A DNA stretch of 64,000 nt from Planctomycetes bacterium UBA7888 (GTDB lineage Bacteria; Planctomycetota; UBA1135), in NCBI GenBank assembly GCA_002500505.1, contig DLRM01000043.1, positions 125,623-189,622 on the forward strand, written 5' to 3'. Of the stretch, positions 1-64,000 are shown piece after piece. A program made the position numbers and the translations under genes. Numbering within the stretch: position 1 is the stretch's first letter; the number at the start of each line of letters is the position of its first letter. The notes below the pieces were generated by a model that saw only the letters and a list, made by a program, of their open reading frames with translations, made no database searches and was not told the DNA's origin.

Positions 1-452
1 ACGCAACCGATGATTTCAACACCCTTCGCATGGGCCCGTTTCATAATGGCTGCGTGTTGGGCCATGGCCTCTTCATGAGTAGCCCGAAAATTCTTGGTGT
101 TATGAGCTTCCGAGGATGAAATCATTAAAATGATTTTGTCGGCACCATAGCCTTGGTCAATGCACTGCTCTAACCTTTCCCAGCCCCTCATATTAGGCAT
201 CAGGATTCGGAATTTAGTGTTGTGACCGTCGCGGCGAATTCCTTTTAACAAATCAACCGCATCGCCGAATTGTGGCAATAGCTTCGGGTTGGAAAAGGAG
301 GTAACCTCAATCTCGGGGATGCCCGCATCAATCATCCCATGAAGCATTTCAAGTTTCTTTTCGGCAGGAACAATCGTCGCAATGGACTGCAGTCCATCAC
401 GGCACCAGCATTCACCAAAGGTTATGGAGTCAGGAAGAGGAGAGTCACCCAT
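1..452 (-). CDS. HMG-CoA lyase-like DRE-TIM metallolyase, N-terminal part only (C-terminus lies beyond the window start)
   Basis: Hand translation of the minus strand from ATG at 452..450 gives MGDSPLPDSITFGECWCRDGLQSIATIVPAEKKLEMLHGMIDAGIPEIEVTSFSNPKLLPQF... The CRDGLQS and IEVTSF motifs fit the (P)RDGLQN...IEV(T/G)SF pattern of hydroxymethylglutaryl-CoA lyase family enzymes. The frame stays open to position 1, so it is absent from the ORF track because it is truncated. Confidence 0.7.
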   Translation of the reverse strand, partial: MGDSPLPDSITFGECWCRDGLQSIATIVPAEKKLEMLHGMIDAGIPEIEVTSFSNPKLLPQFGDAVDLLKGIRRDGHNTKFRILMPNMRGWERLEQCIDQGYGADKIILMISSSEAHNTKNFRATHEEAMAQHAAIMKRAHAKGVEIIGC

Positions 453-535
453 AAAGGGATTCTACTCCTTCCAAAGGAGGACTTGAAAGCCTAGCACCGA
501 AGCAACTTTCAGCATAAGCCGTTACAATTCCAACC

Positions 536-799
536 ATGCCCGAAATCGAAATCTATACCAAAACAGTCTGCCCTTACTGCACGATGGCTAAACGCCTCCT
601 GGAATCGAAAGGTGCGTCCTGGGAAGAAATCAATCTGAGTGAAAACCCCGAGAGGACAGACGAAATGATTGCTCGAGCAGGAGGCAAAATGACAGTCCCA
701 GAGATTTTCGTGGATGGAAAACTCGTTGGCGGCTATGACGACCTGGCCCAGCTCGCCCAAAACGGCCAATTGGACGCTTTATTGGCCTCTTCGACCTAA
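536..799 (+). CDS. grxC: Glutaredoxin (Grx3-type)
   Basis: 87-aa ORF with a CPYC active site (TKTVCPYCTMAKRLL) and a TVPEIFVDGKLVGGYDDL glutaredoxin signature. Typical size. Confidence 0.9.
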   Translation: MPEIEIYTKTVCPYCTMAKRLLESKGASWEEINLSENPERTDEMIARAGGKMTVPEIFVDGKLVGGYDDLAQLAQNGQLDALLASST

Positions 800-842
800 G
801 TTCTCCAAATCAAAGGGCTCTCCTGGGTGATAGACTAGGTGG

Positions 843-2777
843 ATGCTCCTTGCTCATATTTTCGCTCTATCCACGGGGTTCCTTTTTGCCCCTGCGCCTC
901 CTCAGGAACCTTCCCAGCTCTTCTTCCTCAACGGGGAAGAGTCCGTGGAACTGCGAGTGGATGGCTCCTCCCTTGGGGTTCGATTTGCTCCAAGCTTAAA
1001 CGAATCTGAGGTCCGCCAGCTTCTTGGGAAAATATCGGTTCTTTCGATTGGCCAAGCCCAGTCGGCTATCTTTCTGCCCGCAAAAACTGTTTATTTAGAT
1101 ACCGCCTTAGGCACCACTCCGCAGGAGGCCCTAAATGCTGCTCAAAAAATTCGCGCGATGCCCGGAGTCCTCTCGGCAAGTCCCCGACTTTGGGCTTTAG
1201 AAGACCCCTACTATTTAACTGAGGACATTCTTGTGCGCTGGAAACAGGATGCCCCCCTTCCTTCCCGACAACGAGAGACCCAAGGCTTAACGAGAACAAC
1301 AGCCTTGGCCTATTCTCAGAATCCAGGTGAAGTCTTTCAGGTCCCCCACGGCACCGACCCTTTAGCCATTGCCAACCGAATCGCCAGTTCCGGTTTAGTT
1401 GAGTTCGCAATTCCTGACTTTCAACTGCATCGTATCGTTTTAGGTGGGACCAATGACCCTATTTACCCTGACCAGTGGCACTTAGAATCTACCGGCCAAA
1501 ATGGTTCGAAGCCCGACGCAGACATTGATGTGGAAGAAGCCTGGGACACCACCCGAGGGCTTGCCTCGGTAACCGTGGCGGTCATTGACACTGGAGTCGA
1601 GCTCGACCATCCCGACTTGCGTGACCACCTTTTGCAGGGAATCGATGTCCTAGACAATGACAACGACCCCAAAGCGGAAGATTTCTTGTTCGGCTTGATC
1701 ACAGAAAACCATTCAACCTCGGTGTGTGGAGTTGCAGCGGGCCATGGAAATAACAGCGAAGGAATCTCAGGGGTCTCGCAAGAATCCGGCATCATTCCTA
1801 TCCGTTTTTTGTCTGAGTGGGTTCTAAATCAACCCACTATCCAAGATGAAGCCGACGCTTTCAATTTCGCAAACAGCGCCGGCGCTTCGGTTGTCAATAA
1901 TTCCTGGGGTCCATCTGCTGCCGCCCCTTTGCCGGCTTCAACTAAAGCTGCAATTGACGACATCACAGAAAATGGACGTAACGGTTTAGGTTCCGTCGTC
2001 TTCTTCGCCGCAGGAAACTCTGGGGCCTCAAACGACACAAACGGATATACCTCCTACTCTCGCACTGTGTCCGTTTCTGCTTGTACCGACCAAGAGGTCC
2101 TTGCAAGCTATTCGTCTTTTGGGAAAAGCACCATGATTTCTGCCCCATCCAATGGAGGAATCAATGGCATCACTACAACAGATCGCTTGGGCAATAAAGG
2201 GTATAGCAGTGGTTCCTACACCGATGGATTTGGAGGAACCTCTAGTGCTTCCCCTTGCGCTTCTGGTGTCATGCTTCTCATTCTGTCCGCAAACCCCGAC
2301 ATGACTCGCTGGGAAGCAACTGCTACCTTGCTAGGGAACACGGATGTAATCGACCCAACAAATGGAAACTACAACAATCGTGGTCATTCGAACCTGTATG
2401 GCTATGGTCGCGCTAATGCCGCCTCAGCAGTTTCAGGTGCAACTCGCGTTGATAGTGTCGCTCTTTCTGGAACCTCAATGGGTTCTGTTGGCAGCACGGC
2501 GACCTTTGACATTTCTGCTGCACCAGCCAATGCGACTTGGAATCTTTATTGGTCCTGGAAAACGAACGGCTCGGTTGTAAACGGACTCCACCCGCTTGAC
2601 ATTGGCGGGAAAATCCACTTGCTCGCTACAGGTCAAACAGATTCAGCAGGCACTGCCTCCTGGACTTCCGCCCCCCTCCCTTCTGGCATATCCGGTCGTT
2701 CCGTTTATCTTGAGGCTTTGGTCTCTCATAACGGACTCGACTTTGACTCTGACCCTTGGGTCATGAGCGTTCAATAA
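843..2777 (+). CDS. Secreted subtilisin-like serine protease (peptidase S8) with a C-terminal non-catalytic module
   Basis: 644 aa. Subtilase triad motifs are present: VAVIDTGV (Asp), HSTSVCGVAAG (His), GGTSSASPCASGV (Ser). Hydrophobic N-terminus. The last ~110 aa (2448..2774) form a separate module (see findings). Confidence 0.85.
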   Translation: MLLAHIFALSTGFLFAPAPPQEPSQLFFLNGEESVELRVDGSSLGVRFAPSLNESEVRQLLGKISVLSIGQAQSAIFLPAKTVYLDTALGTTPQEALNAAQKIRAMPGVLSASPRLWALEDPYYLTEDILVRWKQDAPLPSRQRETQGLTRTTALAYSQNPGEVFQVPHGTDPLAIANRIASSGLVEFAIPDFQLHRIVLGGTNDPIYPDQWHLESTGQNGSKPDADIDVEEAWDTTRGLASVTVAVIDTGVELDHPDLRDHLLQGIDVLDNDNDPKAEDFLFGLITENHSTSVCGVAAGHGNNSEGISGVSQESGIIPIRFLSEWVLNQPTIQDEADAFNFANSAGASVVNNSWGPSAAAPLPASTKAAIDDITENGRNGLGSVVFFAAGNSGASNDTNGYTSYSRTVSVSACTDQEVLASYSSFGKSTMISAPSNGGINGITTTDRLGNKGYSSGSYTDGFGGTSSASPCASGVMLLILSANPDMTRWEATATLLGNTDVIDPTNGNYNNRGHSNLYGYGRANAASAVSGATRVDSVALSGTSMGSVGSTATFDISAAPANATWNLYWSWKTNGSVVNGLHPLDIGGKIHLLATGQTDSAGTASWTSAPLPSGISGRSVYLEALVSHNGLDFDSDPWVMSVQ

Positions 2778-2792
2778 CTTCGGCTACCTTTT

Positions 2793-3875
2793 TTAGATTA
2801 GAAAGTGCGCAATATCTCCATCGCGCATCACGTATTCCTTGCCTTCAGTGCGTAACTTTCCTGCAGCCTTGACAGCTGCTTCAGAGCCATATTCTGTGAG
2901 ATCTCCAACACTATAGACTTGAGCACGAATGAACTTTTGTTGAAAATCTGTATGAATAACGCCGGCGGCCACGGGAGCTGTATCCCCCTCATGAATCGTC
3001 CAAGCTCGGATTTCGATTTCACCAGCGGTGAAATAGGTTTGCAGCCCTAAAAGCGCATAAACCGATTTGGTAAGACGTCCCAAGCCAAGTTCCTCAACAC
3101 CAAACTCCTTCATAAACATCTCTTTTTCCTCTTCATCCATGCGACGAAGTTCGAGCTCGATATCTCCGCATATAGGGATCCACTCACTTCCATTCGCCAT
3201 GGCATGCTGAGCCACCGCTTTGGCATGAGTAGAGCTTCCATCTAAATCCTCATCAGAAACATTGGCAACATAAAGAACAGGTTTTAAGGTGAGCGGACAT
3301 AAGGGCTTTAGGATTTTCCGTTCTTCCTTTGTCCAGTCCGAAGAGCGGAGCTGTCTCCCCTGTTCCAATAGCGCCTCTGCCTTTTGATAAACTGATAATA
3401 GGTTTGAGGCTTCCTTATCTACTCTTGCTTTTTTTGCGCACCGCTCACAGGCTCGGCGTACGGTGACCAAATCTGCAAGGGCAAGCTCTAGTTCAATAAC
3501 TTCAATATCGCCAACTGGGTCAACAGCCTCTTCACGGATAACCTTTTGGCCTTCAAAGCACCGAACCACATGCATAATGGCGGAGCACTCCTTGATGTTT
3601 CCAAGAAACTGGTTGCCCATGCCTTCCCCTTCTGAAGCCCCCTTCACAAGGCCGGCAATATCAACTACTTGCACAACTGCAGGCAAGACGCGGTCGGTCT
3701 CGATAAAGCCGTGAATCAGTTCGAGGCGTTTGTCGGGAACCTCAACCACAGCCATATTGGGTTCGATGGTGCAAAAAGGAAAGTTCCCAACCTCGGCCTG
3801 AGCAGCAGAGAAGGCAGAGAAGATGGTGGACTTCCCTACATTTGGAAGTCCGACAATTCCGCAGGAGACGGCCAT
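2793..3875 (-). CDS. ychF: Ribosome-binding ATPase YchF
   Basis: 360 aa. P-loop GIVGLPNVGKSTIF at the N-terminus and the YchF C-terminal region (RAWTIHEGDTAPVAAGVIHTDFQQKFIRAQV). Canonical length. Confidence 0.95.
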   Translation of the reverse strand: MAVSCGIVGLPNVGKSTIFSAFSAAQAEVGNFPFCTIEPNMAVVEVPDKRLELIHGFIETDRVLPAVVQVVDIAGLVKGASEGEGMGNQFLGNIKECSAIMHVVRCFEGQKVIREEAVDPVGDIEVIELELALADLVTVRRACERCAKKARVDKEASNLLSVYQKAEALLEQGRQLRSSDWTKEERKILKPLCPLTLKPVLYVANVSDEDLDGSSTHAKAVAQHAMANGSEWIPICGDIELELRRMDEEEKEMFMKEFGVEELGLGRLTKSVYALLGLQTYFTAGEIEIRAWTIHEGDTAPVAAGVIHTDFQQKFIRAQVYSVGDLTEYGSEAAVKAAGKLRTEGKEYVMRDGDIAHFLI

Positions 3876-3889
3876 GGTAGCCGAGTATT

Positions 3890-5335
3890 TTAGCGGAGCT
3901 TCACTCGATACACACCATCATCTGCGACAAGGGGAGTCGTAGTGCTTGGGTCGCCCCAGCGAACCGTAGCGAAGGCATAACTCATATCAGCATTGAAGGT
4001 AATTCCTGCGGCGTTAGCCTCGGAATAGCCTAAGGTCGGAGAAACATCCAATCCAGCATCCCAATTCCCAATCCAAGCAGTGCTGGCAGAATCCCGCGAG
4101 GCATAGACCTTAGCGTTGTTCGACGAGCTGTTGCCTTGGTCCGTCCCAATGGAGCCCAGAAGAACAGCTTTCTCAGTATTCCCTGTCCCCACAGCAACGG
4201 TTCCAACAGAAGTACAGTCAATGAACTTCACGGTAGCCCCACCTGCGGGAGGTGCTGTCCAAGAAGAGATGAAAGGAAGGCCAGCGTTTCGAGCTTGCCA
4301 ATTCCCGTTCTTAGTAAAAAAGGCGCCCTGTCCTCGATTCACCACCAATGCATTGCCGCCGAGGTCAATATCAAATGTAAGCCCTGTGTGAGTAGACCAC
4401 ACGTTAATCGAATTCCCTGTTGAGTTGCTCAACATCACGATGGAGGCGGAAATTCGCGCCACACTGGTTCCAAGGCTAACACCTTGTTTAATGTTAGTAG
4501 GAAGCCCGCTGCTTGCTTCTCGAAAATTCCCGGTCCCTGAGTTCGAGCTATAAAAAACTTTGCCACTAGTTTTCGCCGTTTTACTTCCGAAGAGAAGGAC
4601 TGTGTTGACATGAATCTCGGCCATTCCCAATAAGACATAGTTCGGGGACTGAGGAAGGACAACAATGCTGGAGGGGACAGCTGTCCTTGAATTCCCATCT
4701 GCGACGTTATCGTAGCGAGAGGGGAGACCAGTGTTGTTTGACTGCCATGAGGCTCCGCCGTCATGGCTCAAATAAAATCCTGGATGGTCCGGGGATAGAT
4801 TGAAAATATCTAATCCATCCGTTTGGGCGACACTCACATAAACCTTATCGGCATCGGCAGGATCCACAGCAATGGCAACACCCGAGTGATTCCCATTGGG
4901 AAAAGGCAAACCGTTGTTCATGGCCGCCCAACTGATTCCACCGTCAGTCGATTTAAAAACGCCGTACTCCTTTGTAGAGACATAGAGCGTGTCCGGAGAA
5001 CTCTCACTGATTGCAAGCCCAAGGATGCTGTAATCAGGAGACATCACCGCATCGCTCAATACAGTCCAGGTCACTCCCAAATCCGAACTTTTCCAAATCC
5101 CATCGGCCGGTCCAGGAACACCCGAAATCGGGTCCAGTGAACTCATCGTGCACAGGTAAATTACATTTGGGTTGGTTGGATGAGCAACAATTCGCCCAAA
5201 GTCGGCTTGGAGGTTATTCCCCGTAAGGCTCGTTTGATTCCAAACATAACTCGATTGCCTCGACTGCCCAAAAGCAAGCTCTGGGAGAGCGAAAGCAACA
5301 ACAAAGAGGGCAAGGCCAAGGAGGGGATTTCTCAT
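3890..5335 (-). CDS. Secreted BNR/Asp-box repeat beta-propeller protein (sortilin/Ycf48-like), function unknown
   Basis: 481 aa. Signal peptide (LALFVVAFALPELAFGQ). Three clear Asp-box motifs of form SxDxGxxW: SSDLGVTW, STDGGISW, SHDGGASW. Confidence 0.6.
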   Translation of the reverse strand: MRNPLLGLALFVVAFALPELAFGQSRQSSYVWNQTSLTGNNLQADFGRIVAHPTNPNVIYLCTMSSLDPISGVPGPADGIWKSSDLGVTWTVLSDAVMSPDYSILGLAISESSPDTLYVSTKEYGVFKSTDGGISWAAMNNGLPFPNGNHSGVAIAVDPADADKVYVSVAQTDGLDIFNLSPDHPGFYLSHDGGASWQSNNTGLPSRYDNVADGNSRTAVPSSIVVLPQSPNYVLLGMAEIHVNTVLLFGSKTAKTSGKVFYSSNSGTGNFREASSGLPTNIKQGVSLGTSVARISASIVMLSNSTGNSINVWSTHTGLTFDIDLGGNALVVNRGQGAFFTKNGNWQARNAGLPFISSWTAPPAGGATVKFIDCTSVGTVAVGTGNTEKAVLLGSIGTDQGNSSSNNAKVYASRDSASTAWIGNWDAGLDVSPTLGYSEANAAGITFNADMSYAFATVRWGDPSTTTPLVADDGVYRVKLR

Positions 5336-5363
5336 CCCAAAAGCCTACCAGAGATTGGGAATC

Positions 5364-6914
5364 CTACTCAAAATCAAAGGAAATACCCTGCGCAAGCGGC
5401 AGCTCATCTCCCCAGTTCACTGTGTTGGTTTGGCGGCGCGTGTAAGCCTTCCAAGCGTCGGAGCCGGATTCGCGGCCCCCGCCAGTTTCCTTTTCGCCAC
5501 CGAAGGCACCACCAATTTCGGCACCCGAAGTACCGATATTGACATTTGCAATACCACAATCCGAACCGACTGCAGATAGAAATCGCTCAGCCTTTCGCAT
5601 GTTCAACGTGAAAATGGAAGAACTCAAGCCTTGGGGTACATCGTTGTGGACTTGAATAGCGTGGTCCAAATCTTGAACCTCCATGATGTAGAGTAAGGGG
5701 CCAAAAGTCTCATCTTGCACAATCTTCCAAGAATTCTCGGCGGTGGCGATGGCAGGAGTTAAAAAGAAACCACCCTCGCAACCCTCAGGCTTGATTTGTT
5801 CGCCGCCGCAAAGAATTTCACCGCCATTTTTCTTCACTTCTTCGATGGCGGTTAGAACATCATCGCAAGCGCCCTGGTCAATCATGGGCCCCATCAGAAT
5901 TCCTTCTTCGAGGGGATTGCCAATTGAAACGGAAGCATACATTTCAAGCAAGCGCTTCACTAATTGTTCTCGCACATCTTTATGGACTAAAACGCGCCGA
6001 GTAGAAGTACAACGCTGACCAGCAGTGCCTACAGCACCAAACATAATCGCACGAGCTGCCATTTCAAGGTCGGCATCTTCCATCACCACAACAGCATTGT
6101 TGCCGCCAAGTTCAAGAATGGTGCGCCCGTAACGCGAAGCTAAAGTTTCCGCGACATGTTTACCCATCGAGCAAGATCCCGTTGCAGACACTAAAGGAAC
6201 ACGCTTGTCGTTCAAAAGAATCTCGCCCACTTCGGAACCTCGACCAACAACCAAGGAGCAGACGGCACCCCAACCTGCGGGTTCCAGAACTCGAGCGGCC
6301 ACCTTGGTCATAGCAACGGCGGTCAGTGGAGTTTTCGAACTCGGTTTCCACAAGGTAGAGTCACCACAAATCATGGCCAACATGGAGTTCCAAGCCCACA
6401 CTGCTGCCGGGAAGTTAAAGGCAGAAATAACGCCCACAACACCCAATGGATGCCATTGTTCCCGCATGGCATGCTGAGGCCGTTCGGAATGCATAGACAA
6501 TCCATAAAGCATGCGAGATTGGCCCACCGCGAAGTCAGCGATATCAATTGCTTCCTGAACTTCCCCTAAGCCTTCTTGAAGAATCTTGCCCATTTCCCAA
6601 GCCACAAGCTTGCCGAGAGGCTCCTTGTACTTGCGGAATTCTTCGCCAATCAATCGCACGTATTCGCCACGTTGAGGAGCCGGGAGCTCCCGCCATTTCA
6701 AGAAGGCTTCATGAGCGGTCTGTGCCACCTTTTCATAGTCGTCAGCATTGGCCTGCTTTATGGTGCCGATTTGCTCACCGGTGGCAGGACTGTAAACAGC
6801 CAATTCCGAGCCGGAGCATTCCAACCACTCACCACAATAAGCGCCACTCTGGACGCCCGTCAGGCCGAGTTCATCAAGAAAGGAGAGGTCAATCACGGAG
6901 GAGGATGCAGTCAT
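5364..6914 (-). CDS. ALDH7-type aldehyde dehydrogenase (alpha-aminoadipic semialdehyde / piperideine-6-carboxylate dehydrogenase-like)
   Basis: 516 aa aldehyde dehydrogenase. The C-terminal EKETGGGRESGSDAWKAYTRRQTNTVNWGDELPLAQGI closely matches the antiquitin (ALDH7) tail as I remember it. Catalytic Cys context is GTAGQRCTSTRR. Confidence 0.85.
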   Translation of the reverse strand: MTASSSVIDLSFLDELGLTGVQSGAYCGEWLECSGSELAVYSPATGEQIGTIKQANADDYEKVAQTAHEAFLKWRELPAPQRGEYVRLIGEEFRKYKEPLGKLVAWEMGKILQEGLGEVQEAIDIADFAVGQSRMLYGLSMHSERPQHAMREQWHPLGVVGVISAFNFPAAVWAWNSMLAMICGDSTLWKPSSKTPLTAVAMTKVAARVLEPAGWGAVCSLVVGRGSEVGEILLNDKRVPLVSATGSCSMGKHVAETLASRYGRTILELGGNNAVVVMEDADLEMAARAIMFGAVGTAGQRCTSTRRVLVHKDVREQLVKRLLEMYASVSIGNPLEEGILMGPMIDQGACDDVLTAIEEVKKNGGEILCGGEQIKPEGCEGGFFLTPAIATAENSWKIVQDETFGPLLYIMEVQDLDHAIQVHNDVPQGLSSSIFTLNMRKAERFLSAVGSDCGIANVNIGTSGAEIGGAFGGEKETGGGRESGSDAWKAYTRRQTNTVNWGDELPLAQGISFDFE

Positions 6915-6926
6915 GGGAGGAAGATT

Positions 6927-9395
6927 CTACTCCTCTCCCCCTTCTTCAAGCCCCTTCATCTCCTTCAACTTCCAGGCCTCATTCCACCATCCCGCTGCAA
7001 GGATGGCATCATCTCCACTTTGGAGAACTTGGGAATTAAAAACAGTGTAATCGGGATAACCGACACCAGAAATAAAGGGTGCGAGGGTGTATCCCAGCCG
7101 AGCCCCTGCAATCCCGGTACTAGCAAAAGCTGCAACTAGTGTCTCATGCTCTCCTTTGCGAGGAAGCACAAAAGTGGCCCCAAGATCATCCCCTTTCCAA
7201 GTTTGACTCCCTAAACGGATTTTGTTTTTGCTGACCTGAATTGGGTGGTCATCTGCAAGAACCGTATCCCAAGCGGCATTATTTTCCGTATTTCCATAGA
7301 GGATGATATTTCGATGGGTGAAGTCTTCTTGGCTATCTGGGTCAAGGAACTCTCGGTCCGAACAAAGGCGAGCGTGACCATTTGCGCGATAAAACCAAAT
7401 TTCAGAATCGTAGCGGGCGCGAGCAAGAAGTTCTTCGGTCTCCTTTTCAGATCCGATGGTTCCATAAATCAACACAAAGCTCTTGTCGAAGGCCCGCTTG
7501 AAGGGGCCAGTGCGGTTCGGACTCTTTTCTGTACTCGGAGGACCTCCATAGCGCAACTGCCACCGCCCCTCCTTCGATGTTTGAGTGGATTCGGACCAAA
7601 CAAACCAAACTCCATGCGGCGACGGCTCAATAGAGGAAAACTTTTGTCCGTCAATCGTGGCGCGCTCCAAGGGGAGATTCACACGAAAGTAACGGACGTT
7701 TTCCGTAGTCATGACCACTCCACTGCCGTCTTTTTCTCGCTCACCCGACAAATGAGCTTTTTCGCCGTAACGAAGGAATTGCTCCACCGTCACCCAGTGG
7801 TGTGCGGAATCAATGCCCGGGTCGGCTGTTCGAAAATCAAGCTGGAGAGGAGATTGGGGAACGGTTTGACCAGCAAAGGTTTTAAAAATACCCGGCCAAT
7901 CCATGCATTGATTCCCCCACCAATGACCGGCACCCGGTTCTAAATGGAAATCAAACTCAATCCCCTGCGCCTCACATGCGGCCATCATGTCCTTGGCTTC
8001 ACTCACGGGGACATTGTCATCGGCCTCGCCGTGAAGGACATATAGGGGCTTCCCCTGAAGATTTGAAAGCAGGCCGAGGGTGTCCGACGCACCATCTGCA
8101 CCAAACCAAAGCCCTTTCAAACTCCCTTCGGGCCGCGACCCATAGGTATCAAAAGAGCACCACCCCGCAGAGGGGGCAACGGCACACCAGGCGTCAGGGT
8201 TGTTCACCGCAAGGTGCCAAGCTCCGTGTCCTCCCATCGAGTGCCCCGTAAGGGCAACCTTATCTCGGGGCAAATCAAATCGATCGAGCATCAAATCTCG
8301 CACTTCATAAGCATCAAGGCGGCCCCAATCTTGCCAATCAAAACCGTAAGGAGAACGGTTTGTTGGACAAGCAATCCACCACTCCTTCTTGGGGGTAAAA
8401 CAATTGGCTTGGCTCATGGGCTTTACCGAAGCGCCATGCAAAGAAATCACCAAACCGCGCTCCCCTTCCATACTGGAATCCTCTGCCGGTGGCACTAAAC
8501 CAAACTGTTGCACCGTATTGTCCATGCCTGAGCGAAAGGTCTGCAAGTGGGCTTGCCCTTCTTTCTTCATTCCGATATCCAACCATTGCACTTGGGCGTC
8601 TTCGTTGCTTGCACCGCCCAAACTCAAATATAGCTTTTGGGGTTCAGGCTCCTCTGGAAGTTGGTGTCCATCGCGGGCAAGCAAATCAACCGGAACCCGC
8701 GTAACTCCAAGCGGCTCAATACCCCATGGAACTAGAGAGCGACGTCTAGCAAAGGGACCCACTCCGCCAGCAACGACATAAAGAAGAGGTATGGGCTCTG
8801 TGCTCAAGTTCATGAGAGCGACGGACGCTTCGCCACCCACGGCTCCTCCAGAGAGAAGATGAGGTGTTGTGCTGGTCCAATCCGCAAACACCAACTTTGT
8901 CGGGCGAGCATGGAAGGCCAGTTGGAAATTCCCTCGAGTACCGGTGACAAAAATATGGTTGTCCCCTTTTCGAAGAGCAACTGGATAGCCTTGATAACCG
9001 AAGCGATACGGGTCCCCCGAAAAGGCAACACCATTGAGAAAGAGAGTTGAGGCGCCCTGAAGGTCGGCTAAGAGAACGATATCGCGCTCAAGTTTCAGTT
9101 TGGCGTAAGCCCAAGCGGCACCGTTTGGAGAAGAGAAGTTCCCCTCATCATCCGCACTAGCAGAAACCCAAGTTGCTTTCCCTAACTCTCCCTCCAAAAT
9201 CTCGCCAACTTTGGGTGGAGATGATTCTGAATCCAATAAGTACTGCGAAAATACAGCATCTGGTCGAAAGGGACGCCGTCCACGACCATCTACAGCCTCC
9301 AAGGCTAGCCATTCCTTCACCACCAGATCTTGGTTAACCGAATCGTCACTCGCCCTAAAGAAAATGGAGCTTGTAAGGAGTAAGAGAATCAACAT
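6927..9395 (-). CDS. Large secreted alpha/beta-hydrolase (S9 peptidase/esterase-like core) with long flanking regions of unknown function
   Basis: The ORF track starts at TTG 9401. The first ATG at 9395 gives a signal-like MLILLLLTSSIFF. Nucleophile elbow GHSMGGHG, LHGEADDNVP and GAGHWW motifs are consistent with a Ser-Asp-His hydrolase core. Confidence 0.7.
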   Translation of the reverse strand: MLILLLLTSSIFFRASDDSVNQDLVVKEWLALEAVDGRGRRPFRPDAVFSQYLLDSESSPPKVGEILEGELGKATWVSASADDEGNFSSPNGAAWAYAKLKLERDIVLLADLQGASTLFLNGVAFSGDPYRFGYQGYPVALRKGDNHIFVTGTRGNFQLAFHARPTKLVFADWTSTTPHLLSGGAVGGEASVALMNLSTEPIPLLYVVAGGVGPFARRRSLVPWGIEPLGVTRVPVDLLARDGHQLPEEPEPQKLYLSLGGASNEDAQVQWLDIGMKKEGQAHLQTFRSGMDNTVQQFGLVPPAEDSSMEGERGLVISLHGASVKPMSQANCFTPKKEWWIACPTNRSPYGFDWQDWGRLDAYEVRDLMLDRFDLPRDKVALTGHSMGGHGAWHLAVNNPDAWCAVAPSAGWCSFDTYGSRPEGSLKGLWFGADGASDTLGLLSNLQGKPLYVLHGEADDNVPVSEAKDMMAACEAQGIEFDFHLEPGAGHWWGNQCMDWPGIFKTFAGQTVPQSPLQLDFRTADPGIDSAHHWVTVEQFLRYGEKAHLSGEREKDGSGVVMTTENVRYFRVNLPLERATIDGQKFSSIEPSPHGVWFVWSESTQTSKEGRWQLRYGGPPSTEKSPNRTGPFKRAFDKSFVLIYGTIGSEKETEELLARARYDSEIWFYRANGHARLCSDREFLDPDSQEDFTHRNIILYGNTENNAAWDTVLADDHPIQVSKNKIRLGSQTWKGDDLGATFVLPRKGEHETLVAAFASTGIAGARLGYTLAPFISGVGYPDYTVFNSQVLQSGDDAILAAGWWNEAWKLKEMKGLEEGGEE

Positions 9396-9476
9396 CCGCA
9401 AAAGGATACTCGGCTGGCACTCAAGACAAAAAAGCTTCGGGGTTCCATCTTGCTAGCAGAGGGGTAGGATTTGACT

Positions 9477-10850
9477 ATGCGAGTGCATCGGATTGCCGCA
9501 GTGTTGGCCATGGGACTAGGAAGTGCCTGGCTTCTTCTGGCGTCCCCCACCCTAACCGATGGCGACTCCTGCCTTTATGCTGCGATGTCTCGCGAAATGG
9601 CAGAGCTTGGGAATTGGGCAGCTCCCACTTGGGCCCACAGTGGGGAGCGGGCGGTCTTTCGCGAAAACCCGCCTGGCGCAATGTGGCTCTCCGCCTTCTT
9701 CCAATCTTTCGCCACTGGCTTTGAGGGTTCCTCCGCCCCCGCACTTTCCACCCTCTGGTGGCTTGGCCTCTTGACCGCCGCCCTTTGGCGATTGGCTGGG
9801 GGCCGAAAAGGGGCCGGAGCATTGGCCGTCCTCGCTCTCCTTCTAACTCTTCCCGTTGCGAAATACAGCCTCCGCGCTGGCCTGGAAATCCCCTTCACTG
9901 CCTGCGTTTGTGCAGCAGTAGAGTCCCTGCGTGCACGACGTCGCCGAGGCGCCATCCTAGGAGGCTTCTTCTTTGGTGGAGCCCTGCTCACTCGTGGTGT
10001 TTTTGGTTTTCTTGTTCCCCTATTGTGGATTGCCGATGCCAGAGTCGGTCACCGCCGTCCCATGCGACGCATCCTTTCAGCAGGCGTTTTGGGAATCACC
10101 TTGGCGATAGCCTTCGATCTTTTTCATCAAGCTCAAGGAGATGGCGCAAGTTTTTGGGCGACCTATTTTCAGAATCAAGTCCTTCCCTCCCTCCAAGGGG
10201 TTGCCCCACATGCTGAAACTGGCTCTACTTGGTCCTACTACGCCACTCGCCTTGGCATTTACTCTTTGCCTTGGGGACTTCTGATTCTCTGGCGACTCCC
10301 CAATCGGCTGATGCGAATGCGGCCGGAAGTTCCTCTCTGCTTCTGGTGGATTGCCGTGGTTTATGTTGGTGCATCCATTGCACACCGCGAAGGCTCCCGG
10401 TACTTATTTGCAGCGTGGCCTGCCGTAGCCCTTCTCTTTTCGGCCCTTTGGAGAGAAGATTTTGAAGCCCTAGCCGAAAAGAAGCGGGTTCGCTGGGGAG
10501 GCCTCGTGACCCTTCTCGTTCCATGCACTCTTGTTTTCGGCACTCTCCTTTCTGACACCCAAAAGGATTCTTGGACACAAAGCGCACATCGACTTGCAGA
10601 GCGCCAATCGTATGGATGGGAAAACGACACTCCGCCTGTTTTATTTAGCGAAGATTTTTCATCCCATGACGATCGACTCAAACAATTCATCCGCTGGCAC
10701 TTGAATACTTGGGCTTTCTGGTCTCCCGATCCTCCCAAAGAAAATGTTCGCCCTGCTTGGAAAGTTCAAAAGCTCGACCTATATAAACTCTCAGCCCCCA
10801 TCGAAGGCACCACCTTTTGGTGCCCTACTTTCAAAGCTCAACAGCTCTAG
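9477..10850 (+). CDS. Polytopic membrane glycosyltransferase, ArnT/PMT-like (GT-C fold, GT39/GT83-like)
   Basis: The ORF opens at TTG 9471; ATG 9477 lies 7 nt after GGTAGGA. Many hydrophobic segments. The first loop, DGDSCLYAAMSREMAELGNW...ENPPGAMW, resembles the ArnT/PMT signature. Confidence 0.65.
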   Translation: MRVHRIAAVLAMGLGSAWLLLASPTLTDGDSCLYAAMSREMAELGNWAAPTWAHSGERAVFRENPPGAMWLSAFFQSFATGFEGSSAPALSTLWWLGLLTAALWRLAGGRKGAGALAVLALLLTLPVAKYSLRAGLEIPFTACVCAAVESLRARRRRGAILGGFFFGGALLTRGVFGFLVPLLWIADARVGHRRPMRRILSAGVLGITLAIAFDLFHQAQGDGASFWATYFQNQVLPSLQGVAPHAETGSTWSYYATRLGIYSLPWGLLILWRLPNRLMRMRPEVPLCFWWIAVVYVGASIAHREGSRYLFAAWPAVALLFSALWREDFEALAEKKRVRWGGLVTLLVPCTLVFGTLLSDTQKDSWTQSAHRLAERQSYGWENDTPPVLFSEDFSSHDDRLKQFIRWHLNTWAFWSPDPPKENVRPAWKVQKLDLYKLSAPIEGTTFWCPTFKAQQL

Positions 10851-10858
10851 CTCTCCCT

Positions 10859-11647
10859 GTGAAAATCGCCACTTGGAATCTTAATTCGATTCGCGCTCGC
10901 CTACCCCGCGTTTTGGCTGCCCTTGAGCGTCATGAACCTGACCTCCTTTGCGTGCAAGAAACGAAGTCCATGAACGACAAGTTTCCTTACGAAGAGTTAG
11001 CAGAAGTGGGCTATGTGGCTTCTGCACACGGGCAAAAAACCTACAACGGAGTGGCTCTCCTTCTGCGTTCGGGTGAAGGTCAACTTGAAAATGTCCGGAA
11101 CGGCTTTGAGGGCAATCCGATTCCAGAACAAGCTCGGGTCATCAGCGGGGTCTTTAATGGAATCCAAATTGTCAATGCCTATGTCGTCAATGGAAAAGAG
11201 GTAGGCGATCCGAAATTTGAAATGAAGCTAGCTTGGCTAGACGCCCTCGACGTCTGGCTCAAAAAAGAGTTCGACCCAACTAAGCCCTTTCTTATTTGCG
11301 GAGACTTCAATATCACTCCAGACGACCGGGACGTTTGGGATGTCGAGAAATGGCAAGGAAGAATCTTCTGTACTGATAGGGAGCGTGCCTTCGTACAAGG
11401 CTTGCACGACTGGGGCCTCCAAGACTTACAAAGGAAATTTAGCGATGAGGCCGGTCTTTTTACTTGGTGGGACTACCGCGGCGGCTCTCACCCCCGAAAT
11501 CTAGGGCTTCGAATTGATTTGATGCTCGCAAGCAAAACCTTAGCCTCAAACTGTGTTGCATTTGAAGTGGACCGGGAGGAAAGACGCAAATCAACTGGAG
11601 AAGGGGCACCAAGCGATCACGCCCCTGTGATTGCGCAGTTTTCTTAG
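10859..11647 (+). CDS. xth: Exodeoxyribonuclease III (AP endonuclease, EEP family)
   Basis: The track ORF starts at 10817 and overlaps the upstream gene by 34 nt. An in-frame GTG at 10859, 8 nt after the upstream stop, gives VKIATWNLNSIRAR, the canonical ExoIII N-terminus. Motifs LLCVQETK, ICGDFNITP and SDHAPVIA are present. Confidence 0.9.
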   Translation: MKIATWNLNSIRARLPRVLAALERHEPDLLCVQETKSMNDKFPYEELAEVGYVASAHGQKTYNGVALLLRSGEGQLENVRNGFEGNPIPEQARVISGVFNGIQIVNAYVVNGKEVGDPKFEMKLAWLDALDVWLKKEFDPTKPFLICGDFNITPDDRDVWDVEKWQGRIFCTDRERAFVQGLHDWGLQDLQRKFSDEAGLFTWWDYRGGSHPRNLGLRIDLMLASKTLASNCVAFEVDREERRKSTGEGAPSDHAPVIAQFS

Positions 11648-11649
11648 GC

Positions 11650-13266
11650 CTACTCTTCTTTTTTTTCCGGCTCGTTTTCCACATCTAAAGGCAAGATGCT
11701 CCTTAGCTTGGAAAGCAACTTGGCGTTTTCATCCTTGGGGCCAATGTCGTCAGCCAGGCGCATCACTCGTCCACCTTCTTCCAGTTCCCCAGTAGCCTTA
11801 AGGAAATATCCAAGAGCTGCGTGATATTGCCCTGTCATGGGGTCTAACTCAACGGCTTTCTTCCACAACTTGAGAAGCTCTCCTTTCTCCTTCTCAACTT
11901 CCTCCCCACTCCTCTTTTTCTTGTCCATTCCAGATTTCAAGATAAAAAGAGCAAAGCGGTGGTGGGCTCGAGCACTTGCTTTTCCAGTATCAATCGCCTC
12001 CTGATATAACCGCCGAGCTCGGATTTCCCGATCGTAACGCAGGGCGTTCTCGGCGGCCTTCTCCAAACCAACACTAGAGGTCACCTTGAGTTCAGTCTTG
12101 ACATACTCATGCCACTCCTTCTCCATTTGAAGGAGGGATTCCCTGTTCTTGAGCTTCATGTACTTCATAAACACGCCCAGAACCTCTTCCTGGGGAACAG
12201 TCTTCAACCCATCGATTCCCATATGAACTCGTGCTACTTTTTTATCCTTCGCCAAGCCAACGAAGAACTTGCGAAAGTTTTTAGCATGCCGCTTATCGTT
12301 CATTAAAAAGTGAACAAATGTCCAACCCCAAGTGTAATGCTGATACATTCGAGTCGAGAGCATTTTCTCCAAGGACATCATGTCACCTTTGGCGATATCC
12401 GTCTGGACTTCGGTGAGCCGCCCTTCCAATATCAATCCTGACTCCAACTTTCCCGTTTCCTCATCCCAATGAGATGCGCCATAGAACTCCGCCAAGGCTT
12501 CACCAGGGAAATGTGGGTAAGAGAATTCAACATTAATCAGTTTCTGAAGATAGTGATTGGCCTCATGGAACATCACTTCCGTACTGTCTTCTGGGGCAAT
12601 CCGGTCATAGTAAATATCTAGTTCCAACGGTTTGACGAAACGGAAATACCCAAGGACATTGGAGTTTGCGCCGCTCACTTGGTGAAAGAGTGGCCTATCG
12701 CTATAAAAACAAACTAAGAGTCGCGTGTCCTTCGGGTCTTTGGCATAACCGCGCTGAGGCTTAACCTTCCATTCCTTACAGAAAGCCGCAAAATAGGCCT
12801 CCATAGTTCGACTATAGCGCTCGAACACATGAGGCGAAATCGTATGCTCAAAATTAAAGTACTTCGTTTGAACTTTGTAGCGATTTCTCCAGACGCTATG
12901 TTTTTTATGATCCTCAATTGCCTCGCGCTGCTCGCGGACAAATGATGCTATTTCTTTCTCTCTCTTTTTTGGAGACATCCACTTTCCACGAAAAGGCAAC
13001 AACCCATTGTCTAATTTTTTTTGCTCAAATTCGTCGTTAGCCTCATAGAGAGGGGATTCGCCACCTTCGACAACAGCAGATTCGATTAAGCGTGAGGGGA
13101 CAAAAACATCTCCGTGCTCAAAATGCACCAAGTAGCCACCCTCAGAGCTCTCCAAGTCGACTCCATCAAACACACGACCATCCTTCAGGATGAGGATGTC
13201 GGCAAAAAGTTCCCCGCAAAGAAAAATGAAAAAGGATGCGACGCAACAAATAAAGGGTCTCTTCAT
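11650..13266 (-). CDS. Secreted putative zinc metalloprotease (HExxH; DUF1570-like) with a C-terminal TPR-like region
   Basis: 538 aa with a signal peptide. HEANH is encoded at 12553..12567, followed by FPGEALAEFYG. The C-terminus is helical and TPR-like. The start ATG overlaps the upstream stop (ATGA at 13263..13266). The DUF1570 assignment is from memory and needs HMM confirmation. Confidence 0.6.
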   Translation of the reverse strand: MKRPFICCVASFFIFLCGELFADILILKDGRVFDGVDLESSEGGYLVHFEHGDVFVPSRLIESAVVEGGESPLYEANDEFEQKKLDNGLLPFRGKWMSPKKREKEIASFVREQREAIEDHKKHSVWRNRYKVQTKYFNFEHTISPHVFERYSRTMEAYFAAFCKEWKVKPQRGYAKDPKDTRLLVCFYSDRPLFHQVSGANSNVLGYFRFVKPLELDIYYDRIAPEDSTEVMFHEANHYLQKLINVEFSYPHFPGEALAEFYGASHWDEETGKLESGLILEGRLTEVQTDIAKGDMMSLEKMLSTRMYQHYTWGWTFVHFLMNDKRHAKNFRKFFVGLAKDKKVARVHMGIDGLKTVPQEEVLGVFMKYMKLKNRESLLQMEKEWHEYVKTELKVTSSVGLEKAAENALRYDREIRARRLYQEAIDTGKASARAHHRFALFILKSGMDKKKRSGEEVEKEKGELLKLWKKAVELDPMTGQYHAALGYFLKATGELEEGGRVMRLADDIGPKDENAKLLSKLRSILPLDVENEPEKKEE

Positions 13267-14882
13267 TTCAGGTATTTCATGTAAGTTTTGTCAAGAGAAG
13301 CCCAATCTTTTTCGGACCAGTCTTCAAAAGTACGGCGGAACACTTCGTCAACAAAAGCTTGCGTGCGAACCTCCCATTTATTGGAGTCGGCCTCAAAGGC
13401 CGCGTCTTCCTCTTCCTCTGTCATAGGTTCGGCCTCTTCATCATCATCCTCTTCCTTTTCTTTTTTTTCTTTCGCAGCTCGCTCTTCCAAAACAACCTGC
13501 GCATGAAGAATAATCTCTTCTGCCAACCCCTTCGTTAATTTACTTTTCGCTCCAGGCCCTTCCAATAACCAGCGCGTAAAGGAAACACACTCCCACAACA
13601 ACGACGAGCCACGAGGCACATTCCTGAACTTTCCTACTGGAAGCCGAATCAACTCGCTTGGAAGAAGGACAGATTCTTGCCGAAAGGATTCCCTAATGGA
13701 CTCGTTTTCATAGCTCGTCGCAGCAAATTGCATCTTCGACCCCTTCAAAGTACCTCCATATCGGCTCATTCCATCAAGCCCTAGCTTGAGCCAGGTCGGC
13801 AAATTGCGCCACAAGGAGCGATCCTTATCGCTAAACCAAAAGCTCATGGCCCGCCTATTCAGGTATCCCCATTCAAAACTAGACGCGCCCGCAGTACTCT
13901 TGTGGGTAAGAATTTCAATGTTAGTGAAGCTCCATGAAGAGCCTCGCTGAAAGGACCTCTCTTCCTCAACGTTGGCGCAGATTCGAATAATAGGGGCGCG
14001 AACATATTCCTCCGGATTGACATACGGAAAAGTCTTGTCCAGCCACTTAAACATTGCATCCACTTGGTTGACGACTTTCTTCGCATGTTTTTTATCGGCA
14101 TGGTTCAATACCAAGTAGCGGCTCATTTCCTTGACAATCCAATCTTCTGGGAGGTTTTCCTGAGCTTTTTTCCGTTGATTCTCTTCAACGGCCTTCCGAG
14201 TTTTCATGCGATCTTGTGGGGTATCATCTCCCCAATCAACTTCAAGAAGCTCTGTTGACTTGTCTCGAGTTTCTGTCCTTTCAATTACCTTGAACGATTT
14301 GAAGGATTTGTTCAGGCTCCGTTTCAGTTTCGGATACACCGACTCAAAGAGAATGAACTCAACAGCAATGTCTACACCAGGAAGGTGGTAAACCCAGGCG
14401 TTGACTCGCATAGGCGCATTAGAGCTCTTTTCGATTTTGATGTCATAAGCAGTAGCCTCAATGCCACGGACGTCGACTGTCTCCTCAGAATCCACAAACC
14501 AACCAGCGCCACTTGTTTTTTTTCGTAGGTAATCCAAATAATCATCGTATGGATTTTTATAAGTTATTCTGACAACATTATTTTTTTCGCCATCTACCTT
14601 TCCAGTAACTGGTCCAGACGAATCGGACTTTTCGCCAAAGGCAATCATGGTCATGCTGGGGCGATTTTCCATTGTGTAACCAAATGTTTTATCTGTGTAA
14701 TAATATTTCCGATCAGACTCATACTTCCCAACAAGGTGCCTTTCATTTGTCGCCAAGGCAATCTCCTTCCAATCTTTGGGGACATCGATCTTGAACCCAA
14801 GCTGCGGATCCTCATGCTCCAAAGGCGCCAGAACGAATGGGGAAAGGAGGAGAATCGACTTTAGAAAGAAGGGTGAATTCAT
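13263..14882 (-). CDS. Secreted hypothetical protein; degenerate DUF1570-like paralogue lacking HExxH, with an acidic C-terminal tail
   Basis: The track ORF opens at GTG 14924. ATG 14882 gives a signal-like MNSPFFLKSILLLSPFVLAPLE. ILTHKST (13893..13916)...NLPTWLKLGLDGMSRYG aligns with HExxH...PGWLDEGLACY of the neighbouring paralogues. The tail is KEKKEKEEDDDEEAEPMTEEEEDAAFE. Confidence 0.55.
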   Translation of the reverse strand: MNSPFFLKSILLLSPFVLAPLEHEDPQLGFKIDVPKDWKEIALATNERHLVGKYESDRKYYYTDKTFGYTMENRPSMTMIAFGEKSDSSGPVTGKVDGEKNNVVRITYKNPYDDYLDYLRKKTSGAGWFVDSEETVDVRGIEATAYDIKIEKSSNAPMRVNAWVYHLPGVDIAVEFILFESVYPKLKRSLNKSFKSFKVIERTETRDKSTELLEVDWGDDTPQDRMKTRKAVEENQRKKAQENLPEDWIVKEMSRYLVLNHADKKHAKKVVNQVDAMFKWLDKTFPYVNPEEYVRAPIIRICANVEEERSFQRGSSWSFTNIEILTHKSTAGASSFEWGYLNRRAMSFWFSDKDRSLWRNLPTWLKLGLDGMSRYGGTLKGSKMQFAATSYENESIRESFRQESVLLPSELIRLPVGKFRNVPRGSSLLWECVSFTRWLLEGPGAKSKLTKGLAEEIILHAQVVLEERAAKEKKEKEEDDDEEAEPMTEEEEDAAFEADSNKWEVRTQAFVDEVFRRTFEDWSEKDWASLDKTYMKYLK

Positions 14883-14955
14883 GGCTTTTCCGGAGCAGGG
14901 TTGGCCCTTTTGCTCAATATCCACTCTAGCGATGAGGGGGCGTCATGGCATGGAA

Positions 14956-16356
14956 TTATGCCTTTTTTCCCCTTCCCGATTGCCTAAAGCCAAGCCAAGC
15001 AAGCAGGAGGGCAAGGAGAAAAGCCGGTACCAATTCATAAATCAATCCCTTTAATAATGGAGTAAAAAACCAAATCAAGCTAAGAGAAAAACCTGATGCC
15101 ATGGAAGCCAATGCGTAGGATGACCGAACGGGTCCGCACCAGAGCTGAACCAGCAATAGAGGGCCAAAGGCCGCTCCCAAGGCGCTCCATGCAAACAGGA
15201 CAGAATCAAAAATCGTCTGCTCCACAAAACTAGCAGCCAAAATTGCAACCACCCCGATTATCAAAATTGTCACCCGGTCTTGAGATCTATTTCTTGATTG
15301 AGCCAAGTCATAACTCACTGTGGATGCACAAACTAATAACTGGCTATCCGCTGTTGACATAATTGCGGACAACACGGCTGCAACAATGATGCCTGCAAGA
15401 ACTGGGGAGAACAGTTCCTGGGTCAGAAGTAACAGAACAGCCTCGTTGTTGCCCACTTCTTGGATGAGGGAACGAGAACACCAGCCAACAATCAACATGC
15501 CGGTGTAAATTAATATCGCCCATATCAACGAAATCCAGGTTCCTTTCTGGACATCCTCAGAATTCCGCATGGCCATAAAACGGTTGCTTACATGTGGCTG
15601 CCCAGGGTACCCAAGGCCAATCCCCAACGTCCCCAAAACAAAGCCCACCGCTGCCGAACCTACTCTGTCTCCAAAGGGATCCCGCAAAGCGAGCTCCTCA
15701 TGATTTGATAAGCCCGCCATCATTTCTGAAAAACCTCCTATCTCAAACAGGGCAACAATCGGAACCAAAACCGCAGCAATGACCATCACCACTCCTTGAA
15801 TCAAATCAGTCACAGACACGGCCCAAAAGCCTCCCGTCATGGTGTAAAGCAAAACAATCCCTCCACCCACTCCAATTGCGAGAACATCCCCCATCCCCAA
15901 TATTTCGGAAAAGGTCACCCCTGCAGCCTTGAATTGACTCGCAACATAAACACCGAGAGAAAGCAAAATGATGATGGCTGCAAGGGCGCGCAAACGACGG
16001 TCCTTCCCACATATAAATTCTGTCAAAGTCACGGCGCCCGTCCGCGCAGACTGGCTTCGAAGACGCTCAGCCACAAAAAACCAATTTAAAGCAAAGCCGA
16101 ACATGCAGGCAGGAAGCAGCCAAACCGCAGACCATCCCCACGAAAAGGCTGCCCCTGAGACCCCAAGCAGGGTCCATGCAGAGGAGCTTGAGGCCGCAGA
16201 GGAGAGAGAGGCAATCCACGGGCCCAAACGGCGGCCGCCTAAGAAAAAATCAATCTCACTCGTCGATCGGCTGGAAGCCCAGGCTCCCACTCCCAAAAGA
16301 AGTAATTTGTAAATAACGAGGGTAACAAGAAGGGCAGTCATGGTTTGAGCCTCCAT
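14956..16356 (-). CDS. Sodium:solute symporter family transporter (PutP/PanF-like)
   Basis: 466 aa polytopic membrane protein. FFLGGRRLGPWIASLSSAASSSSAWTLLGVSGAAF matches the SSF N-terminal signature. Confidence 0.85.
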   Translation of the reverse strand: MEAQTMTALLVTLVIYKLLLLGVGAWASSRSTSEIDFFLGGRRLGPWIASLSSAASSSSAWTLLGVSGAAFSWGWSAVWLLPACMFGFALNWFFVAERLRSQSARTGAVTLTEFICGKDRRLRALAAIIILLSLGVYVASQFKAAGVTFSEILGMGDVLAIGVGGGIVLLYTMTGGFWAVSVTDLIQGVVMVIAAVLVPIVALFEIGGFSEMMAGLSNHEELALRDPFGDRVGSAAVGFVLGTLGIGLGYPGQPHVSNRFMAMRNSEDVQKGTWISLIWAILIYTGMLIVGWCSRSLIQEVGNNEAVLLLLTQELFSPVLAGIIVAAVLSAIMSTADSQLLVCASTVSYDLAQSRNRSQDRVTILIIGVVAILAASFVEQTIFDSVLFAWSALGAAFGPLLLVQLWCGPVRSSYALASMASGFSLSLIWFFTPLLKGLIYELVPAFLLALLLAWLGFRQSGRGKKA

Positions 16357-16488
16357 TTTGACGGAAGGGCGCTCCTGTTTCCCCTGGTTTTCATGATTTC
16401 CTCAAGTAAGTTGCTTTTTGTTCCGAAGAAGGGCTGAAGGGTTCGATTCCGAGCCTTTGACCTTGATCCTCAGCAAATACAAAAAACG

Positions 16489-16986
16489 ATGCAAATTAAG
16501 CGCAACGCAGGCTTTACGATTGTCGAGATGCTCATTGTTGTGACGATTCTGGCCATGTTGGCTGGTGTCCTCATTCCAGTACTCGAAGACAGTGCTTCTA
16601 CTTCACGCGACGCTCGCCGAGCCGCCGACCTGAAATCCGTTCAGGCCGCCGTCGAAGCATTCCATCGCGTCAACGGCTTATACCCCGACACCGGGAACCG
16701 TTGGTCAAATGAACTCGGCACCGCCGAAAGCTATGGCCCAGGCGGCTACATCCCGGGCTTAGTCCCTGAATTTTTGCCTGCTCTTCCAAAAGACCCCGAA
16801 GAAGGGACTGATTTTGGTAGCGAAGGTTATGCCTATCGATCTGATGGCACTAACTTCAAACTAGTTGCTTGGAACACCCCTGAGTCCTTCCCCGTAGGGA
16901 ATCCCTTTTACGATCCGCAAGCTGCCGATAAGAACTGGCAGATCTGCACTCCTGGTGCTTACGCCTGGGACCGTAGCGGAAACTAA
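16489..16986 (+). CDS. Type II secretion/type IV pilin-like pseudopilin (GspG-like) with a prepilin N-terminal methylation motif
   Basis: 165 aa. KRNAGFTIVEMLIVVTILAMLAG is a prepilin cleavage/methylation motif (G|FT..E). It is followed by ARRAADLKSVQAAVEAFHRVNGLYP, typical of GspG. Confidence 0.8.
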   Translation: MQIKRNAGFTIVEMLIVVTILAMLAGVLIPVLEDSASTSRDARRAADLKSVQAAVEAFHRVNGLYPDTGNRWSNELGTAESYGPGGYIPGLVPEFLPALPKDPEEGTDFGSEGYAYRSDGTNFKLVAWNTPESFPVGNPFYDPQAADKNWQICTPGAYAWDRSGN

Positions 16987-17007
16987 TCGAGTCATAACTG
17001 CGGACAT

Positions 17008-17046
17008 GAGGCCGTCCCCCAAGGGGCGGCCTCTTCCGTATTCTGG
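17008..17046 (+). terminator. Strong GC hairpin with a weak U-tract (possible terminator or mRNA stabiliser) between the pseudopilin and DUF1570-like genes
   Basis: GAGGCCG(T)CCCC-CAA-GGGGCGGCCTC is an 11-bp stem (10 G:C) with one bulge and a 3-nt loop at 17008..17033. It is followed by TTCCGTATTCT. Confidence 0.4.
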
Positions 17047-17051
17047 TAGCA

Positions 17052-18275
17052 ATGTTGAATCTCCTTTGCGCCCTCATTCTTGCTGCCGGTGGCGACGATC
17101 CCGTCCTGGACATTGTTGAATTAACCAGCGGGAAAAAATTGGAAGGGATTATTCTTCGAAAGACGGATGAAGAAGTTGTTCTGGCTCAAGGCTCTCGGCA
17201 CAAAACAATTGCCCAATCCAAGATTTCCAATCTATCGGGACCGCGTCCTGATTATCCGGAGTACATCCGCCGACTCAAGGAACTGGCAACCTCCACCCCT
17301 ACCGCACCGATGGCCAATGAGCTGGCAGACTGGTGCATTGAGCATGGCTATCCTCAAGACGCCAAGATGCTCCGGTACTTTGCCTTGGTTGTGGACCCTG
17401 CCAATGAGAAAGCCCACACCGCACTTGGCCACAAGAAGTACGGAGACGACTGGAAAGCCAAACTTAAGTCTGGAAGTCGAGTTCGCTGGGAAACCATCCA
17501 AGAACGAAGGTTTGATTTTTCTGATTCCTGGGAAATCCAAACGTCCCATTTTGAAGTCAAAGCCGCAGGCCCCTTGGACGATGTCATTTTTTCCTGTATG
17601 GAGCTAGAGCAATTTTATTCTCTTTATTACGCCCAATTCCAAGAAAAAATTGGCTTTTACGAACTCCAAAATCGCATTCAAATCTATATCTATCCAGACC
17701 TGGAGAGCTTTCCTCCCCAATCAGGAATTGAAGCAGCCTATTTTGATTCTTCTGAGAAAATACTGCGCTCTTTTTTCACAAGTGCAGGCCCCGATAACCT
17801 TCTCCATGAAGCGACTCACGCCCTTTTATTTAGCACGGGCAGAGAACTAGAGCGGCGGGACCCAGAGTTCCCGGGCTGGTTAGATGAAGGTCTTGCTTGT
17901 TATTTTGAGGCCGGGATAATAAAAACCCCTGGATCCATTTCCTTTGACAACACCCTCATTGAAATGCCTCGGTTCCGTGTCCATCGAGATGCCGGCAAAA
18001 AAATGGATGGGCTGACGCGAGTCCTGAATTATCAAAAGGGCGACTTTTGGGCTTCTACTGGTCGGGTAAGGCGCTATGCCCAATCCTACACTTTGGTCCG
18101 CTTCCTCTTGCATTCTGGAAATGATGAATTGCGCGAGAGCTTTTTCCGTTTTCTGTCTTCGGCCTACAGGAGCAAGGGCTCTACAACTTACTTCAAAAAG
18201 ACTTTCGGGAAAAAAACCTATAAAAACCTGGAAGAACTTTGGACTGACTGGGTCCTCAAGGTCGCCGGGAACTAA
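17052..18275 (+). CDS. Secreted putative zinc metalloprotease (HExxH; DUF1570-like)
   Basis: 407 aa with a hydrophobic N-terminus. HEATH is encoded at 17805..17819, followed by FPGWLDEGLACYFEAG. The N-terminal small beta-domain pattern (ELTSGKKLEGIILRKTDEEVVL) parallels ILKDGRVFDGVDLESSEGGYLV of the 11650..13266 protein. Confidence 0.6.
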   Translation: MLNLLCALILAAGGDDPVLDIVELTSGKKLEGIILRKTDEEVVLAQGSRHKTIAQSKISNLSGPRPDYPEYIRRLKELATSTPTAPMANELADWCIEHGYPQDAKMLRYFALVVDPANEKAHTALGHKKYGDDWKAKLKSGSRVRWETIQERRFDFSDSWEIQTSHFEVKAAGPLDDVIFSCMELEQFYSLYYAQFQEKIGFYELQNRIQIYIYPDLESFPPQSGIEAAYFDSSEKILRSFFTSAGPDNLLHEATHALLFSTGRELERRDPEFPGWLDEGLACYFEAGIIKTPGSISFDNTLIEMPRFRVHRDAGKKMDGLTRVLNYQKGDFWASTGRVRRYAQSYTLVRFLLHSGNDELRESFFRFLSSAYRSKGSTTYFKKTFGKKTYKNLEELWTDWVLKVAGN

Positions 18276-18277
18276 GC

Positions 18278-18772
18278 CTAGCCACTCGCAACGGGACTAA
18301 GGTTCACTGGCATCCAACTATCCAGAGCTTCTTGCCAAATCAAAAACCCGGTCAACTCACCACCCTTGAATTTCTCCCGAATAATATCCAAGGCGAATGG
18401 GCCCTCAGGATTCCCTCCAGGGAGGGCAAGGTACCAGCCGTGAGTTGCCAAGGGAGAAGCGAAAGGAATCGGTAAAACAGGTGAAGGCGAATCTCTAGGC
18501 TCGGTAGTTGGCGGAACAACTTCCTCGGAAACGCTTGGGGGAGAAGGAGGCGGCCCCTTCTGCCCTTCCATCCATTCCAAGCGTCTCCAGAGGCGCTCTC
18601 GCTCCAAATCGGGGAGGAATACGAGGAGAGCTAAAGATAGGACACCCCCAAGCATGCCTGCAATAAACCAAGCAACAGGGTTTCTTCCTCGCTGGCGCGC
18701 AAGGTAGCTCACCAGCAGACCAATAAGAATCTGCACGAAAACGGCGAGGGCTGGGCTAATTGCGGGAGGCAC
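18278..18772 (-). CDS. Membrane-anchored GYF_2 (DUF4339-like) domain protein
   Basis: 164 aa with a GTG start. Two N-terminal TM helices, a Pro-rich linker (GPPPSPPSVSEEVVPPTTEP), and a C-terminal GWYLALPGGNPEGPFALDIIREKFKGGELTGFLIWQEALDSWMPV typical of the bacterial GYF_2 domain. Confidence 0.6.
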   Translation of the reverse strand: MPPAISPALAVFVQILIGLLVSYLARQRGRNPVAWFIAGMLGGVLSLALLVFLPDLERERLWRRLEWMEGQKGPPPSPPSVSEEVVPPTTEPRDSPSPVLPIPFASPLATHGWYLALPGGNPEGPFALDIIREKFKGGELTGFLIWQEALDSWMPVNLSPVASG

Positions 18773-18810
18773 GTCTGAATTTTACTCCCTTTCTCCCGAA
18801 AGAAAGAAGC

Positions 18811-18850
18811 AAAAAAAATATCGCGGGACGACCGAAGTCGAACCCGCGAA
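18811..18850 (-). terminator. Intrinsic terminator-like hairpin (two-tier stem, UUCG tetraloop, U8 tract) about 40 nt upstream of the GYF-gene start
   Basis: Minus strand reads TCGCGGG-TT-CGAC-TTCG-GTCG-T-CCCGCGA-TA-TTTTTTTT. That is 7+4 bp, GC-rich, followed by eight U. Confidence 0.55.
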
Positions 18851-18900
18851 GAGCTGTAGTTAATAAGGGGCAAAAGCCCCAGCATCCCCACGATGCTTCG

Positions 18901-18934
18901 AAAAAAAATCCAGGAAGTTGCGTCCCACCTGAAT
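18901..18934 (-). terminator. Second terminator-like hairpin with a U8 tract (weaker stem)
   Basis: Minus strand reads ATTCAGG-(13-nt loop)-CCTGGAT followed by TTTTTTTT. The stem is 7 bp including one G:U pair. Confidence 0.35.
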
Positions 18935-18995
18935 CAGTAAGGAACAGAAGGCACGGCCTTCATGAGTTTGAAACCCACAAATCTGTTGGAAGGGA

Positions 18996-19025
18996 CAAAA
19001 AAATCGACTTTTTATAGGAAAAGTC
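18996..19025 (-). terminator. Putative nadA terminator (AU-rich hairpin plus U7)
   Basis: Minus strand reads GACTTTT-CCTATA-AAAAGTC followed by GATTTTTTTG, about 90 nt downstream of the nadA stop. Confidence 0.45.
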
Positions 19026-19111
19026 TAAGAAGTCGGTACAAAAAAACCGATTATCTGTCCTAACCTCTTTCTTGAAAAGCTGTTACGGAAGACCAAAAAA
19101 AGGCAAGCGAA

Positions 19112-20071
19112 TCAGGTCGTTTCGAGCATTCGCCCGAGCGAGGCCATTGCTCCCCGGCGGAATTGAGATGGCACCTCAACTCGGGGCCCTCGGTCATGCA
19201 AGCATTTCCACAGCTTTTCTGGGGTGTTCAGCTGCATATAGGGGCAAAGATTGCAAGCACAGCTTGCTCCCGGGGCGGGGATATAGGTGTTTTGAGGTGC
19301 CTCTTTTTCGAAGCGATAAATCATATTCCCCTCCGTTCCCACGATGAAAGTCTTGCCCCGGCTTTCTTTCACCAAGCGCAACATGCCTGCGGTCCCAAGA
19401 ACGCAATCGCTTGCATCCCGAATTCGCTTTGGGCACTCCGGATGGCTCATGGTAATCGCACCTGGATTTTTCTCCTGTAGCTCAAGCAAAGTGTCCACGG
19501 AGAAAAGTTCGTGCACTTCGCAAGCGCCATTCCAAAGAATCATTTCTCGACCCGTGACTTCGTTCAACCAGCCTCCCAAATGCATATCGGGGACAAAAAG
19601 AATAGGTTCATTCTCGGGAATGGAATCCACAACCGCACGGGCATTGCCGCTGGTACAAATCACGTCCACAGCGGCCTTCACCGCAGCCGTGCAATTCACA
19701 TAGGCAATCGAAGTTGGGCGGCGGCCAAGTTTTACCTCCAGGTGATCTTGGTATCGAATTAGATCCTCGACTTTGCATGAATCGGCAAGAGAACAACCCG
19801 CATCCAAATCAGGAACAAAGACCTCTGCATTAGGGCATAAAATGTTCGCCGTTTCTGCCATAAAGTGGACGCCACAAAAACAAATGGAATCGAGTTGAGT
19901 CTCCGAAGCCTTGCGGGCTAACTCCAAGGAGTCCCCCACAAAGTGAGCGGCCTCCTGCAAAAAGCCCTCTTGATAGCTGTGGGCCAAAATAAGGATGCCT
20001 TGCTCCGTAGCCCAGTCACGGATTTCAGATGCTTCAGGAACTTCAAGCAGAGGGAGTGAAGAGGATTCCAT
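19112..20071 (-). CDS. nadA: Quinolinate synthase
   Basis: 319 aa. ILAHSYQ...GDSLELARKA, FCGVHFMAETA, MSHPECP and the C-terminal CACNLCPYMQLNT cluster-ligand context are typical of NadA. Confidence 0.93.
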   Translation of the reverse strand: MESSSLPLLEVPEASEIRDWATEQGILILAHSYQEGFLQEAAHFVGDSLELARKASETQLDSICFCGVHFMAETANILCPNAEVFVPDLDAGCSLADSCKVEDLIRYQDHLEVKLGRRPTSIAYVNCTAAVKAAVDVICTSGNARAVVDSIPENEPILFVPDMHLGGWLNEVTGREMILWNGACEVHELFSVDTLLELQEKNPGAITMSHPECPKRIRDASDCVLGTAGMLRLVKESRGKTFIVGTEGNMIYRFEKEAPQNTYIPAPGASCACNLCPYMQLNTPEKLWKCLHDRGPRVEVPSQFRRGAMASLGRMLETT

Positions 20072-20082
20072 AGATTCCTATT

Positions 20083-20679
20083 TTAGTTAGAAAACAAGAA
20101 GATGTCGAAACGAGTACTTCTACCCATCATTTGATGCTGTGGCTCCCTCACCCAAGCCTTCGCTCGCCGAGGCATCTTGACCACTACGCGGTTGACGCCC
20201 TGCTCCAGAGCCAAGCGCACCAAATCCTCGGCGTCCACGTCCACGCCAACTTCCTCACGAAGAAGCCGCATCTCCTTTTTTACCAAAGCGCTTTTGGGTC
20301 TCGGGGGGTGCATGGGGTCGACATAGAGCACCTCCGGTTCAATCGACGCCACGAGCTCGGGAAGAACAAGAAGAGCGTCGGCATGCTGAAAGCTCAATCT
20401 ACCCCCTAAAGCCTCTGCTGTGGTGGAATCCGTATGGGCGCGTTGAAGGGCATCCTTGAGAGCTGCGGCAACAACCGGGCTTCGCTCAAGGCCGTGCACA
20501 ACACAACCAAGGCTTGCAAGGATGAAAGCATCTCGCCCCAGACCGGCCGTGCAGTCCAAAACCTTGGGCGGCTTTGCCCCTGCACGCAGACCAACTGCCT
20601 TAGCTACGGCTTGTCCTCGGCCCCCTCCGTGGCGGCGACGCCAGCCAAGAGTCCCGTCCACAAAGTCCAATTGAAGCAT
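20083..20679 (-). CDS. rsmJ: 16S rRNA (guanine1516-N2)-methyltransferase RsmJ (short form)
   Basis: 198 aa. RRRHGGGRGQAVAKAVG, VLDCTAGLGRDAFILASLGC, VVAAALKDAL, PKSALVKKEMR and RFDI are nearly collinear with E. coli RsmJ from about residue 55 onward (from memory). Confidence 0.9.
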   Translation of the reverse strand: MLQLDFVDGTLGWRRRHGGGRGQAVAKAVGLRAGAKPPKVLDCTAGLGRDAFILASLGCVVHGLERSPVVAAALKDALQRAHTDSTTAEALGGRLSFQHADALLVLPELVASIEPEVLYVDPMHPPRPKSALVKKEMRLLREEVGVDVDAEDLVRLALEQGVNRVVVKMPRRAKAWVREPQHQMMGRSTRFDIFLFSN

Positions 20680-20700
20680 GGCGAAGTTTATCTCTACCAG

Positions 20701-21933
20701 TCAAGCAAGAGCGAGACCGCGGGCCAGGTGAGTCTTAGCTTCCTCAAAACCCCGCCCGGCATCATAGAAAATACTTACCAGAGGTTGCCCCTTCGAAACC
20801 AAATCCCCCAACTTTGCGTGAAGTTTCAAACCTACACCAGGATGGACGGAGTCTTCGGATCGAGTCCGGCCAGCGCCCAATCGGAAAGCGGCCAATCCCA
20901 ACTCGCCGGCATCACAAGTTTGTAAAAGCCCACTCGTTTCAGCCTCAATGGTTTCGACCTTACAGTCCGCACCAAGAAGTTGGGCCTCTGGATCTCCACC
21001 CTGGCCACGCAGCATCAAGCACCAATGTTCCCATGCAGAACCATCTTGAAGAACTTGGGCGGCTCCTTTGGGGTCTCCGCTCAACTCAAGACAAAGATTC
21101 ACAAAATCTTCTGGGCCTTCACCTTGCAAAGTATCCACCGCCTCTTGAACTTCAAGTGCGTTGCCAATAGCGCACCCGAGCGGAGTGGACATTCCCGTTA
21201 CCTGGGCAGTGGTTTGTACGCCGGCACCACAGCCCACGCTTACCAAGGAATCCGCCAGAGCTTGGGCATCCTCCTGCGTTTTCATAAAAGCGCCAGTACC
21301 GAATTTTACATCCAATACTAAACGATCTAATCCTTCAACCAGTTTTTTAGAAAGGATGCTTGCGGTGATAAGTGGAATCGAGGGAACCGTTTGGGTTTCA
21401 TCTCGAAGGGCGTAAAGAATACGGTCTGCTGGAGCAATGCTTTCCGTTTGGCCATTAATGAAGCAACCTGCAGCCCCAAGAACTGCATGTAATTCAGCTG
21501 GATTCAAATCAGTTCGAAAACCTGGAATCGCTTCCAACTTATCTAAGGTACCCCCAGTAATCCCTAAACCTCTTCCGGAAAGCATGGGGACTCGCAGGCC
21601 CATCGCCGCCCAAATCGGGGCCAAAACAAGGGAAACCTTATCGCCCCCCCCGCCAGTGGAATGCTTGTCCACAAAGGGACCCTCAATACCAGGCCAGGAC
21701 AAAGTTTCGCCCGATTCCGTCATGGCACGGGTCAAGGCCACCGTTTCCTCATGGGTCATTCCATTGAGAAAAACAAAGGCCAGCCATGCTGCAGCTTGGG
21801 GTCGACTCACCGCACCCGATACAACTCCATCGACAAAAGCACGGATTTCGTGCTCAGTTTGCTCTCGGCCATCGCGCCGAGCATCCAATAGGGAATCGAT
21901 GGAGAACGCTTGCAAAACTATGGAGATATCCAA
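20701..21933 (-). CDS. deoA: Thymidine/pyrimidine-nucleoside phosphorylase
   Basis: 410 aa. RRDGREQTEHEIRAFVDG, DKHSTGGGGDKVSLVLAP and SGRGLGITGGTLDKLE are signatures. The start is TTG (21933 or 21915); no ATG is available upstream of the conserved N-terminus. Confidence 0.9.
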   Translation of the reverse strand: MDISIVLQAFSIDSLLDARRDGREQTEHEIRAFVDGVVSGAVSRPQAAAWLAFVFLNGMTHEETVALTRAMTESGETLSWPGIEGPFVDKHSTGGGGDKVSLVLAPIWAAMGLRVPMLSGRGLGITGGTLDKLEAIPGFRTDLNPAELHAVLGAAGCFINGQTESIAPADRILYALRDETQTVPSIPLITASILSKKLVEGLDRLVLDVKFGTGAFMKTQEDAQALADSLVSVGCGAGVQTTAQVTGMSTPLGCAIGNALEVQEAVDTLQGEGPEDFVNLCLELSGDPKGAAQVLQDGSAWEHWCLMLRGQGGDPEAQLLGADCKVETIEAETSGLLQTCDAGELGLAAFRLGAGRTRSEDSVHPGVGLKLHAKLGDLVSKGQPLVSIFYDAGRGFEEAKTHLARGLALA

Positions 21934-23450
21934 GAAACCGATTCGTCCCCGGCTTCGACTTCGATTTCACCAACTTGAACCCCATCCGCTTGAAAAGCTC
22001 TCAATAGATGAGTGCCGGAAGGAAGGTCGGAGAGGAAGAAGGCGCCGTCTGGTCCAGACTGAGTAACCCCCAACCCAAATTCACGCCAAGGGTGGCCTCC
22101 AGGAAATTCCGCATTGTTCGGAGCTTTCATTTCAGGAAGAACGACTTCAATGCGCATGTTAGGGAGAGGGCTTCCTGATGCATTCAAAAGCTGCCCCGCA
22201 ACAATTTCCCCCTGCTGAAGAAGAATTTCGAGAGACTCATTCCCATCTTCAAGATTTAATGGCCAAATCGAGGTCACGGCGTAGCCGGGAGAATAGACCA
22301 ACAAAGCGGCTTCTAAATCTGCAAAGAGCCCTTTGAATTGGAAGAGACCGTTCCTTTGAGCTCGCCGTTCTCTATCCTGTTCTCCACGCAAACGAAGATA
22401 TGCCTTTGAAACTGGGTTGCCATTCTCATCATGAACGACTCCCCCCAAGCGGTACCCCCGAATCATTTCTATATCTAAGCTCCCTGTGCCTGGCAAAAGG
22501 CGGCTTCGAAGGGGCTGATAGTCCAAGTGTTTCGCCTCCACGGCCCAAACCTGACTTATGGGTACTGAATTCAAAGTAAAACTGCCATCCACGTCCGAAT
22601 AAACAACTTGTTGGCGCACGGGAAAATAGTAAATGCCCTGATGGTGGGTTGAGTCCCGACGGGCGTGGCGCCCCACCATTCCAGCAACGACAAGAGCCGC
22701 TTGAACGGTCTCCCCATCACTCCCAAGAGCCATGCCAGAAACAGTGTTGGATGGCTCCATTAATAACTCTAGCCCATCCAAAACTTGACCGCTTTTGATT
22801 TCTCCGCCAACCCTTTGAACACACACTCTCTCCTCAGCAATAGCCTCCAGAATAAACGGACCTTCAGGAATTCCCCCAAGGGTGAATGTGCCCCCCTCAT
22901 GAGTTTTAGAGAGGAGGTCGACAGAAGCTTCCGGCTTTTGGGCTAACTTTTCCTTTTTCTTGAACCAAAGGTGAATATCAGCTTCAACAATGGGTTTGCC
23001 CATGGAATCCAACACTTGCCCAGAAACGACGCCACCTGGCTGAAGCCTAAACTCAAATTCCATGTCAGCACCGGCGAGAACCGGTTTTTTGATGACCTTG
23101 GCACTGGGTGCCGTGGATGGGGTTGGGGAGACCGCAATGGATTGGACGAAAGTCCCTGCTTGGACTTCAAAACTGCAGCGACCCTCTGAATCCGTGGTCT
23201 CAAATGCACGGCCCATATCGTTTAGATCGTCCTTCCAAAGCAATCGCACCCGGATTTCAGGTACAGGCTCCCCGGTCGAGTCGAGCAGAACATGGGCACG
23301 AAGCCAAGCCATTCCTGCAGTAGCAGGATTTGGAGTAATCGTCGCAACCTCTTTCTGGGGAGGCAGTTCAGGTGTATTAACCTGTCCAGAATCTCCTCCA
23401 CAGGAGAGGCCGAGAAAAACGAGGAGAGAGGCGGAGATGGGACCCTTCAT
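21918..23450 (-). CDS. Lipoprotein with repeated carboxypeptidase-regulatory-like (CarboxypepD_reg) beta-sandwich domains
   Basis: 510 aa. Lipobox LGLSCGG. Recurrent G-x-V-x-D-x-x-G-x-P-(V/I)-x-x-A pattern: VSGQVLDSMGKPIVEADI, LGGVVHDENGNPVSKAYL, VAGQLLNASGSPLPNMRI. Confidence 0.6.
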   Translation of the reverse strand: MKGPISASLLVFLGLSCGGDSGQVNTPELPPQKEVATITPNPATAGMAWLRAHVLLDSTGEPVPEIRVRLLWKDDLNDMGRAFETTDSEGRCSFEVQAGTFVQSIAVSPTPSTAPSAKVIKKPVLAGADMEFEFRLQPGGVVSGQVLDSMGKPIVEADIHLWFKKKEKLAQKPEASVDLLSKTHEGGTFTLGGIPEGPFILEAIAEERVCVQRVGGEIKSGQVLDGLELLMEPSNTVSGMALGSDGETVQAALVVAGMVGRHARRDSTHHQGIYYFPVRQQVVYSDVDGSFTLNSVPISQVWAVEAKHLDYQPLRSRLLPGTGSLDIEMIRGYRLGGVVHDENGNPVSKAYLRLRGEQDRERRAQRNGLFQFKGLFADLEAALLVYSPGYAVTSIWPLNLEDGNESLEILLQQGEIVAGQLLNASGSPLPNMRIEVVLPEMKAPNNAEFPGGHPWREFGLGVTQSGPDGAFFLSDLPSGTHLLRAFQADGVQVGEIEVEAGDESVSWISP

Positions 23451-23607
23451 ATGCGCAGATTAGCGTGGCTGGGGCAAGCAACCATAACCCTTAGGAACGC
23501 CTAGTTTCCCCGGCAAAAGTCCTTTCCATCGGGTAGGATTGGACAGCCGGTCCCTTTCATCCCGACGACCTAAGAGGCTTGGCCCTCCTTTGAACATCCT
23601 TCTCAAA

Positions 23608-25581
23608 ATGCGTGACTCAATTCCCCTCCTTGCGTCGGCTCTTGCCTTCGCGCTGACCCCCTCCCTTTTCGCCCAACAAGATTGGTTCAACACTTGGAAT
23701 AGTCCTGGCGGCTCCACCGGAGATGCTTTTGGGTATTCCGTAGCAGAAATGGGCGACTTGGACAGTGACGGACTCTCAGAAGTCCTTGTTGGCGCAATTG
23801 GCGCCGACAACAATGGCCGCAACAGCGGCTCAGTTTTCATTCTCGACGGCGACACGGGCAATGTCCTTCTTCGAGTAGACGGCGAGGGTGCTGGAGATTT
23901 ACTCGGTGTAGATGTCATCGGCTTGGATGACCTCGACGGCGATGGATCCAAAGACTTTGCGGCAGGCTCACCTTATTACGAAGGCGCTAACGGCTTCTTC
24001 TCTGGCCGTGCATATGTGTTTAGTGGTGCCGATGGTTCCGTTCTGGACACGATTGAGGGACTTGCCGCTGGAGACATGCTGGGTTCCGCCCTTGCGTTTG
24101 GTGACATCGACGGAGATGGTATCAAGGAACTAATGGTTTCCGCGATTGGCCACGGGAACATGGATGGCGATGTTCGCGCATTCAACTTCAATCAAACAAC
24201 CGGAGCATTAGACGAGGATTTTTCCACTTCCGACATGTTGGTAGGTTCGACCAACAGCGAATGGTTTGGGTTCGCGTTAGATTGCCCTGGAAGCATCAGC
24301 CCTCCTTTATTAGTGGTCGGCGCACCCTTTGATTCTACAACTGGCTCAGCTTCCCTCTTTGCAGTGCACCCTGGGAGTGGCCTTCTTTCCAAATTCAATT
24401 TCCTTCCAACGCTTGCCGGCCCTCCAGTTAAAGGTGTGGGCATTTCCGTCTCTGCTTTAAAGGGAGACTCCGGTGCGATTTACCTCGCTGCCGGCGCCCC
24501 CATCAACCACGGAGGCTCTGTCTTTGTCTGGGATGTTAGCCTCGGATTCCCAAATACTCACCGAATAGATGGGGTCAATTTAGGGGCTCACTTTGGATTC
24601 TCCGTCGCTCTTTTGGATGATTCCAACTTCGACGGCGAACCAGACCTCGCAATTGGCGAACCAGGGAACTCCCATATTGAAGTTTTAGATCTCGCCAACC
24701 CAACTCCTCAACTTGGCCCCCTACTTGAACTTGATGGCACTCTTGGCGATCGTATGGGATGGTCGATGACACGCTTGTCGGACTCTAATGGAAGTGGGAA
24801 GAGTGATTTCGTCGCTAGTGGGACACGAATTTCCACCGGTGCGGGCACGAGTACTGGCGCAATATCTCACTGGACTCCACCAGATACGGATTTAGATCCA
24901 CCCGCAACAACAGTCACTTCCACCTGGTTGCTAGGTGACGATGTCACGATAACCGTAGACAACCTAAGGGACCCCTGCGACCTCTACTTCTATGCGGGGA
25001 AGAGCATTACTCCAACGACCTCTGCAGAGGGGTTTGATTTGGATATTGGAAACTTCCAACAATTCTCTACACCTACAGGTGGAGATTACTTCTTCTTAGC
25101 ATCAAATGTAACGGGTGGAACGAAAACTATCACCGTTCCAATCCCGTTGACCATGTCTGCTGGAAGTCCGCTGATTTTCCAAGTTGGGACCAAAACAAGT
25201 AGCCCCTTCTTGCGAGTAAGCCCTTTAGACCCTGACGATGGAGGCCTCCTCGTCGCCCCACCATTCCAGCTTGACTACAGCCCACCACCTGCCGCTGGCG
25301 CCACGACAAACCTCCAGGCTAACTTTGGCCACCCCAATGAGAAAATATACTTCTTTTACGGAACCAGTACCGGTTCTGCCGGCTACCTCGGATTTATTGT
25401 AAATACTGGCCTTAGTGCTCCAACGATGATTGCAAATATCGTCGCAGATGCCACTGGCACAGCGAATTCAAGCATTGGCATCCCTGCCGGGACCACAGGC
25501 TTCCCCCTTTACTTCTCTGCCGTTTCTTGGATTAATCTGAATGAACTCCTCGACGTGACTGAAGAACTCACCATTGGGTAA
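23608..25581 (+). CDS. Secreted FG-GAP (integrin-alpha-like) repeat protein with C-terminal non-FG-GAP modules
   Basis: The track ORF opens at TTG 23539. ATG 23608 gives the signal peptide MRDSIPLLASALAFALTPSLFAQQ. Repeated Ca-binding DxDxDG loops: DLDSDGLSEVLVGA, DLDGDGSKDFAAGSP, DIDGDGIKELMVSA, DSNFDGEPDLAIGEP, DSNGSGKSDFVASG. Confidence 0.8.
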   Translation: MRDSIPLLASALAFALTPSLFAQQDWFNTWNSPGGSTGDAFGYSVAEMGDLDSDGLSEVLVGAIGADNNGRNSGSVFILDGDTGNVLLRVDGEGAGDLLGVDVIGLDDLDGDGSKDFAAGSPYYEGANGFFSGRAYVFSGADGSVLDTIEGLAAGDMLGSALAFGDIDGDGIKELMVSAIGHGNMDGDVRAFNFNQTTGALDEDFSTSDMLVGSTNSEWFGFALDCPGSISPPLLVVGAPFDSTTGSASLFAVHPGSGLLSKFNFLPTLAGPPVKGVGISVSALKGDSGAIYLAAGAPINHGGSVFVWDVSLGFPNTHRIDGVNLGAHFGFSVALLDDSNFDGEPDLAIGEPGNSHIEVLDLANPTPQLGPLLELDGTLGDRMGWSMTRLSDSNGSGKSDFVASGTRISTGAGTSTGAISHWTPPDTDLDPPATTVTSTWLLGDDVTITVDNLRDPCDLYFYAGKSITPTTSAEGFDLDIGNFQQFSTPTGGDYFFLASNVTGGTKTITVPIPLTMSAGSPLIFQVGTKTSSPFLRVSPLDPDDGGLLVAPPFQLDYSPPPAAGATTNLQANFGHPNEKIYFFYGTSTGSAGYLGFIVNTGLSAPTMIANIVADATGTANSSIGIPAGTTGFPLYFSAVSWINLNELLDVTEELTIG

Positions 25582-25602
25582 GCTTTACCCAAACTATCAA
25601 TA

Positions 25603-25634
25603 ACCGCGAAGTTCTCCACTTCGCGGTTTTTTTG
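25603..25634 (+). terminator. Rho-independent terminator of the FG-GAP gene
   Basis: ACCGCGAAGT-TCTCC-ACTTCGCGGT is a perfect 10-bp stem followed by TTTTTTT, 22 nt after the stop codon. Confidence 0.85.
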
Positions 25635-25692
25635 TAGCCTCCAGTCTTGGGAATCGTCCACTGGATACCGCATTCCGCGGGGGAGGTAAAAA

Positions 25693-26100
25693 ATGACACG
25701 TTTCTTCATGCTATTGCCACTCGTTTTTCTTCAAGAAGGATGTGAAGGGAACGTAGTTTTAGCCGACACCAGCTGTTTAGAAGTTCGAGCACTAGGCGCC
25801 GCTCAATCCAATAGCGGGTGGTCCTTCAAGGGACTGACCATCAGTGCGGGGAAAACTCCATGCCCTCAGTTGGAAGGGGCTCAGCTCACGATGTTCAATA
25901 ACAACGATGGCAAGGAAGGGTTCTCAGACCCACCTGACAAGTATGTTTCAGGAATGAAAGCGAAAATCACAGTCCCTTCAGACACGATTTCATTTGGTTC
26001 ATTTCAAAACCAAAACTCTCAAGGAGTACTCGCGGACTCCTGGGAGCTCGTCATTCTTGACGATTCCGGAAAACCCAATACATTTAGTGGGAGCTTCTAA
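25693..26100 (+). CDS. Small hypothetical exported protein / possible lipoprotein
   Basis: 135 aa. Good SD (GGGAGG, 8 nt upstream). N-terminal MTRFFMLLPLVFLQEGC. No recognisable domain. Confidence 0.5.
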   Translation: MTRFFMLLPLVFLQEGCEGNVVLADTSCLEVRALGAAQSNSGWSFKGLTISAGKTPCPQLEGAQLTMFNNNDGKEGFSDPPDKYVSGMKAKITVPSDTISFGSFQNQNSQGVLADSWELVILDDSGKPNTFSGSF

Positions 26101-26102
26101 TC

Positions 26103-26543
26103 ATGAAACGAGTCCGACTCTTTTTCATTTTTTTCGTTATGGGGCTTTTCCTCCCAAAAATGACTCGTGCCGCTGCCTTAGCAATTCAAGAGGCCACCTT
26201 CGCCAAAAAATCTCAGGAGATTGTGGTCAATGTCCATCGATACGGAGTTGGTGTCGCGGTAATCAACCCTACCCAAACACCAGGGCTTTCAAGGGAAATT
26301 CAAATACGCGACCTTGGCCCAGATGTGAAAGACTTGGTTGAAGACCGCCAGCCGACAACTGCTTGGGCTTGGGTGAACAATCAGCCACCGGTTGCCTTTC
26401 AGCCCGCTGGCCGGGACACTCTCAGGCTGGTCATCCCCAAGCACTGGCTTCGCCTTTTTGGAAGAAATGAAGTCCATGTGAGCGCTTGGGATAACCAAGG
26501 TATTGCCCTTGTTCAAACCAGTCTCGATGGAACTTTCTTCTAA
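26103..26543 (+). CDS. Small hypothetical secreted protein
   Basis: 146 aa. Starts 2 nt after the upstream stop with GGGAG upstream. Signal peptide MKRVRLFFIFFVMGLFLPKMTRAAA. No recognisable domain. Confidence 0.5.
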   Translation: MKRVRLFFIFFVMGLFLPKMTRAAALAIQEATFAKKSQEIVVNVHRYGVGVAVINPTQTPGLSREIQIRDLGPDVKDLVEDRQPTTAWAWVNNQPPVAFQPAGRDTLRLVIPKHWLRLFGRNEVHVSAWDNQGIALVQTSLDGTFF

Positions 26544-26559
26544 CCGAGAGGGAATTGCC

Positions 26560-27141
26560 TTAACGAATCAAAGACAAAAACTCGCTACGAGTTCTTGCGT
26601 CACTCCGGAAAATGCCAAGCATCGCAGAGCTCGTGGCCGAACTGGATTGTTTTGCAACTCCTCGCATCATCATGCAGAGATGAGAGGCTTCGCAAACAAC
26701 GCCAACGCCAAGGGGGCTCAAAATAGATTCAATGGCTTCAGCAATTTGCAAAGTCATTCTTTCTTGCACTTGCAAGCGGCGAGCGAACATCTCCACAATT
26801 CGGGGAAGTTTGGACAAGCCCACGATTCGACCATCTGGGACATAACCAATATGAATTTTTCCGAAGAAGGGAAGCATGTGATGCTCACATAAGGAATAGA
26901 ACTCAATATCCTTCACCAGAACCATCTCGCTCGCATCTTCGTGAAAGATGGCGCCGTTTACGGTTTCTTCCAAACTCCTTTGGTACCCATTAGTCAAATC
27001 AGCTAACGTTTCGGTTACTCTTTGAGGAGTCTTGAGCAAACCTTCACGCTTAGGATCTTCTCCAATTTGTTCCAGCATTGCTTCCACCAAACTCTCCATG
27101 GTGGAGTCCTTTCTTTGATTCAGGGAGGTTGGGGTGTTCAT
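26560..27141 (-). CDS. folE: GTP cyclohydrolase I (FolE type IA)
   Basis: [28 protein letters not shown] and RLQVQERMT are signatures. The track ORF opens at GTG 27156; ATG 27141 lies 1 nt after the upstream stop and is the likelier start. Confidence 0.93.
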
Positions 27142-27142
27142 A

Positions 27143-27562
27143 CTAATCAGCACCACAATAGCGGACGGAGTAATCTCGACTTTCCTCGAGGCGTATTTCC
27201 CTTAGTTGGACTCCTTGAGGCAGCTCTGGTTCCAATTGCTCCCAGAAAGCGGCTGCCAGATTCTCCGTTGTCGTTAGCTTGCCAGCCAAAAAATCTACAT
27301 CCGTATTCAAGTTGCGGTGGTCCACTTTAGAAATGAGTTTTTCTTGGACGAGGTCCTGGAGCTTCAATAGGTCCATCACCATGCCAGTTTCTTCGTGGAT
27401 TTCCCCGGAAACTTCAACTTCCATCAACCAATTATGACCATGAAAAGAGTCGCTATTGCAAATACCGTAGGTCTCACGATTCCACGCGTCATCTTTGCTG
27501 GGATTGTGGAGCCGGAAGGCTGCACAAAACTCAGCTTTGCATATGAGGTGGGCACGGGGCAT
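27143..27562 (-). CDS. 6-pyruvoyl-tetrahydropterin synthase family enzyme (PTPS/QueD family, eukaryote-like C-x5-HGH form)
   Basis: 139 aa. [37 protein letters not shown] and TTENLA are collinear with mammalian PTPS (SASHRLHSP, GKCNNPNGHGHNY, TGMVMNL, DHKNLD, TTENVA; from memory). Confidence 0.88.
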
Positions 27563-27597
27563 GATTCGGTAGGGAAAGGAATTCGGAAAAGCTGATT

Positions 27598-28530
27598 TTA
27601 GCGCACTCTTTGAAAGCGGACCGTCGTCGTTGCTTGTACAGGCTGACCTTTTTTCTCAGCATAGGCGCGCACCATGTAATTCAGCGGGGGACCTTGTTGA
27701 GGGGGGGTCAAAATCAAATCTCTCCCAGCGGTCATCGAGATTCGATTGGCATCCAAATTACCAAAAAAGAACTCCTTTTGCTCAGGATGCTTATCGGCTT
27801 CCGAAATATCAACTGGTGTCCAACCCTGGGCGTAATCCCAGTAATGCGCCCAACAATGATATCCCTTCACTACGCCGGCCTCAGATTCGGGCAAGGGAAA
27901 GCCAATAGTGAACCGGGCTGGCACATCTAAAGAACGGGACATGGAAATGAAAAGGGCATGAAAGTCTGTGCAATTCCCATAGCCCTCTTCGCATGCCCAT
28001 TCTGTGGATCCTGTCCCCCATCCTTCCCCAATTTTTGAATAATCCATATCTTCCAAAACTTGGTCATAAAGGGCGCGCATCAACGGACGAGGCCCAGCCG
28101 ATTCTACCACCTTAATGGCCCGGTGGGCGGATTCGCCCCCAACAGGAACAAGTCGATTTGGGCTGAGATAATGGTGCGTCGGCTCGGCAGAAAGTTTGCC
28201 CGGGCCATCCAGGCTTCTTTTCACAATCCAAGACCAAGAATAGGAATCTTGAGTCGCTCCTGTAACACTGGAGAATCGATTCCCATAGGTATCTGAGGCT
28301 CCAGTTATTGCACGCTTCGGTGTGTTTGCTTCTAGAAGAACCTGGACGCCATCCTCCAAAGGGACGGGCACCCAGAGGGTTGTGTCTTCCGATCTAGTCC
28401 CTTCGGGAAGGGAGACATCAAAGGTCAATTCGAAGACCTCGTAGTTCGAGGTATCCGGCACCCAAGAAGCGCAGCCTGGGAGCGAAGCCCAGAAGGCGAA
28501 AAGAGGAAGAAAGCGTAGGATGTCCAGCAT
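27598..28530 (-). CDS. Transglutaminase-like cysteine-protease-fold lipoprotein
   Basis: GYGNCTDFHALFISMSRSLDVPARFTIGF is a transglutaminase core Cys motif; later GYHCWAHYW supplies the His. ATG 28530 gives MLDILRFLPLFAFWASLPGC (lipobox). The track ORF opens at ATG 28545. Confidence 0.8.
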   Translation of the reverse strand: MLDILRFLPLFAFWASLPGCASWVPDTSNYEVFELTFDVSLPEGTRSEDTTLWVPVPLEDGVQVLLEANTPKRAITGASDTYGNRFSSVTGATQDSYSWSWIVKRSLDGPGKLSAEPTHHYLSPNRLVPVGGESAHRAIKVVESAGPRPLMRALYDQVLEDMDYSKIGEGWGTGSTEWACEEGYGNCTDFHALFISMSRSLDVPARFTIGFPLPESEAGVVKGYHCWAHYWDYAQGWTPVDISEADKHPEQKEFFFGNLDANRISMTAGRDLILTPPQQGPPLNYMVRAYAEKKGQPVQATTTVRFQRVR

Positions 28531-29827
28531 GGCGCGGAGAAGCATACCAGCCCTTCATCCACTCGGAATCCTAGTCGGTTCCGTCCTGACGGGCATTGGT
28601 GTGTTTGTTGCGGAGACCTTTTTAGGACCAATTCTGACCCGTTCAATGACCCCACCTGAAGAGCGAATCCTGGGAATGGTTCATGAAAGATTGCTGTCCT
28701 CCTACGTCGAGCCCAAAGACCCCGAATGGCTCATGCACCGAGCCGTGGAGGGGATGCTGGATGGTCTTGACGACCCCTACACCTACTTTGTTGGTCCGGA
28801 AGACCTCCAACGTCTTGACGAGGACAGTACTGGAAAGCTCATTGGGATTGGAGTCATTCTGGATGGCTCCACGGGTATTGTCCGTTATCCTCATCCAGAT
28901 GGGCCAGCGGAATTGGCCGGAATTGCGCCGGGAGATCGTTTTCTTTCGGTTGATGGCCTGGATGTCACCCAGATGACAACCGACCAAATCGTCCAAGCCA
29001 TCAAAGGCCCACGCGGCACAGCGACCCGACTCGGCCTGGAAAGACAAAATGGCACCCTTTATGAGACTGAAGTCGTTCGACAACCTGTTCAAAGGACCAC
29101 GGTCGGTCGAGTTGAACTTCTAGATAGAGATGCCGGAATTGGTCATATTCATATCCGATCCTTTGCTCGGACCACTCCCGCTGAATTGGATCAAGCCTTA
29201 GACCAACTGTATTCCACGGAACTTCGAGGCCTAGTCCTTGACCTCCGGTTCAACACCGGTGGCCTTCTTGATGCAGCTGTGAATATCGCTTCTCGATTTC
29301 TCAAAGGCGGGCCCGTTTGCAGTTTACAGGTCAGAGATGGTGACGACCTTGTCCGAGTTGCGGATGCCAAGTTATCTCGAGCCGCTGACATACCTTTGGT
29401 GGTTTTGTTGAACCGAAGAAGCGCAAGCGGCTCCGAAGTCCTTGCTGGTGCTCTCCGAGACCGAGGCGCTGCCATTTTGGTGGGCGAGCAAAGTTATGGG
29501 AAAGGTGTATATCAACAAGTCCACCGATATCGAACGGGTAATTTTGCACTTAAATTTACTGCCGGATATTACCTCACTCCCTCCGGAAGGATTCTGGAAG
29601 GAAACACGGACCATTCAAGAGGTGGTGGCCTTCTCCCTGATCTCCCTGTTGCGGTCAACCTCGAGCAATCCGGTGAAATTCAAGGATGGCTTGGATACGA
29701 CTTCCCTCCTGCCAAATATCGAGAACAAGTTTTTAATCTTTTCCCAAGGGTTGCAGAACTCAAAGCACCCGCAGACCCCGTCTTAAATACCGCTTTGAAG
29801 CACCTTCAAAAAGTCATTCAAGCGTGA
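28520..29827 (+). CDS. ctpA: Carboxy-terminal processing peptidase (S41, PDZ-containing)
   Basis: 435 aa with an N-terminal TM anchor. PDZ domain (GPAELAGIAPGDRFLSVDG). S41 core: LVLDLRFNTGGLLDAA, LVVLLNRRSASGSEVLAGALRD. Alternative start at ATG 28529. Confidence 0.88.
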   Translation: MSSMARRSIPALHPLGILVGSVLTGIGVFVAETFLGPILTRSMTPPEERILGMVHERLLSSYVEPKDPEWLMHRAVEGMLDGLDDPYTYFVGPEDLQRLDEDSTGKLIGIGVILDGSTGIVRYPHPDGPAELAGIAPGDRFLSVDGLDVTQMTTDQIVQAIKGPRGTATRLGLERQNGTLYETEVVRQPVQRTTVGRVELLDRDAGIGHIHIRSFARTTPAELDQALDQLYSTELRGLVLDLRFNTGGLLDAAVNIASRFLKGGPVCSLQVRDGDDLVRVADAKLSRAADIPLVVLLNRRSASGSEVLAGALRDRGAAILVGEQSYGKGVYQQVHRYRTGNFALKFTAGYYLTPSGRILEGNTDHSRGGGLLPDLPVAVNLEQSGEIQGWLGYDFPPAKYREQVFNLFPRVAELKAPADPVLNTALKHLQKVIQA

Positions 29828-30846
29828 GTGAAGCCAAGCTCATCCTCGGAATTGAAAGTTCTTGTGATGAGACCGCTGCATCGGTGGTCCTTGATGGAAG
29901 AGAAGTACTTTCCTCCGTAGTCCATAGCCAAATTGACCAACACGCTCAATGGGGAGGCGTTGTTCCAGAAATAGCAGGGAGAAGTCATTTGGAACAAATT
30001 GTTCCGACGATACAAACTGCAATCTCCGAAGCCGGCGTACTACCTAATGACTTGTCCGCCATTGCCGTAACCGCTCGGCCTGGCCTGCTAGGTTCTCTTC
30101 TCATTGGAGTTTCTGCCGCCAAGTCCATGGCATGGGCTTTTGAGAAACCTCTCATTGATATCCATCACATTGAAGCCCACATTTATGCCGCCTTGATGCC
30201 CATCCCCTCTTGGGAATTTCCGTACATTACTTTGGTTGTTTCTGGAGGGCACACCAGCCTGTATCAAACGGATTCCCCACTGACCCACACTTTATTGGCG
30301 TGCACACGGGATGACGCCGCTGGAGAAGCCTTGGACAAAGGAGCTGCCATGCTTGGCCTCCCCTATCCAGGCGGCCCGAGCATTGAAAAGGAAGCTTCTT
30401 CCGGAAACCCAAAAGCCTTTCCGTTTAAACTCCCATTGATGGGCCCGGACTCCCTTGAGTTTTCTTTTTCGGGCTTGAAAACCGCTCTTCTCTATACCTT
30501 GAAGGGGCCTGGCGGAAAACGCACGGATCCTACTCTTCCCGGAGCAAAGAACTTATCGGATTTATGTGCTAGCTTTGAGCACGCTGTCACTGAAACCTTA
30601 GCCCAAAAATGCATGCGAGCGTGTGAGCAAAAAAAAATCCCTCGTTTGCTGATTGGTGGCGGAGTCGCCCGCAACTCTCGATTGAGAGAGAGAGTGGCGC
30701 ACCACGCCAGCCAACACGATATTCAAGCCACTTTTGCTCCACCTGAATTTTGCACAGACAACGCCGTCATGATTGCTGGTTTGGGCTATGCGAAATTAAC
30801 AAATGGTGATATCGCTTCCTTAGACCTCGATGTTGCAGCCCGCTGA
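29824..30846 (+). CDS. tsaD: tRNA N6-adenosine threonylcarbamoyltransferase
   Basis: 340 aa. ILGIESSCDETAASVV, HHIEAHIYA, SGGHTSL and GGGVARNSRLRE match the Kae1/TsaD family. The GTG start overlaps the ctpA stop (GTGA). Confidence 0.95.
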   Translation: MSEAKLILGIESSCDETAASVVLDGREVLSSVVHSQIDQHAQWGGVVPEIAGRSHLEQIVPTIQTAISEAGVLPNDLSAIAVTARPGLLGSLLIGVSAAKSMAWAFEKPLIDIHHIEAHIYAALMPIPSWEFPYITLVVSGGHTSLYQTDSPLTHTLLACTRDDAAGEALDKGAAMLGLPYPGGPSIEKEASSGNPKAFPFKLPLMGPDSLEFSFSGLKTALLYTLKGPGGKRTDPTLPGAKNLSDLCASFEHAVTETLAQKCMRACEQKKIPRLLIGGGVARNSRLRERVAHHASQHDIQATFAPPEFCTDNAVMIAGLGYAKLTNGDIASLDLDVAAR

Positions 30847-30847
30847 G

Positions 30848-31522
30848 ATGGATTCCTCCCGCCACACTCCCACCCCTTCAGACCCTCTCAAAATGGACAC
30901 GAATCGCGAAATCCGTTGTGGGTTTCCTGAAGCTGTTTTTGCTGAAGGGAAAACGCCGGCTCAGGTGACAGAAGCAATGGTGCGATTATCAAAAGCGCAT
31001 GACAGGATTCTGGCAACTCGCGCGAGTCAAACTCACGCGGATGCTGTAGCCAAAGCCCTACCGGATTCTCAGTGGAATCCCACAGCCCGCTGTATTACTT
31101 GGCGTAAAAACCCACCTACAAAGACCGACCATCGAGCCTGCATTCTGTCCGGAGGGACTTCCGATTTGCCTGTAGTTGAAGAAGCAAAGGTGACCCTTGA
31201 GCTCTTCGGAATCCAAGTCGATTCCATTCCTGACGTTGGCGTTGCGGGCTTGCATCGCCTTATGGACCACCTTCCCGACATCCGAAAGGCATCGGTTGTC
31301 CTGGTCTGCGCAGGAATGGAGGGCGCTCTTCCAAGCGTGGTTGGTGGTCTTGTTTCTGCCCCGGTCATAGCTATACCTACAAGCGTGGGCTATGGGGCGA
31401 ATTTCGAAGGACTCGCCGCTTTGCTTGCCATGCTGAATTCTTGCTCTCCTGGCATTGGGGTAGTCAATATTGACAATGGCTTTGGTGCGGCGGTTCTTGC
31501 CTCACGAATCCTCCAATCTTGA
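30848..31522 (+). CDS. larB: LarB-like PurE-family enzyme (pyridinium-3,5-biscarboxylic acid mononucleotide synthase / NCAIR-mutase-related)
   Basis: GFPEAVFAEGKT, ILSGGTSDLPVVEEA, VAGLHRL, CAGMEGALPSVVGGLVSAPVIAIPTSVGYG and GIGVVNIDNGFGAA follow the LarB pattern. ATG 30848 lies 1 nt after the tsaD stop; the track ORF opens at 30830. Confidence 0.8.
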   Translation: MDSSRHTPTPSDPLKMDTNREIRCGFPEAVFAEGKTPAQVTEAMVRLSKAHDRILATRASQTHADAVAKALPDSQWNPTARCITWRKNPPTKTDHRACILSGGTSDLPVVEEAKVTLELFGIQVDSIPDVGVAGLHRLMDHLPDIRKASVVLVCAGMEGALPSVVGGLVSAPVIAIPTSVGYGANFEGLAALLAMLNSCSPGIGVVNIDNGFGAAVLASRILQS

Positions 31523-31539
31523 GGTAAACTAGATACAAC

Positions 31540-34209
31540 ATGACTTTTCTCCATTTTCGCCTTTTTCCAATTCTGGGCTTGGTCACTATTTCATTCCTAG
31601 CTTGTTCTCCAGGAGAAGATTCTTCTAGCGGTTCTTCTTCAGAAGGCTCGACATCTTCCTCAGCCACCAGCATTGATGTCCCCATCCAAATCCGTGATTT
31701 TTATAACGCTGGTTCTGAAAAAGTGCCTGTACGAGTTTCAGTTCCACTTCCAAAGGGAATTGCGCCGGAGCAACCCCCTTCTTGGGAGCTCCAAATTCAG
31801 GGCATGCCTCCAATTCCTGTCTCCAACACCGTTCTTTCTCGTTGGGAAGACGGCTCCGTGCGGGTTGCCTTGGCCGAATTTATGTCACCCCCCATTCAGC
31901 CAAACACCGTCTTGGAGGGAAATTTAAAAACCACAACAGCCAAAATTAAAGCCAGGAATAAATGGCAAGTAAGGAATTCCGCTCTACAAACCAATTTCTT
32001 CCAATTAGCGCTTAGCGATGACGCCTTGTTTTCCATCAAACATGCCGATGGGTCCCCATGGCTGGGTTCTATTAAGAGTATCCTCAATTTAGATTCGCAA
32101 TCTGTCTCAAGCTATAGTCTTCACCCTGGCACTTTCCAATTGGAATCCGACACTGACTTTTCAGCGACCTATGCAAAAGAGGATTCTTTCAAAACAGCAA
32201 GTGGGCGAACTGTTTGCTCTCTAAAAACTCGAATTACAGCTTGGCGCAATCACTCGGCAGTCCGAGTACAACAATCCTTGGATATTCACTCTGGAATCCA
32301 CAAAGTTCAAGCCTGGAGCCTATCCGTCCCTCTTTCGGACAAACAAGGTTCCCCTATCGTCGCCCTTCCCGACGATGGCACAAAGGTGCTTGATGGCGAT
32401 TTTTCTTTGCAGCAAGTGAGCCACAAACAATGGAGCACAAAAGGCAGAACTTTAGATGGTCGTCTTCCTGGGTTTCTTGCCTTGGACGACTTTTGCCTTT
32501 CCGTTACTGACTTTTGGCAGCTCTATCCATCGGGTTTCACCCGCAATTCAGATTCCCTAGAGGTTGAATTTTGCCCCGTTGTAGACGAAAGACCGGTTGT
32601 TCTCGAGGAAGGATTTGGTCGAACCTGTGAGGTTTGGCTGGATATGCAACCCACCGACCCCACAACCCCCGTTCCAGTTCTCACTCGCCGCTGGGCTAAA
32701 CCACCCTTGGTTTCTTGCAAACCAGAATGGTATCTCTCTAGCAAAGCATTTGGAGACTTAGGCTCCTTCAACTCGGAGTCTTTTGCCTCGATGGCAAACC
32801 CTATTTCTCACTCCATTGACAGCATGCTTGATCGGCGTGAGAAATTTGCCAGAACAGATTATGGAATCCAAGGATTCGGTGATGCCTCGGGAACGGGGAA
32901 AACCATTAGCTATATGGGTTCCATGCAAGCCGAGTACGACCCTGCCCTGACCTTGTTCCAATATTTCCTACGTACCGGTGATCCCAAAGGGTTTGAGCTG
33001 GGAATGGACTTTGCCTGGCACTACGCAGATGTGGACATCTCTCCTTATGGGGGTGCATTCCAACACCGGGCAACTAGGCGCCACATAGAAACCTGGATTG
33101 CAGACCTTTTTTCAGAAAAGCTAGAGGCCCTGATTCAATCAAACCGTAGCGGGCCCTTATCTAAAGACGATGTTGTCGCATGGGCTGAAGCTCAATATGA
33201 AGAAGACTTTGGGCTCACCCTAAAGAGATGGGTTCGAGAAGAAAAAGGAAATGGCGCAGATGATGAAGAAATGAAAAGCCGTGTTCTACGCATGCTTGGC
33301 ATGAATGAAGTCATTCTGATTGAGAGGAACCTAAAAGGAAGCGAAGAAGTGGGCGACTTGAGAAAATTAGCTGAAGGCATTTCTCAAGATTCTCGAGCTC
33401 AAGAGCTTGGATTTACTGATCTAGACACTCAATTTTCAGGGTTTTTCGATCTTTACGGCGGAAGTTGGGATAACCCACCTGTGTTCAATGTGGACACCTA
33501 CCCCATCCCGGAAAAACGACATATGGGAGGACACTCTGTCATTGAGGGCACTGTATTAGCCTACCTTTTATCGGGTGAACCTCGCCTGAAGGATTCCATT
33601 CTTCGCTTTGCCGAACACCATGCAGATTGGATTGTCCCGAATGCGATTCGAACTCTTGAGGAGGCTCGAGAAGCTGGAACCACATTGGCTCCGAGAACTA
33701 TCGCCTGGCCTGTTATCAACATCCTCAGCATTTTCCATCTGACTGAAAGCCGGCCCAACACATCTGCCCTTCACGCAAAACTGACCGCGGCGGCTGGCGA
33801 GTGTGAAAGCTTATTGCGCACGGTCTCCGCCGAGGAAACTAAATCCTCCATTCATGCGGGCATTGGAATGGAAGCACTTTCAAGGTGGCATGAGTACAGC
33901 AACGACTCCGACACCCAAAAAGCTCTTGTAGCGTTTGCCGAAAAATGGGCCGAAGACATGTACGACCAAAGCAAGCACGCATTCCGATATCATCGCAACG
34001 ATTCTGGAGAACCCGCAATGAGTGGACTTTGCATCCGAGGACTCGCTTATGCCGCTTCCATCAGCGGAAATTCCTCTTTGAAGGAGCTTTGCGAGGAATC
34101 TTGGGAGCACCTTCCCGAGGAGGTCTCTATGAGCAAATCTTTTGCGATGCACTACAGAGGCGTAATCCCTACCCTCCACCTTATGGATCGCTGGGCGAGC
34201 TCTCCGTAA
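31540..34209 (+). CDS. Large lipoprotein of unknown function; tentatively PcRGLX/PL26-like (exo-rhamnogalacturonan-lyase-family architecture)
   Basis: 889 aa. Lipobox FLACS followed by a Ser-rich linker. The N-terminal VPVRVSVPLPKGIAPE...LSRWEDGSVRVALAEF resembles the N-terminal barrel pattern of PL26-like proteins as I recall it. The coding call is solid; the function is weak. Confidence 0.5.
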   Translation: MTFLHFRLFPILGLVTISFLACSPGEDSSSGSSSEGSTSSSATSIDVPIQIRDFYNAGSEKVPVRVSVPLPKGIAPEQPPSWELQIQGMPPIPVSNTVLSRWEDGSVRVALAEFMSPPIQPNTVLEGNLKTTTAKIKARNKWQVRNSALQTNFFQLALSDDALFSIKHADGSPWLGSIKSILNLDSQSVSSYSLHPGTFQLESDTDFSATYAKEDSFKTASGRTVCSLKTRITAWRNHSAVRVQQSLDIHSGIHKVQAWSLSVPLSDKQGSPIVALPDDGTKVLDGDFSLQQVSHKQWSTKGRTLDGRLPGFLALDDFCLSVTDFWQLYPSGFTRNSDSLEVEFCPVVDERPVVLEEGFGRTCEVWLDMQPTDPTTPVPVLTRRWAKPPLVSCKPEWYLSSKAFGDLGSFNSESFASMANPISHSIDSMLDRREKFARTDYGIQGFGDASGTGKTISYMGSMQAEYDPALTLFQYFLRTGDPKGFELGMDFAWHYADVDISPYGGAFQHRATRRHIETWIADLFSEKLEALIQSNRSGPLSKDDVVAWAEAQYEEDFGLTLKRWVREEKGNGADDEEMKSRVLRMLGMNEVILIERNLKGSEEVGDLRKLAEGISQDSRAQELGFTDLDTQFSGFFDLYGGSWDNPPVFNVDTYPIPEKRHMGGHSVIEGTVLAYLLSGEPRLKDSILRFAEHHADWIVPNAIRTLEEAREAGTTLAPRTIAWPVINILSIFHLTESRPNTSALHAKLTAAAGECESLLRTVSAEETKSSIHAGIGMEALSRWHEYSNDSDTQKALVAFAEKWAEDMYDQSKHAFRYHRNDSGEPAMSGLCIRGLAYAASISGNSSLKELCEESWEHLPEEVSMSKSFAMHYRGVIPTLHLMDRWASSP

Positions 34210-34219
34210 AGGCCTTTCC

Positions 34220-34435
34220 ATGTTTGCTACGACTCTTCTCCTTTGCTTTCCCCAAACCATTGCCTACCCTGTGACCCATATCCTTACTGAGGGGGCTGTT
34301 CTCGAAGTTCGTGTCATTTCGACCAGGGTAAGCCAAGCGGCCATGAGGGGCTTGAGGCGACTAACCGGAGAAAATCCTGGTTCTTCTGAGGAAGACTGGC
34401 TTCGATGGTGGCGCGAGAGGAAAATGGCTAACTGA
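34220..34435 (+). CDS. Small hypothetical protein with a C-terminal LTGE-x8-DWLRWW motif
   Basis: 71 aa. The stop TGA overlaps the carA ATG (TGATG at 34433..34437). The C-terminal motif is shared with the HEAT protein at 37626..38429. No SD seen. Confidence 0.45.
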   Translation: MFATTLLLCFPQTIAYPVTHILTEGAVLEVRVISTRVSQAAMRGLRRLTGENPGSSEEDWLRWWRERKMAN

Positions 34436-35586
34436 TGCAAGACTCCTCTTCCCCCGCCCTTCTTGCCCTTGAAAATGGCATTGTCCTAAAAGGCCGCTCC
34501 GTTGGCGCTAGCGGTGAACGCGCCTGCGAGCTTGTCTTTAATACCGCAATGACAGGATACCAGGAAATCTTGACAGACCCTTCTTATCGGGGCCAGGGAG
34601 TAGTCATGACTTACCCTCAAATTGGCAACTATGGTTGTTGCACGAAGGATGATGAAAGTCGTGCATGTTGGACTGAAGCCTTAATCATGAGGGAATGTTC
34701 CCCTGTCTCTTCCAATTGGAGAGCAGATTCGACTTTGCCGGAATACCTCATCAAGCACAATATTGTTGCGATGGATGAAGTGGATACTCGAGAACTCAGT
34801 CTCATGCTTAGAGAACAGGGAGCCCTACGAGCTGTCATTTCGACTGAGGATTTGGATGAGAAATCGCTCATTTTAAAAGCACAAACTCATACACCTCTAG
34901 AGGGGCGTGACCTTGCCGCAGAAGTAACAACAAAAGTTGCGTATGATTGGTCCGAAGGGCAAGACCAAGATTACAAAGCACCCGGCATTCCAGGAAGTCA
35001 AGAAAGCTTACCTTTGGTCGTCTTTGACTTTGGCGTGAAACGAAACATCCTGCGCTGTCTGGTCTCTGCAGGATTTACACCGCATGTAGTCCCCGCCAGC
35101 ACCTCGGCCGAAGAAGTCTTAGCCCTCAATCCCTCTGGAGTGTTTTTGTCCAACGGCCCAGGCGACCCTTCTGCTGTAACTTATGCACACCAATCTATCC
35201 GCACGATTGCAGAAAACGGGGTTCCCGTTCTGGGCATTTGCCTTGGTCATCAAATCTTGGCTCACGTATTTGGCGGCAAAACATCCAAGATGAAATTCGG
35301 TCACCATGGAGCAAACCACCCTGTAATTGAGTTGGACACTGGCCGTATTGACATCACCTCCCAAAACCACAGCTTCGCTGTAGATGAAGGCTCCCTTGAA
35401 AGCGCTTCGCTTCAAGTCACCCATCGGAATGGGAACGATGGAACCGTTGAGGGCATGCAGCACTCTCAACTCCCAGTTTTCTCAGTGCAATACCACCCTG
35501 AAGCGGCGCCTGGACCACACGATTCAGCCCATCTGTTCGCTCGTTTTCGGCAATTGATTGAGGACAAAACGATTCAAACCCCTTAG
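34435..35586 (+). CDS. carA: Carbamoyl-phosphate synthase small (glutaminase) subunit
   Basis: 383 aa. FNTAMTGYQEILTDPSY, GICLGHQ catalytic Cys, and QYHPEAAPGPHD. Confidence 0.95.
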   Translation: MQDSSSPALLALENGIVLKGRSVGASGERACELVFNTAMTGYQEILTDPSYRGQGVVMTYPQIGNYGCCTKDDESRACWTEALIMRECSPVSSNWRADSTLPEYLIKHNIVAMDEVDTRELSLMLREQGALRAVISTEDLDEKSLILKAQTHTPLEGRDLAAEVTTKVAYDWSEGQDQDYKAPGIPGSQESLPLVVFDFGVKRNILRCLVSAGFTPHVVPASTSAEEVLALNPSGVFLSNGPGDPSAVTYAHQSIRTIAENGVPVLGICLGHQILAHVFGGKTSKMKFGHHGANHPVIELDTGRIDITSQNHSFAVDEGSLESASLQVTHRNGNDGTVEGMQHSQLPVFSVQYHPEAAPGPHDSAHLFARFRQLIEDKTIQTP

Positions 35587-35622
35587 TTCTCTTTTTAGTT
35601 ATCATGGGTTCCCCCTTGAACC

Positions 35623-37446
35623 ATGATTTCTCGCCCCCTCCTTTTCCTAACCCTTTTACTGGCATCACCCCTATTTTCCCAGGAAAGTCCCTGGATTTAC
35701 AATTCGAGCACCAAGCATTGGTACAAGATGACGCGCAGTATGTCTTGGCTCGATGCCGAGAATTCCGCTCTTAGCGTTCAGGGGCATCTCCTCTCCATTT
35801 CGGACTTCTATGAGAACGACTGGGTGTTCCAAACTTTTGGAGATTATGGCCCTTTGTGGATTGGTTTTAACGATGAACTTCAGGAAGGTGTTTGGGATTG
35901 GACTTCGGGAGATCGAATCACTTATCTCAAGTGGTCTCCAAATCAACCTAACGGAGGAGCCCTTCAAAATGCCGCAGCTATGCTTCCAACTGGCCATGCT
36001 GCTGCCTCTTCATGGTCAGATTTTCGCACTACCCAAAAGTTTCGAGGCGTCATCGAAATTAACTTTCACCCAGGTTTTTTATATGACAATGACGGGGACG
36101 GACTTACGGATGGAGAAGAAATTTCCTTATGGGGAACGGATCCTAAAGACCAAGACTCCGACGACGATGGCCTCTCTGATGGAGAAGAAGTTCTATATCC
36201 TCACCCTGCCTGGCACTGGAACGAATCCAATAATCACTGGTATCGCCTAAGCGCTTCGGGAACCTGGGATGAAGCCGAAGCGGAAGCCGTTTTGGCAGGA
36301 GGACATTTGGCCACAATCCGAAACGCCGCAGAAAACGATTGGCTTCTTCAAAACCTATATCGAGATTCGTGTAGTAGCAATCCGGATTTAAACGGACCTT
36401 GGATTGGTTTAAACGACACTCGAATTGAGGGAAGTTTCGAGTGGATTTCGGGCGAATTGACGACCTATCGGAATTGGCTCCCTGGCGAACCGAACTCTTG
36501 GCTTGGACAAGAAGATCATGTCCACATGTCCGCAAATGGTCAATGGAATGACCTTGGGCCTGAGATTTTATGTTGGGATCGCCTCCCTGGGATTATCGAG
36601 ATTGATTTTGAGCCACCTTTGCTGGGAACAGATCCTTTAAACCCGGACTCAGATGGGGACTCACTTCAAGATGGGCAAGAACTTGGCCGAGACCAAGGTT
36701 GGCCAGGAGATCCCGCAAACGGGATTGCTGGAACCGATTTGGCTTGGTTCCATCCGGATGCGGACCCGAGCACCACGACACACCCTCTGGACAATGACTC
36801 TGATGATGATGGCTTTGGTGACGGAGATGAAGACATCGATGCCGATGGTCAACAAGATTCTCATGAACTCGATGCAAGCTCCAAAGATACCGATGAAGAT
36901 GGTATTCAAGATGGAACTGAATCGGGCCTGACCCAAGGAACTCTCGGAACGAACCCACAGATTTTCAAGCCCGACAACGACCCTGTTACCGTGACGGACC
37001 CCCTTAATGCCGACAGTGATGGCGGAGGCCTGCTAGATGGCCTGGAGGACCGAGACAAGAATGGTCTTGTGGACTTGTTTGACACGGATCCAAACTTGCC
37101 TTCCGACGACCAATATGTTCTCGAAGTTGACCCCCTCTTTTTCCTAAGCATTGGTGGCTTGGCCAATTTTCAGGTGATTGACGCTCGTCCCTTCTCTCTT
37201 TGCCATGTCTTGTACTCACTTACAGGCTCGGGGCCAACCACTTTGCTCAATGGGCTGCAATTGGATTTAACTCCGCCCGCAACACCCTTTGCCGCCCTTT
37301 TCGTCTCCGGCCTCGGTCATGGCTCTAGAACGGTTCAAGTTCCCCTGACTGCCCCCATGGGCGCTCAAGTTTGGTTCCAGGCCATTGAATTTGATTCGGG
37401 TTCCCCGACTCGTATGTCGAACAACCTTTTACGCCTGCTTTACTAA
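35623..37446 (+). CDS. Secreted protein with two C-type lectin-like domains, thrombospondin-type-3-like Ca-binding repeats and a C-terminal shared module
   Basis: 607 aa with a signal peptide. CTLD1 is at 35719..36066 (WIGFNDELQEGVWDWTSG, QPN, WSD). CTLD2 is at 36238..36606 (WIGLNDTRIEGSFEWISG, EPN at 36487..36495, WND at 36544..36552). DxDxDG-rich repeats lie at 36082..36195 and 36622..37110. Confidence 0.8.
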   Translation: MISRPLLFLTLLLASPLFSQESPWIYNSSTKHWYKMTRSMSWLDAENSALSVQGHLLSISDFYENDWVFQTFGDYGPLWIGFNDELQEGVWDWTSGDRITYLKWSPNQPNGGALQNAAAMLPTGHAAASSWSDFRTTQKFRGVIEINFHPGFLYDNDGDGLTDGEEISLWGTDPKDQDSDDDGLSDGEEVLYPHPAWHWNESNNHWYRLSASGTWDEAEAEAVLAGGHLATIRNAAENDWLLQNLYRDSCSSNPDLNGPWIGLNDTRIEGSFEWISGELTTYRNWLPGEPNSWLGQEDHVHMSANGQWNDLGPEILCWDRLPGIIEIDFEPPLLGTDPLNPDSDGDSLQDGQELGRDQGWPGDPANGIAGTDLAWFHPDADPSTTTHPLDNDSDDDGFGDGDEDIDADGQQDSHELDASSKDTDEDGIQDGTESGLTQGTLGTNPQIFKPDNDPVTVTDPLNADSDGGGLLDGLEDRDKNGLVDLFDTDPNLPSDDQYVLEVDPLFFLSIGGLANFQVIDARPFSLCHVLYSLTGSGPTTLLNGLQLDLTPPATPFAALFVSGLGHGSRTVQVPLTAPMGAQVWFQAIEFDSGSPTRMSNNLLRLLY

Positions 37447-37476
37447 GCAAGCCTTGGGTTTGTGGCTTGAGCTGTC

Positions 37477-37501
37477 CCCAAGCACAGCGCTGGGTTTTTT
37501 C
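37477..37501 (+). terminator. Probable terminator of the lectin gene
   Basis: CCCA(A)GC-ACAGC-GCTGGG hairpin followed by TTTTTT. A second hairpin, TTTTCGG-CTTTTA-CCGAAAA, follows directly. Confidence 0.5.
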
Positions 37502-37625
37502 GGCTTTTACCGAAAATTTCGCTGGAATGTTGGGGGAAATCCAGCAGAACTACCACCCTCTACTGGGGTTCTCAAATATCCAAGGGCTTCGCAATTCGAT
37601 AGCTCCCCATTACCATTGAGTCATC

Positions 37626-38429
37626 ATGCTTGAAATCCTCCTCTTCGCTCCTCTTTGCCTCCCACTCCAGGACCCTCCAGACCCTGCACCTGCTCCCGAG
37701 GTCGAAAAAGTCGAAGTAGATGAAATCTCTCCTAAAGAAGCAATCGCTCAACTAAAAGAAGGTCTAGGTGGAAAAGACTATGCTGCCCAAGCAGCCCTCC
37801 TTGAAAACTTGGGCATGGTCCCGGATAAGGGCGTGGTCAAAGAAGTTAGCAAGGCCTTAAAATCAAAAGACCAAACCGTACAGCTTTCCGCTTTGATAGC
37901 TCTTCGATTCAATACAGACCCATCTGCTCTCGCTAGTCTTATTAAGCAAAAGAAAAATAAGAAAATCATCGATGTCGACGAGCTTGCCGAAGAGTACTAC
38001 TACGCCCTAGGGCAACACGGAAACAAAAAAGCGATTGATGTCTTAAGTAATGGGCTTTACTCCGGCGCAAAAAATTCAAAAATCATTCGTGCCCGGATTC
38101 TTTCTCTAGGTCACATTCGCCATGTAGATTCTTGTGAAGCCCTCATGAATTTGTTGAAATCTCGCGGCGGCAAGCGTGGTCACATGGGCCAAATGAGCGA
38201 ATTCCGAACCTCCATGGCGGTACTTACTGGAGAAGACAAAGGTGGCAACACAATTGATTGGATTCAGTGGTGGAACGACGCCAAAAAGTCATTGAAAATT
38301 TCAACAGACGAATGGCCTCTTGAAAAAAGGAATGCCCAGCGCCAATGGCTAACCCTTTGGGCGACTCCTCAAGAAAAAGAGGAGATGCGCAAGAAGGCCA
38401 AGGAGAAAAAACAAAATCCAGGCGACTGA
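37626..38429 (+). CDS. Exported HEAT-repeat protein
   Basis: 267 aa. Hydrophobic N-terminus then a Pro-rich linker. Repeated HEAT-like segments (VVKEVSKALKSKDQTVQLSALIALRF, KKAIDVLSNGLYS...RARILSLGHIRH). C-terminal LTGEDKGGNTIDWIQWW motif. Confidence 0.65.
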   Translation: MLEILLFAPLCLPLQDPPDPAPAPEVEKVEVDEISPKEAIAQLKEGLGGKDYAAQAALLENLGMVPDKGVVKEVSKALKSKDQTVQLSALIALRFNTDPSALASLIKQKKNKKIIDVDELAEEYYYALGQHGNKKAIDVLSNGLYSGAKNSKIIRARILSLGHIRHVDSCEALMNLLKSRGGKRGHMGQMSEFRTSMAVLTGEDKGGNTIDWIQWWNDAKKSLKISTDEWPLEKRNAQRQWLTLWATPQEKEEMRKKAKEKKQNPGD

Positions 38430-38439
38430 TTTCCCTTCT

Positions 38440-38802
38440 ATGCCTGAATTGGATGAGCTTCGTCTTGGAATCTTGCACTTCAACTTAGGCAAGTGGTACG
38501 AAGCCCATGAAGCCTGGGAAGAGAAGTGGATGGCCATGGGGGGAAGTGGGCGCGATTTCTACAAAGCCCTCATCCAAGTCGCCGTCGGCTTGCACCACTG
38601 GGAAAACCACAATCCAAGAGGTGGGCGCAAACTTGTTCAAAGGGGCAGGAATTTACTCCTTTCCTTCGCTCCAGAGCACTTAGGCGTTGCTCTATCCGAT
38701 TTCATTGTGGAATTGGACAGCTTCTGCCAACCGCTCGAAAACTGGGATGGAAAATCTGAGGTCCCTTTCCCTAAGCCGCAGCCACCCCGCCTAAAGGCTT
38801 AG
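38440..38802 (+). CDS. DUF309 domain protein
   Basis: 120 aa. G..HFN.G.WYEAHEAWEE.W...........YKALIQVAVGLHH...N..G matches the DUF309 pattern. Confidence 0.75.
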   Translation: MPELDELRLGILHFNLGKWYEAHEAWEEKWMAMGGSGRDFYKALIQVAVGLHHWENHNPRGGRKLVQRGRNLLLSFAPEHLGVALSDFIVELDSFCQPLENWDGKSEVPFPKPQPPRLKA

Positions 38803-40382
38803 CCTTTCAGCCAACGCCACAACTCCACTAATCGTGGCGCCTGTCCTGTACGCAGAATAGCTGTCCGGAACACCTTTCCGGCAAGCCATATGACAACAAC
38901 CACGGAAACAAATCCAAGGATTGTTGTACCAACTATATCAAACAGGGGTGGGTTGGCTGCAGCACGATTCAACATCACGAAAGGCGTGTAGATAGGAATC
39001 CAAGAGAGGACTGTGGCCAATGTCCCGTGTGGATCCTTAGGAATGAACATCATTGTCAAAAGGGGAACCATCATAATAATCATGACGGGCCCCATGAAGT
39101 TCTGAGCGTCTTTAATGGTGCTACACACACTTCCAATAGCCAGAAATATTCCACTATAAAGTAAGTAAGCCATGAGAAAGTAAGCAAGAAAAATCCATAA
39201 CAAGCCTGAATTTTCAATGATATCCAAGAGCTTCGTTACGAATTCGGCTTCGGGCCCAGCATGCCAATGCAAAATACCCAACAAGGCTGCAATCCAAGCA
39301 AATAACATCGTGAAACCGACGCAGGCAATTCCAAACAACTTACCCGCCATCAACTCGCCTGCGGTAACAGAAGAGAGTAGGACTTCTACGATTCGATTGG
39401 ATTTTTCTTCGACGGTATTATTTAATAGCATTTGGACAACAGACATCAAAGAAATCCAAAGCAAATAAACAAAGCCAATCGGAACATATTGCCGAATGGT
39501 GTCTGCTAGTGAAACTTCTTCTTCCCCTTCCTTCTTCTTGGGGTCCAAAGACACTACCGGAACTCTGTCCGATTGTATATTTTTAATCAATTCTTCATCC
39601 AGGCCTTCGGTTGCATACAAACGCCGCTGCAGCTCTCTGTCAAGAGCACGGCGAATGCTGTCCCGAAGGTCAAAGTCCGCCTGGTTAATCGACCAGTACT
39701 CCACTTCTTTGGGTCTCGCCCCCATAAGCTGTAGAAGGTTTGATTTTGAGGGAGTCAAAATTCCATCCGGAATTACAACTGCGGCAAACAAGTCCTTTTC
39801 GTCAGATGGATTCGATTCGTCCAGTCTTTCTTTCAGTAAGGCCCGAACTTCCTTGAAGGACTGATTCATATCCAGCCAATCGGGAGTTGGGATCCGAGAA
39901 AATTTTGGGCGCGGAGATTCAAAATCCGGTCGGTCTTCCACCAACACTCCACTATCCGCCATCATGCGAATCCAAGCCTTAGGGTCACTAGAATTCAAAA
40001 AGCCTTCAAATCGAGCATCCTCCTCTTGCCGCATGGATTTCATGGCATCTATCACCGAGGAAGGGATTTTTTCCAAATCCATTTCCTCAATTTGCTTTCG
40101 AGCAAATTCCTTTCGGGTGTGCTTACTCACATAATCAGATGCAGCACTAAATACGCGCCACTGATGAGAGCGATTCAGGCCTTGGTCAATCACGGCCTCA
40201 AGCTCTCCCGTAAAATCCGCCAAAACAAAATTGCGTGTCGGAGTTGCCTCTTCTTCCAAAAAGCGTGTGACCTTAATGGACGCCAGAAGAATTACTGGGA
40301 AAAGGAGAATCCCAATCCAGAACCCCTTGGTTTTTACATTTTCGAGATACTCGCGAACTGCAATCAGGTAGGCGTATCTCAT
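38799..40382 (-). CDS. ABC-2 type exporter permease (NatB-like)
   Basis: 527 aa. One N-terminal TM, a large extracytoplasmic region, then a C-terminal cluster of 5-6 TM helices. Overlaps the upstream ATPase gene by 4 nt. Confidence 0.75.
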   Translation of the reverse strand: MRYAYLIAVREYLENVKTKGFWIGILLFPVILLASIKVTRFLEEEATPTRNFVLADFTGELEAVIDQGLNRSHQWRVFSAASDYVSKHTRKEFARKQIEEMDLEKIPSSVIDAMKSMRQEEDARFEGFLNSSDPKAWIRMMADSGVLVEDRPDFESPRPKFSRIPTPDWLDMNQSFKEVRALLKERLDESNPSDEKDLFAAVVIPDGILTPSKSNLLQLMGARPKEVEYWSINQADFDLRDSIRRALDRELQRRLYATEGLDEELIKNIQSDRVPVVSLDPKKKEGEEEVSLADTIRQYVPIGFVYLLWISLMSVVQMLLNNTVEEKSNRIVEVLLSSVTAGELMAGKLFGIACVGFTMLFAWIAALLGILHWHAGPEAEFVTKLLDIIENSGLLWIFLAYFLMAYLLYSGIFLAIGSVCSTIKDAQNFMGPVMIIMMVPLLTMMFIPKDPHGTLATVLSWIPIYTPFVMLNRAAANPPLFDIVGTTILGFVSVVVVIWLAGKVFRTAILRTGQAPRLVELWRWLKG

Positions 40383-41308
40383 CGAACAGTGGCCTCCCTC
40401 GCTTCCGGTCCAACCATATGCACAAAGATGTCGTGAAGGCTCGGCTCGGAACGATCAAACCTGGTGAGGCGAATGCCCTTTTCGTAGGCTGCATCAAGGA
40501 GGTGATGCGGGTCCGCGTCTGGTTTGAGACGATATTCGTGAAGCCCTGGCTGATTGAGGTCCTCCTGGACCGATTTAACAAAGGGGAGTTGCTCCAAAGA
40601 ACTCAAGTCTCCGGCAGACTCTATTAGGACTCGCCGTGGCATTAGGGCTTTGGCCTCGTCCACCGTTCCATCAAACAAAGAGGCACCTTTGGCAATCAAA
40701 ACAAAGCGGTCACAAATCCTTTCCGCATGGGACATCACATGGGTTGAAAAAAGAACCGTTGCCCCCGCCGAACTCATATCTCGAATGACTTCTTCCATCA
40801 CCTCTTGATTGACAGGATCCAAACCCGAAAAAGGCTCGTCAAGAATTACGAATTCTGGCTTGTGAGCGATTGAAGCAAGGACTTGAACTTTTTGTTGCAT
40901 CCCTTTCGACAAAGCCTCAGTTTTTGATTCAGCAAAGTCTCCAAGGCCGTACTGCTCCAAAAGTTCGAAAGCACGAGTCTTCGCAGCTTTCCGGCCCATT
41001 CCCTTCAGCGAAGCAAAGTATGCAATCGTGGACCAGGCTTTCATTTTTTTGTAAAGGCCTTTTTCCTCTGGTAGATACCCTATACGGTCACGAACTTGAA
41101 GAGCCGAAGGTGCACCCAAAACGGAAATCGTGCCTGATGTTGGGCGAATGATTTCCAGAATCATTCGAAGGGTTGTCGTCTTCCCTGCCCCATTCGGGCC
41201 AAGAAAACCATATACGGAGCCCCGCGGAATGCGAAGCGAAAGCGAGTCTACAGCCTGAAAGTCGCCATAAAGTTTGCTAACAGATTCGAGAATTAGGGCG
41301 TCAGTCAC
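40379..41308 (-). CDS. ABC transporter ATP-binding protein (NatA/ABC-2 subfamily)
   Basis: 309 aa. Walker A GPNGAGKTT, signature LSKGMQQKV, Walker B FVILDEPFSGLD. Confidence 0.9.
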   Translation of the reverse strand: MTDALILESVSKLYGDFQAVDSLSLRIPRGSVYGFLGPNGAGKTTTLRMILEIIRPTSGTISVLGAPSALQVRDRIGYLPEEKGLYKKMKAWSTIAYFASLKGMGRKAAKTRAFELLEQYGLGDFAESKTEALSKGMQQKVQVLASIAHKPEFVILDEPFSGLDPVNQEVMEEVIRDMSSAGATVLFSTHVMSHAERICDRFVLIAKGASLFDGTVDEAKALMPRRVLIESAGDLSSLEQLPFVKSVQEDLNQPGLHEYRLKPDADPHHLLDAAYEKGIRLTRFDRSEPSLHDIFVHMVGPEAREATVR

Positions 41309-42648
41309 TTGGCCACAAGTTCGGTGTCCAACACAGGGGGCATTACTCTTGCTGCTGAGCAGGCGGCCTCAACGTCTTCAACAGTCTTCGGTGCCGCCAA
41401 GGTGAGGTTTTCATTGCCCCCGGGAGTAATCAAAATATCATCTTCAATTCGAATCCCCATTCCTCGCAAAGCTTTTGGAACACGCTCGTCATTTTCAGCA
41501 AAGTACAAGCCCGGCTCCACCGTCAAACACATTCCAGCCTCTAATGACCTGAACTCTTCCCCATTCTTGTAACGACCAGCGTCATGGACATCCAAGCCAA
41601 TCCAATGCGAAGTGTTATGCAGGTACCAAGGTTTGTAGAGCTCTTTCTCGACAATCTCCTCTACGGATTCTTTCAAAACTCCGAGCTCGACAAGGGATGC
41701 GCTCAGAGAACGGACTGCTGCCATATGCACTTCGTTAAAAGAGGCGCCAGGCTTGCAGGCGTCAATAGCGGCTAGTTCGGCCACCAAAACAGATTCATAT
41801 GCTGCCTTTTGATCAGGCATAAATTTCCCATTGACTGGAAAGGTTCGAGTAATGTCCGCTGCGTAGCAAGAAAATTCGGCACCAGCATCAATTAGGCACA
41901 AATCTCCATCCCGTAAAGTTTGATGGTTCGTGTTGTAGTGCAAAATACAAGCGTTCGAACCACCAGCAACAATGGCGGGATAAGACCAGCCATCACCACC
42001 GTTTCGGCGGAAAGTGTAATCCAGCAGGGCCTGAAGTTCCCACTCGCCCACACCCGAGGCGGCCTGAGCCATCGCCAAGATATGACCTTCCGCAGAAACA
42101 GCCGAAGCTTGCCGCATAAAGGAAAGCTCCTCCTCCGTCTTAAAGAGCCGCATTTCATGAAGAACGTGGGTCGGCTCAACAATCGCTTCCGGTGGATGAA
42201 TCCCCAATCGAGCCTTCATTCTTGAAGCAGTAACAGCACCAAGAACCTGCTTGTCTAAAGCCGCATTTTCGCCAATTCGATACCAAAGCCTTTTTGCCTT
42301 TTGGATGGCTTCTGGAATAAGCTTCGAAGCCTCTTCGAGGCACCAAGCCTCTTGAAAACCTAAAGTGCTTTTGGCTCCTTCAGGCCCCAAGCGAACGCCA
42401 GTCCACGTTTCCTTTTCCGCATCTTTGGGCAATACGAAAAGCCCATCATTTGGCAGGCCATCAATCCCCTTGGAAAGAAGAAGAATGCCATCGGCCTCGC
42501 CATGACCCGTCAGATACCAGTAGTCCGCTTGCTGGCGGAAGGGATATTCCACATCATGATTACGGGTGGCGAAAGAAGCACCAGGAAACAAGGCAAGGTC
42601 GCCCTCCTCCATTTGCTCCTGAAACGCGCGGCGGTGGTTAGCAAACAT
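41305..42648 (-). CDS. pepP: Xaa-Pro aminopeptidase (M24B)
   Basis: 447 aa. N-terminal creatinase-like domain. DLCLIDAGAEFSCYAADITRTFP, HWIGLDVHD, EPGLY and IRIEDD are metal-ligand motifs. Confidence 0.9.
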   Translation of the reverse strand: MFANHRRAFQEQMEEGDLALFPGASFATRNHDVEYPFRQQADYWYLTGHGEADGILLLSKGIDGLPNDGLFVLPKDAEKETWTGVRLGPEGAKSTLGFQEAWCLEEASKLIPEAIQKAKRLWYRIGENAALDKQVLGAVTASRMKARLGIHPPEAIVEPTHVLHEMRLFKTEEELSFMRQASAVSAEGHILAMAQAASGVGEWELQALLDYTFRRNGGDGWSYPAIVAGGSNACILHYNTNHQTLRDGDLCLIDAGAEFSCYAADITRTFPVNGKFMPDQKAAYESVLVAELAAIDACKPGASFNEVHMAAVRSLSASLVELGVLKESVEEIVEKELYKPWYLHNTSHWIGLDVHDAGRYKNGEEFRSLEAGMCLTVEPGLYFAENDERVPKALRGMGIRIEDDILITPGGNENLTLAAPKTVEDVEAACSAARVMPPVLDTELVAK

Positions 42649-42674
42649 CCCTCGCAGAATACCGTCTCCAGCTT

Positions 42675-44033
42675 CTAAGAAACAGGGTCAGACTTCTGCG
42701 CTTCAGGTATTTGGGGTCTCTCCGCCATTTGATTCCGTTTTAGGGAAACAAAAAGGCGGGCAAGTTCAGGATCAAAATGCGTTCCAGCGTCCTTCTCAAT
42801 GATTCCCAAGGCCTTTTCAATCGAAAATGCAGGCTTGTAAGAGCGCTCGGTCGTCAAGGCGTCGAAAGCATCGGCAATGCAACAAATGCGACCCTCAAGG
42901 GGAATCGAATCCCCGGAAACTCCAAGAGGGTACCCCTTGCCATCCCATCGCTCGTGGTGACTGCGAGCAATGTCGGAAATATCCCGTAAGCCAGGAATCG
43001 CAGACAAAATGCGATCGCCAGCGTTTGGGTGTTTCCGCATCAAGTCAAATTCTTCGTCATCAAGTGCACCCTGCTTGCAAAGAACGGCATCGGGGACAGC
43101 AACTTTCCCGATGTCATGGAGCAAGGCCCCTAACCGTAATGTTTCAAGGCGCTCGGTATCGAAGTTCATCCATTCAGCCATTTCAACACAATACTTTGCG
43201 ACTCGGTGGCTATGACCGCTGGTATAGCGGTCTTTTGCTTCCACGGTTCGCGCTAGGGCAAGAGCAGTTTCTACATATACTTTTTGGACGCGCACCGAAG
43301 AATCCATTAAAGAGTCCAAAGTTTGGTTCGTTGCTTTTGCTAAGCACTTCATTTCGGCACTCCCTTCAACTGCGGCTCGATGACAAAAGTCTTCTCGACC
43401 TACGCGTTCAAGAGAATGGAAAACGGATCGAATTGCCCGAAAACTCCTCCGCAACCAAATCCAAGAAACGACAAATGCAATGCAAGCGGCAAGCGTAGTT
43501 GCCCTTCCTAGTGAGTTGAACCACGCCGGCTTCGGGAGAATTTTACGAATACGAATTTCACCAAGAGAAGTCATTCGACCTTGAAGGGGAATTCGCACTT
43601 CCAAGCAACGGCTCCCAGACTCTTTCCCTATCCAAATTCCGCTATTTATTGCCCGAGGAGTTGCCAAGTTAGGGCTCCCTTGGCTCACTCCCCAACGAGA
43701 AGTCAGTTCACCCTGAGCACTCCAAAAGAGAACTGCATCTGCATGAAGTGACTGACCAAGCTCAGCTAAATTCTTTTCTAGAGCAATGGGCTGGCCTGTT
43801 TCTTTGGCCATCGAATTCGTCTGAAGAAGGGCAGCGCGTTGGATATGGGCTCCTTGAACTTTGGCCAGCTCCCTTGCCTCCTGAAAGGCCAACCAATCGC
43901 CACTCCACCAAACCGACATCGCCACCAAAAAGGAAGTCATCAACGCCCCACGGAAAGGGGTTGATGCAAAAAAACCAGGCAGAGAAGCCCGGCGCCCCGA
44001 AGTTGGGTGTCGTTGCTGAAAGGTGGAACTCAC
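42675..44033 (-). CDS. Membrane-anchored HD-GYP domain protein (putative c-di-GMP phosphodiesterase) with an extracytoplasmic sensor region
   Basis: 452 aa. Two TM segments flank a ~130-aa region. HD-GYP core: HSHRVAKY, LGALLHDIGKVAVP, HHERWDGKGYP. Confidence 0.85.
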   Translation of the reverse strand: MSSTFQQRHPTSGRRASLPGFFASTPFRGALMTSFLVAMSVWWSGDWLAFQEARELAKVQGAHIQRAALLQTNSMAKETGQPIALEKNLAELGQSLHADAVLFWSAQGELTSRWGVSQGSPNLATPRAINSGIWIGKESGSRCLEVRIPLQGRMTSLGEIRIRKILPKPAWFNSLGRATTLAACIAFVVSWIWLRRSFRAIRSVFHSLERVGREDFCHRAAVEGSAEMKCLAKATNQTLDSLMDSSVRVQKVYVETALALARTVEAKDRYTSGHSHRVAKYCVEMAEWMNFDTERLETLRLGALLHDIGKVAVPDAVLCKQGALDDEEFDLMRKHPNAGDRILSAIPGLRDISDIARSHHERWDGKGYPLGVSGDSIPLEGRICCIADAFDALTTERSYKPAFSIEKALGIIEKDAGTHFDPELARLFVSLKRNQMAERPQIPEAQKSDPVS

Positions 44034-44106
44034 TACACTGCTATCGTCAAAAGGTCTCCCCCACCTTTAGCCCAAGGACCTAGCCCTTAAACCCTTAGCA
44101 CATAAG

Positions 44107-44838
44107 ATGTTCTGCGCACTGTCAATTGCTTCTTTTGCCCTTGTCTCAGCCCTTCCCCAAGAACCGGAATGGCATGGAACAGCTGATGCAGGTTTGGTTC
44201 TTCTCAGCGGCAATAATTCTTCCTCGACAGCCACCATTCGTGGGGAAGCAAAACTAGAAGAAGGCACTTACAGGTGGATTTTGGGCCTCCTTTACTCCGG
44301 GGTCCGCCAATCCGAGCAATCTACGGGAATCTCTAGCACGACCTCGAGGCTATTAGACTTGTCCGCTGAACATCACCGTTTTTTCGATGACGCCAACGAC
44401 TTTTATGCCTATGGGAAGGGATCTGGCCGCTCGGATGAGCCCAATGGACTTTCGCACCGCACAGATGTCGGTTTAGGTATTGGCCACACTTGGCGCTGGG
44501 ATGAGGGCAAAACATCTTTAAACTTCGAAGGAGGCCCCTCCATGGTCCGAGAAAACAACGTCGGAGCCTTGTCGGATTCCGCTTGGACGAGTCGGTTAGC
44601 CGCAAGACTAGATTCCCCCCTTTCTGACAAGCTCACCCTTACCAGCAAAGTCGAATATTTCCAGTCCATGTCCCGAGCCGAAGATGCCTCCGCCACGACC
44701 GAATGTGGCCTTCGCTGGTCCCTAGCCGGTGACTGGTTTCTCCAATTCACTAGTTCGCTTTCCTGGGATGGAACCCCTGCCCCCGGCTTCGAACAAACGG
44801 ATTATCGCCAGTCCTTCACCCTTGGGACCTCTTTTTAG
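44107..44838 (+). CDS. Putative outer-membrane beta-barrel protein (DUF481/YdiY-like)
   Basis: 243 aa with a signal peptide. Alternating amphipathic beta-strand pattern, ends in aromatic F (LGTSF). An N-terminal W.G.A..G......GN motif is as recalled for DUF481. Confidence 0.5.
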   Translation: MFCALSIASFALVSALPQEPEWHGTADAGLVLLSGNNSSSTATIRGEAKLEEGTYRWILGLLYSGVRQSEQSTGISSTTSRLLDLSAEHHRFFDDANDFYAYGKGSGRSDEPNGLSHRTDVGLGIGHTWRWDEGKTSLNFEGGPSMVRENNVGALSDSAWTSRLAARLDSPLSDKLTLTSKVEYFQSMSRAEDASATTECGLRWSLAGDWFLQFTSSLSWDGTPAPGFEQTDYRQSFTLGTSF

Positions 44839-44915
44839 GCTTCTCCCTTGAAACAGATTTCGAAACGAGGACCATTTCGCCCACTATTCTAGAATCTGTA
44901 CGCTCCCGATTCCCC

Positions 44916-46115
44916 ATGAAAGTTGACATCAAGACCGCCCAAGCCCTGACCTCCGACGAGGCTCGGGACACCCTGGTCATGTTCCGGAATATGGGAGAAG
45001 ACCCCCTTGCCATCCAGGAAAACTTTCGGGGCATGTTCCCTAAAAAGATTGCCGAGGCCTTGGGAGAACTGCGAGCAAACCGTCGGCGTGCACTCACCAA
45101 ATTCCGACATGGTTTGGATATGTTCTTTACTAAAGAACAACTCCAACAGTCCTCTTCCGAATCCGTTGCTGCGTGGCGCGCAAAGCGTTTCGCAGATGCA
45201 AAGGCAAAAGAAGTTTGGGACCCTTGCTGCGGGATTGGTTCAGATGCCATGGCCATCGCTAACCTTGGCATTCAAGTGCACGCTTGGGACAAAGAACCCT
45301 CTGCCACCCATTACGCCGAAGCCAATGCCGAAGTTTATGGAGTTCTGGAGAGGATAGATTTCAAAGAGACGGACTGTACTGAAGAAATGCCTGGGCCGGG
45401 CTTCATGTGGCTCGACCCTTCTCGCCGCCGCGGGGCGCGAAGAATTATGAGTCCGGGCGATTGGTCTCCAAACCCAGAGCAGATTACTGCCTTGCTCGCA
45501 GGACGCCCAGGTGCTGGAATCAAATTGTCCCCTGCGGTTTCCATTGACACCCTTTTGGAGCACTACCCCGAACCAGATGAGATTGAGGTCATCTCTCTAA
45601 AGGGCGAGGCCAAAGAAACTATTTTTTGGTATGGAAAACTTGCCAGCAATGCCGCGCGTCGAGCAACGGCCTTGCCCGCAGAGGAGTCTTGGACTGGTGA
45701 CCTAAATGCCCAAGCCGAAACTGGAGAGTTTGGCGATTTCTTTTATGACCCAGACCCTTCCATTGTGCAAGCTGGTCTACTCGGCTCTTTTGCAGCCAAG
45801 CATGGACTCTACACGGTTGACCCTGAGATTGGTTACCTCACGGGTGCGACCCCTGTTTTCTCCCCTTTCCTAGACACTTTTAAAATTCTCGCAGTGGAAT
45901 CTCTTGATCCGAGGAAAATGCGGCCCATTATGCGGAAACACAACGTGGGGAGTTTAGAAATCCGAAAGCGTGGTATTGCTGAACGGCCACTTGCCATTGA
46001 GCAACGCATGCTTAAGAAAAAATTTGGGGACAACCGGCTCGTTCTTCTTGCTACACGGGTTGGGGATCGCCACTTAGGTGTACTGGCAGAAAAACTCGAG
46101 CCGGAGGACGAGTGA
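44916..46115 (+). CDS. Class I SAM-dependent methyltransferase with a C-terminal THUMP-like region
   Basis: 399 aa. Motif I is VWDPCCGIGSDAMAIA; DPSRR follows. A C-terminal ~90 aa extension. Specificity unknown. Confidence 0.65.
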   Translation: MKVDIKTAQALTSDEARDTLVMFRNMGEDPLAIQENFRGMFPKKIAEALGELRANRRRALTKFRHGLDMFFTKEQLQQSSSESVAAWRAKRFADAKAKEVWDPCCGIGSDAMAIANLGIQVHAWDKEPSATHYAEANAEVYGVLERIDFKETDCTEEMPGPGFMWLDPSRRRGARRIMSPGDWSPNPEQITALLAGRPGAGIKLSPAVSIDTLLEHYPEPDEIEVISLKGEAKETIFWYGKLASNAARRATALPAEESWTGDLNAQAETGEFGDFFYDPDPSIVQAGLLGSFAAKHGLYTVDPEIGYLTGATPVFSPFLDTFKILAVESLDPRKMRPIMRKHNVGSLEIRKRGIAERPLAIEQRMLKKKFGDNRLVLLATRVGDRHLGVLAEKLEPEDE

Positions 46116-47860
46116 TACCTCGTCCATCTGAACCTCTGCCCTCTTTCTTGAGGGCACTTTTTCTCCTTTCCTTCTTATTTTCCTGTTCCCAAGAATCGAC
46201 TAATTCGCAAACGATTCACTTTGCCCTTGCCTCCAAGCTTGGGAGCTTTGACCCGCTTAAGTCCGTAACAACAGGGAACCAAGTTCTTCAGCGACAATGC
46301 TACGAGGGCTTACTGCAATACGACTCCTTAAGTTCAAACTACGAGCTTGTAGGAGCCCTAGCAGACACTTGGGAAATTTCGGAAGACCAACAAACTTGGC
46401 TCATCAGCCTCCGGCCCGATGCCACATTTTTTGACCCCGCTTCCAACCCTATATGGGGAAATGGGAAGCGAGCTGTTCAAGCTTCGGATGTCTTGGCTTC
46501 TTGGCTTCGTCTTGCCGATGCGCGAGAAGGCGCAGCAGCCTGGTTCGTTTTAGAGGGACTCATTGAAGGCTTAGATGCCTTCCGACTCGCCACCTCGCGA
46601 GGCGAAGACGAAGCGAAGACAGCATGGGCTGAAGCCCTCGACGGCGGGATTGAAGGTTTGCGCGTGATTGACTCTCACCAACTGGCAATTCGCCTAACCC
46701 GACCTGAGCCCACTTTCGCCTATCGCTTGGCCTCGCCTTATTTGTTGGTTTACCCGCGAGAAGCTCTTTCTCGGTCCGGCCTGCAATTCAGCCACCACCC
46801 CGTGGGCTCTGGCGCCTTCTATCTCAAGGAATGGGAACCTGGATTTCGTGCTTTCTTTGCGCCAGTACCTGGCTCTGACCATTCCGCTCCACCTCGCGTA
46901 CACCTTGAATTCTTATGGGTTCCCGAAGGTAGTACTCGAACGATGATGTTTCAAAATGGTGAGCTGGACCGTTTGAGCCCTTTGCAAGATGCCTTCACCT
47001 CCCTAATAGAAAACGGCCAACCCAATTCTGAGCTAAAAAAGCAGGGCGTCAAACTTCGCATCACCGAAATGTTGGACTTGACCATGTTGCAGTTCAACAT
47101 GTCCGACCCCGTCGTAGGCCATCTTCCTGGCGACTCGGATGGCAATCGCAAACGAAGCCTTTTGCGAAAAGCTCTAGCCTTGGCCTTCCCTTATGAGCAG
47201 TGGCATCAAATTGTCCGGAGTGGATCTTGGGCAAAACCCGCAACGCGCTGGCTTCCGCCTGGACTTCCTGAGTCGAATGCCATCCAAGACATCCCTTGGC
47301 GCAGAAGCGACCTTGCTCAGGCAAAAAAACTTCTCGCCGAAGCGGGTTGGCCAGAAGGAAAGGGTCTCCCTCCTCTTCGACTTGAGCTTGGAGGAACTGA
47401 CCCTACTTCAAGAGACCTTGGTGCCATGTTGTCCGCCTCTTGGAAACGGATTGGGGTTCAATTGGATTCCGTCGCCCAAGACTATGGGGACCTTGTTCGC
47501 AAAATGAACTCCGGTCAAGCTCAAATCTCCACTCGCGCTTGGACCTTGGATTGGCCGGACGCTGGAAACCTCTTGGATATCTTTTATGGAGAATTTGCTG
47601 CTCCCGGCATTAACAAATCTCGCTTTCATGACTCCCAATATGATCAAGCTCTCCAGGCATTTAAGTCCACAAAGAACCCAAATGAGCGCATTGCTTTGGC
47701 AAAAAAAATGCTTGCCCGATTAAATGCGCTTGCCCCAGCCATCCCTATTGACCATCGCCAAAGTTATTTGCTGACTCAACCTTGGCTCGAAATTCCAACA
47801 CTCAATCCATTTGACCCTTTGCCCTGCGCCTCTTTCCGTTTGAAGGAGGTGGCTCGATGA
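46112..47860 (+). CDS. ABC transporter substrate-binding lipoprotein (family 5, peptide/nickel/opine type)
   Basis: 582 aa. The GTG start overlaps the methyltransferase stop (GTGA). Lipobox LFSCS. Overall OppA/DppA-like layout. Confidence 0.8.
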   Translation: MIPRPSEPLPSFLRALFLLSFLFSCSQESTNSQTIHFALASKLGSFDPLKSVTTGNQVLQRQCYEGLLQYDSLSSNYELVGALADTWEISEDQQTWLISLRPDATFFDPASNPIWGNGKRAVQASDVLASWLRLADAREGAAAWFVLEGLIEGLDAFRLATSRGEDEAKTAWAEALDGGIEGLRVIDSHQLAIRLTRPEPTFAYRLASPYLLVYPREALSRSGLQFSHHPVGSGAFYLKEWEPGFRAFFAPVPGSDHSAPPRVHLEFLWVPEGSTRTMMFQNGELDRLSPLQDAFTSLIENGQPNSELKKQGVKLRITEMLDLTMLQFNMSDPVVGHLPGDSDGNRKRSLLRKALALAFPYEQWHQIVRSGSWAKPATRWLPPGLPESNAIQDIPWRRSDLAQAKKLLAEAGWPEGKGLPPLRLELGGTDPTSRDLGAMLSASWKRIGVQLDSVAQDYGDLVRKMNSGQAQISTRAWTLDWPDAGNLLDIFYGEFAAPGINKSRFHDSQYDQALQAFKSTKNPNERIALAKKMLARLNALAPAIPIDHRQSYLLTQPWLEIPTLNPFDPLPCASFRLKEVAR

Positions 47861-49098
47861 ATCTATTGCGCTCTCTCCTTCGGGCAGTCGCGCTTGCCTT
47901 TGGAGTAAGTATTCTTCTGGGTTTGATTCTGGATTCGGGTCTTCTTGGAGATTCCGCTTTGCGGGAGGCCGGCCAGCACGCAAACGCAGATTCCATTGCT
48001 GCTGCTCGCCAGCGCCTAGGGCAATGGGAAAAATACTACCCAAATGTTCTTGAGATTCGTCAGACCAATCCCGACAACTTTTTGTCCTTGTGGACTGAAG
48101 GGGAAGATTTGATTCTTGGAAATAATCAATCCGTTCCATACCGCCGATACCCCACCGAGGGGCGCACTGTAGACTCTGTCTTTCTAGAGTGGATTCTTGA
48201 GAGTAAGGGAAATATTCAATTGGAGGCCGACGATTCCTTTGGAGCCTTGCCCGCAAGAGGCTTAGCCATCGCTCTAAAGGACACGCGCATTCGATGGAAC
48301 CCAAGCACGCCCCTTCAGCTTGCTTGGGCTTCGGAGCAGGACACCTTTACGAAGGTTTTCTCGCCTGCGCTCCGTTCACTTCGATTTGATTTTGGAGAAA
48401 CGCGAAGTGGCCTCCCAGTGCTTTCTGAATTAATCCGCCGTGCCCCTCGTTCCCTAGCACTGGCTGCACCCGCCTTTTTTCTCACCCTTGCCCTCGCTGT
48501 TTTCATGGCTCTTGCTTGCTTATCGAAGGGGGGCATGCTTGACCGTGGCTTTGCCATGGCTTCCGCAATCGGAATGTCTATTTCCTCCTTAGCTTGGGTT
48601 CTCTTTCTTCAACAATTCCTCGCTGGCCGTTTGGGAATCTTCCCCATTTTTGGATGGAAAGCTCCATGGCTTCCCTTTCTTGCCCTTCCTGTTTTGTCTT
48701 GGATATTAGTTGGGCTTTGGCCGGAATGGAGGTTTTGGCGCAACCTTGCAGGGGACCTCCATTCCAAACCATTTATCCAGGCTGCGCGCGCCCGTGGCAT
48801 GCCTTCTTCTTCAATTCTAAAACAGCATCTTCTTCCAAATCTTTTCCCTGCACTACTAACTCAAATCCTTAGCGCTCTACCTTTCTTGGTACTGGGCTCC
48901 CTTCTCTTAGAACACTTTTTCGGAATTCCCGGATTGGGTTCATGGATTGTGGATGCTATCGAAAGCAATGATGTCTCCATTCTTCGCGCATCCACTTTCC
49001 TGATTGCCCTTTCGTGGCTGCTTCTTCAAGAACTTTGCGACTATCTTCTTCCACGCTTGGATCCGCGCATGACCAAACGGCCGGAGCTCGCTTCATGA
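47857..49098 (+). CDS. ABC transporter permease (DppB/OppB-like) with an unusually long first extracytoplasmic loop
   Basis: 413 aa. TM1 near residues 5-30; the next hydrophobic segment is not until about residue 205. C-terminal binding-protein-dependent transport core. Confidence 0.8.
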   Translation: MNLLRSLLRAVALAFGVSILLGLILDSGLLGDSALREAGQHANADSIAAARQRLGQWEKYYPNVLEIRQTNPDNFLSLWTEGEDLILGNNQSVPYRRYPTEGRTVDSVFLEWILESKGNIQLEADDSFGALPARGLAIALKDTRIRWNPSTPLQLAWASEQDTFTKVFSPALRSLRFDFGETRSGLPVLSELIRRAPRSLALAAPAFFLTLALAVFMALACLSKGGMLDRGFAMASAIGMSISSLAWVLFLQQFLAGRLGIFPIFGWKAPWLPFLALPVLSWILVGLWPEWRFWRNLAGDLHSKPFIQAARARGMPSSSILKQHLLPNLFPALLTQILSALPFLVLGSLLLEHFFGIPGLGSWIVDAIESNDVSILRASTFLIALSWLLLQELCDYLLPRLDPRMTKRPELAS

Positions 49099-49883
49099 GT
49101 CGCCGCCTACGCCTCATGGTTTTACTGGGCTACGCCGGAATTGCCCTGGCAGCTTGGGCGGGCTGGATTGGCTCAAGAGAGTGGCCCCACGACAACCTTG
49201 GGAATGCCAGCCTTCCCCCTAACGCCATTGCGTGGCTTGGCACGGACCACTTGGGGCGCGATGTACTCTCCCGCATCATTCAAGGTTCACGAATAGCCCT
49301 CATGGTGGGAATGGTTGCCGCAACGATTTCTGTGGGAATCGGGAGCTTGTTCGGGCTTCTTGCCGCCTGGAAAGGTGGGCTGCTCGACCGTTTCCTTCTG
49401 GCGATTGCAGCCACGATTACGGCCATCCCGGGGATTCTTCTCGTTTTATTGGTTGGTTGGATTCTTGGCCCTGGAATTTGGACAACGGCCATCGCCATTG
49501 GAGTGGCGAGTTGGGTTGGAACTTTTCGCATGGTACGAACGGAGGCTCTCCGCCTTCATCGGGAGTGTTTTGTTGAGGCCGCAATTTTGGAAGGTGCACA
49601 AACTGGGCGCATTCTCAGGCACCATCTTCTCCCCAATCTCGGCGCCCTATGCAAAGTACAATTCCTGCTCCACTTTGTTTATGCCATCAAGGCCGAAGTC
49701 ATTCTTTCCTTCTTAGGACTTGGTCCCGCCGACACCTCCTCTTGGGGAAACATCATGGCTCACGCCTCTTACGATCTCCCCAACGGCGTGTGGTGGCCTT
49801 TGCTCTTCACCACGATCGCTTTGGCTGGCCTAGTTCTTGCTCTTCAGAGCTCCACTCATTCGCCCAGCGACACCCAGCCGTAG
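49095..49883 (+). CDS. ABC transporter permease (DppC/OppC-like)
   Basis: ATG 49095 overlaps the upstream stop (ATGA) and gives MSRRLRLMVLLGYAGIALAAW. HLGRDVLSRIIQGSR is the typical OppC N-terminal motif. The track ORF opens at 49014 inside the upstream gene. Confidence 0.85.
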   Translation: MSRRLRLMVLLGYAGIALAAWAGWIGSREWPHDNLGNASLPPNAIAWLGTDHLGRDVLSRIIQGSRIALMVGMVAATISVGIGSLFGLLAAWKGGLLDRFLLAIAATITAIPGILLVLLVGWILGPGIWTTAIAIGVASWVGTFRMVRTEALRLHRECFVEAAILEGAQTGRILRHHLLPNLGALCKVQFLLHFVYAIKAEVILSFLGLGPADTSSWGNIMAHASYDLPNGVWWPLLFTTIALAGLVLALQSSTHSPSDTQP

Positions 49884-50698
49884 CGAGAGCCTTCATGAGT
49901 GAAGCGAACGATGGGGTGTTCTGGGTCGTGAAACAACAAGTTTACCCAATCTCCATCAGTGGCCTCGGCAATCCACTTCGAGCGAACTTGGAATGATTTT
50001 TCTACGTTAATGTCATAAGCCATAATGAAGGGCAGGGCGACATGGTTTCGAGTTGGTACGACATCTCCCCAGAAGCAGGCGCGTTGTCCGTCATCGTCAA
50101 TGACGACTACCGAAGCTCCGTCTGAATGACCTCCCAGTTCATGCAGTGTGACTCCCGGAACCACTTCAAGCTCACCGCTGAAGGTGTCAAGCAAACCGGC
50201 GTCCACGATTGGCTGCAAATCTTTTTTTCGATAGCTGGCCTGCCTCAAATGATCTGCATTTAAAGCTGCTTTCCTTTCACTATCTGCCAAAAAGTAATGG
50301 GCATTCGGAAACAACGGTGCACCGTCTCCTCCGCAGGCCGCACCAATATGGTCGAAGTGTGCATGACTCATTAACACATGAGTAACTTCCTCCGCCCGTC
50401 GCCCCGCAGCCTCCAAAACCTGCAACAACCCCCCCCCTGGATGTTCAATGCGATACATCGCTTGGTGCTTTTCACTCCAGCGCTGGCCCAGCCCCGGTTC
50501 AATCAGCAACACATGCTCACCATCTTCAACAAGAAAGCAGTTGCATGCCAAAGGAATGGTATGGTCTTCAAATACGGGCGTGAGATTTTCCCAGAGTGCC
50601 CGCGGCACTACTCCAAACATAGAACCACCATCAAGGGAAAAGTTGGATTCTCGCAAAGCGCGAATTCGAAAACGGCCAACTTGGGTTTCAGTGCTCAC
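49856..50698 (-). CDS. MBL-fold metallo-hydrolase
   Basis: 280 aa. HAHFDHIG (HxHxDH) metal-binding motif. Convergent 28-nt overlap with the permease gene. Confidence 0.8.
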   Translation of the reverse strand: MSTETQVGRFRIRALRESNFSLDGGSMFGVVPRALWENLTPVFEDHTIPLACNCFLVEDGEHVLLIEPGLGQRWSEKHQAMYRIEHPGGGLLQVLEAAGRRAEEVTHVLMSHAHFDHIGAACGGDGAPLFPNAHYFLADSERKAALNADHLRQASYRKKDLQPIVDAGLLDTFSGELEVVPGVTLHELGGHSDGASVVVIDDDGQRACFWGDVVPTRNHVALPFIMAYDINVEKSFQVRSKWIAEATDGDWVNLLFHDPEHPIVRFTHEGSRYGWVSLGE

Positions 50699-50709
50699 AA
50701 TAGGAAGCC

Positions 50710-51885
50710 TTAGGCCATTTGCAGTTGGGCTTTTTGTAATAAATCACGTGAGATGATGAGCTTCTGCACTTCCGAAGTGCCTTCACCAATCGTGCATAGC
50801 TTGGCATCGCGGTACATCCGCTCAACGGGATATTCGCGCGAGTAACCGTTGCCTCCAAAAATTTGGATAGCTTCATAAGTACAACGCATCGCTACCTCTG
50901 AAGCAAAGTACTTACCCATTGCCGCATCAGTTCCGTAATCACGGCCCGCATCTTTCATGCGTGCAGAATGGTAAACCAGATGACGTGCAGCGGCAATCTC
51001 GGTGCGCATGTCGGCCAACTTAAAGGCAACCGCTTGATGCTTAGAAAGATGCTTTCCAAACTGCTCACGCTCATTAGCGTATTTAACCGCTTGGTCTAGT
51101 GCGCCTTGGGCAATCCCCAAAGACAGCGCGCCAATGGAAATACGCCCACCTTCTAAAGTTTTCATGAAGGTGATGAAACCCGTTTCAGGTGTTCCAAGTA
51201 AATTATCAGCAGGCACCTTGCAATCTTGAAAAACCAAGTTTGTCCAATCAGAACCACGCATGCCTAATTTCGTCTCACCCTTTTCAATGGAAAAACCATC
51301 GGTATCGCGATCAACAACCAAGGCGACAATTCCTTTTTGGCCTTGAGACTTGTCGGTTTGGGCAGTAATCACATATGGCTTGGAAAAAGAACCGTTAGTA
51401 ATGAAACACTTGGAGCCATTAACCAAATAATGGTCTCCCTCTAAAACCGCAGTGGTTTGAGTTCCACCCGAGTCGGACCCTGCGTTGGGCTCAGTCAAAC
51501 CATATGCACCCATGAACTCACCCGCACATAAACCGGGCATATACTTTTCCTTCAACGCATCGGAGCCAAATGCATGAATAGGCCAAGTCCCCAAAGAAAC
51601 GTGAGCGGCATAACTTAAACCCGTGCTTGCGCAAACACGCGACAACTCCTCCACGGCAATGATATATGAAAGGTTGTCGAGACCAGCGCCCCCTTCTTCT
51701 TCAGGGAAGGGCAAGGCAGGCAAACCCAACTCACACATTTGTCCCCAAACATCCTGATTAAATGTACAGGTCTCGTCTGCGTGAGCGGCGACAGGGGCCA
51801 CCACTTCATTGGCAAAACGCTCCACCGTTTCACGAATCATTTCCTGCTCTTCAGTCAGGTCGAAATTGGTCTTTAGGTCTTCCAT
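50710..51885 (-). CDS. Acyl-CoA dehydrogenase (short/branched-chain type)
   Basis: 391 aa. TEEQEMIRETVERFA, YGLTEPNAGSD, and GGNGYSREYPVERMYRDAKLCTIGEGTSEVQ. Confidence 0.9.
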   Translation of the reverse strand: MEDLKTNFDLTEEQEMIRETVERFANEVVAPVAAHADETCTFNQDVWGQMCELGLPALPFPEEEGGAGLDNLSYIIAVEELSRVCASTGLSYAAHVSLGTWPIHAFGSDALKEKYMPGLCAGEFMGAYGLTEPNAGSDSGGTQTTAVLEGDHYLVNGSKCFITNGSFSKPYVITAQTDKSQGQKGIVALVVDRDTDGFSIEKGETKLGMRGSDWTNLVFQDCKVPADNLLGTPETGFITFMKTLEGGRISIGALSLGIAQGALDQAVKYANEREQFGKHLSKHQAVAFKLADMRTEIAAARHLVYHSARMKDAGRDYGTDAAMGKYFASEVAMRCTYEAIQIFGGNGYSREYPVERMYRDAKLCTIGEGTSEVQKLIISRDLLQKAQLQMA

Positions 51886-52029
51886 GATGAACTGCAGAAT
51901 TGACCATCAAAAGGCAGCGTCTACAGGAACGAGGGATTATCCCATATCCCACTCTGATTCACCACCTCAGGTAGCATTGCGTACCAGCCAGAGCTACGAC
52001 ACTTCAAGAACTCTTAGCCAGAAAGGCCC

Positions 52030-52431
52030 CTAACTAGCCGAGGCTCCCCTCTCAATAAAATCAGCGATTTCATCGGTGGGTGTGCCGGGGCCGAAAATCA
52101 TGCCAAAGCCGATATCTTTTAGGGCAGCGGCATCGTCTTCAGGAATAATGCCGCCTGCAATTAGAAGAATTTTTTCAAGACCACGGTCGATGAGTTGTTG
52201 ACGAATGGCTGGCAAAAGTTCCATATGTGACCCCGAAAGAATGCTCAGACCAAGCACTTGCACATCTTCTTGCTCAACAGCATCTACGAGTTGGGCAGGG
52301 GTGCGGTGCAAACCAGTATAAATCACTTCCATGCCGCGATCGCGCAGGGCGGCGGCCACCACTTTGGCGCCACGGTCATGGCCATCGAGGCCGGGTTTTC
52401 CAATCATGACGCGAATCGGGTTTACACTCAT
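52030..52431 (-). CDS. Cobalamin-binding small subunit/domain of an acyl-CoA mutase (methylmalonyl-/isobutyryl-CoA mutase family)
   Basis: 133 aa. GKPGLDGHDRGAKVVA (DxHxxG B12-binding motif) and SILSGSH. ATGA overlap with meaB. Confidence 0.9.
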   Translation of the reverse strand: MSVNPIRVMIGKPGLDGHDRGAKVVAAALRDRGMEVIYTGLHRTPAQLVDAVEQEDVQVLGLSILSGSHMELLPAIRQQLIDRGLEKILLIAGGIIPEDDAAALKDIGFGMIFGPGTPTDEIADFIERGASAS

Positions 52432-53387
52432 TGTTGTTCTCCGTTTTCCTGAAAGCGGTTCATTATGTCGCTCGCCAACTTGTGGGCAAGGCGGTCGGGG
52501 CGGGCACCGGCTTCAAGTTGAGCTTGAGCAAGTTGTTCGAGACCGTGCTCGGCCCATAGGGTCGCACGCAAAGTTTCGGTGAAGACCCTGCGAGTGCGGG
52601 CGAGGTCACGAGCACGGCGGCGAGTTTCGGCGCGTCCATCGGATAGGGCGTGGGTGCGCAGTTCATCTATTGCGGCGGCGATCTCGACAATGCCCTCGCT
52701 GGTAATTGCCGTTGATTTCAACACGGGTGGACGCACGGCGTCAGGGGGTCGAAAATCGAGCATTTGTTCAATTTCGGTGGCCAACAAATCGGCACCTGGT
52801 TGGTCGGCCTTATTTACCACAAACAGATCAGCGGCCTCCATGAGGCCCGCTTTCATTGCTTGCACACCATCACCACTTTGCGGGGTGAGCACAACTGTGC
52901 ACACATCGGTGGCGGCGGCGATATCAATTTCCGCTTGACCGACCCCGACAGTTTCCAAAAGGATTTCTTCAAAACCAAAGGCGGCCATGAGGTCGGCGGC
53001 GGCACCAGCTGCGAGGGACAAGCCACCGAGCGAGCCACGGGTGGCCATGGAACGCACGAATACACCGTGCTCGCCTGCGGCACGATCCATGCGTACGCGA
53101 TCACCGAGGAGCGCGCCGCCACTGAAGGGGGAGGAAGGATCCACGGCCAATAGACCAAGCTTGCGACCTGCACTTGCCCAATGGGAAGCAAGAGCATCGA
53201 CCAAAGTAGATTTGCCGGCGCCTGGCGGTCCCGTAATGCCAGTGCGCTGAGCTGCGCCAGTGCGCGCATGCAAAGAATCCAGCAATTCGCCAGCTTCAGG
53301 GACTCCATTCTCCACCCAGGAAATCGCCCGCGCCAAAGCACCTTGATGCCCAGCGTTAAAGCGTTCTAAAAGAGTGGTGACGGTCAT
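52428..53387 (-). CDS. meaB: Methylmalonyl-CoA-mutase-associated G-protein chaperone
   Basis: 319 aa. GITGPPGAGKSTLVDAL P-loop, AVDPSSPFSGGALLGDRVRM, VVNKAD. Confidence 0.92.
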   Translation of the reverse strand: MTVTTLLERFNAGHQGALARAISWVENGVPEAGELLDSLHARTGAAQRTGITGPPGAGKSTLVDALASHWASAGRKLGLLAVDPSSPFSGGALLGDRVRMDRAAGEHGVFVRSMATRGSLGGLSLAAGAAADLMAAFGFEEILLETVGVGQAEIDIAAATDVCTVVLTPQSGDGVQAMKAGLMEAADLFVVNKADQPGADLLATEIEQMLDFRPPDAVRPPVLKSTAITSEGIVEIAAAIDELRTHALSDGRAETRRRARDLARTRRVFTETLRATLWAEHGLEQLAQAQLEAGARPDRLAHKLASDIMNRFQENGEQQ

Positions 53388-54595
53388 TGATTAGTGGCCA
53401 AGGCTCGCGAAATCACAATCCTCTGGATGTCAGTGGCGCCTTCATAAATTTCAGTAATGCGCGCATCACGGTAATGCCGCTCGACAGGAAACTCTTGGGT
53501 GTAACCTGCGCCGCCATGAATTTGAACCGCATCTTGCGCAGCACGGTTACAAGCTTGGCTTGCAAACAACTTCGCCATCGCAGCCTCTTTAGTGCAAGCC
53601 TCACCTGCATCGCGTTTGAAGGCGGCGGCGTGTACGAGGTGGCGAGCAGCTTCAAGTTCAGTACCCATATCGGCAATCTTCCAGGCAATCGCCTGAAATT
53701 TTCCAATCTCACGACCAAACTGTTGGCGCTCAGAAGAATACTTCAAACACTCTTCCAAACACGCGCGATGAATTCCCAGTGCTTGCGAGGCAATGCCGAT
53801 GCGGCCGCCATCCAAAGTCTCAAGCGCGATTTTAAAACCGCCTAGTGGGTCACCAAGTACATTTTCGTCGGGAACAAATACATCTTCGAAAATCATTTCC
53901 GAAGTGGATGATCCGCGAATTCCCAACTTCTCTTCTTTCTTTCCAACTTTAACACCATCGAAATCACGTTCAACGAGGAAACAACCAATATTCCGGCCGC
54001 GCGGGGCATCGGAATCGACTACGGCGTAAACCATGTACAGGCCGGCGTTGGGGCCAGATGTAATCCACGCCTTAGTGCCGTTCACCTTCCAACCTCCATC
54101 GACCTTTGCGGCGGTGGCCCGAATCGAAGCGGCATCGGACCCCGCTTGAGGCTCAGTTAAACAATAAGCACCGAGCATCTCACCGCTGGCGAGTTTGGGT
54201 AGGTACTTTTGCTTTTGTATATCAGTACCGTACTTCGTGATCGGTCCACAAATCAGAGAGTTATGGACCGACAAAGTAACTCCCGTGGAAGCGCACCAGC
54301 GATTGACTTCCTCAAGCATGATGGACCCGTGCAAGTTGCCCATGCCTGCGCCACCAAACTCTTCAGGCACGGTTAAACCCATGAAACCCATTTCGGCGGC
54401 TTCGGCCAATGCCTCGATGGGAAATCGCTCCTCGCGGTCCCAGGCTGCAGCGTTTGGCTTGAGGGTCCGCTCGGCGAATTCGCGCGCAGACTCCAAAATC
54501 ATTTCGTGTTCTTCGTTAAGCAAGCTTGGCATTTCTTTAGGGTCGAAGTCCGACCTCGGGGCGCGCATTATCCCACTTCCTAGACGTTTCATCAC
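53384..54595 (-). CDS. Acyl-CoA dehydrogenase (butyryl/short-chain-like)
   Basis: 403 aa. YCLTEPQAGSD and HGGAGYTQEFPVERHYRDARITEIYEGATDIQ. The exact start is uncertain because several Met residues lie near the N-terminus. Confidence 0.9.
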   Translation of the reverse strand: MMKRLGSGIMRAPRSDFDPKEMPSLLNEEHEMILESAREFAERTLKPNAAAWDREERFPIEALAEAAEMGFMGLTVPEEFGGAGMGNLHGSIMLEEVNRWCASTGVTLSVHNSLICGPITKYGTDIQKQKYLPKLASGEMLGAYCLTEPQAGSDAASIRATAAKVDGGWKVNGTKAWITSGPNAGLYMVYAVVDSDAPRGRNIGCFLVERDFDGVKVGKKEEKLGIRGSSTSEMIFEDVFVPDENVLGDPLGGFKIALETLDGGRIGIASQALGIHRACLEECLKYSSERQQFGREIGKFQAIAWKIADMGTELEAARHLVHAAAFKRDAGEACTKEAAMAKLFASQACNRAAQDAVQIHGGAGYTQEFPVERHYRDARITEIYEGATDIQRIVISRALATNQ

Positions 54596-54614
54596 CTCCG
54601 AAGTTCGCTTACAA

Positions 54615-55613
54615 CTAATCCGCTTCCAAATCCATGAATTTCAGCTCGGGGAAGCGGGTTTTGAGTTCACGCTCGATACGGTCCACCTCCAGGGCAATGC
54701 GACGGGCAGCCTCTTCCCCCACTGCAGCCGAGAAGTTTTCCAGCGTGGCCGAGTCGGTTTCGGTGGATTGCGGCAGGCGCTCGCGGACCCATCCACTCAT
54801 GCCACGGCCGATTTCGGAGCCATCAAAATCAAGATCGGCCTGCAGCTTGAACTGACCAGTGGCGATAACACGGGTGCGCAGGCGTTGGACGGCTTCAATA
54901 GAAGGCTGTTCTTCCAAGAAAGTGCGTACCTCGGATTCGCGCTCGGCACTTAAAGCGTGCCCGAGTAACAGGCGGCGGTTCATTAGACCAAGCTTGATGG
55001 CAATCCATCCCATCATTAGGCCAATAAGCACGCTGCCCACACCATCCCAACGCATGTCGCCAGTCCAATGGGCGAGGCCAATGCAGGCCAGGGCAACCAA
55101 TACACCAAGGGTGGCGACTAGGTCTTCATATAGAACTGCGACTAAAGAAGGGTCAGTGGTACTCCGCAAAAAAGCGGCAATACTCTTCGAGCCGCGTTGC
55201 CGGTTTACGGCCTGAACTGCGGTAAAGAGGACGACGCCATCGAGGATGAATGAAATACCGAGGACGGCGAAACTAAGCCAGCCGATTTCAAGGGACCCCG
55301 GGTGGAGTAGGGAGTGGATGCCATGATAAACAGTGACACCACAACCGAGTACAAAGATGCCTACTGCGGCGAGGAGCGCAAAGAGAAATTGTTCAGCGCC
55401 GTAGCCGTAGTGAAAGCGTCCGTCGGCAGGCCGACCGCTCCGGTGCACGCCCGCCCAAAGCAGGCCTTGATTGGCGGTATCGGCGAGGGAATGAACGGCT
55501 TCGGCAAAAAGAGAACCTGAACCCGAAACCCAAAAGGCAACAAACTTGAGAATTGCCAGGGCCCCATTGCCAAAGACAGCAGCGACAACGGCGGTACGCG
55601 AACTAGCAACCAT
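54615..55613 (-). CDS. Cation diffusion facilitator (CDF) metal transporter
   Basis: 332 aa. TM2 motif EAVHSLADTANQ, six TM helices, and a C-terminal cytoplasmic domain. Confidence 0.85.
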   Translation of the reverse strand: MVASSRTAVVAAVFGNGALAILKFVAFWVSGSGSLFAEAVHSLADTANQGLLWAGVHRSGRPADGRFHYGYGAEQFLFALLAAVGIFVLGCGVTVYHGIHSLLHPGSLEIGWLSFAVLGISFILDGVVLFTAVQAVNRQRGSKSIAAFLRSTTDPSLVAVLYEDLVATLGVLVALACIGLAHWTGDMRWDGVGSVLIGLMMGWIAIKLGLMNRRLLLGHALSAERESEVRTFLEEQPSIEAVQRLRTRVIATGQFKLQADLDFDGSEIGRGMSGWVRERLPQSTETDSATLENFSAAVGEEAARRIALEVDRIERELKTRFPELKFMDLEAD

Positions 55614-55676
55614 GACTTGCTATTGTGCTGTGGTGGCGGGTCTAGAGCAAATGGTGGGTCGTGGCTAAGTTTGACT

Positions 55677-56924
55677 TCAAAACCATGTAATCAGCAAACG
55701 CAAGCCAATTGTGCCATTGCGATCCATCGGATAACTACTGTGTCGAGATGCAGATCGAAGGTGGATCCCAGAATTGCTCCGGCTACCACCACGAATCACG
55801 CAAGACCAGCCACTGATTGGGCCAGTCGGGTTTTCGGCAGGAGAGTTCAAGTAATAACTTGGATCGTACCAATCGTTGCACCATTCCCAAACGTTGCCCG
55901 CCATATCGTATAGGTCGTAATCATTTGATGTGTAGCTCCCAACATCCACAGTGGTACCCACGTTGTAATCATAATTTGCATCGTTTGAGGTGATGTCATT
56001 TCGATTCCAGGGGTATTGGAAGTAAGGGTTTTCTGCCCCACCCCGCGCGGCATATTCCCATTCGGCCTCTGTAGGCAAACGATAACCTCCGCTAGAAAAA
56101 TCACAAGTCCATGTTGTTTCATCGTAACAAGGGTTGAAGTTGTCAGCAAGGCTTCGCCAATTTGCGTAGAAGCAGGCACCGTACCAAGTCATGTAAACCG
56201 CCGGATAATTTTCTTTCCCGGGTTCAACCAGAAATCGGTTCCCATTCCATAACAAGCCGTTCCAGAGGTTGCAAATTTCCTTATTGCTGCCGCCAACCTG
56301 ATAAACGCTATTCCCGGAAACCATCACCCTCCCATTAACATAACTTGAGTTGAGGAAATGCGCATACTTCTGATTCGTCACTTCGTATTGATCCATGTAA
56401 AAACAATTCAAAGTAACGGAATGTACAGGGTTCTCATCAAGAGAGCCTAAACCAAAATGATCCCCCATTTCAAAAGTCCCAACAGGGATATGCACCATGT
56501 CCAGGCGCGGAGGATTGGGCATGAGGATTAGTGGAACCATGTTTGTAGCTTGATGGGCTGGAACAGACCACATGTCGTATTCAACGCCCTGGAACCATAC
56601 CTCGGTGCCAACGCTCAACGTTTTTGGAATAGAGAGAGGGCCCAGATTCCCTGAACCTACGCCGTCAAGTTGAAAGGGGTCAATTTGCTTGATAGGTTCC
56701 GTTAAATCCAGAATCAAACCACTTGGCAAAGTGATTGGTCCTGGGCCCGACTTTGAATAGCATAGAAAAATCCACGCATCGGGTGCGCCATAATCAATCT
56801 GAAAAGTTATCTCGCCTCCTTTGAAAATAGGGTCAATACTGAGCGTTGCTTGAGAATAAAGCCTTGCCGGGCTAGCAAACACTAGAACGATAAAGAAAAG
56901 CAGAAAAACGAGGGGATTTTTCAT
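55677..56924 (-). CDS. Secreted FGE/SUMF1-domain (formylglycine-generating-enzyme fold) protein with an N-terminal shared module
   Basis: 415 aa with a signal peptide. YRLPTEAEWEYAARGG, GNVWEWCNDWY, RGGS...R.A.R...P......GLR. N-terminal residues 26-135 (56520..56849) form the module shared with the lectin protein. Confidence 0.85.
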   Translation of the reverse strand: MKNPLVFLLFFIVLVFASPARLYSQATLSIDPIFKGGEITFQIDYGAPDAWIFLCYSKSGPGPITLPSGLILDLTEPIKQIDPFQLDGVGSGNLGPLSIPKTLSVGTEVWFQGVEYDMWSVPAHQATNMVPLILMPNPPRLDMVHIPVGTFEMGDHFGLGSLDENPVHSVTLNCFYMDQYEVTNQKYAHFLNSSYVNGRVMVSGNSVYQVGGSNKEICNLWNGLLWNGNRFLVEPGKENYPAVYMTWYGACFYANWRSLADNFNPCYDETTWTCDFSSGGYRLPTEAEWEYAARGGAENPYFQYPWNRNDITSNDANYDYNVGTTVDVGSYTSNDYDLYDMAGNVWEWCNDWYDPSYYLNSPAENPTGPISGWSCVIRGGSRSNSGIHLRSASRHSSYPMDRNGTIGLRLLITWF

Positions 56925-57003
56925 AGATATACATTATGACAGTAAATAACCAGTATTGGGGCACCTTTTTTTTGCGAAAACCCCAAAGTACTCAGGCGAG
57001 CTA

Positions 57004-57861
57004 TTAACTGTATTCGTAGAAACCTACGCCGGATTTAACACCGAGTTTGCCGGCTTCGACCATTTCGCGCAGCATTGGGCAGGGTGCGTACTTGTCTTCC
57101 TTGAGACCGTCTTGCAAGACATCCATGATATTTAAGCAGATGTCTAGGCCGATGTAGTCGGCGAGGGCAAGGGGACCCATTGGGAAGTTGCACCCGAGTT
57201 TCATCACGATATCGATGGACTCTCGGTCCCCCACCCCAGTGTGAAGTGACCACACTGCCTCGTTAATCATCGGCATAAGAATCCGATTTGCGATAAAACC
57301 GGGGAAGTCGTTAGCAACCCCACAGGTTTTGCCGATAGCTTCCGACCAAGAAATGGTTTGAGCACATGTTTCATCGGAAGTTTTTTCGCCGCGTATGATT
57401 TCCACCAACTTCATAATCGGAACTGGATTCATGAAATGCATGCCAATCACTTTTTCGGGGCGGTTAGTTGCTTCGGCGATGCGAGTAATCGAAATGGAAG
57501 ATGTGTTTGATGCCAGAATTGTGTGTGCAGGTGCCGCGGCATCGGCAGTTTTGAAAATATCTTTCTTAACCTCTTCGTTTTCAAAAACTGCTTCAATCAT
57601 GAGATCGCTTGCGGAAACAGCATTAGCAAGATCGGTCGACAACGAAATACGTGACATGATTTCGTCACAATCGTCTTGACTTATCTTTTCTTTCTTCACG
57701 AAACGACCGAGCGACTTCTCAATCGCCGCACGTCCGCGTTCAAGCGCGTCTTCGCTCACATCCACCATCGTTACGGTGTGGCCGAAAGTGGCGAATGTTT
57801 GCACGATGCCGTTACCCATGGTTCCGGCACCGACGACAGTTACTTTGATGGAATCAGTCAT
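57004..57861 (-). CDS. hbd: 3-hydroxybutyryl-CoA dehydrogenase
   Basis: 285 aa. VTVVGAGTMGNGIVQ Rossmann motif, SNTSSISIT, GFIANRIL. Confidence 0.92.
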   Translation of the reverse strand: MTDSIKVTVVGAGTMGNGIVQTFATFGHTVTMVDVSEDALERGRAAIEKSLGRFVKKEKISQDDCDEIMSRISLSTDLANAVSASDLMIEAVFENEEVKKDIFKTADAAAPAHTILASNTSSISITRIAEATNRPEKVIGMHFMNPVPIMKLVEIIRGEKTSDETCAQTISWSEAIGKTCGVANDFPGFIANRILMPMINEAVWSLHTGVGDRESIDIVMKLGCNFPMGPLALADYIGLDICLNIMDVLQDGLKEDKYAPCPMLREMVEAGKLGVKSGVGFYEYS

Positions 57862-57865
57862 TTTA

Positions 57866-59047
57866 TTAGCAAAGTTCTACGGAAAGTGAGACGGCATTGC
57901 CTCCGCCAAGGCAAAGAGCGGCAAGACCGCGCTGCAAGTTGCGATCTTTTAAGGCGTAAAGCAGGGTGGTGAGAATGCGCGCGCCAGATGCCCCAATTGG
58001 GTGGCCAAGCGCCACTGCACCACCGTTGACATTTATTCGCTCCGGGTCGAGCTTCATTTCTTGTGTTAGAGCGCATGCGGCGGAAGAAAAAGCTTCATTC
58101 AGTTCGATGAGGTCAAAGTCATTGCGATTGAGGCCAGTGCGCGCTTCAAGGTTTTCGATTGCGACCTTAGGGGCCATCATCACCCATTCAGGAGCCATTC
58201 CACCTGCGGAGTAACCAGTGATTTTGGCGAGTGGATTCAGACCATGCTTTTCACAGGCTTCGGCGGAAGCCACAACGACCGCAGATGCGCCATCCGAAAG
58301 CTGTGAAGCATTACCCGCAGTCACAGAACCATCCTTCTTAAAGGCAGGCCGCATTTTTCCGATGCCTTCGGCGGTGGTGTCGCCGCGCACTCCTTCATCT
58401 GCAGCAAAGGCGATGGGGTCTTTTTTCCGTTGCGGTATGGACACTTCAAAAGTCTCGGCGGCGAACTTGCCAGATTCCCAAGCGGCACCTGCTTTGCGAT
58501 GTGAGCTTGCGGCAAACTCGTCCTGCATTTCGCGGCTGATGTTGTATTCGTCGGCGACCAATTCACCTGTCATACCCATGTGTTGATCGGAATAGGCATC
58601 CCAAAGACCATCGTGCACCATCGAATCAAGCAATTGGGCGTGCCCAAGGCGTGCCCCCTGGCGCGCACTTGGCATCAAGTACGGCGCATTCGACATGGAC
58701 TCCATGCCGCCAGCAACCACGACGTGGTTATCACCAGCTTTAATCGATTGGGCGGCCAACATCACCGATTTCAAACCTGAGCCACACACCTTATTCACGG
58801 TAAAGGGCGCCACCGAATCGGGAATACCCGCAGCGCGAGCAGCCTGGCGCGCTGGGTTTTGACCCACTCCCGCCTGTAGCACATTCCCCATAATGACTTC
58901 GTCAACCGCCAAGCCATCAAGCCCAGCGCGCGATAAGGCCTCGGAAATCGCAAAAGCACCCAGCTCAGGGGCACGAAAACCAGAAAGAGAGCCCTGGAAT
59001 CGACCGATTCCAGTGCGGCAAGCTGAAGCGAGGAAGACGTCGGTCAT
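57866..59047 (-). CDS. Acetyl-CoA C-acetyltransferase (thiolase II)
   Basis: 393 aa. VNKVCGSGLKS (active Cys), NVNGGAVALGHPIGASGARI, CLGGGNAVS. 4-nt gap to hbd. Confidence 0.93.
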   Translation of the reverse strand: MTDVFLASACRTGIGRFQGSLSGFRAPELGAFAISEALSRAGLDGLAVDEVIMGNVLQAGVGQNPARQAARAAGIPDSVAPFTVNKVCGSGLKSVMLAAQSIKAGDNHVVVAGGMESMSNAPYLMPSARQGARLGHAQLLDSMVHDGLWDAYSDQHMGMTGELVADEYNISREMQDEFAASSHRKAGAAWESGKFAAETFEVSIPQRKKDPIAFAADEGVRGDTTAEGIGKMRPAFKKDGSVTAGNASQLSDGASAVVVASAEACEKHGLNPLAKITGYSAGGMAPEWVMMAPKVAIENLEARTGLNRNDFDLIELNEAFSSAACALTQEMKLDPERINVNGGAVALGHPIGASGARILTTLLYALKDRNLQRGLAALCLGGGNAVSLSVELC

Positions 59048-59091
59048 GACCTAGTATTTTAGGTCACCCCAATCCCTTTGTTCAGGGTTTT

Positions 59092-61578
59092 TCAGACCGA
59101 GACTTTTTCTTCTTCTGCCCCAACCAGCTTGCGCTCGGCGGCATGAACAACTTTCAACATGTCCACCAAACTGTCAGGGTTTAAAGAAATGGTGTCAATG
59201 CCACGCTCGACTAGCCACTGCGTGATTTCGGGGAAATCGCTCGGCGCCTGACCACAAATACCGATGTACTTGCCCTTCGCTTTGCAGGCAAAAATCGCCA
59301 TTTCCATCATTTTAAGAACGGCACTATTCCGTTCGTCGAAGCCGGTGAGAAGACCGGAGTCCCTGTCCACGCCCAGGGTCAACTGAGTAAGGTCGTTGGA
59401 GCCGATACTCATGCCATCAAAGTGTTCCAAGAACTCGTCGGCCATCAGCGCGTTAACGGGCAATTCACACATCAGGTATACCTTCAAATCTCGTTCGCCG
59501 CGACGAAGGCCGTGCCGAGCCATGAGATCTAAAACCTGCTTCCCCTCCTCTACCGTTCTCACGAAAGGAATCATGGGAATGACATTGGTCAACCCCATCC
59601 CTTCTCGAACTTCGCGCAAAGCGTCACACTCCAAAGAAAATGCCTCTTCAAATTCCTCAGAGTAGTACCGAGAGGCCCCACGAAACCCAATCATGGGATT
59701 TTCTTCAATGGGCTCAAAGGCATGCCCACCAAGAAGGGCGGCATACTCATTCGATTTGAAGTCCGAAGTTCGCACAACAACGGGCCGCGGATAAAAGGCA
59801 GCGGCAATCGTTCCTATCCCCTCCGCCAAGCGAAGCACAAAGTAGTCGCGCGGGCTGGAGTATCCGGCAATTGCGGGATCGACCTCTTCACGCACCTCAT
59901 CTGTCAAGTTTTCATATTCCAGTAAGGCTCGCGGATGAACACGAATAGAGTTATTGATAATGAACTCCAAGCGGGCGAGTCCGATGCCCTCAGCAGGAAG
60001 CCGCGCGTGGTGAAGAGCCTGATCAGGGTCTGCCACATTCAAGTACAAGTCTGTCCTTGGTTTCTCCAAACCACTGAGGTCATAACGGTCCATTTTCCAT
60101 TCGGCCCGCCCAGCGTAAACATAACCGGCTTCCCCTTCCGCACAAGAAACCGTGACCTCTTCCCCATCAGGCATCGTTTCGGTGCAATCGCCCGTTCCAA
60201 CAATAGCCGGAATCCCTAGCTCCCGCGCAATGATGGCGGCGTGACAGGTTCGGCCGCCACGATTGGTAACCAGAGCGGAGGCAATCTTCATAATCGGCTC
60301 CCAATCAGGGTCCGTGATATCCGTGACCAAAATCTCCCCAGCCTGCAATTGATGCATGTCCTCTGCATCCAAAATCACGCGCGCGCGACCAGCGGCGATT
60401 CGTTTACCCACAGAACGACCTTCGGCTATCACCTCACCGTGCTGCTGCATTTGGAACACCTCGTGATAAATTCCTAAATCACCGGAATGGACCGTTTCCG
60501 GGCGAGCTTGCAGAATGTACAACTTCCCATCTTGACCATCTTTTGCCCATTCAATGTCCATGGGAGTGTCCTTCCCCGCGTGGTTGGAATAGTGGTCTTC
60601 AATGGCCAAAGCAAAGCGAGAAAGTTCCAAGACTTCATGGTCCTGCAAAGAGAACGTATTTCTCGAAAGCTTAGAAACAGGAACATTCCGAACCGAAGCA
60701 CCTGCACTGGCCTCGCGGGAGTACACCATCTTCAATGCCTTCTCTCCTAAGCGGCGGGAAAGAATCGGACGCTTCCCCTCCCGAAGGGCAGGTTTAAAAA
60801 TCCGAAACTCATCAGGGTTAACAGTGCCCTGTACCACATTTTCACCCAGACCCCAGGCAGAATTAATCAAAATAATGTCTCGAAAACCAGACTCCGTATC
60901 CAACGTGAACATTACCCCTGAAGATCCACGGTCGGAACGTACCATTTTCTGAACGGCCACAGCGATTAAGACGCCATCGTGCGGAAAGTTTTGGTCGTTG
61001 CGATATGAAATAGCTCGGTTCGTGAACAAGGATGCAAAAACACGTTTCACAGCTTCCATTAAATTCAAGGAACCGCGAATGTTGAGATAACTTTCTTGCT
61101 GTCCCGCAAAACTAGCATTCGGTAAATCTTCGGCAGTTGCTGATGAACGAACTGCAACATCGCAATTTGTTCCATATTCTTCCTCCATTCCACGATAGGC
61201 TTCAACGACTTGTTCACGAATTTCTTCGGGGAATTCTCCGTCCAAAATACCCGCACGAATCGAAGCTCCTGCTTGTTCAAGGGCATTCAAATCACCTTCA
61301 GGAAGCCCGGCAAGCGTTTCGCGAATGAACTCTTCCAGCTGATTATGCGACAAGAACGATTGGTAAGCGCCAACGGTAACCGCGAAACCGCCAGGAACCC
61401 GAACGCCTAGGTTTCCTAGCTGGGTCACCATTTCTCCGAGAGAAGAGCATTTCCCCCCGACCAATGGGAGGTCCGTAAGTCCAAGCTTGTTGAATGAGAG
61501 CGTGTACGACATAGGTGCCCCCATTCTGCCCATGCGCCCTAGAGATTGGAGAGAAAATTCCCAAAAATGAACGGTCAT
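59092..61578 (-). CDS. ppsA: Phosphoenolpyruvate synthase
   Basis: LVGGKCSSLGEM, the phospho-His region TNRGGRTCHAAIIARELGIPA, and a C-terminal PEP-utilising TIM barrel. ATG 61578 overlaps the lrp stop (ATGA). Alternative ATG 61512 (MSYTLSFNKLG) aligns better with the E. coli N-terminus. Confidence 0.93.
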   Translation of the reverse strand: MTVHFWEFSLQSLGRMGRMGAPMSYTLSFNKLGLTDLPLVGGKCSSLGEMVTQLGNLGVRVPGGFAVTVGAYQSFLSHNQLEEFIRETLAGLPEGDLNALEQAGASIRAGILDGEFPEEIREQVVEAYRGMEEEYGTNCDVAVRSSATAEDLPNASFAGQQESYLNIRGSLNLMEAVKRVFASLFTNRAISYRNDQNFPHDGVLIAVAVQKMVRSDRGSSGVMFTLDTESGFRDIILINSAWGLGENVVQGTVNPDEFRIFKPALREGKRPILSRRLGEKALKMVYSREASAGASVRNVPVSKLSRNTFSLQDHEVLELSRFALAIEDHYSNHAGKDTPMDIEWAKDGQDGKLYILQARPETVHSGDLGIYHEVFQMQQHGEVIAEGRSVGKRIAAGRARVILDAEDMHQLQAGEILVTDITDPDWEPIMKIASALVTNRGGRTCHAAIIARELGIPAIVGTGDCTETMPDGEEVTVSCAEGEAGYVYAGRAEWKMDRYDLSGLEKPRTDLYLNVADPDQALHHARLPAEGIGLARLEFIINNSIRVHPRALLEYENLTDEVREEVDPAIAGYSSPRDYFVLRLAEGIGTIAAAFYPRPVVVRTSDFKSNEYAALLGGHAFEPIEENPMIGFRGASRYYSEEFEEAFSLECDALREVREGMGLTNVIPMIPFVRTVEEGKQVLDLMARHGLRRGERDLKVYLMCELPVNALMADEFLEHFDGMSIGSNDLTQLTLGVDRDSGLLTGFDERNSAVLKMMEMAIFACKAKGKYIGICGQAPSDFPEITQWLVERGIDTISLNPDSLVDMLKVVHAAERKLVGAEEEKVSV

Positions 61579-62036
61579 TCACCCTGAAGGTCGGGGAGGG
61601 CGAATTTCCGCTGGTACTCAAAAATCAGAGACGTTTCAAGGTGCTCGACTTCGGGTCTAGAAGTAAGGGAATCTAATGCAACATCCCGAAGATGGTCCGA
61701 GTCCCGCACCGCAACCTGCACTAAATAATCGTGGTCACCGGACACATGCCAGAGAGCGATAACCTCGGGGAGGCACAAAAGGTAGTCGTGAAATCCAAGG
61801 ATTTCAGCTTTGGAATGCTTCCGAAGGCGAATGCCCACGAAAGCCTGCAAAGTAATCCCAAGAGCAGAGGGATCCACCTCCACATGTGCCCCCCTGATGA
61901 CTCCCCGCTCGGTTAGACGACGAACCCGCTCGAGGCAGGATGAAGGGGACAAACCCACCCGCCCAGCAAGCTCCTTGTTCGACAATCGAGCATTATTCTG
62001 CAGTTCAGCCAAAATACAGGATTCAATTCGGTCCAT
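61575..62036 (-). CDS. lrp: Lrp/AsnC family transcriptional regulator
   Basis: 153 aa. HTH region LQNNARLSNKELAGRVGLSPSSCLERVRRLTERGVI, then an RAM/AsnC ligand-binding domain. Confidence 0.9.
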   Translation of the reverse strand: MDRIESCILAELQNNARLSNKELAGRVGLSPSSCLERVRRLTERGVIRGAHVEVDPSALGITLQAFVGIRLRKHSKAEILGFHDYLLCLPEVIALWHVSGDHDYLVQVAVRDSDHLRDVALDSLTSRPEVEHLETSLIFEYQRKFALPDLQGE

Positions 62037-62050
62037 ATATGCAATTCTAT

Positions 62051-62091
62051 ACTATTCCGCAGACTATTCGGCACAAACCGCACAATATTCG
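62051..62091. promoter_or_regulatory. Candidate operator: three direct repeats in the lrp / PLP-enzyme divergent promoter region
   Basis: ACTATTCCGCA (62051..62061), ACTATTCGGCA (62063..62073) and AATATTCG (62084..62091). AT-rich core, 12-nt spacing of the first two copies. Confidence 0.25.
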
Positions 62092-62099
62092 AAGATAAT

Positions 62100-63281
62100 G
62101 TGGCAATGGACCCTTCCTTCCTCACCCAATCCGTCCACGCTGGCCGTGAAGACCTCTCCGAACTGGGCGTCCATGCTCCGCCCTTGGACTACTCCAGTAC
62201 CTATCCGATCCATGATTTAGAGCAAGGCATGGCCAGCATTGACGCCTTTGTCAAAGGGGAGGCTCGGGCAAAAAACCCGATTTACTCCCGCCTTTTCAAC
62301 CCAACTGTGAATCGCTGGGAACAAGCCGTTGCCCAACTTGAAGGCGCCGAGGCTGGATGTGTCGCTTTTTCCTCTGGCATGGCAGCCGCAACTGCAGCCC
62401 TTATGGCACTCCGGGTTTTATCCGTCGACGACGGTAAGCCGCGCACTCATGTCGTTGCCGTCCGCCCCCTCTATGGCGGAACCGACCACTTGCTCGCCAA
62501 TGGCCTCATGGGCCTCGAAGTCACTTGGGCTCAAGCTGATGAAATCGCTTCAGCCATTCGTGAAGACACGGGATTGATTTGGATTGAAACTCCCGCTAAC
62601 CCCACTCTTCAAGTCGTGGATATCGCCGCCGCCGCCAAAGCCGCTGGAGATATCCCCGTAATCGTAGACAACACTTTCTCCACCCCCATTCTTCAACGCC
62701 CTATCGAACACGGCGCCAGCCTGGTATTGCATAGCGCAACCAAGTTCCTTGGTGGGCACGGCGATGTCCTGGCAGGAGTCGTTGCCTGCAAAGATGAACA
62801 ATGGGCCATGGCCTTACGGCAAATTCGAATTGTGACCGGAGGAGTTTTGCACCCTCAAGCAGCATGGCTACTGCATCGCTCACTACCAACACTTCCACTT
62901 CGCGTACAACAAGCCCAAAGAAACGCTCAAGCCCTCGTTGCCTGGTTGCGTAGTCGTGACGGTATTGACCAAGTGTTCTACCCCGACAATTGCGAAGTCG
63001 CGAAGCGCCAAATGGACGGTCCTGGAGCTATTCTGGCTTTTGAAGTTCGAGGTGGGCATGATGCCGCCGCAAAGGTCATGAAAAAGGTGAAGCTCTGTAC
63101 TCCAGCCGTAAGTTTGGGTTCGACGGACACCTTGATTCAACACCCAGCTGGCTTAACTCACCGTATTGTCGAAGAACACGCCCGGAAAGAGTTCGGAATT
63201 ACGGAAGGGCTACTCCGTGTTTCTGCGGGAATTGAAAGTTCTGCCGACATCATTGCCGATTTAGAGCAAGCATTAAGCTGA
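62100..63281 (+). CDS. PLP-dependent Cys/Met-metabolism enzyme (methionine gamma-lyase / cystathionine gamma-synthase family)
   Basis: 393 aa. [12 protein letters not shown] (PLP-Lys), [24 protein letters not shown] 62100 or ATG 62106 as start. Confidence 0.85.
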
Positions 63282-64000
63282 GAAAAACTCCAAGGCTTCC
63301 GGATTCGCAAGAGCCTCGGTGTTCTTAACCGGCCTGCCGTGCAAAACATCGCGGACAGCAATTTCGGAAATTTTCCCAGAACGGGTTCGAGGGATATCGG
63401 GAACCGCACGAATTTCAGCAGGCACGTGGCGAGGGCTCGCACCTTCACGGATGCGTTTTCGGATTTGGGACTCAAGGGTATCGCAAAGTTCTTCCCCCTC
63501 TGACAGGCGCACAAACAATACCACCTCTTGATCTCCATCATGAGTGTTTCGGCCCACCACAATGGCTTCGGCTATCGCTGGGATTTGTTCAACTTGCCGA
63601 TAAATCTCAGCCGTGCCAATGCGGACTCCACCTGGATTTAAAGTTGCATCAGAACGACCATAAATCGTAAGACCGCCATTTCCTGAAAGCTGAACCCAAT
63701 CGCCATGCCGCCAAATACCCGGATAGTGGTCAAAATAAGCTGCGTGGTACTTGTCACCGCCCTCATCTTTCCAAAATCCAGTTGGCATGGAAGGGAAGGG
63801 AGCGGTGCAAACCAACTCGCCTTGCTCCTCCACCAAAGCCTGGCCCTGATCATCCCAAACTTCCACTGCCATCCCGAGACCGCGACACTGCAACTCGCCC
63901 CGACGCACTGGAAGGATGGGGTTTCCCAAAGCAAAACAGGAAATCAAATCGGTGCCTCCCGAAATGCTGGCAATCTGCACTCCTGGCACATTTTCGGTTA
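63273..64000 (-). CDS. Acetoacetyl-CoA synthetase (acetoacetate--CoA ligase), C-terminal part; N-terminus beyond the window end
   Basis: ...[47 protein letters not shown] and [10 protein letters not shown] are AMP-forming ligase C-terminal motifs in the AACS arrangement. The frame remains open to position 64000. Convergent 9-nt overlap with the PLP-enzyme gene. Confidence 0.85.

Follow-up and report, generated by a model that had tools for sequence, protein, structure and literature searches.

Module-bearing proteins of the window

Four genes in the window (the whole stretch of DNA analyzed here, 64,000 nucleotides long) encode proteins with unrelated heads that share a previously unnamed module, and between them these proteins carry five copies of it (Table 1). 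The genes lie dispersed amid housekeeping genes, and the six-frame open reading frames of the window yielded no additional copy at an E value below 1. Signal-peptide-like N termini can be read from the sequence of all four proteins; the true start of the FG-GAP gene is probably near Met24 (window position ~23608). That the module is attached to different heads (protease, integrin-like, lectin, FGE), as an earlier note on this DNA had claimed, is borne out by a Pfam search at E ≤ 0.1, which left the module regions of all four proteins without any match; in the S8 and FGE proteins the Peptidase_S8 and FGE-sulfatase matches are confined to residues 242 to 522 and 142 to 411, respectively.

The lectin protein is identical to MBO46572.1, from a Planctomycetes bacterium MAG, and its module has the canonical form of the family (YSLTGSGPT...LDLTPP...VP...G..VWFQAI), running to the stop codon. 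The FGE protein has the opposite arrangement, with the module directly behind a predicted signal peptide and followed by a PNPP linker and then the FGE domain; this layout is shared by ~15 homologues, in which the signal peptide ends ...AQA and the next residues read QTLQIDPIY....

Table 1. Host genes, module copies and adjoining features in the window
Feature	Positions	Strand	Basis
Host gene 1, predicted to be exported: two C-type lectin domains, TSP3 repeats and module	35623..37446	+	Pfam 2x Lectin_C, TSP3_bac
TSP3-type calcium-binding loop DRDKNGLVDLFDTDPNLPSDDQ, abutting module copy 1	37048..37113	+	TSP3_bac
Module copy 1, C terminus of lectin/TSP3 protein, aa 498-607, 110 residues	37114..37443	+	Family HMM, iE 9e-29
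Host gene 2: signal peptide, module, FGE-sulfatase domain	55677..56924	-	ORF and Pfam FGE-sulfatase
Predicted Sec signal peptide of FGE protein, MKNPLVFLLFFIVLVFASPARLYSQ	56850..56924	-	Read from sequence; homologues start alike
Module copy 2, FGE-sulfatase protein, aa 26-135	56520..56849	-	Family HMM, iE 1e-34
Host gene 3: S8 subtilase, then module	843..2777	+	ORF and Pfam Peptidase_S8
Module copy 3, C terminus of S8 subtilase, aa 539-644, ~106 residues	2457..2774	+	Outside-homologue HMM, iE 2.7e-8, HMM positions 7-87
Host gene 4: FG-GAP (integrin-alpha-like) propeller, then two modules	23539..25581	+	ORF and Pfam FG-GAP
Module copy 4, first tandem copy of FG-GAP protein, aa ~457-570, degenerate	24907..25248	+	Profile-profile, E=1.9e-9
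Module copy 5, last ~105 residues of FG-GAP protein, aa 576-680, divergent, reaching the stop codon	25264..25578	+	HMM, iE 7.9e-7; non-circular hhalign, E=2.4e-11

Homology, family and fold

The earlier note had matched the lectin and FGE copies by eye, and the match is real: the two regions (37111-37443 and 56520-56849) align by BLASTP at an E value of 1e-19, below the limit of 1e-3 that the note had set for this pair, with 36% identity over 109 residues and a z-score of 27.5 against shuffled sequences. Pairwise comparison of the S8 and FG-GAP tails with these strong copies stays near the shuffled expectation (z of 0.1 to 3), and an HMM made from the two strong sequences finds the weaker window copies at an E value of only about 0.5, which is not significant and is what would be expected if low-complexity tails rich in Gly, Ser, Thr and Pro resembled one another by chance or composition. 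A family HMM built solely from 149 homologues outside the window nevertheless detects the S8 copy, which the note had listed as a weaker one, and with independent profiles the modules of the S8 and FG-GAP proteins reach 1e-7 to 1e-11, in register over the full domain. Together with the strong pair, the confident predicted fold and the hundreds of homologues described below, this refutes a chance or compositional match, to which we assign a negligible probability.

The suggestion of about two tandem copies in the FG-GAP protein also proved correct, although the first of them is degenerate. The HMM finds that first copy at an E value of about 1 and hhalign against the single sequence at 1.3e-4; a non-circular profile-profile comparison, in which 36 family sequences excluding the weak copies of the window were aligned to a three-sequence profile of the FG-GAP region, places 101 columns in register (E = 1.9e-9, probability 96%). 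We accept two tandem copies on the strength of this comparison and of two orthologues (P0170 and P0187) with two HMM-detected tandem modules each. A jackhmmer search seeded with the first copy gave no match among the collected proteins and loci. AlphaFold2 models the FG-GAP tail as two all-beta units, which we count as weak support because the alignment held three sequences and confidence was low (pLDDT 63).

An exhaustive HMMER search with a two-sequence profile recovered a family that comprises at least 255 clusters when grouped at 50% identity (E ≤ 1e-3). The exhaustive search was needed because word-indexed homologue searches came back nearly empty, with no matches for the lectin module alone and only two for a 38-sequence profile. 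Across the family the module spans ~95 to 110 residues, and strong conservation extends over the long loop G.GPt....G..LDLs.PI. The signature that we derive for the family is YS[LI]xGxGP ... D[LIM]xxP ... DxxG ... VP ... G..[VI]WxQ[AG]. The lectin copy holds the full signature, as does the FGE copy save for K in place of L or I (YSK). The S8 copy and both FG-GAP copies retain from it the Gly/Pro turn positions alone and probably belong to more divergent subfamilies; in the S8 copy the GxGP and W.Q elements are gone while the turn positions G, D..G, P and G are kept, and the first FG-GAP copy has an insertion of 8 to 9 residues within the long loop. Apart from S35, W87 and Q89, the most conserved residues of the family are largely Gly and Pro in turns, and the role of all of these could be purely structural.

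The structure prediction that the earlier note had proposed gave a confident result: AlphaFold2 models the lectin module as eight beta strands (pLDDT 95.6, pTM 0.86), and the predicted fold is an Ig-like two-sheet beta-sandwich, a resemblance at the level of fold class only. Foldseek searches against PDB and BFVD returned only generic Ig-like neighbors at TM scores of about 0.5, none with an E value below 1e-3, the best being Der f 2/NPC2, LAIR-1, LILR, FN3 and the Deinococcus HPI S-layer protein. A sequence search of PDB with the module found nothing significant (best E value, 0.63).

Position, cargo and distribution of the module

The module is strongly biased toward protein ends. Among 149 copies, 127 are C-terminal, 20 follow directly after a signal peptide and 2 occupy internal positions, and 147 of 148 representative proteins carry a single copy. 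The earlier note had called the module always terminal; this stands for 147 of the 149 copies, and 44 of the 45 copies in genomic loci end 2 to 13 residues from the stop codon, and it fails for the two internal ones. Together, the FG-GAP tandem pair and the internal module of P0070 show that the rule of one terminal tag per protein is not absolute. The copies behind signal peptides form a subfamily found on FGE, cadherin-like and RCC1 cargo, with close relatives that are C-terminal, and this shuffling among cargo and across ends indicates that the module is independent of the end it occupies. The note had cautioned, from the FGE protein, against a strictly C-terminal sorting signal, a caveat that a whole N-terminal subfamily now bears out and that argues against the kind of signal represented by T9SS CTDs or PEP-CTERM.

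Past the final beta strand the proteins soon end, in tails that include ...TVQ, ...PIGAN and ...LRLLY, and the conserved ends read ...V/I-Q or ...P-V/I-G-A/S-N before the stop. Neither a hydrophobic helix nor a basic stretch was seen in the tails after the module, which rules out PEP-CTERM-like mechanisms. At the other border of the module no cleavage motif is apparent and a calcium-binding loop is conserved instead: a TSP3 loop or an E.DP...DD junction lies immediately upstream of 41 to 50 of 111 C-terminal modules, including the lectin copy, and the S8, FG-GAP and FGE copies of the window do without one.

The cargo is diverse, with heads that include TSP3, FG-GAP, Lectin_C, RCC1, cadherin-like/Big_9, beta-helix/PMP, FGE, LamG and M12 peptidase domains, and TSP3_bac was the most frequent partner among the Pfam families of 88 scanned hosts. 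By a crude heuristic, 79 of 108 complete proteins of the C-terminal group have signal-peptide-like N termini.

To the extent that our scan reaches, the lineage restriction anticipated by the earlier note holds. We scanned ~185,000 species genomes with a hand-made degenerate DNA pattern, which matched the window once and 100 shuffled versions of it not at all, and recovered 33 matching stretches, all in MAGs; 32 are labeled Planctomycetota, Planctomycetales or Phycisphaerales, and the remaining one is labeled "uncultured bacterium." Because this pattern covers only about 28% of the family, it could have passed over divergent members in other phyla. The carrier lineages are uncultured and mostly marine, with no cultured representative among the matches, and viral contigs gave no match. 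Several matches fall in one genome, with arrays of 2 to 3 adjacent paralogues. No partner gene recurs across the 33 loci, where no non-cargo neighbor is found in more than 4.

Relation to known terminal domains and a proposed role

The expectation that the module belongs to no named family is confirmed by its absence from curated libraries. Among 38 modules searched against Pfam no family was matched even at E = 0.01, and the best hit was Big_3_5 at 0.021 in 2 of the 38; NCBIfam gave no match to the module at E ≤ 1, and the literature turned up no planctomycetal terminal domain of this kind. Thus the region does not map onto a generic Ig-like, IPT or PKD family lacking terminal bias and lineage restriction, the outcome that the earlier note had named as counting against a distinct module, and none of the named Ig-like families (Big_x, PKD, IPT/TIG, FN3, CARDB, He_PIG) reached the Pfam gathering threshold. 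The module shares the two-sheet beta-sandwich with generic bacterial Ig-like/E-set domains, but these are typically internal or tandem whereas the module is single and terminal, and it has a signature of its own (YSLxGxGPT, LDLSxPI, DxxG, VP, G, VWxQAV).

The closest functional parallels come from other terminal domains of exported proteins. Like T9SS CTDs, which are Ig-like beta-sandwiches of about 70 to 100 residues, the module usually sits as one copy at the extreme C terminus of proteins with predicted Sec export (proteases, lectins, adhesins, FG-GAP propellers), is restricted to a lineage and occurs several times per genome in paralogous copies of low identity; homologous FG-GAP cargo of other lineages even has a Por_Secre_tail in the same slot, 5 to 12 residues from the end. 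Membership in the T9SS CTD families (Por_Secre_tail PF18962 / TIGR04183) can be rejected, however, as there is no sequence or profile match: Pfam found no Por_Secre_tail on the 38 modules at E ≤ 1, and hhalign of the module profile against an FG-GAP protein bearing that domain gave a probability of 0.3%, with the aligned part lying outside the CTD. The strict C-terminal placement of these domains is likewise lacking, given the N-terminal subfamily and the rare internal and tandem copies, and the hosts, judged by their labels, are planctomycetes rather than the Bacteroidota/FCB that encode T9SS; Planctomycetota are not known to possess a T9SS. The likeness to PEP-CTERM that the earlier note had drawn, and to similar short sorting signals, is excluded by the same short ends, which have neither the hydrophobic helix nor the basic tail, and by the lack of an NCBIfam match.

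Two further comparisons concern partial likenesses. The PPC domain (PF04151) is a small C-terminal beta-sandwich on secreted peptidases of marine bacteria, thought to help secretion and then be removed, and the S8 protease of the window recalls it; the module differs in having no Pfam match to PPC, a cargo far broader than peptidases and an N-terminal subfamily. In the thrombospondin signature domain, too, a lectin, calcium-binding TSP3 repeats and a terminal beta-sandwich are joined at a conserved junction of loop and sandwich, but the thrombospondin C-terminal domain is lectin-like and about twice the size of the module, no module has a TSP_C Pfam match, and the TSP3 junction is found in under half of the C-terminal modules.

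End-independent docking or anchoring modules in the style of SLH domains or dockerins, judged by analogy, fit better than strictly C-terminal signals. These too are non-catalytic, occupy either end of exported proteins with diverse heads and rely on a common partner to keep those heads at the cell surface, and dockerins are built from DxDxDG-type calcium loops, the type that abuts the module in many members. The folds differ, SLH being helical and dockerin a small calcium-bound helical pair in contrast to a beta-sandwich; Dockerin_1 and SLH matches were absent from the modules and from the 25 host families that were listed, the only calcium loops beside the module being those of TSP3_bac, and the partner of the module is putative.

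Our preferred, though still tentative, reading is that the module represents a new Ig-like beta-sandwich family that serves as a lineage-restricted terminal tag on exported proteins, with a role in docking or retention. We infer export, a surface location and the existence of a partner. Cargo with a single terminal module would be exported by Sec, after which the module, itself non-catalytic, would serve for docking or retention by binding a common, lineage-specific partner, which may be a component of the cell envelope or else a receptor or scaffold protein. In this way the attached head, whether lectin, integrin-like, protease or FGE, would be displayed at the cell surface. Such a unit may operate from either end of a protein, as SLH domains and dockerins do, and in many members the module and its adjacent TSP3-type calcium-binding loop may form a cassette. 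If all copies shared a single binding site, the loss of GxGP and W.Q from the S8 and FG-GAP modules would be hard to explain.

This loss is easier to reconcile with a generic structural or adhesive Ig-like domain without a dedicated partner (an end cap, a spacer, or an adhesin or glycan binder that attaches with low specificity to particles or algal surfaces) that spread by shuffling within one lineage and owes its terminal place to that shuffling, an explanation that we regard as unlikely yet deserving of serious weight. It is consistent with a fold that has no specific structural neighbor, with Gly/Pro turns dominating the conserved positions, with the mostly adhesin-like cargo (lectin, FG-GAP, cadherin-like, beta-helix), with the FG-GAP tandem pair and with the 33 loci that show no partner gene nearby. 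Such spacers and repeats are usually internal or tandem, however, whereas nearly all copies of the module are single and 147 of 149 are terminal, with a stop within 2 to 13 residues and conserved end motifs, and the strongly conserved long loop also argues against a generic role. The Pfam searches also give no sign of a typical carbohydrate-binding module appended to carbohydrate-active enzymes: there is no CBM match on the modules, and no glycoside hydrolase or lyase appears among the 25 families listed of the 47 matched by the 88 hosts. We consider it improbable that the module is instead a cleavable secretion signal, recognized by an outer-membrane translocon or sortase still to be discovered in these planctomycetes, that would direct cargo through that membrane or onto it and then be cut off in the manner of T9SS CTDs or PPC. 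The extreme C-terminal place of about 85% of copies, with frames that end just past the last strand, would suit such a signal, as would the T9SS-like size and fold, the diverse cargo with several copies per genome in a restricted lineage, and the Por_Secre_tail in the same slot of orthologous FG-GAP cargo in T9SS-type organisms. Against it stand a coherent subfamily behind Sec signal peptides and two internal copies, where a C-terminal signal would be unworkable, together with the absence of similarity to Por_Secre_tail, the planctomycete hosts and a junction that shows a calcium-binding loop instead of a conserved cleavage motif.

More speculatively, uncultured Planctomycetota of the sea, among them the OM190/UBA1135 "Saltatorellota" clade, may have an undescribed protein-sorting or surface-attachment system for which the module is the cargo tag. 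Such a system would correspond in function to T9SS-CTD/PorV-PorU or cohesin-dockerin but would read its tag from either end, with the adjacent TSP3 calcium loop as part of the recognition unit; we consider this broader proposal doubtful. Even if the module is only a structural Ig-like cap, it merits a family model, since ~100 residues of several hundred clusters are now unannotated. The export and display of the very large surface-protein repertoires of planctomycetes are poorly understood, and a compact, recognizable tag present on dozens of exported proteins with nothing else in common, in the slot that a T9SS sorting domain occupies on homologous cargo, provides a computational handle on the surface proteome of the Planctomycetota that carry it. 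Genes co-distributed with this tag could reveal a new sorting or anchoring system.

Five copies of a shared module in four putatively exported proteins

All four open reading frames named in the earlier note are present in the window, and Pfam assigned the expected heads to each of the host proteins and left the proposed module regions uncovered at E ≤ 0.1. Their N-termini, read by eye only, look like Sec signal peptides. The genes form no cluster and are dispersed among housekeeping genes (carA, a ychF-like GTPase, tsaD, PPDK, an acyl-CoA dehydrogenase, and others). Tagging does not extend to every exported protein of the organism: an exported-looking neighbor of the FG-GAP gene, encoded on the other strand, has no module. 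For the FG-GAP frame, the mechanically assigned TTG start probably lies too far upstream (window 23539-23610); a signal-peptide-like sequence (MRDSIPLLASALAFALTPSLFAQQ) starts at Met24, and P0169, a database protein 97% identical to the FG-GAP protein, is 20 residues shorter.

Features of the window and Por_Secre_tail domains of two homologous proteins
Feature	Position	Strand	Length	Remark
S8 subtilase	843..2777	+	644 aa	module host
FG-GAP protein	23539..25581	+	680 aa	module host
Protein with two C-type lectin domains and TSP3 repeats	35623..37446	+	607 aa	module host
FGE-sulfatase-domain protein	55677..56924	-	415 aa	module host
TSP3-type calcium loop of lectin protein	37048-37113 (aa 476-497)			abuts module
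Sortilin-Vps10/BNR-like protein	3890-5335	-		weak, 31.3 bits (below Pfam cut-off of 33)
Open reading frame	9471-10850	+	459 aa	no Pfam match at E ≤ 1e-5
Open reading frame	11650-13266	-	538 aa	no Pfam match at E ≤ 1e-5
Open reading frame	13263-14924	-	553 aa	no Pfam match at E ≤ 1e-5
DUF1570 protein	17052-18275	+
Exported-looking protein	21918-23450	-	510 aa	CarboxypepD_reg-like repeats
Open reading frame	31540-34209	+	889 aa	no Pfam match at E ≤ 1e-5
Por_Secre_tail in P0215	aa 905-974 of 986			FG-GAP homologue of window protein
Por_Secre_tail in P0216	aa 1074-1148 of 1153			FG-GAP homologue of window protein

The close match that the earlier note had seen between the C-terminus of the lectin protein and the N-terminus of the FGE protein was recovered by BLASTP (E = 1e-19, 36% identity over 109 residues), with a score 27 standard deviations over shuffled controls. 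Pairwise comparison of this pair with the weaker copies, one in the S8 protein and two in the FG-GAP protein, gave no confirmation, and a two-sequence HMM placed them correctly but at E of about 0.5. An exhaustive HMMER search with that profile against 1.84 billion cluster representatives matched 255 proteins at E ≤ 1e-3, of which 50 reached E ≤ 1e-10. A family HMM built solely from 149 outside sequences of those matches detected the proposed S8 C-terminal copy (iE 2.7e-8) and the last FG-GAP copy (iE 7.9e-7); the first FG-GAP copy scored E of about 1. The family HMM also finds two tandem modules in each of the FG-GAP orthologues P0170 and P0187. In a noncircular profile-profile comparison of 36 family sequences (the window's weak copies excluded) with a three-sequence profile for each half of the FG-GAP tail, both proposed tandem copies were recovered, the first at E = 1.9e-9 (probability 96%, 101 columns) and the second at 2.4e-11, and in an AlphaFold2 model of low confidence (pLDDT 63) the tail appears as two all-beta units, one after the other, that share their strand order. 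Chance similarity among the copies, to which we give a negligible probability, is refuted. With no further copy in the window at E < 1, the total is five modules in four proteins, and the earlier observation of a shared module holds in full.

Many FG-GAP homologues of ~560 and ~930 aa (including P0184, P0198, P0208, P0209, P0224, P0234, P0236, P0261, P0263, and P0274) have marginal module-HMM matches (E 1e-3 to 5e-2) at the extreme C-terminus, and a larger superfamily of C-terminal sandwiches, more divergent than the detected family, may exist with that family as its conserved core.

Fold, placement and cargo of the module family

An AlphaFold2 model of the module based on a 38-sequence alignment is very confident (pLDDT 95.6, pTM 0.86) and has eight beta strands. 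Its Foldseek neighbors in PDB and BFVD are generic Ig-like, FN3, and ML sandwiches alone (TM about 0.5), none below E = 1e-3. At E ≤ 1, no Pfam family claims the 38 modules (the best, Big_3_5, reached 0.021 in two sequences), and searches of NCBIfam at the same threshold and of PDB sequences returned no match; neither Pfam (models to 2025) nor NCBIfam 20.0 nor the set of PDB sequences contains the family, and searches of full-text literature yielded no account of it. Its signature runs YS[LI]xGxGPT, 8-10 residues, LDLSxPI, DxxG, VP, G, [VI]WxQA[VI], and SN near the end. The nearly invariant positions (G14, S35, G38, G40, L52, P55, G68, P77, G83, W87, and Q89 in lectin-module numbering) are mostly turn residues, and conservation is unusually high in the loop of 20 residues that joins strands C and D. 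GxGP and W.Q are gone from the S8 and FG-GAP copies, which retain the turn positions.

Among 149 modules from 148 representatives, 127 are C-terminal (≤25 residues from the end), 20 come immediately after a signal peptide (...AQA followed by QTLQIDPIY...), and just 2 are internal. The C-terminal bias is no artifact of fragmentary gene calls, since 44 of 45 modules identified by HMM in 33 genomic loci, recovered with a motif scan, end 2-13 residues ahead of the stop codon. The protein tails are themselves conserved, ending in ...V/I-Q (44/111) or N (26/111, typically ...P-V/I-G-A/S-N). There is one module per protein, except in the tandem FG-GAP type and P0070. The N-terminal subfamily is a tight clade that has its own cargo (FGE, cadherin-like, and RCC1), and its close relatives are C-terminal, which together indicate that the module has probably switched protein ends and still works. 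Two divergent members, P0117 (module at aa 45-143) and P0140 (aa 55-164), have lipoprotein-like N-termini (e.g., MKRFTLVAILMVGCSP) with the module close behind, so one protein may combine a lipid anchor with the module.

Of the cargo families that Pfam matched in 88 host proteins, those listed are all of extracellular type: TSP3_bac (19 hosts), FG-GAP families (17-18), Lectin_C (17), RCC1, Big_9/cadherin-like, and Beta_helix/Chlam_PMP (9 each), FGE-sulfatase (5), Laminin_G_3 (3), and M12 peptidase (1). In 41-50 of the 111 C-terminal cases (P0001-P0150), a TSP3-type calcium loop (DG.ED.N.NG..D..ETDPN...DD) abuts the module at an 'E.DP...DD' junction, which suggests a composite cassette of loop and sandwich, recalling the thrombospondin signature domain or dockerin loops.

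Distribution among Planctomycetota

The lectin protein of the window has the same sequence as MBO46572.1, a protein of a Planctomycetes MAG, and occurs on at least 23 assembled contigs in 38 blocks of the collection, Tara Oceans assemblies included; all named homologues are 'Planctomycetota bacterium'. We scanned 185,579 genomes, one per species, with a degenerate DNA pattern for the signature, which in the window gave 1 match and in 100 shuffles 0, with an estimated chance expectation of about 2 matches in the whole collection. The scan matched 33 stretches, all from MAGs and none from isolate genomes, of which 32 are labeled Planctomycetota, Planctomycetales, or Phycisphaerales and one 'uncultured bacterium'; all 36 pattern matches were confirmed by HMM. 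Viral contigs had no match. The restriction to Planctomycetota is strong, though not exhaustive, because the pattern captures no more than about 28% of family members and recognizes glutamine solely where CAG encodes it. One carrier, UBA1135, is a member of the OM190/'Saltatorellota' clade (10.1101/817700). Several genomes hold multiple matches, and arrays of 2-3 adjacent paralogous module-ending genes are common in related Planctomycetota MAGs (loci L011, L019, L021, L023, L025, L028, L031, and L032), pointing to local tandem duplication of genes for module-tagged proteins.

A probable terminal tag and its possible function

The module has the look of a tag, and not of a spacer, an adhesin repeat, or a carbohydrate-binding module, because it is single copy, terminal, attached to diverse heads, present in multiple copies per genome, lineage restricted, and endowed with a conserved loop, and because the frame stops just past its last strand. 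In its syntax the module is most like the T9SS C-terminal domain: in FG-GAP homologues of other lineages, Por_Secre_tail stops 5-12 residues short of the C-terminus, in the same slot that the module occupies in planctomycete FG-GAP proteins. The module lies outside that family, given the lack of profile similarity, the wrong phylum, and the existence of an N-terminal subfamily. The analogy would favor a cleaved secretion signal for an undescribed translocon, which we consider quite improbable; N-terminal and rare internal copies argue against a strictly C-terminal translocation signal.

These same copies fit a partner bound from either protein end, as with SLH domains and dockerins, and our best explanation, held tentatively, is a docking or retention unit. 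The module would recognize a common partner whether it sits at the N- or the C-terminus of an exported protein and would hold the head at the cell surface for display, perhaps in concert with the calcium loop beside it. Divergent copies without the signature count against docking or retention, the conserved residues may be purely structural, and the neighborhood of the module showed no recurrent partner gene. A generic Ig-like end-cap, structural or adhesive, seems somewhat unlikely. That the carrier lineage has a new end-independent system of sorting or attachment is, in our estimate, unlikely.

Because metagenomic proteins contain many beta-sandwich families that lack annotation, the module family alone is only moderately interesting. 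What makes it stand out is its very strict use at either terminus, its confinement to uncultured marine Planctomycetota, and its positional equivalence to T9SS sorting domains, which together open to direct test the question of whether the lineage has an undiscovered sorting or anchoring system.
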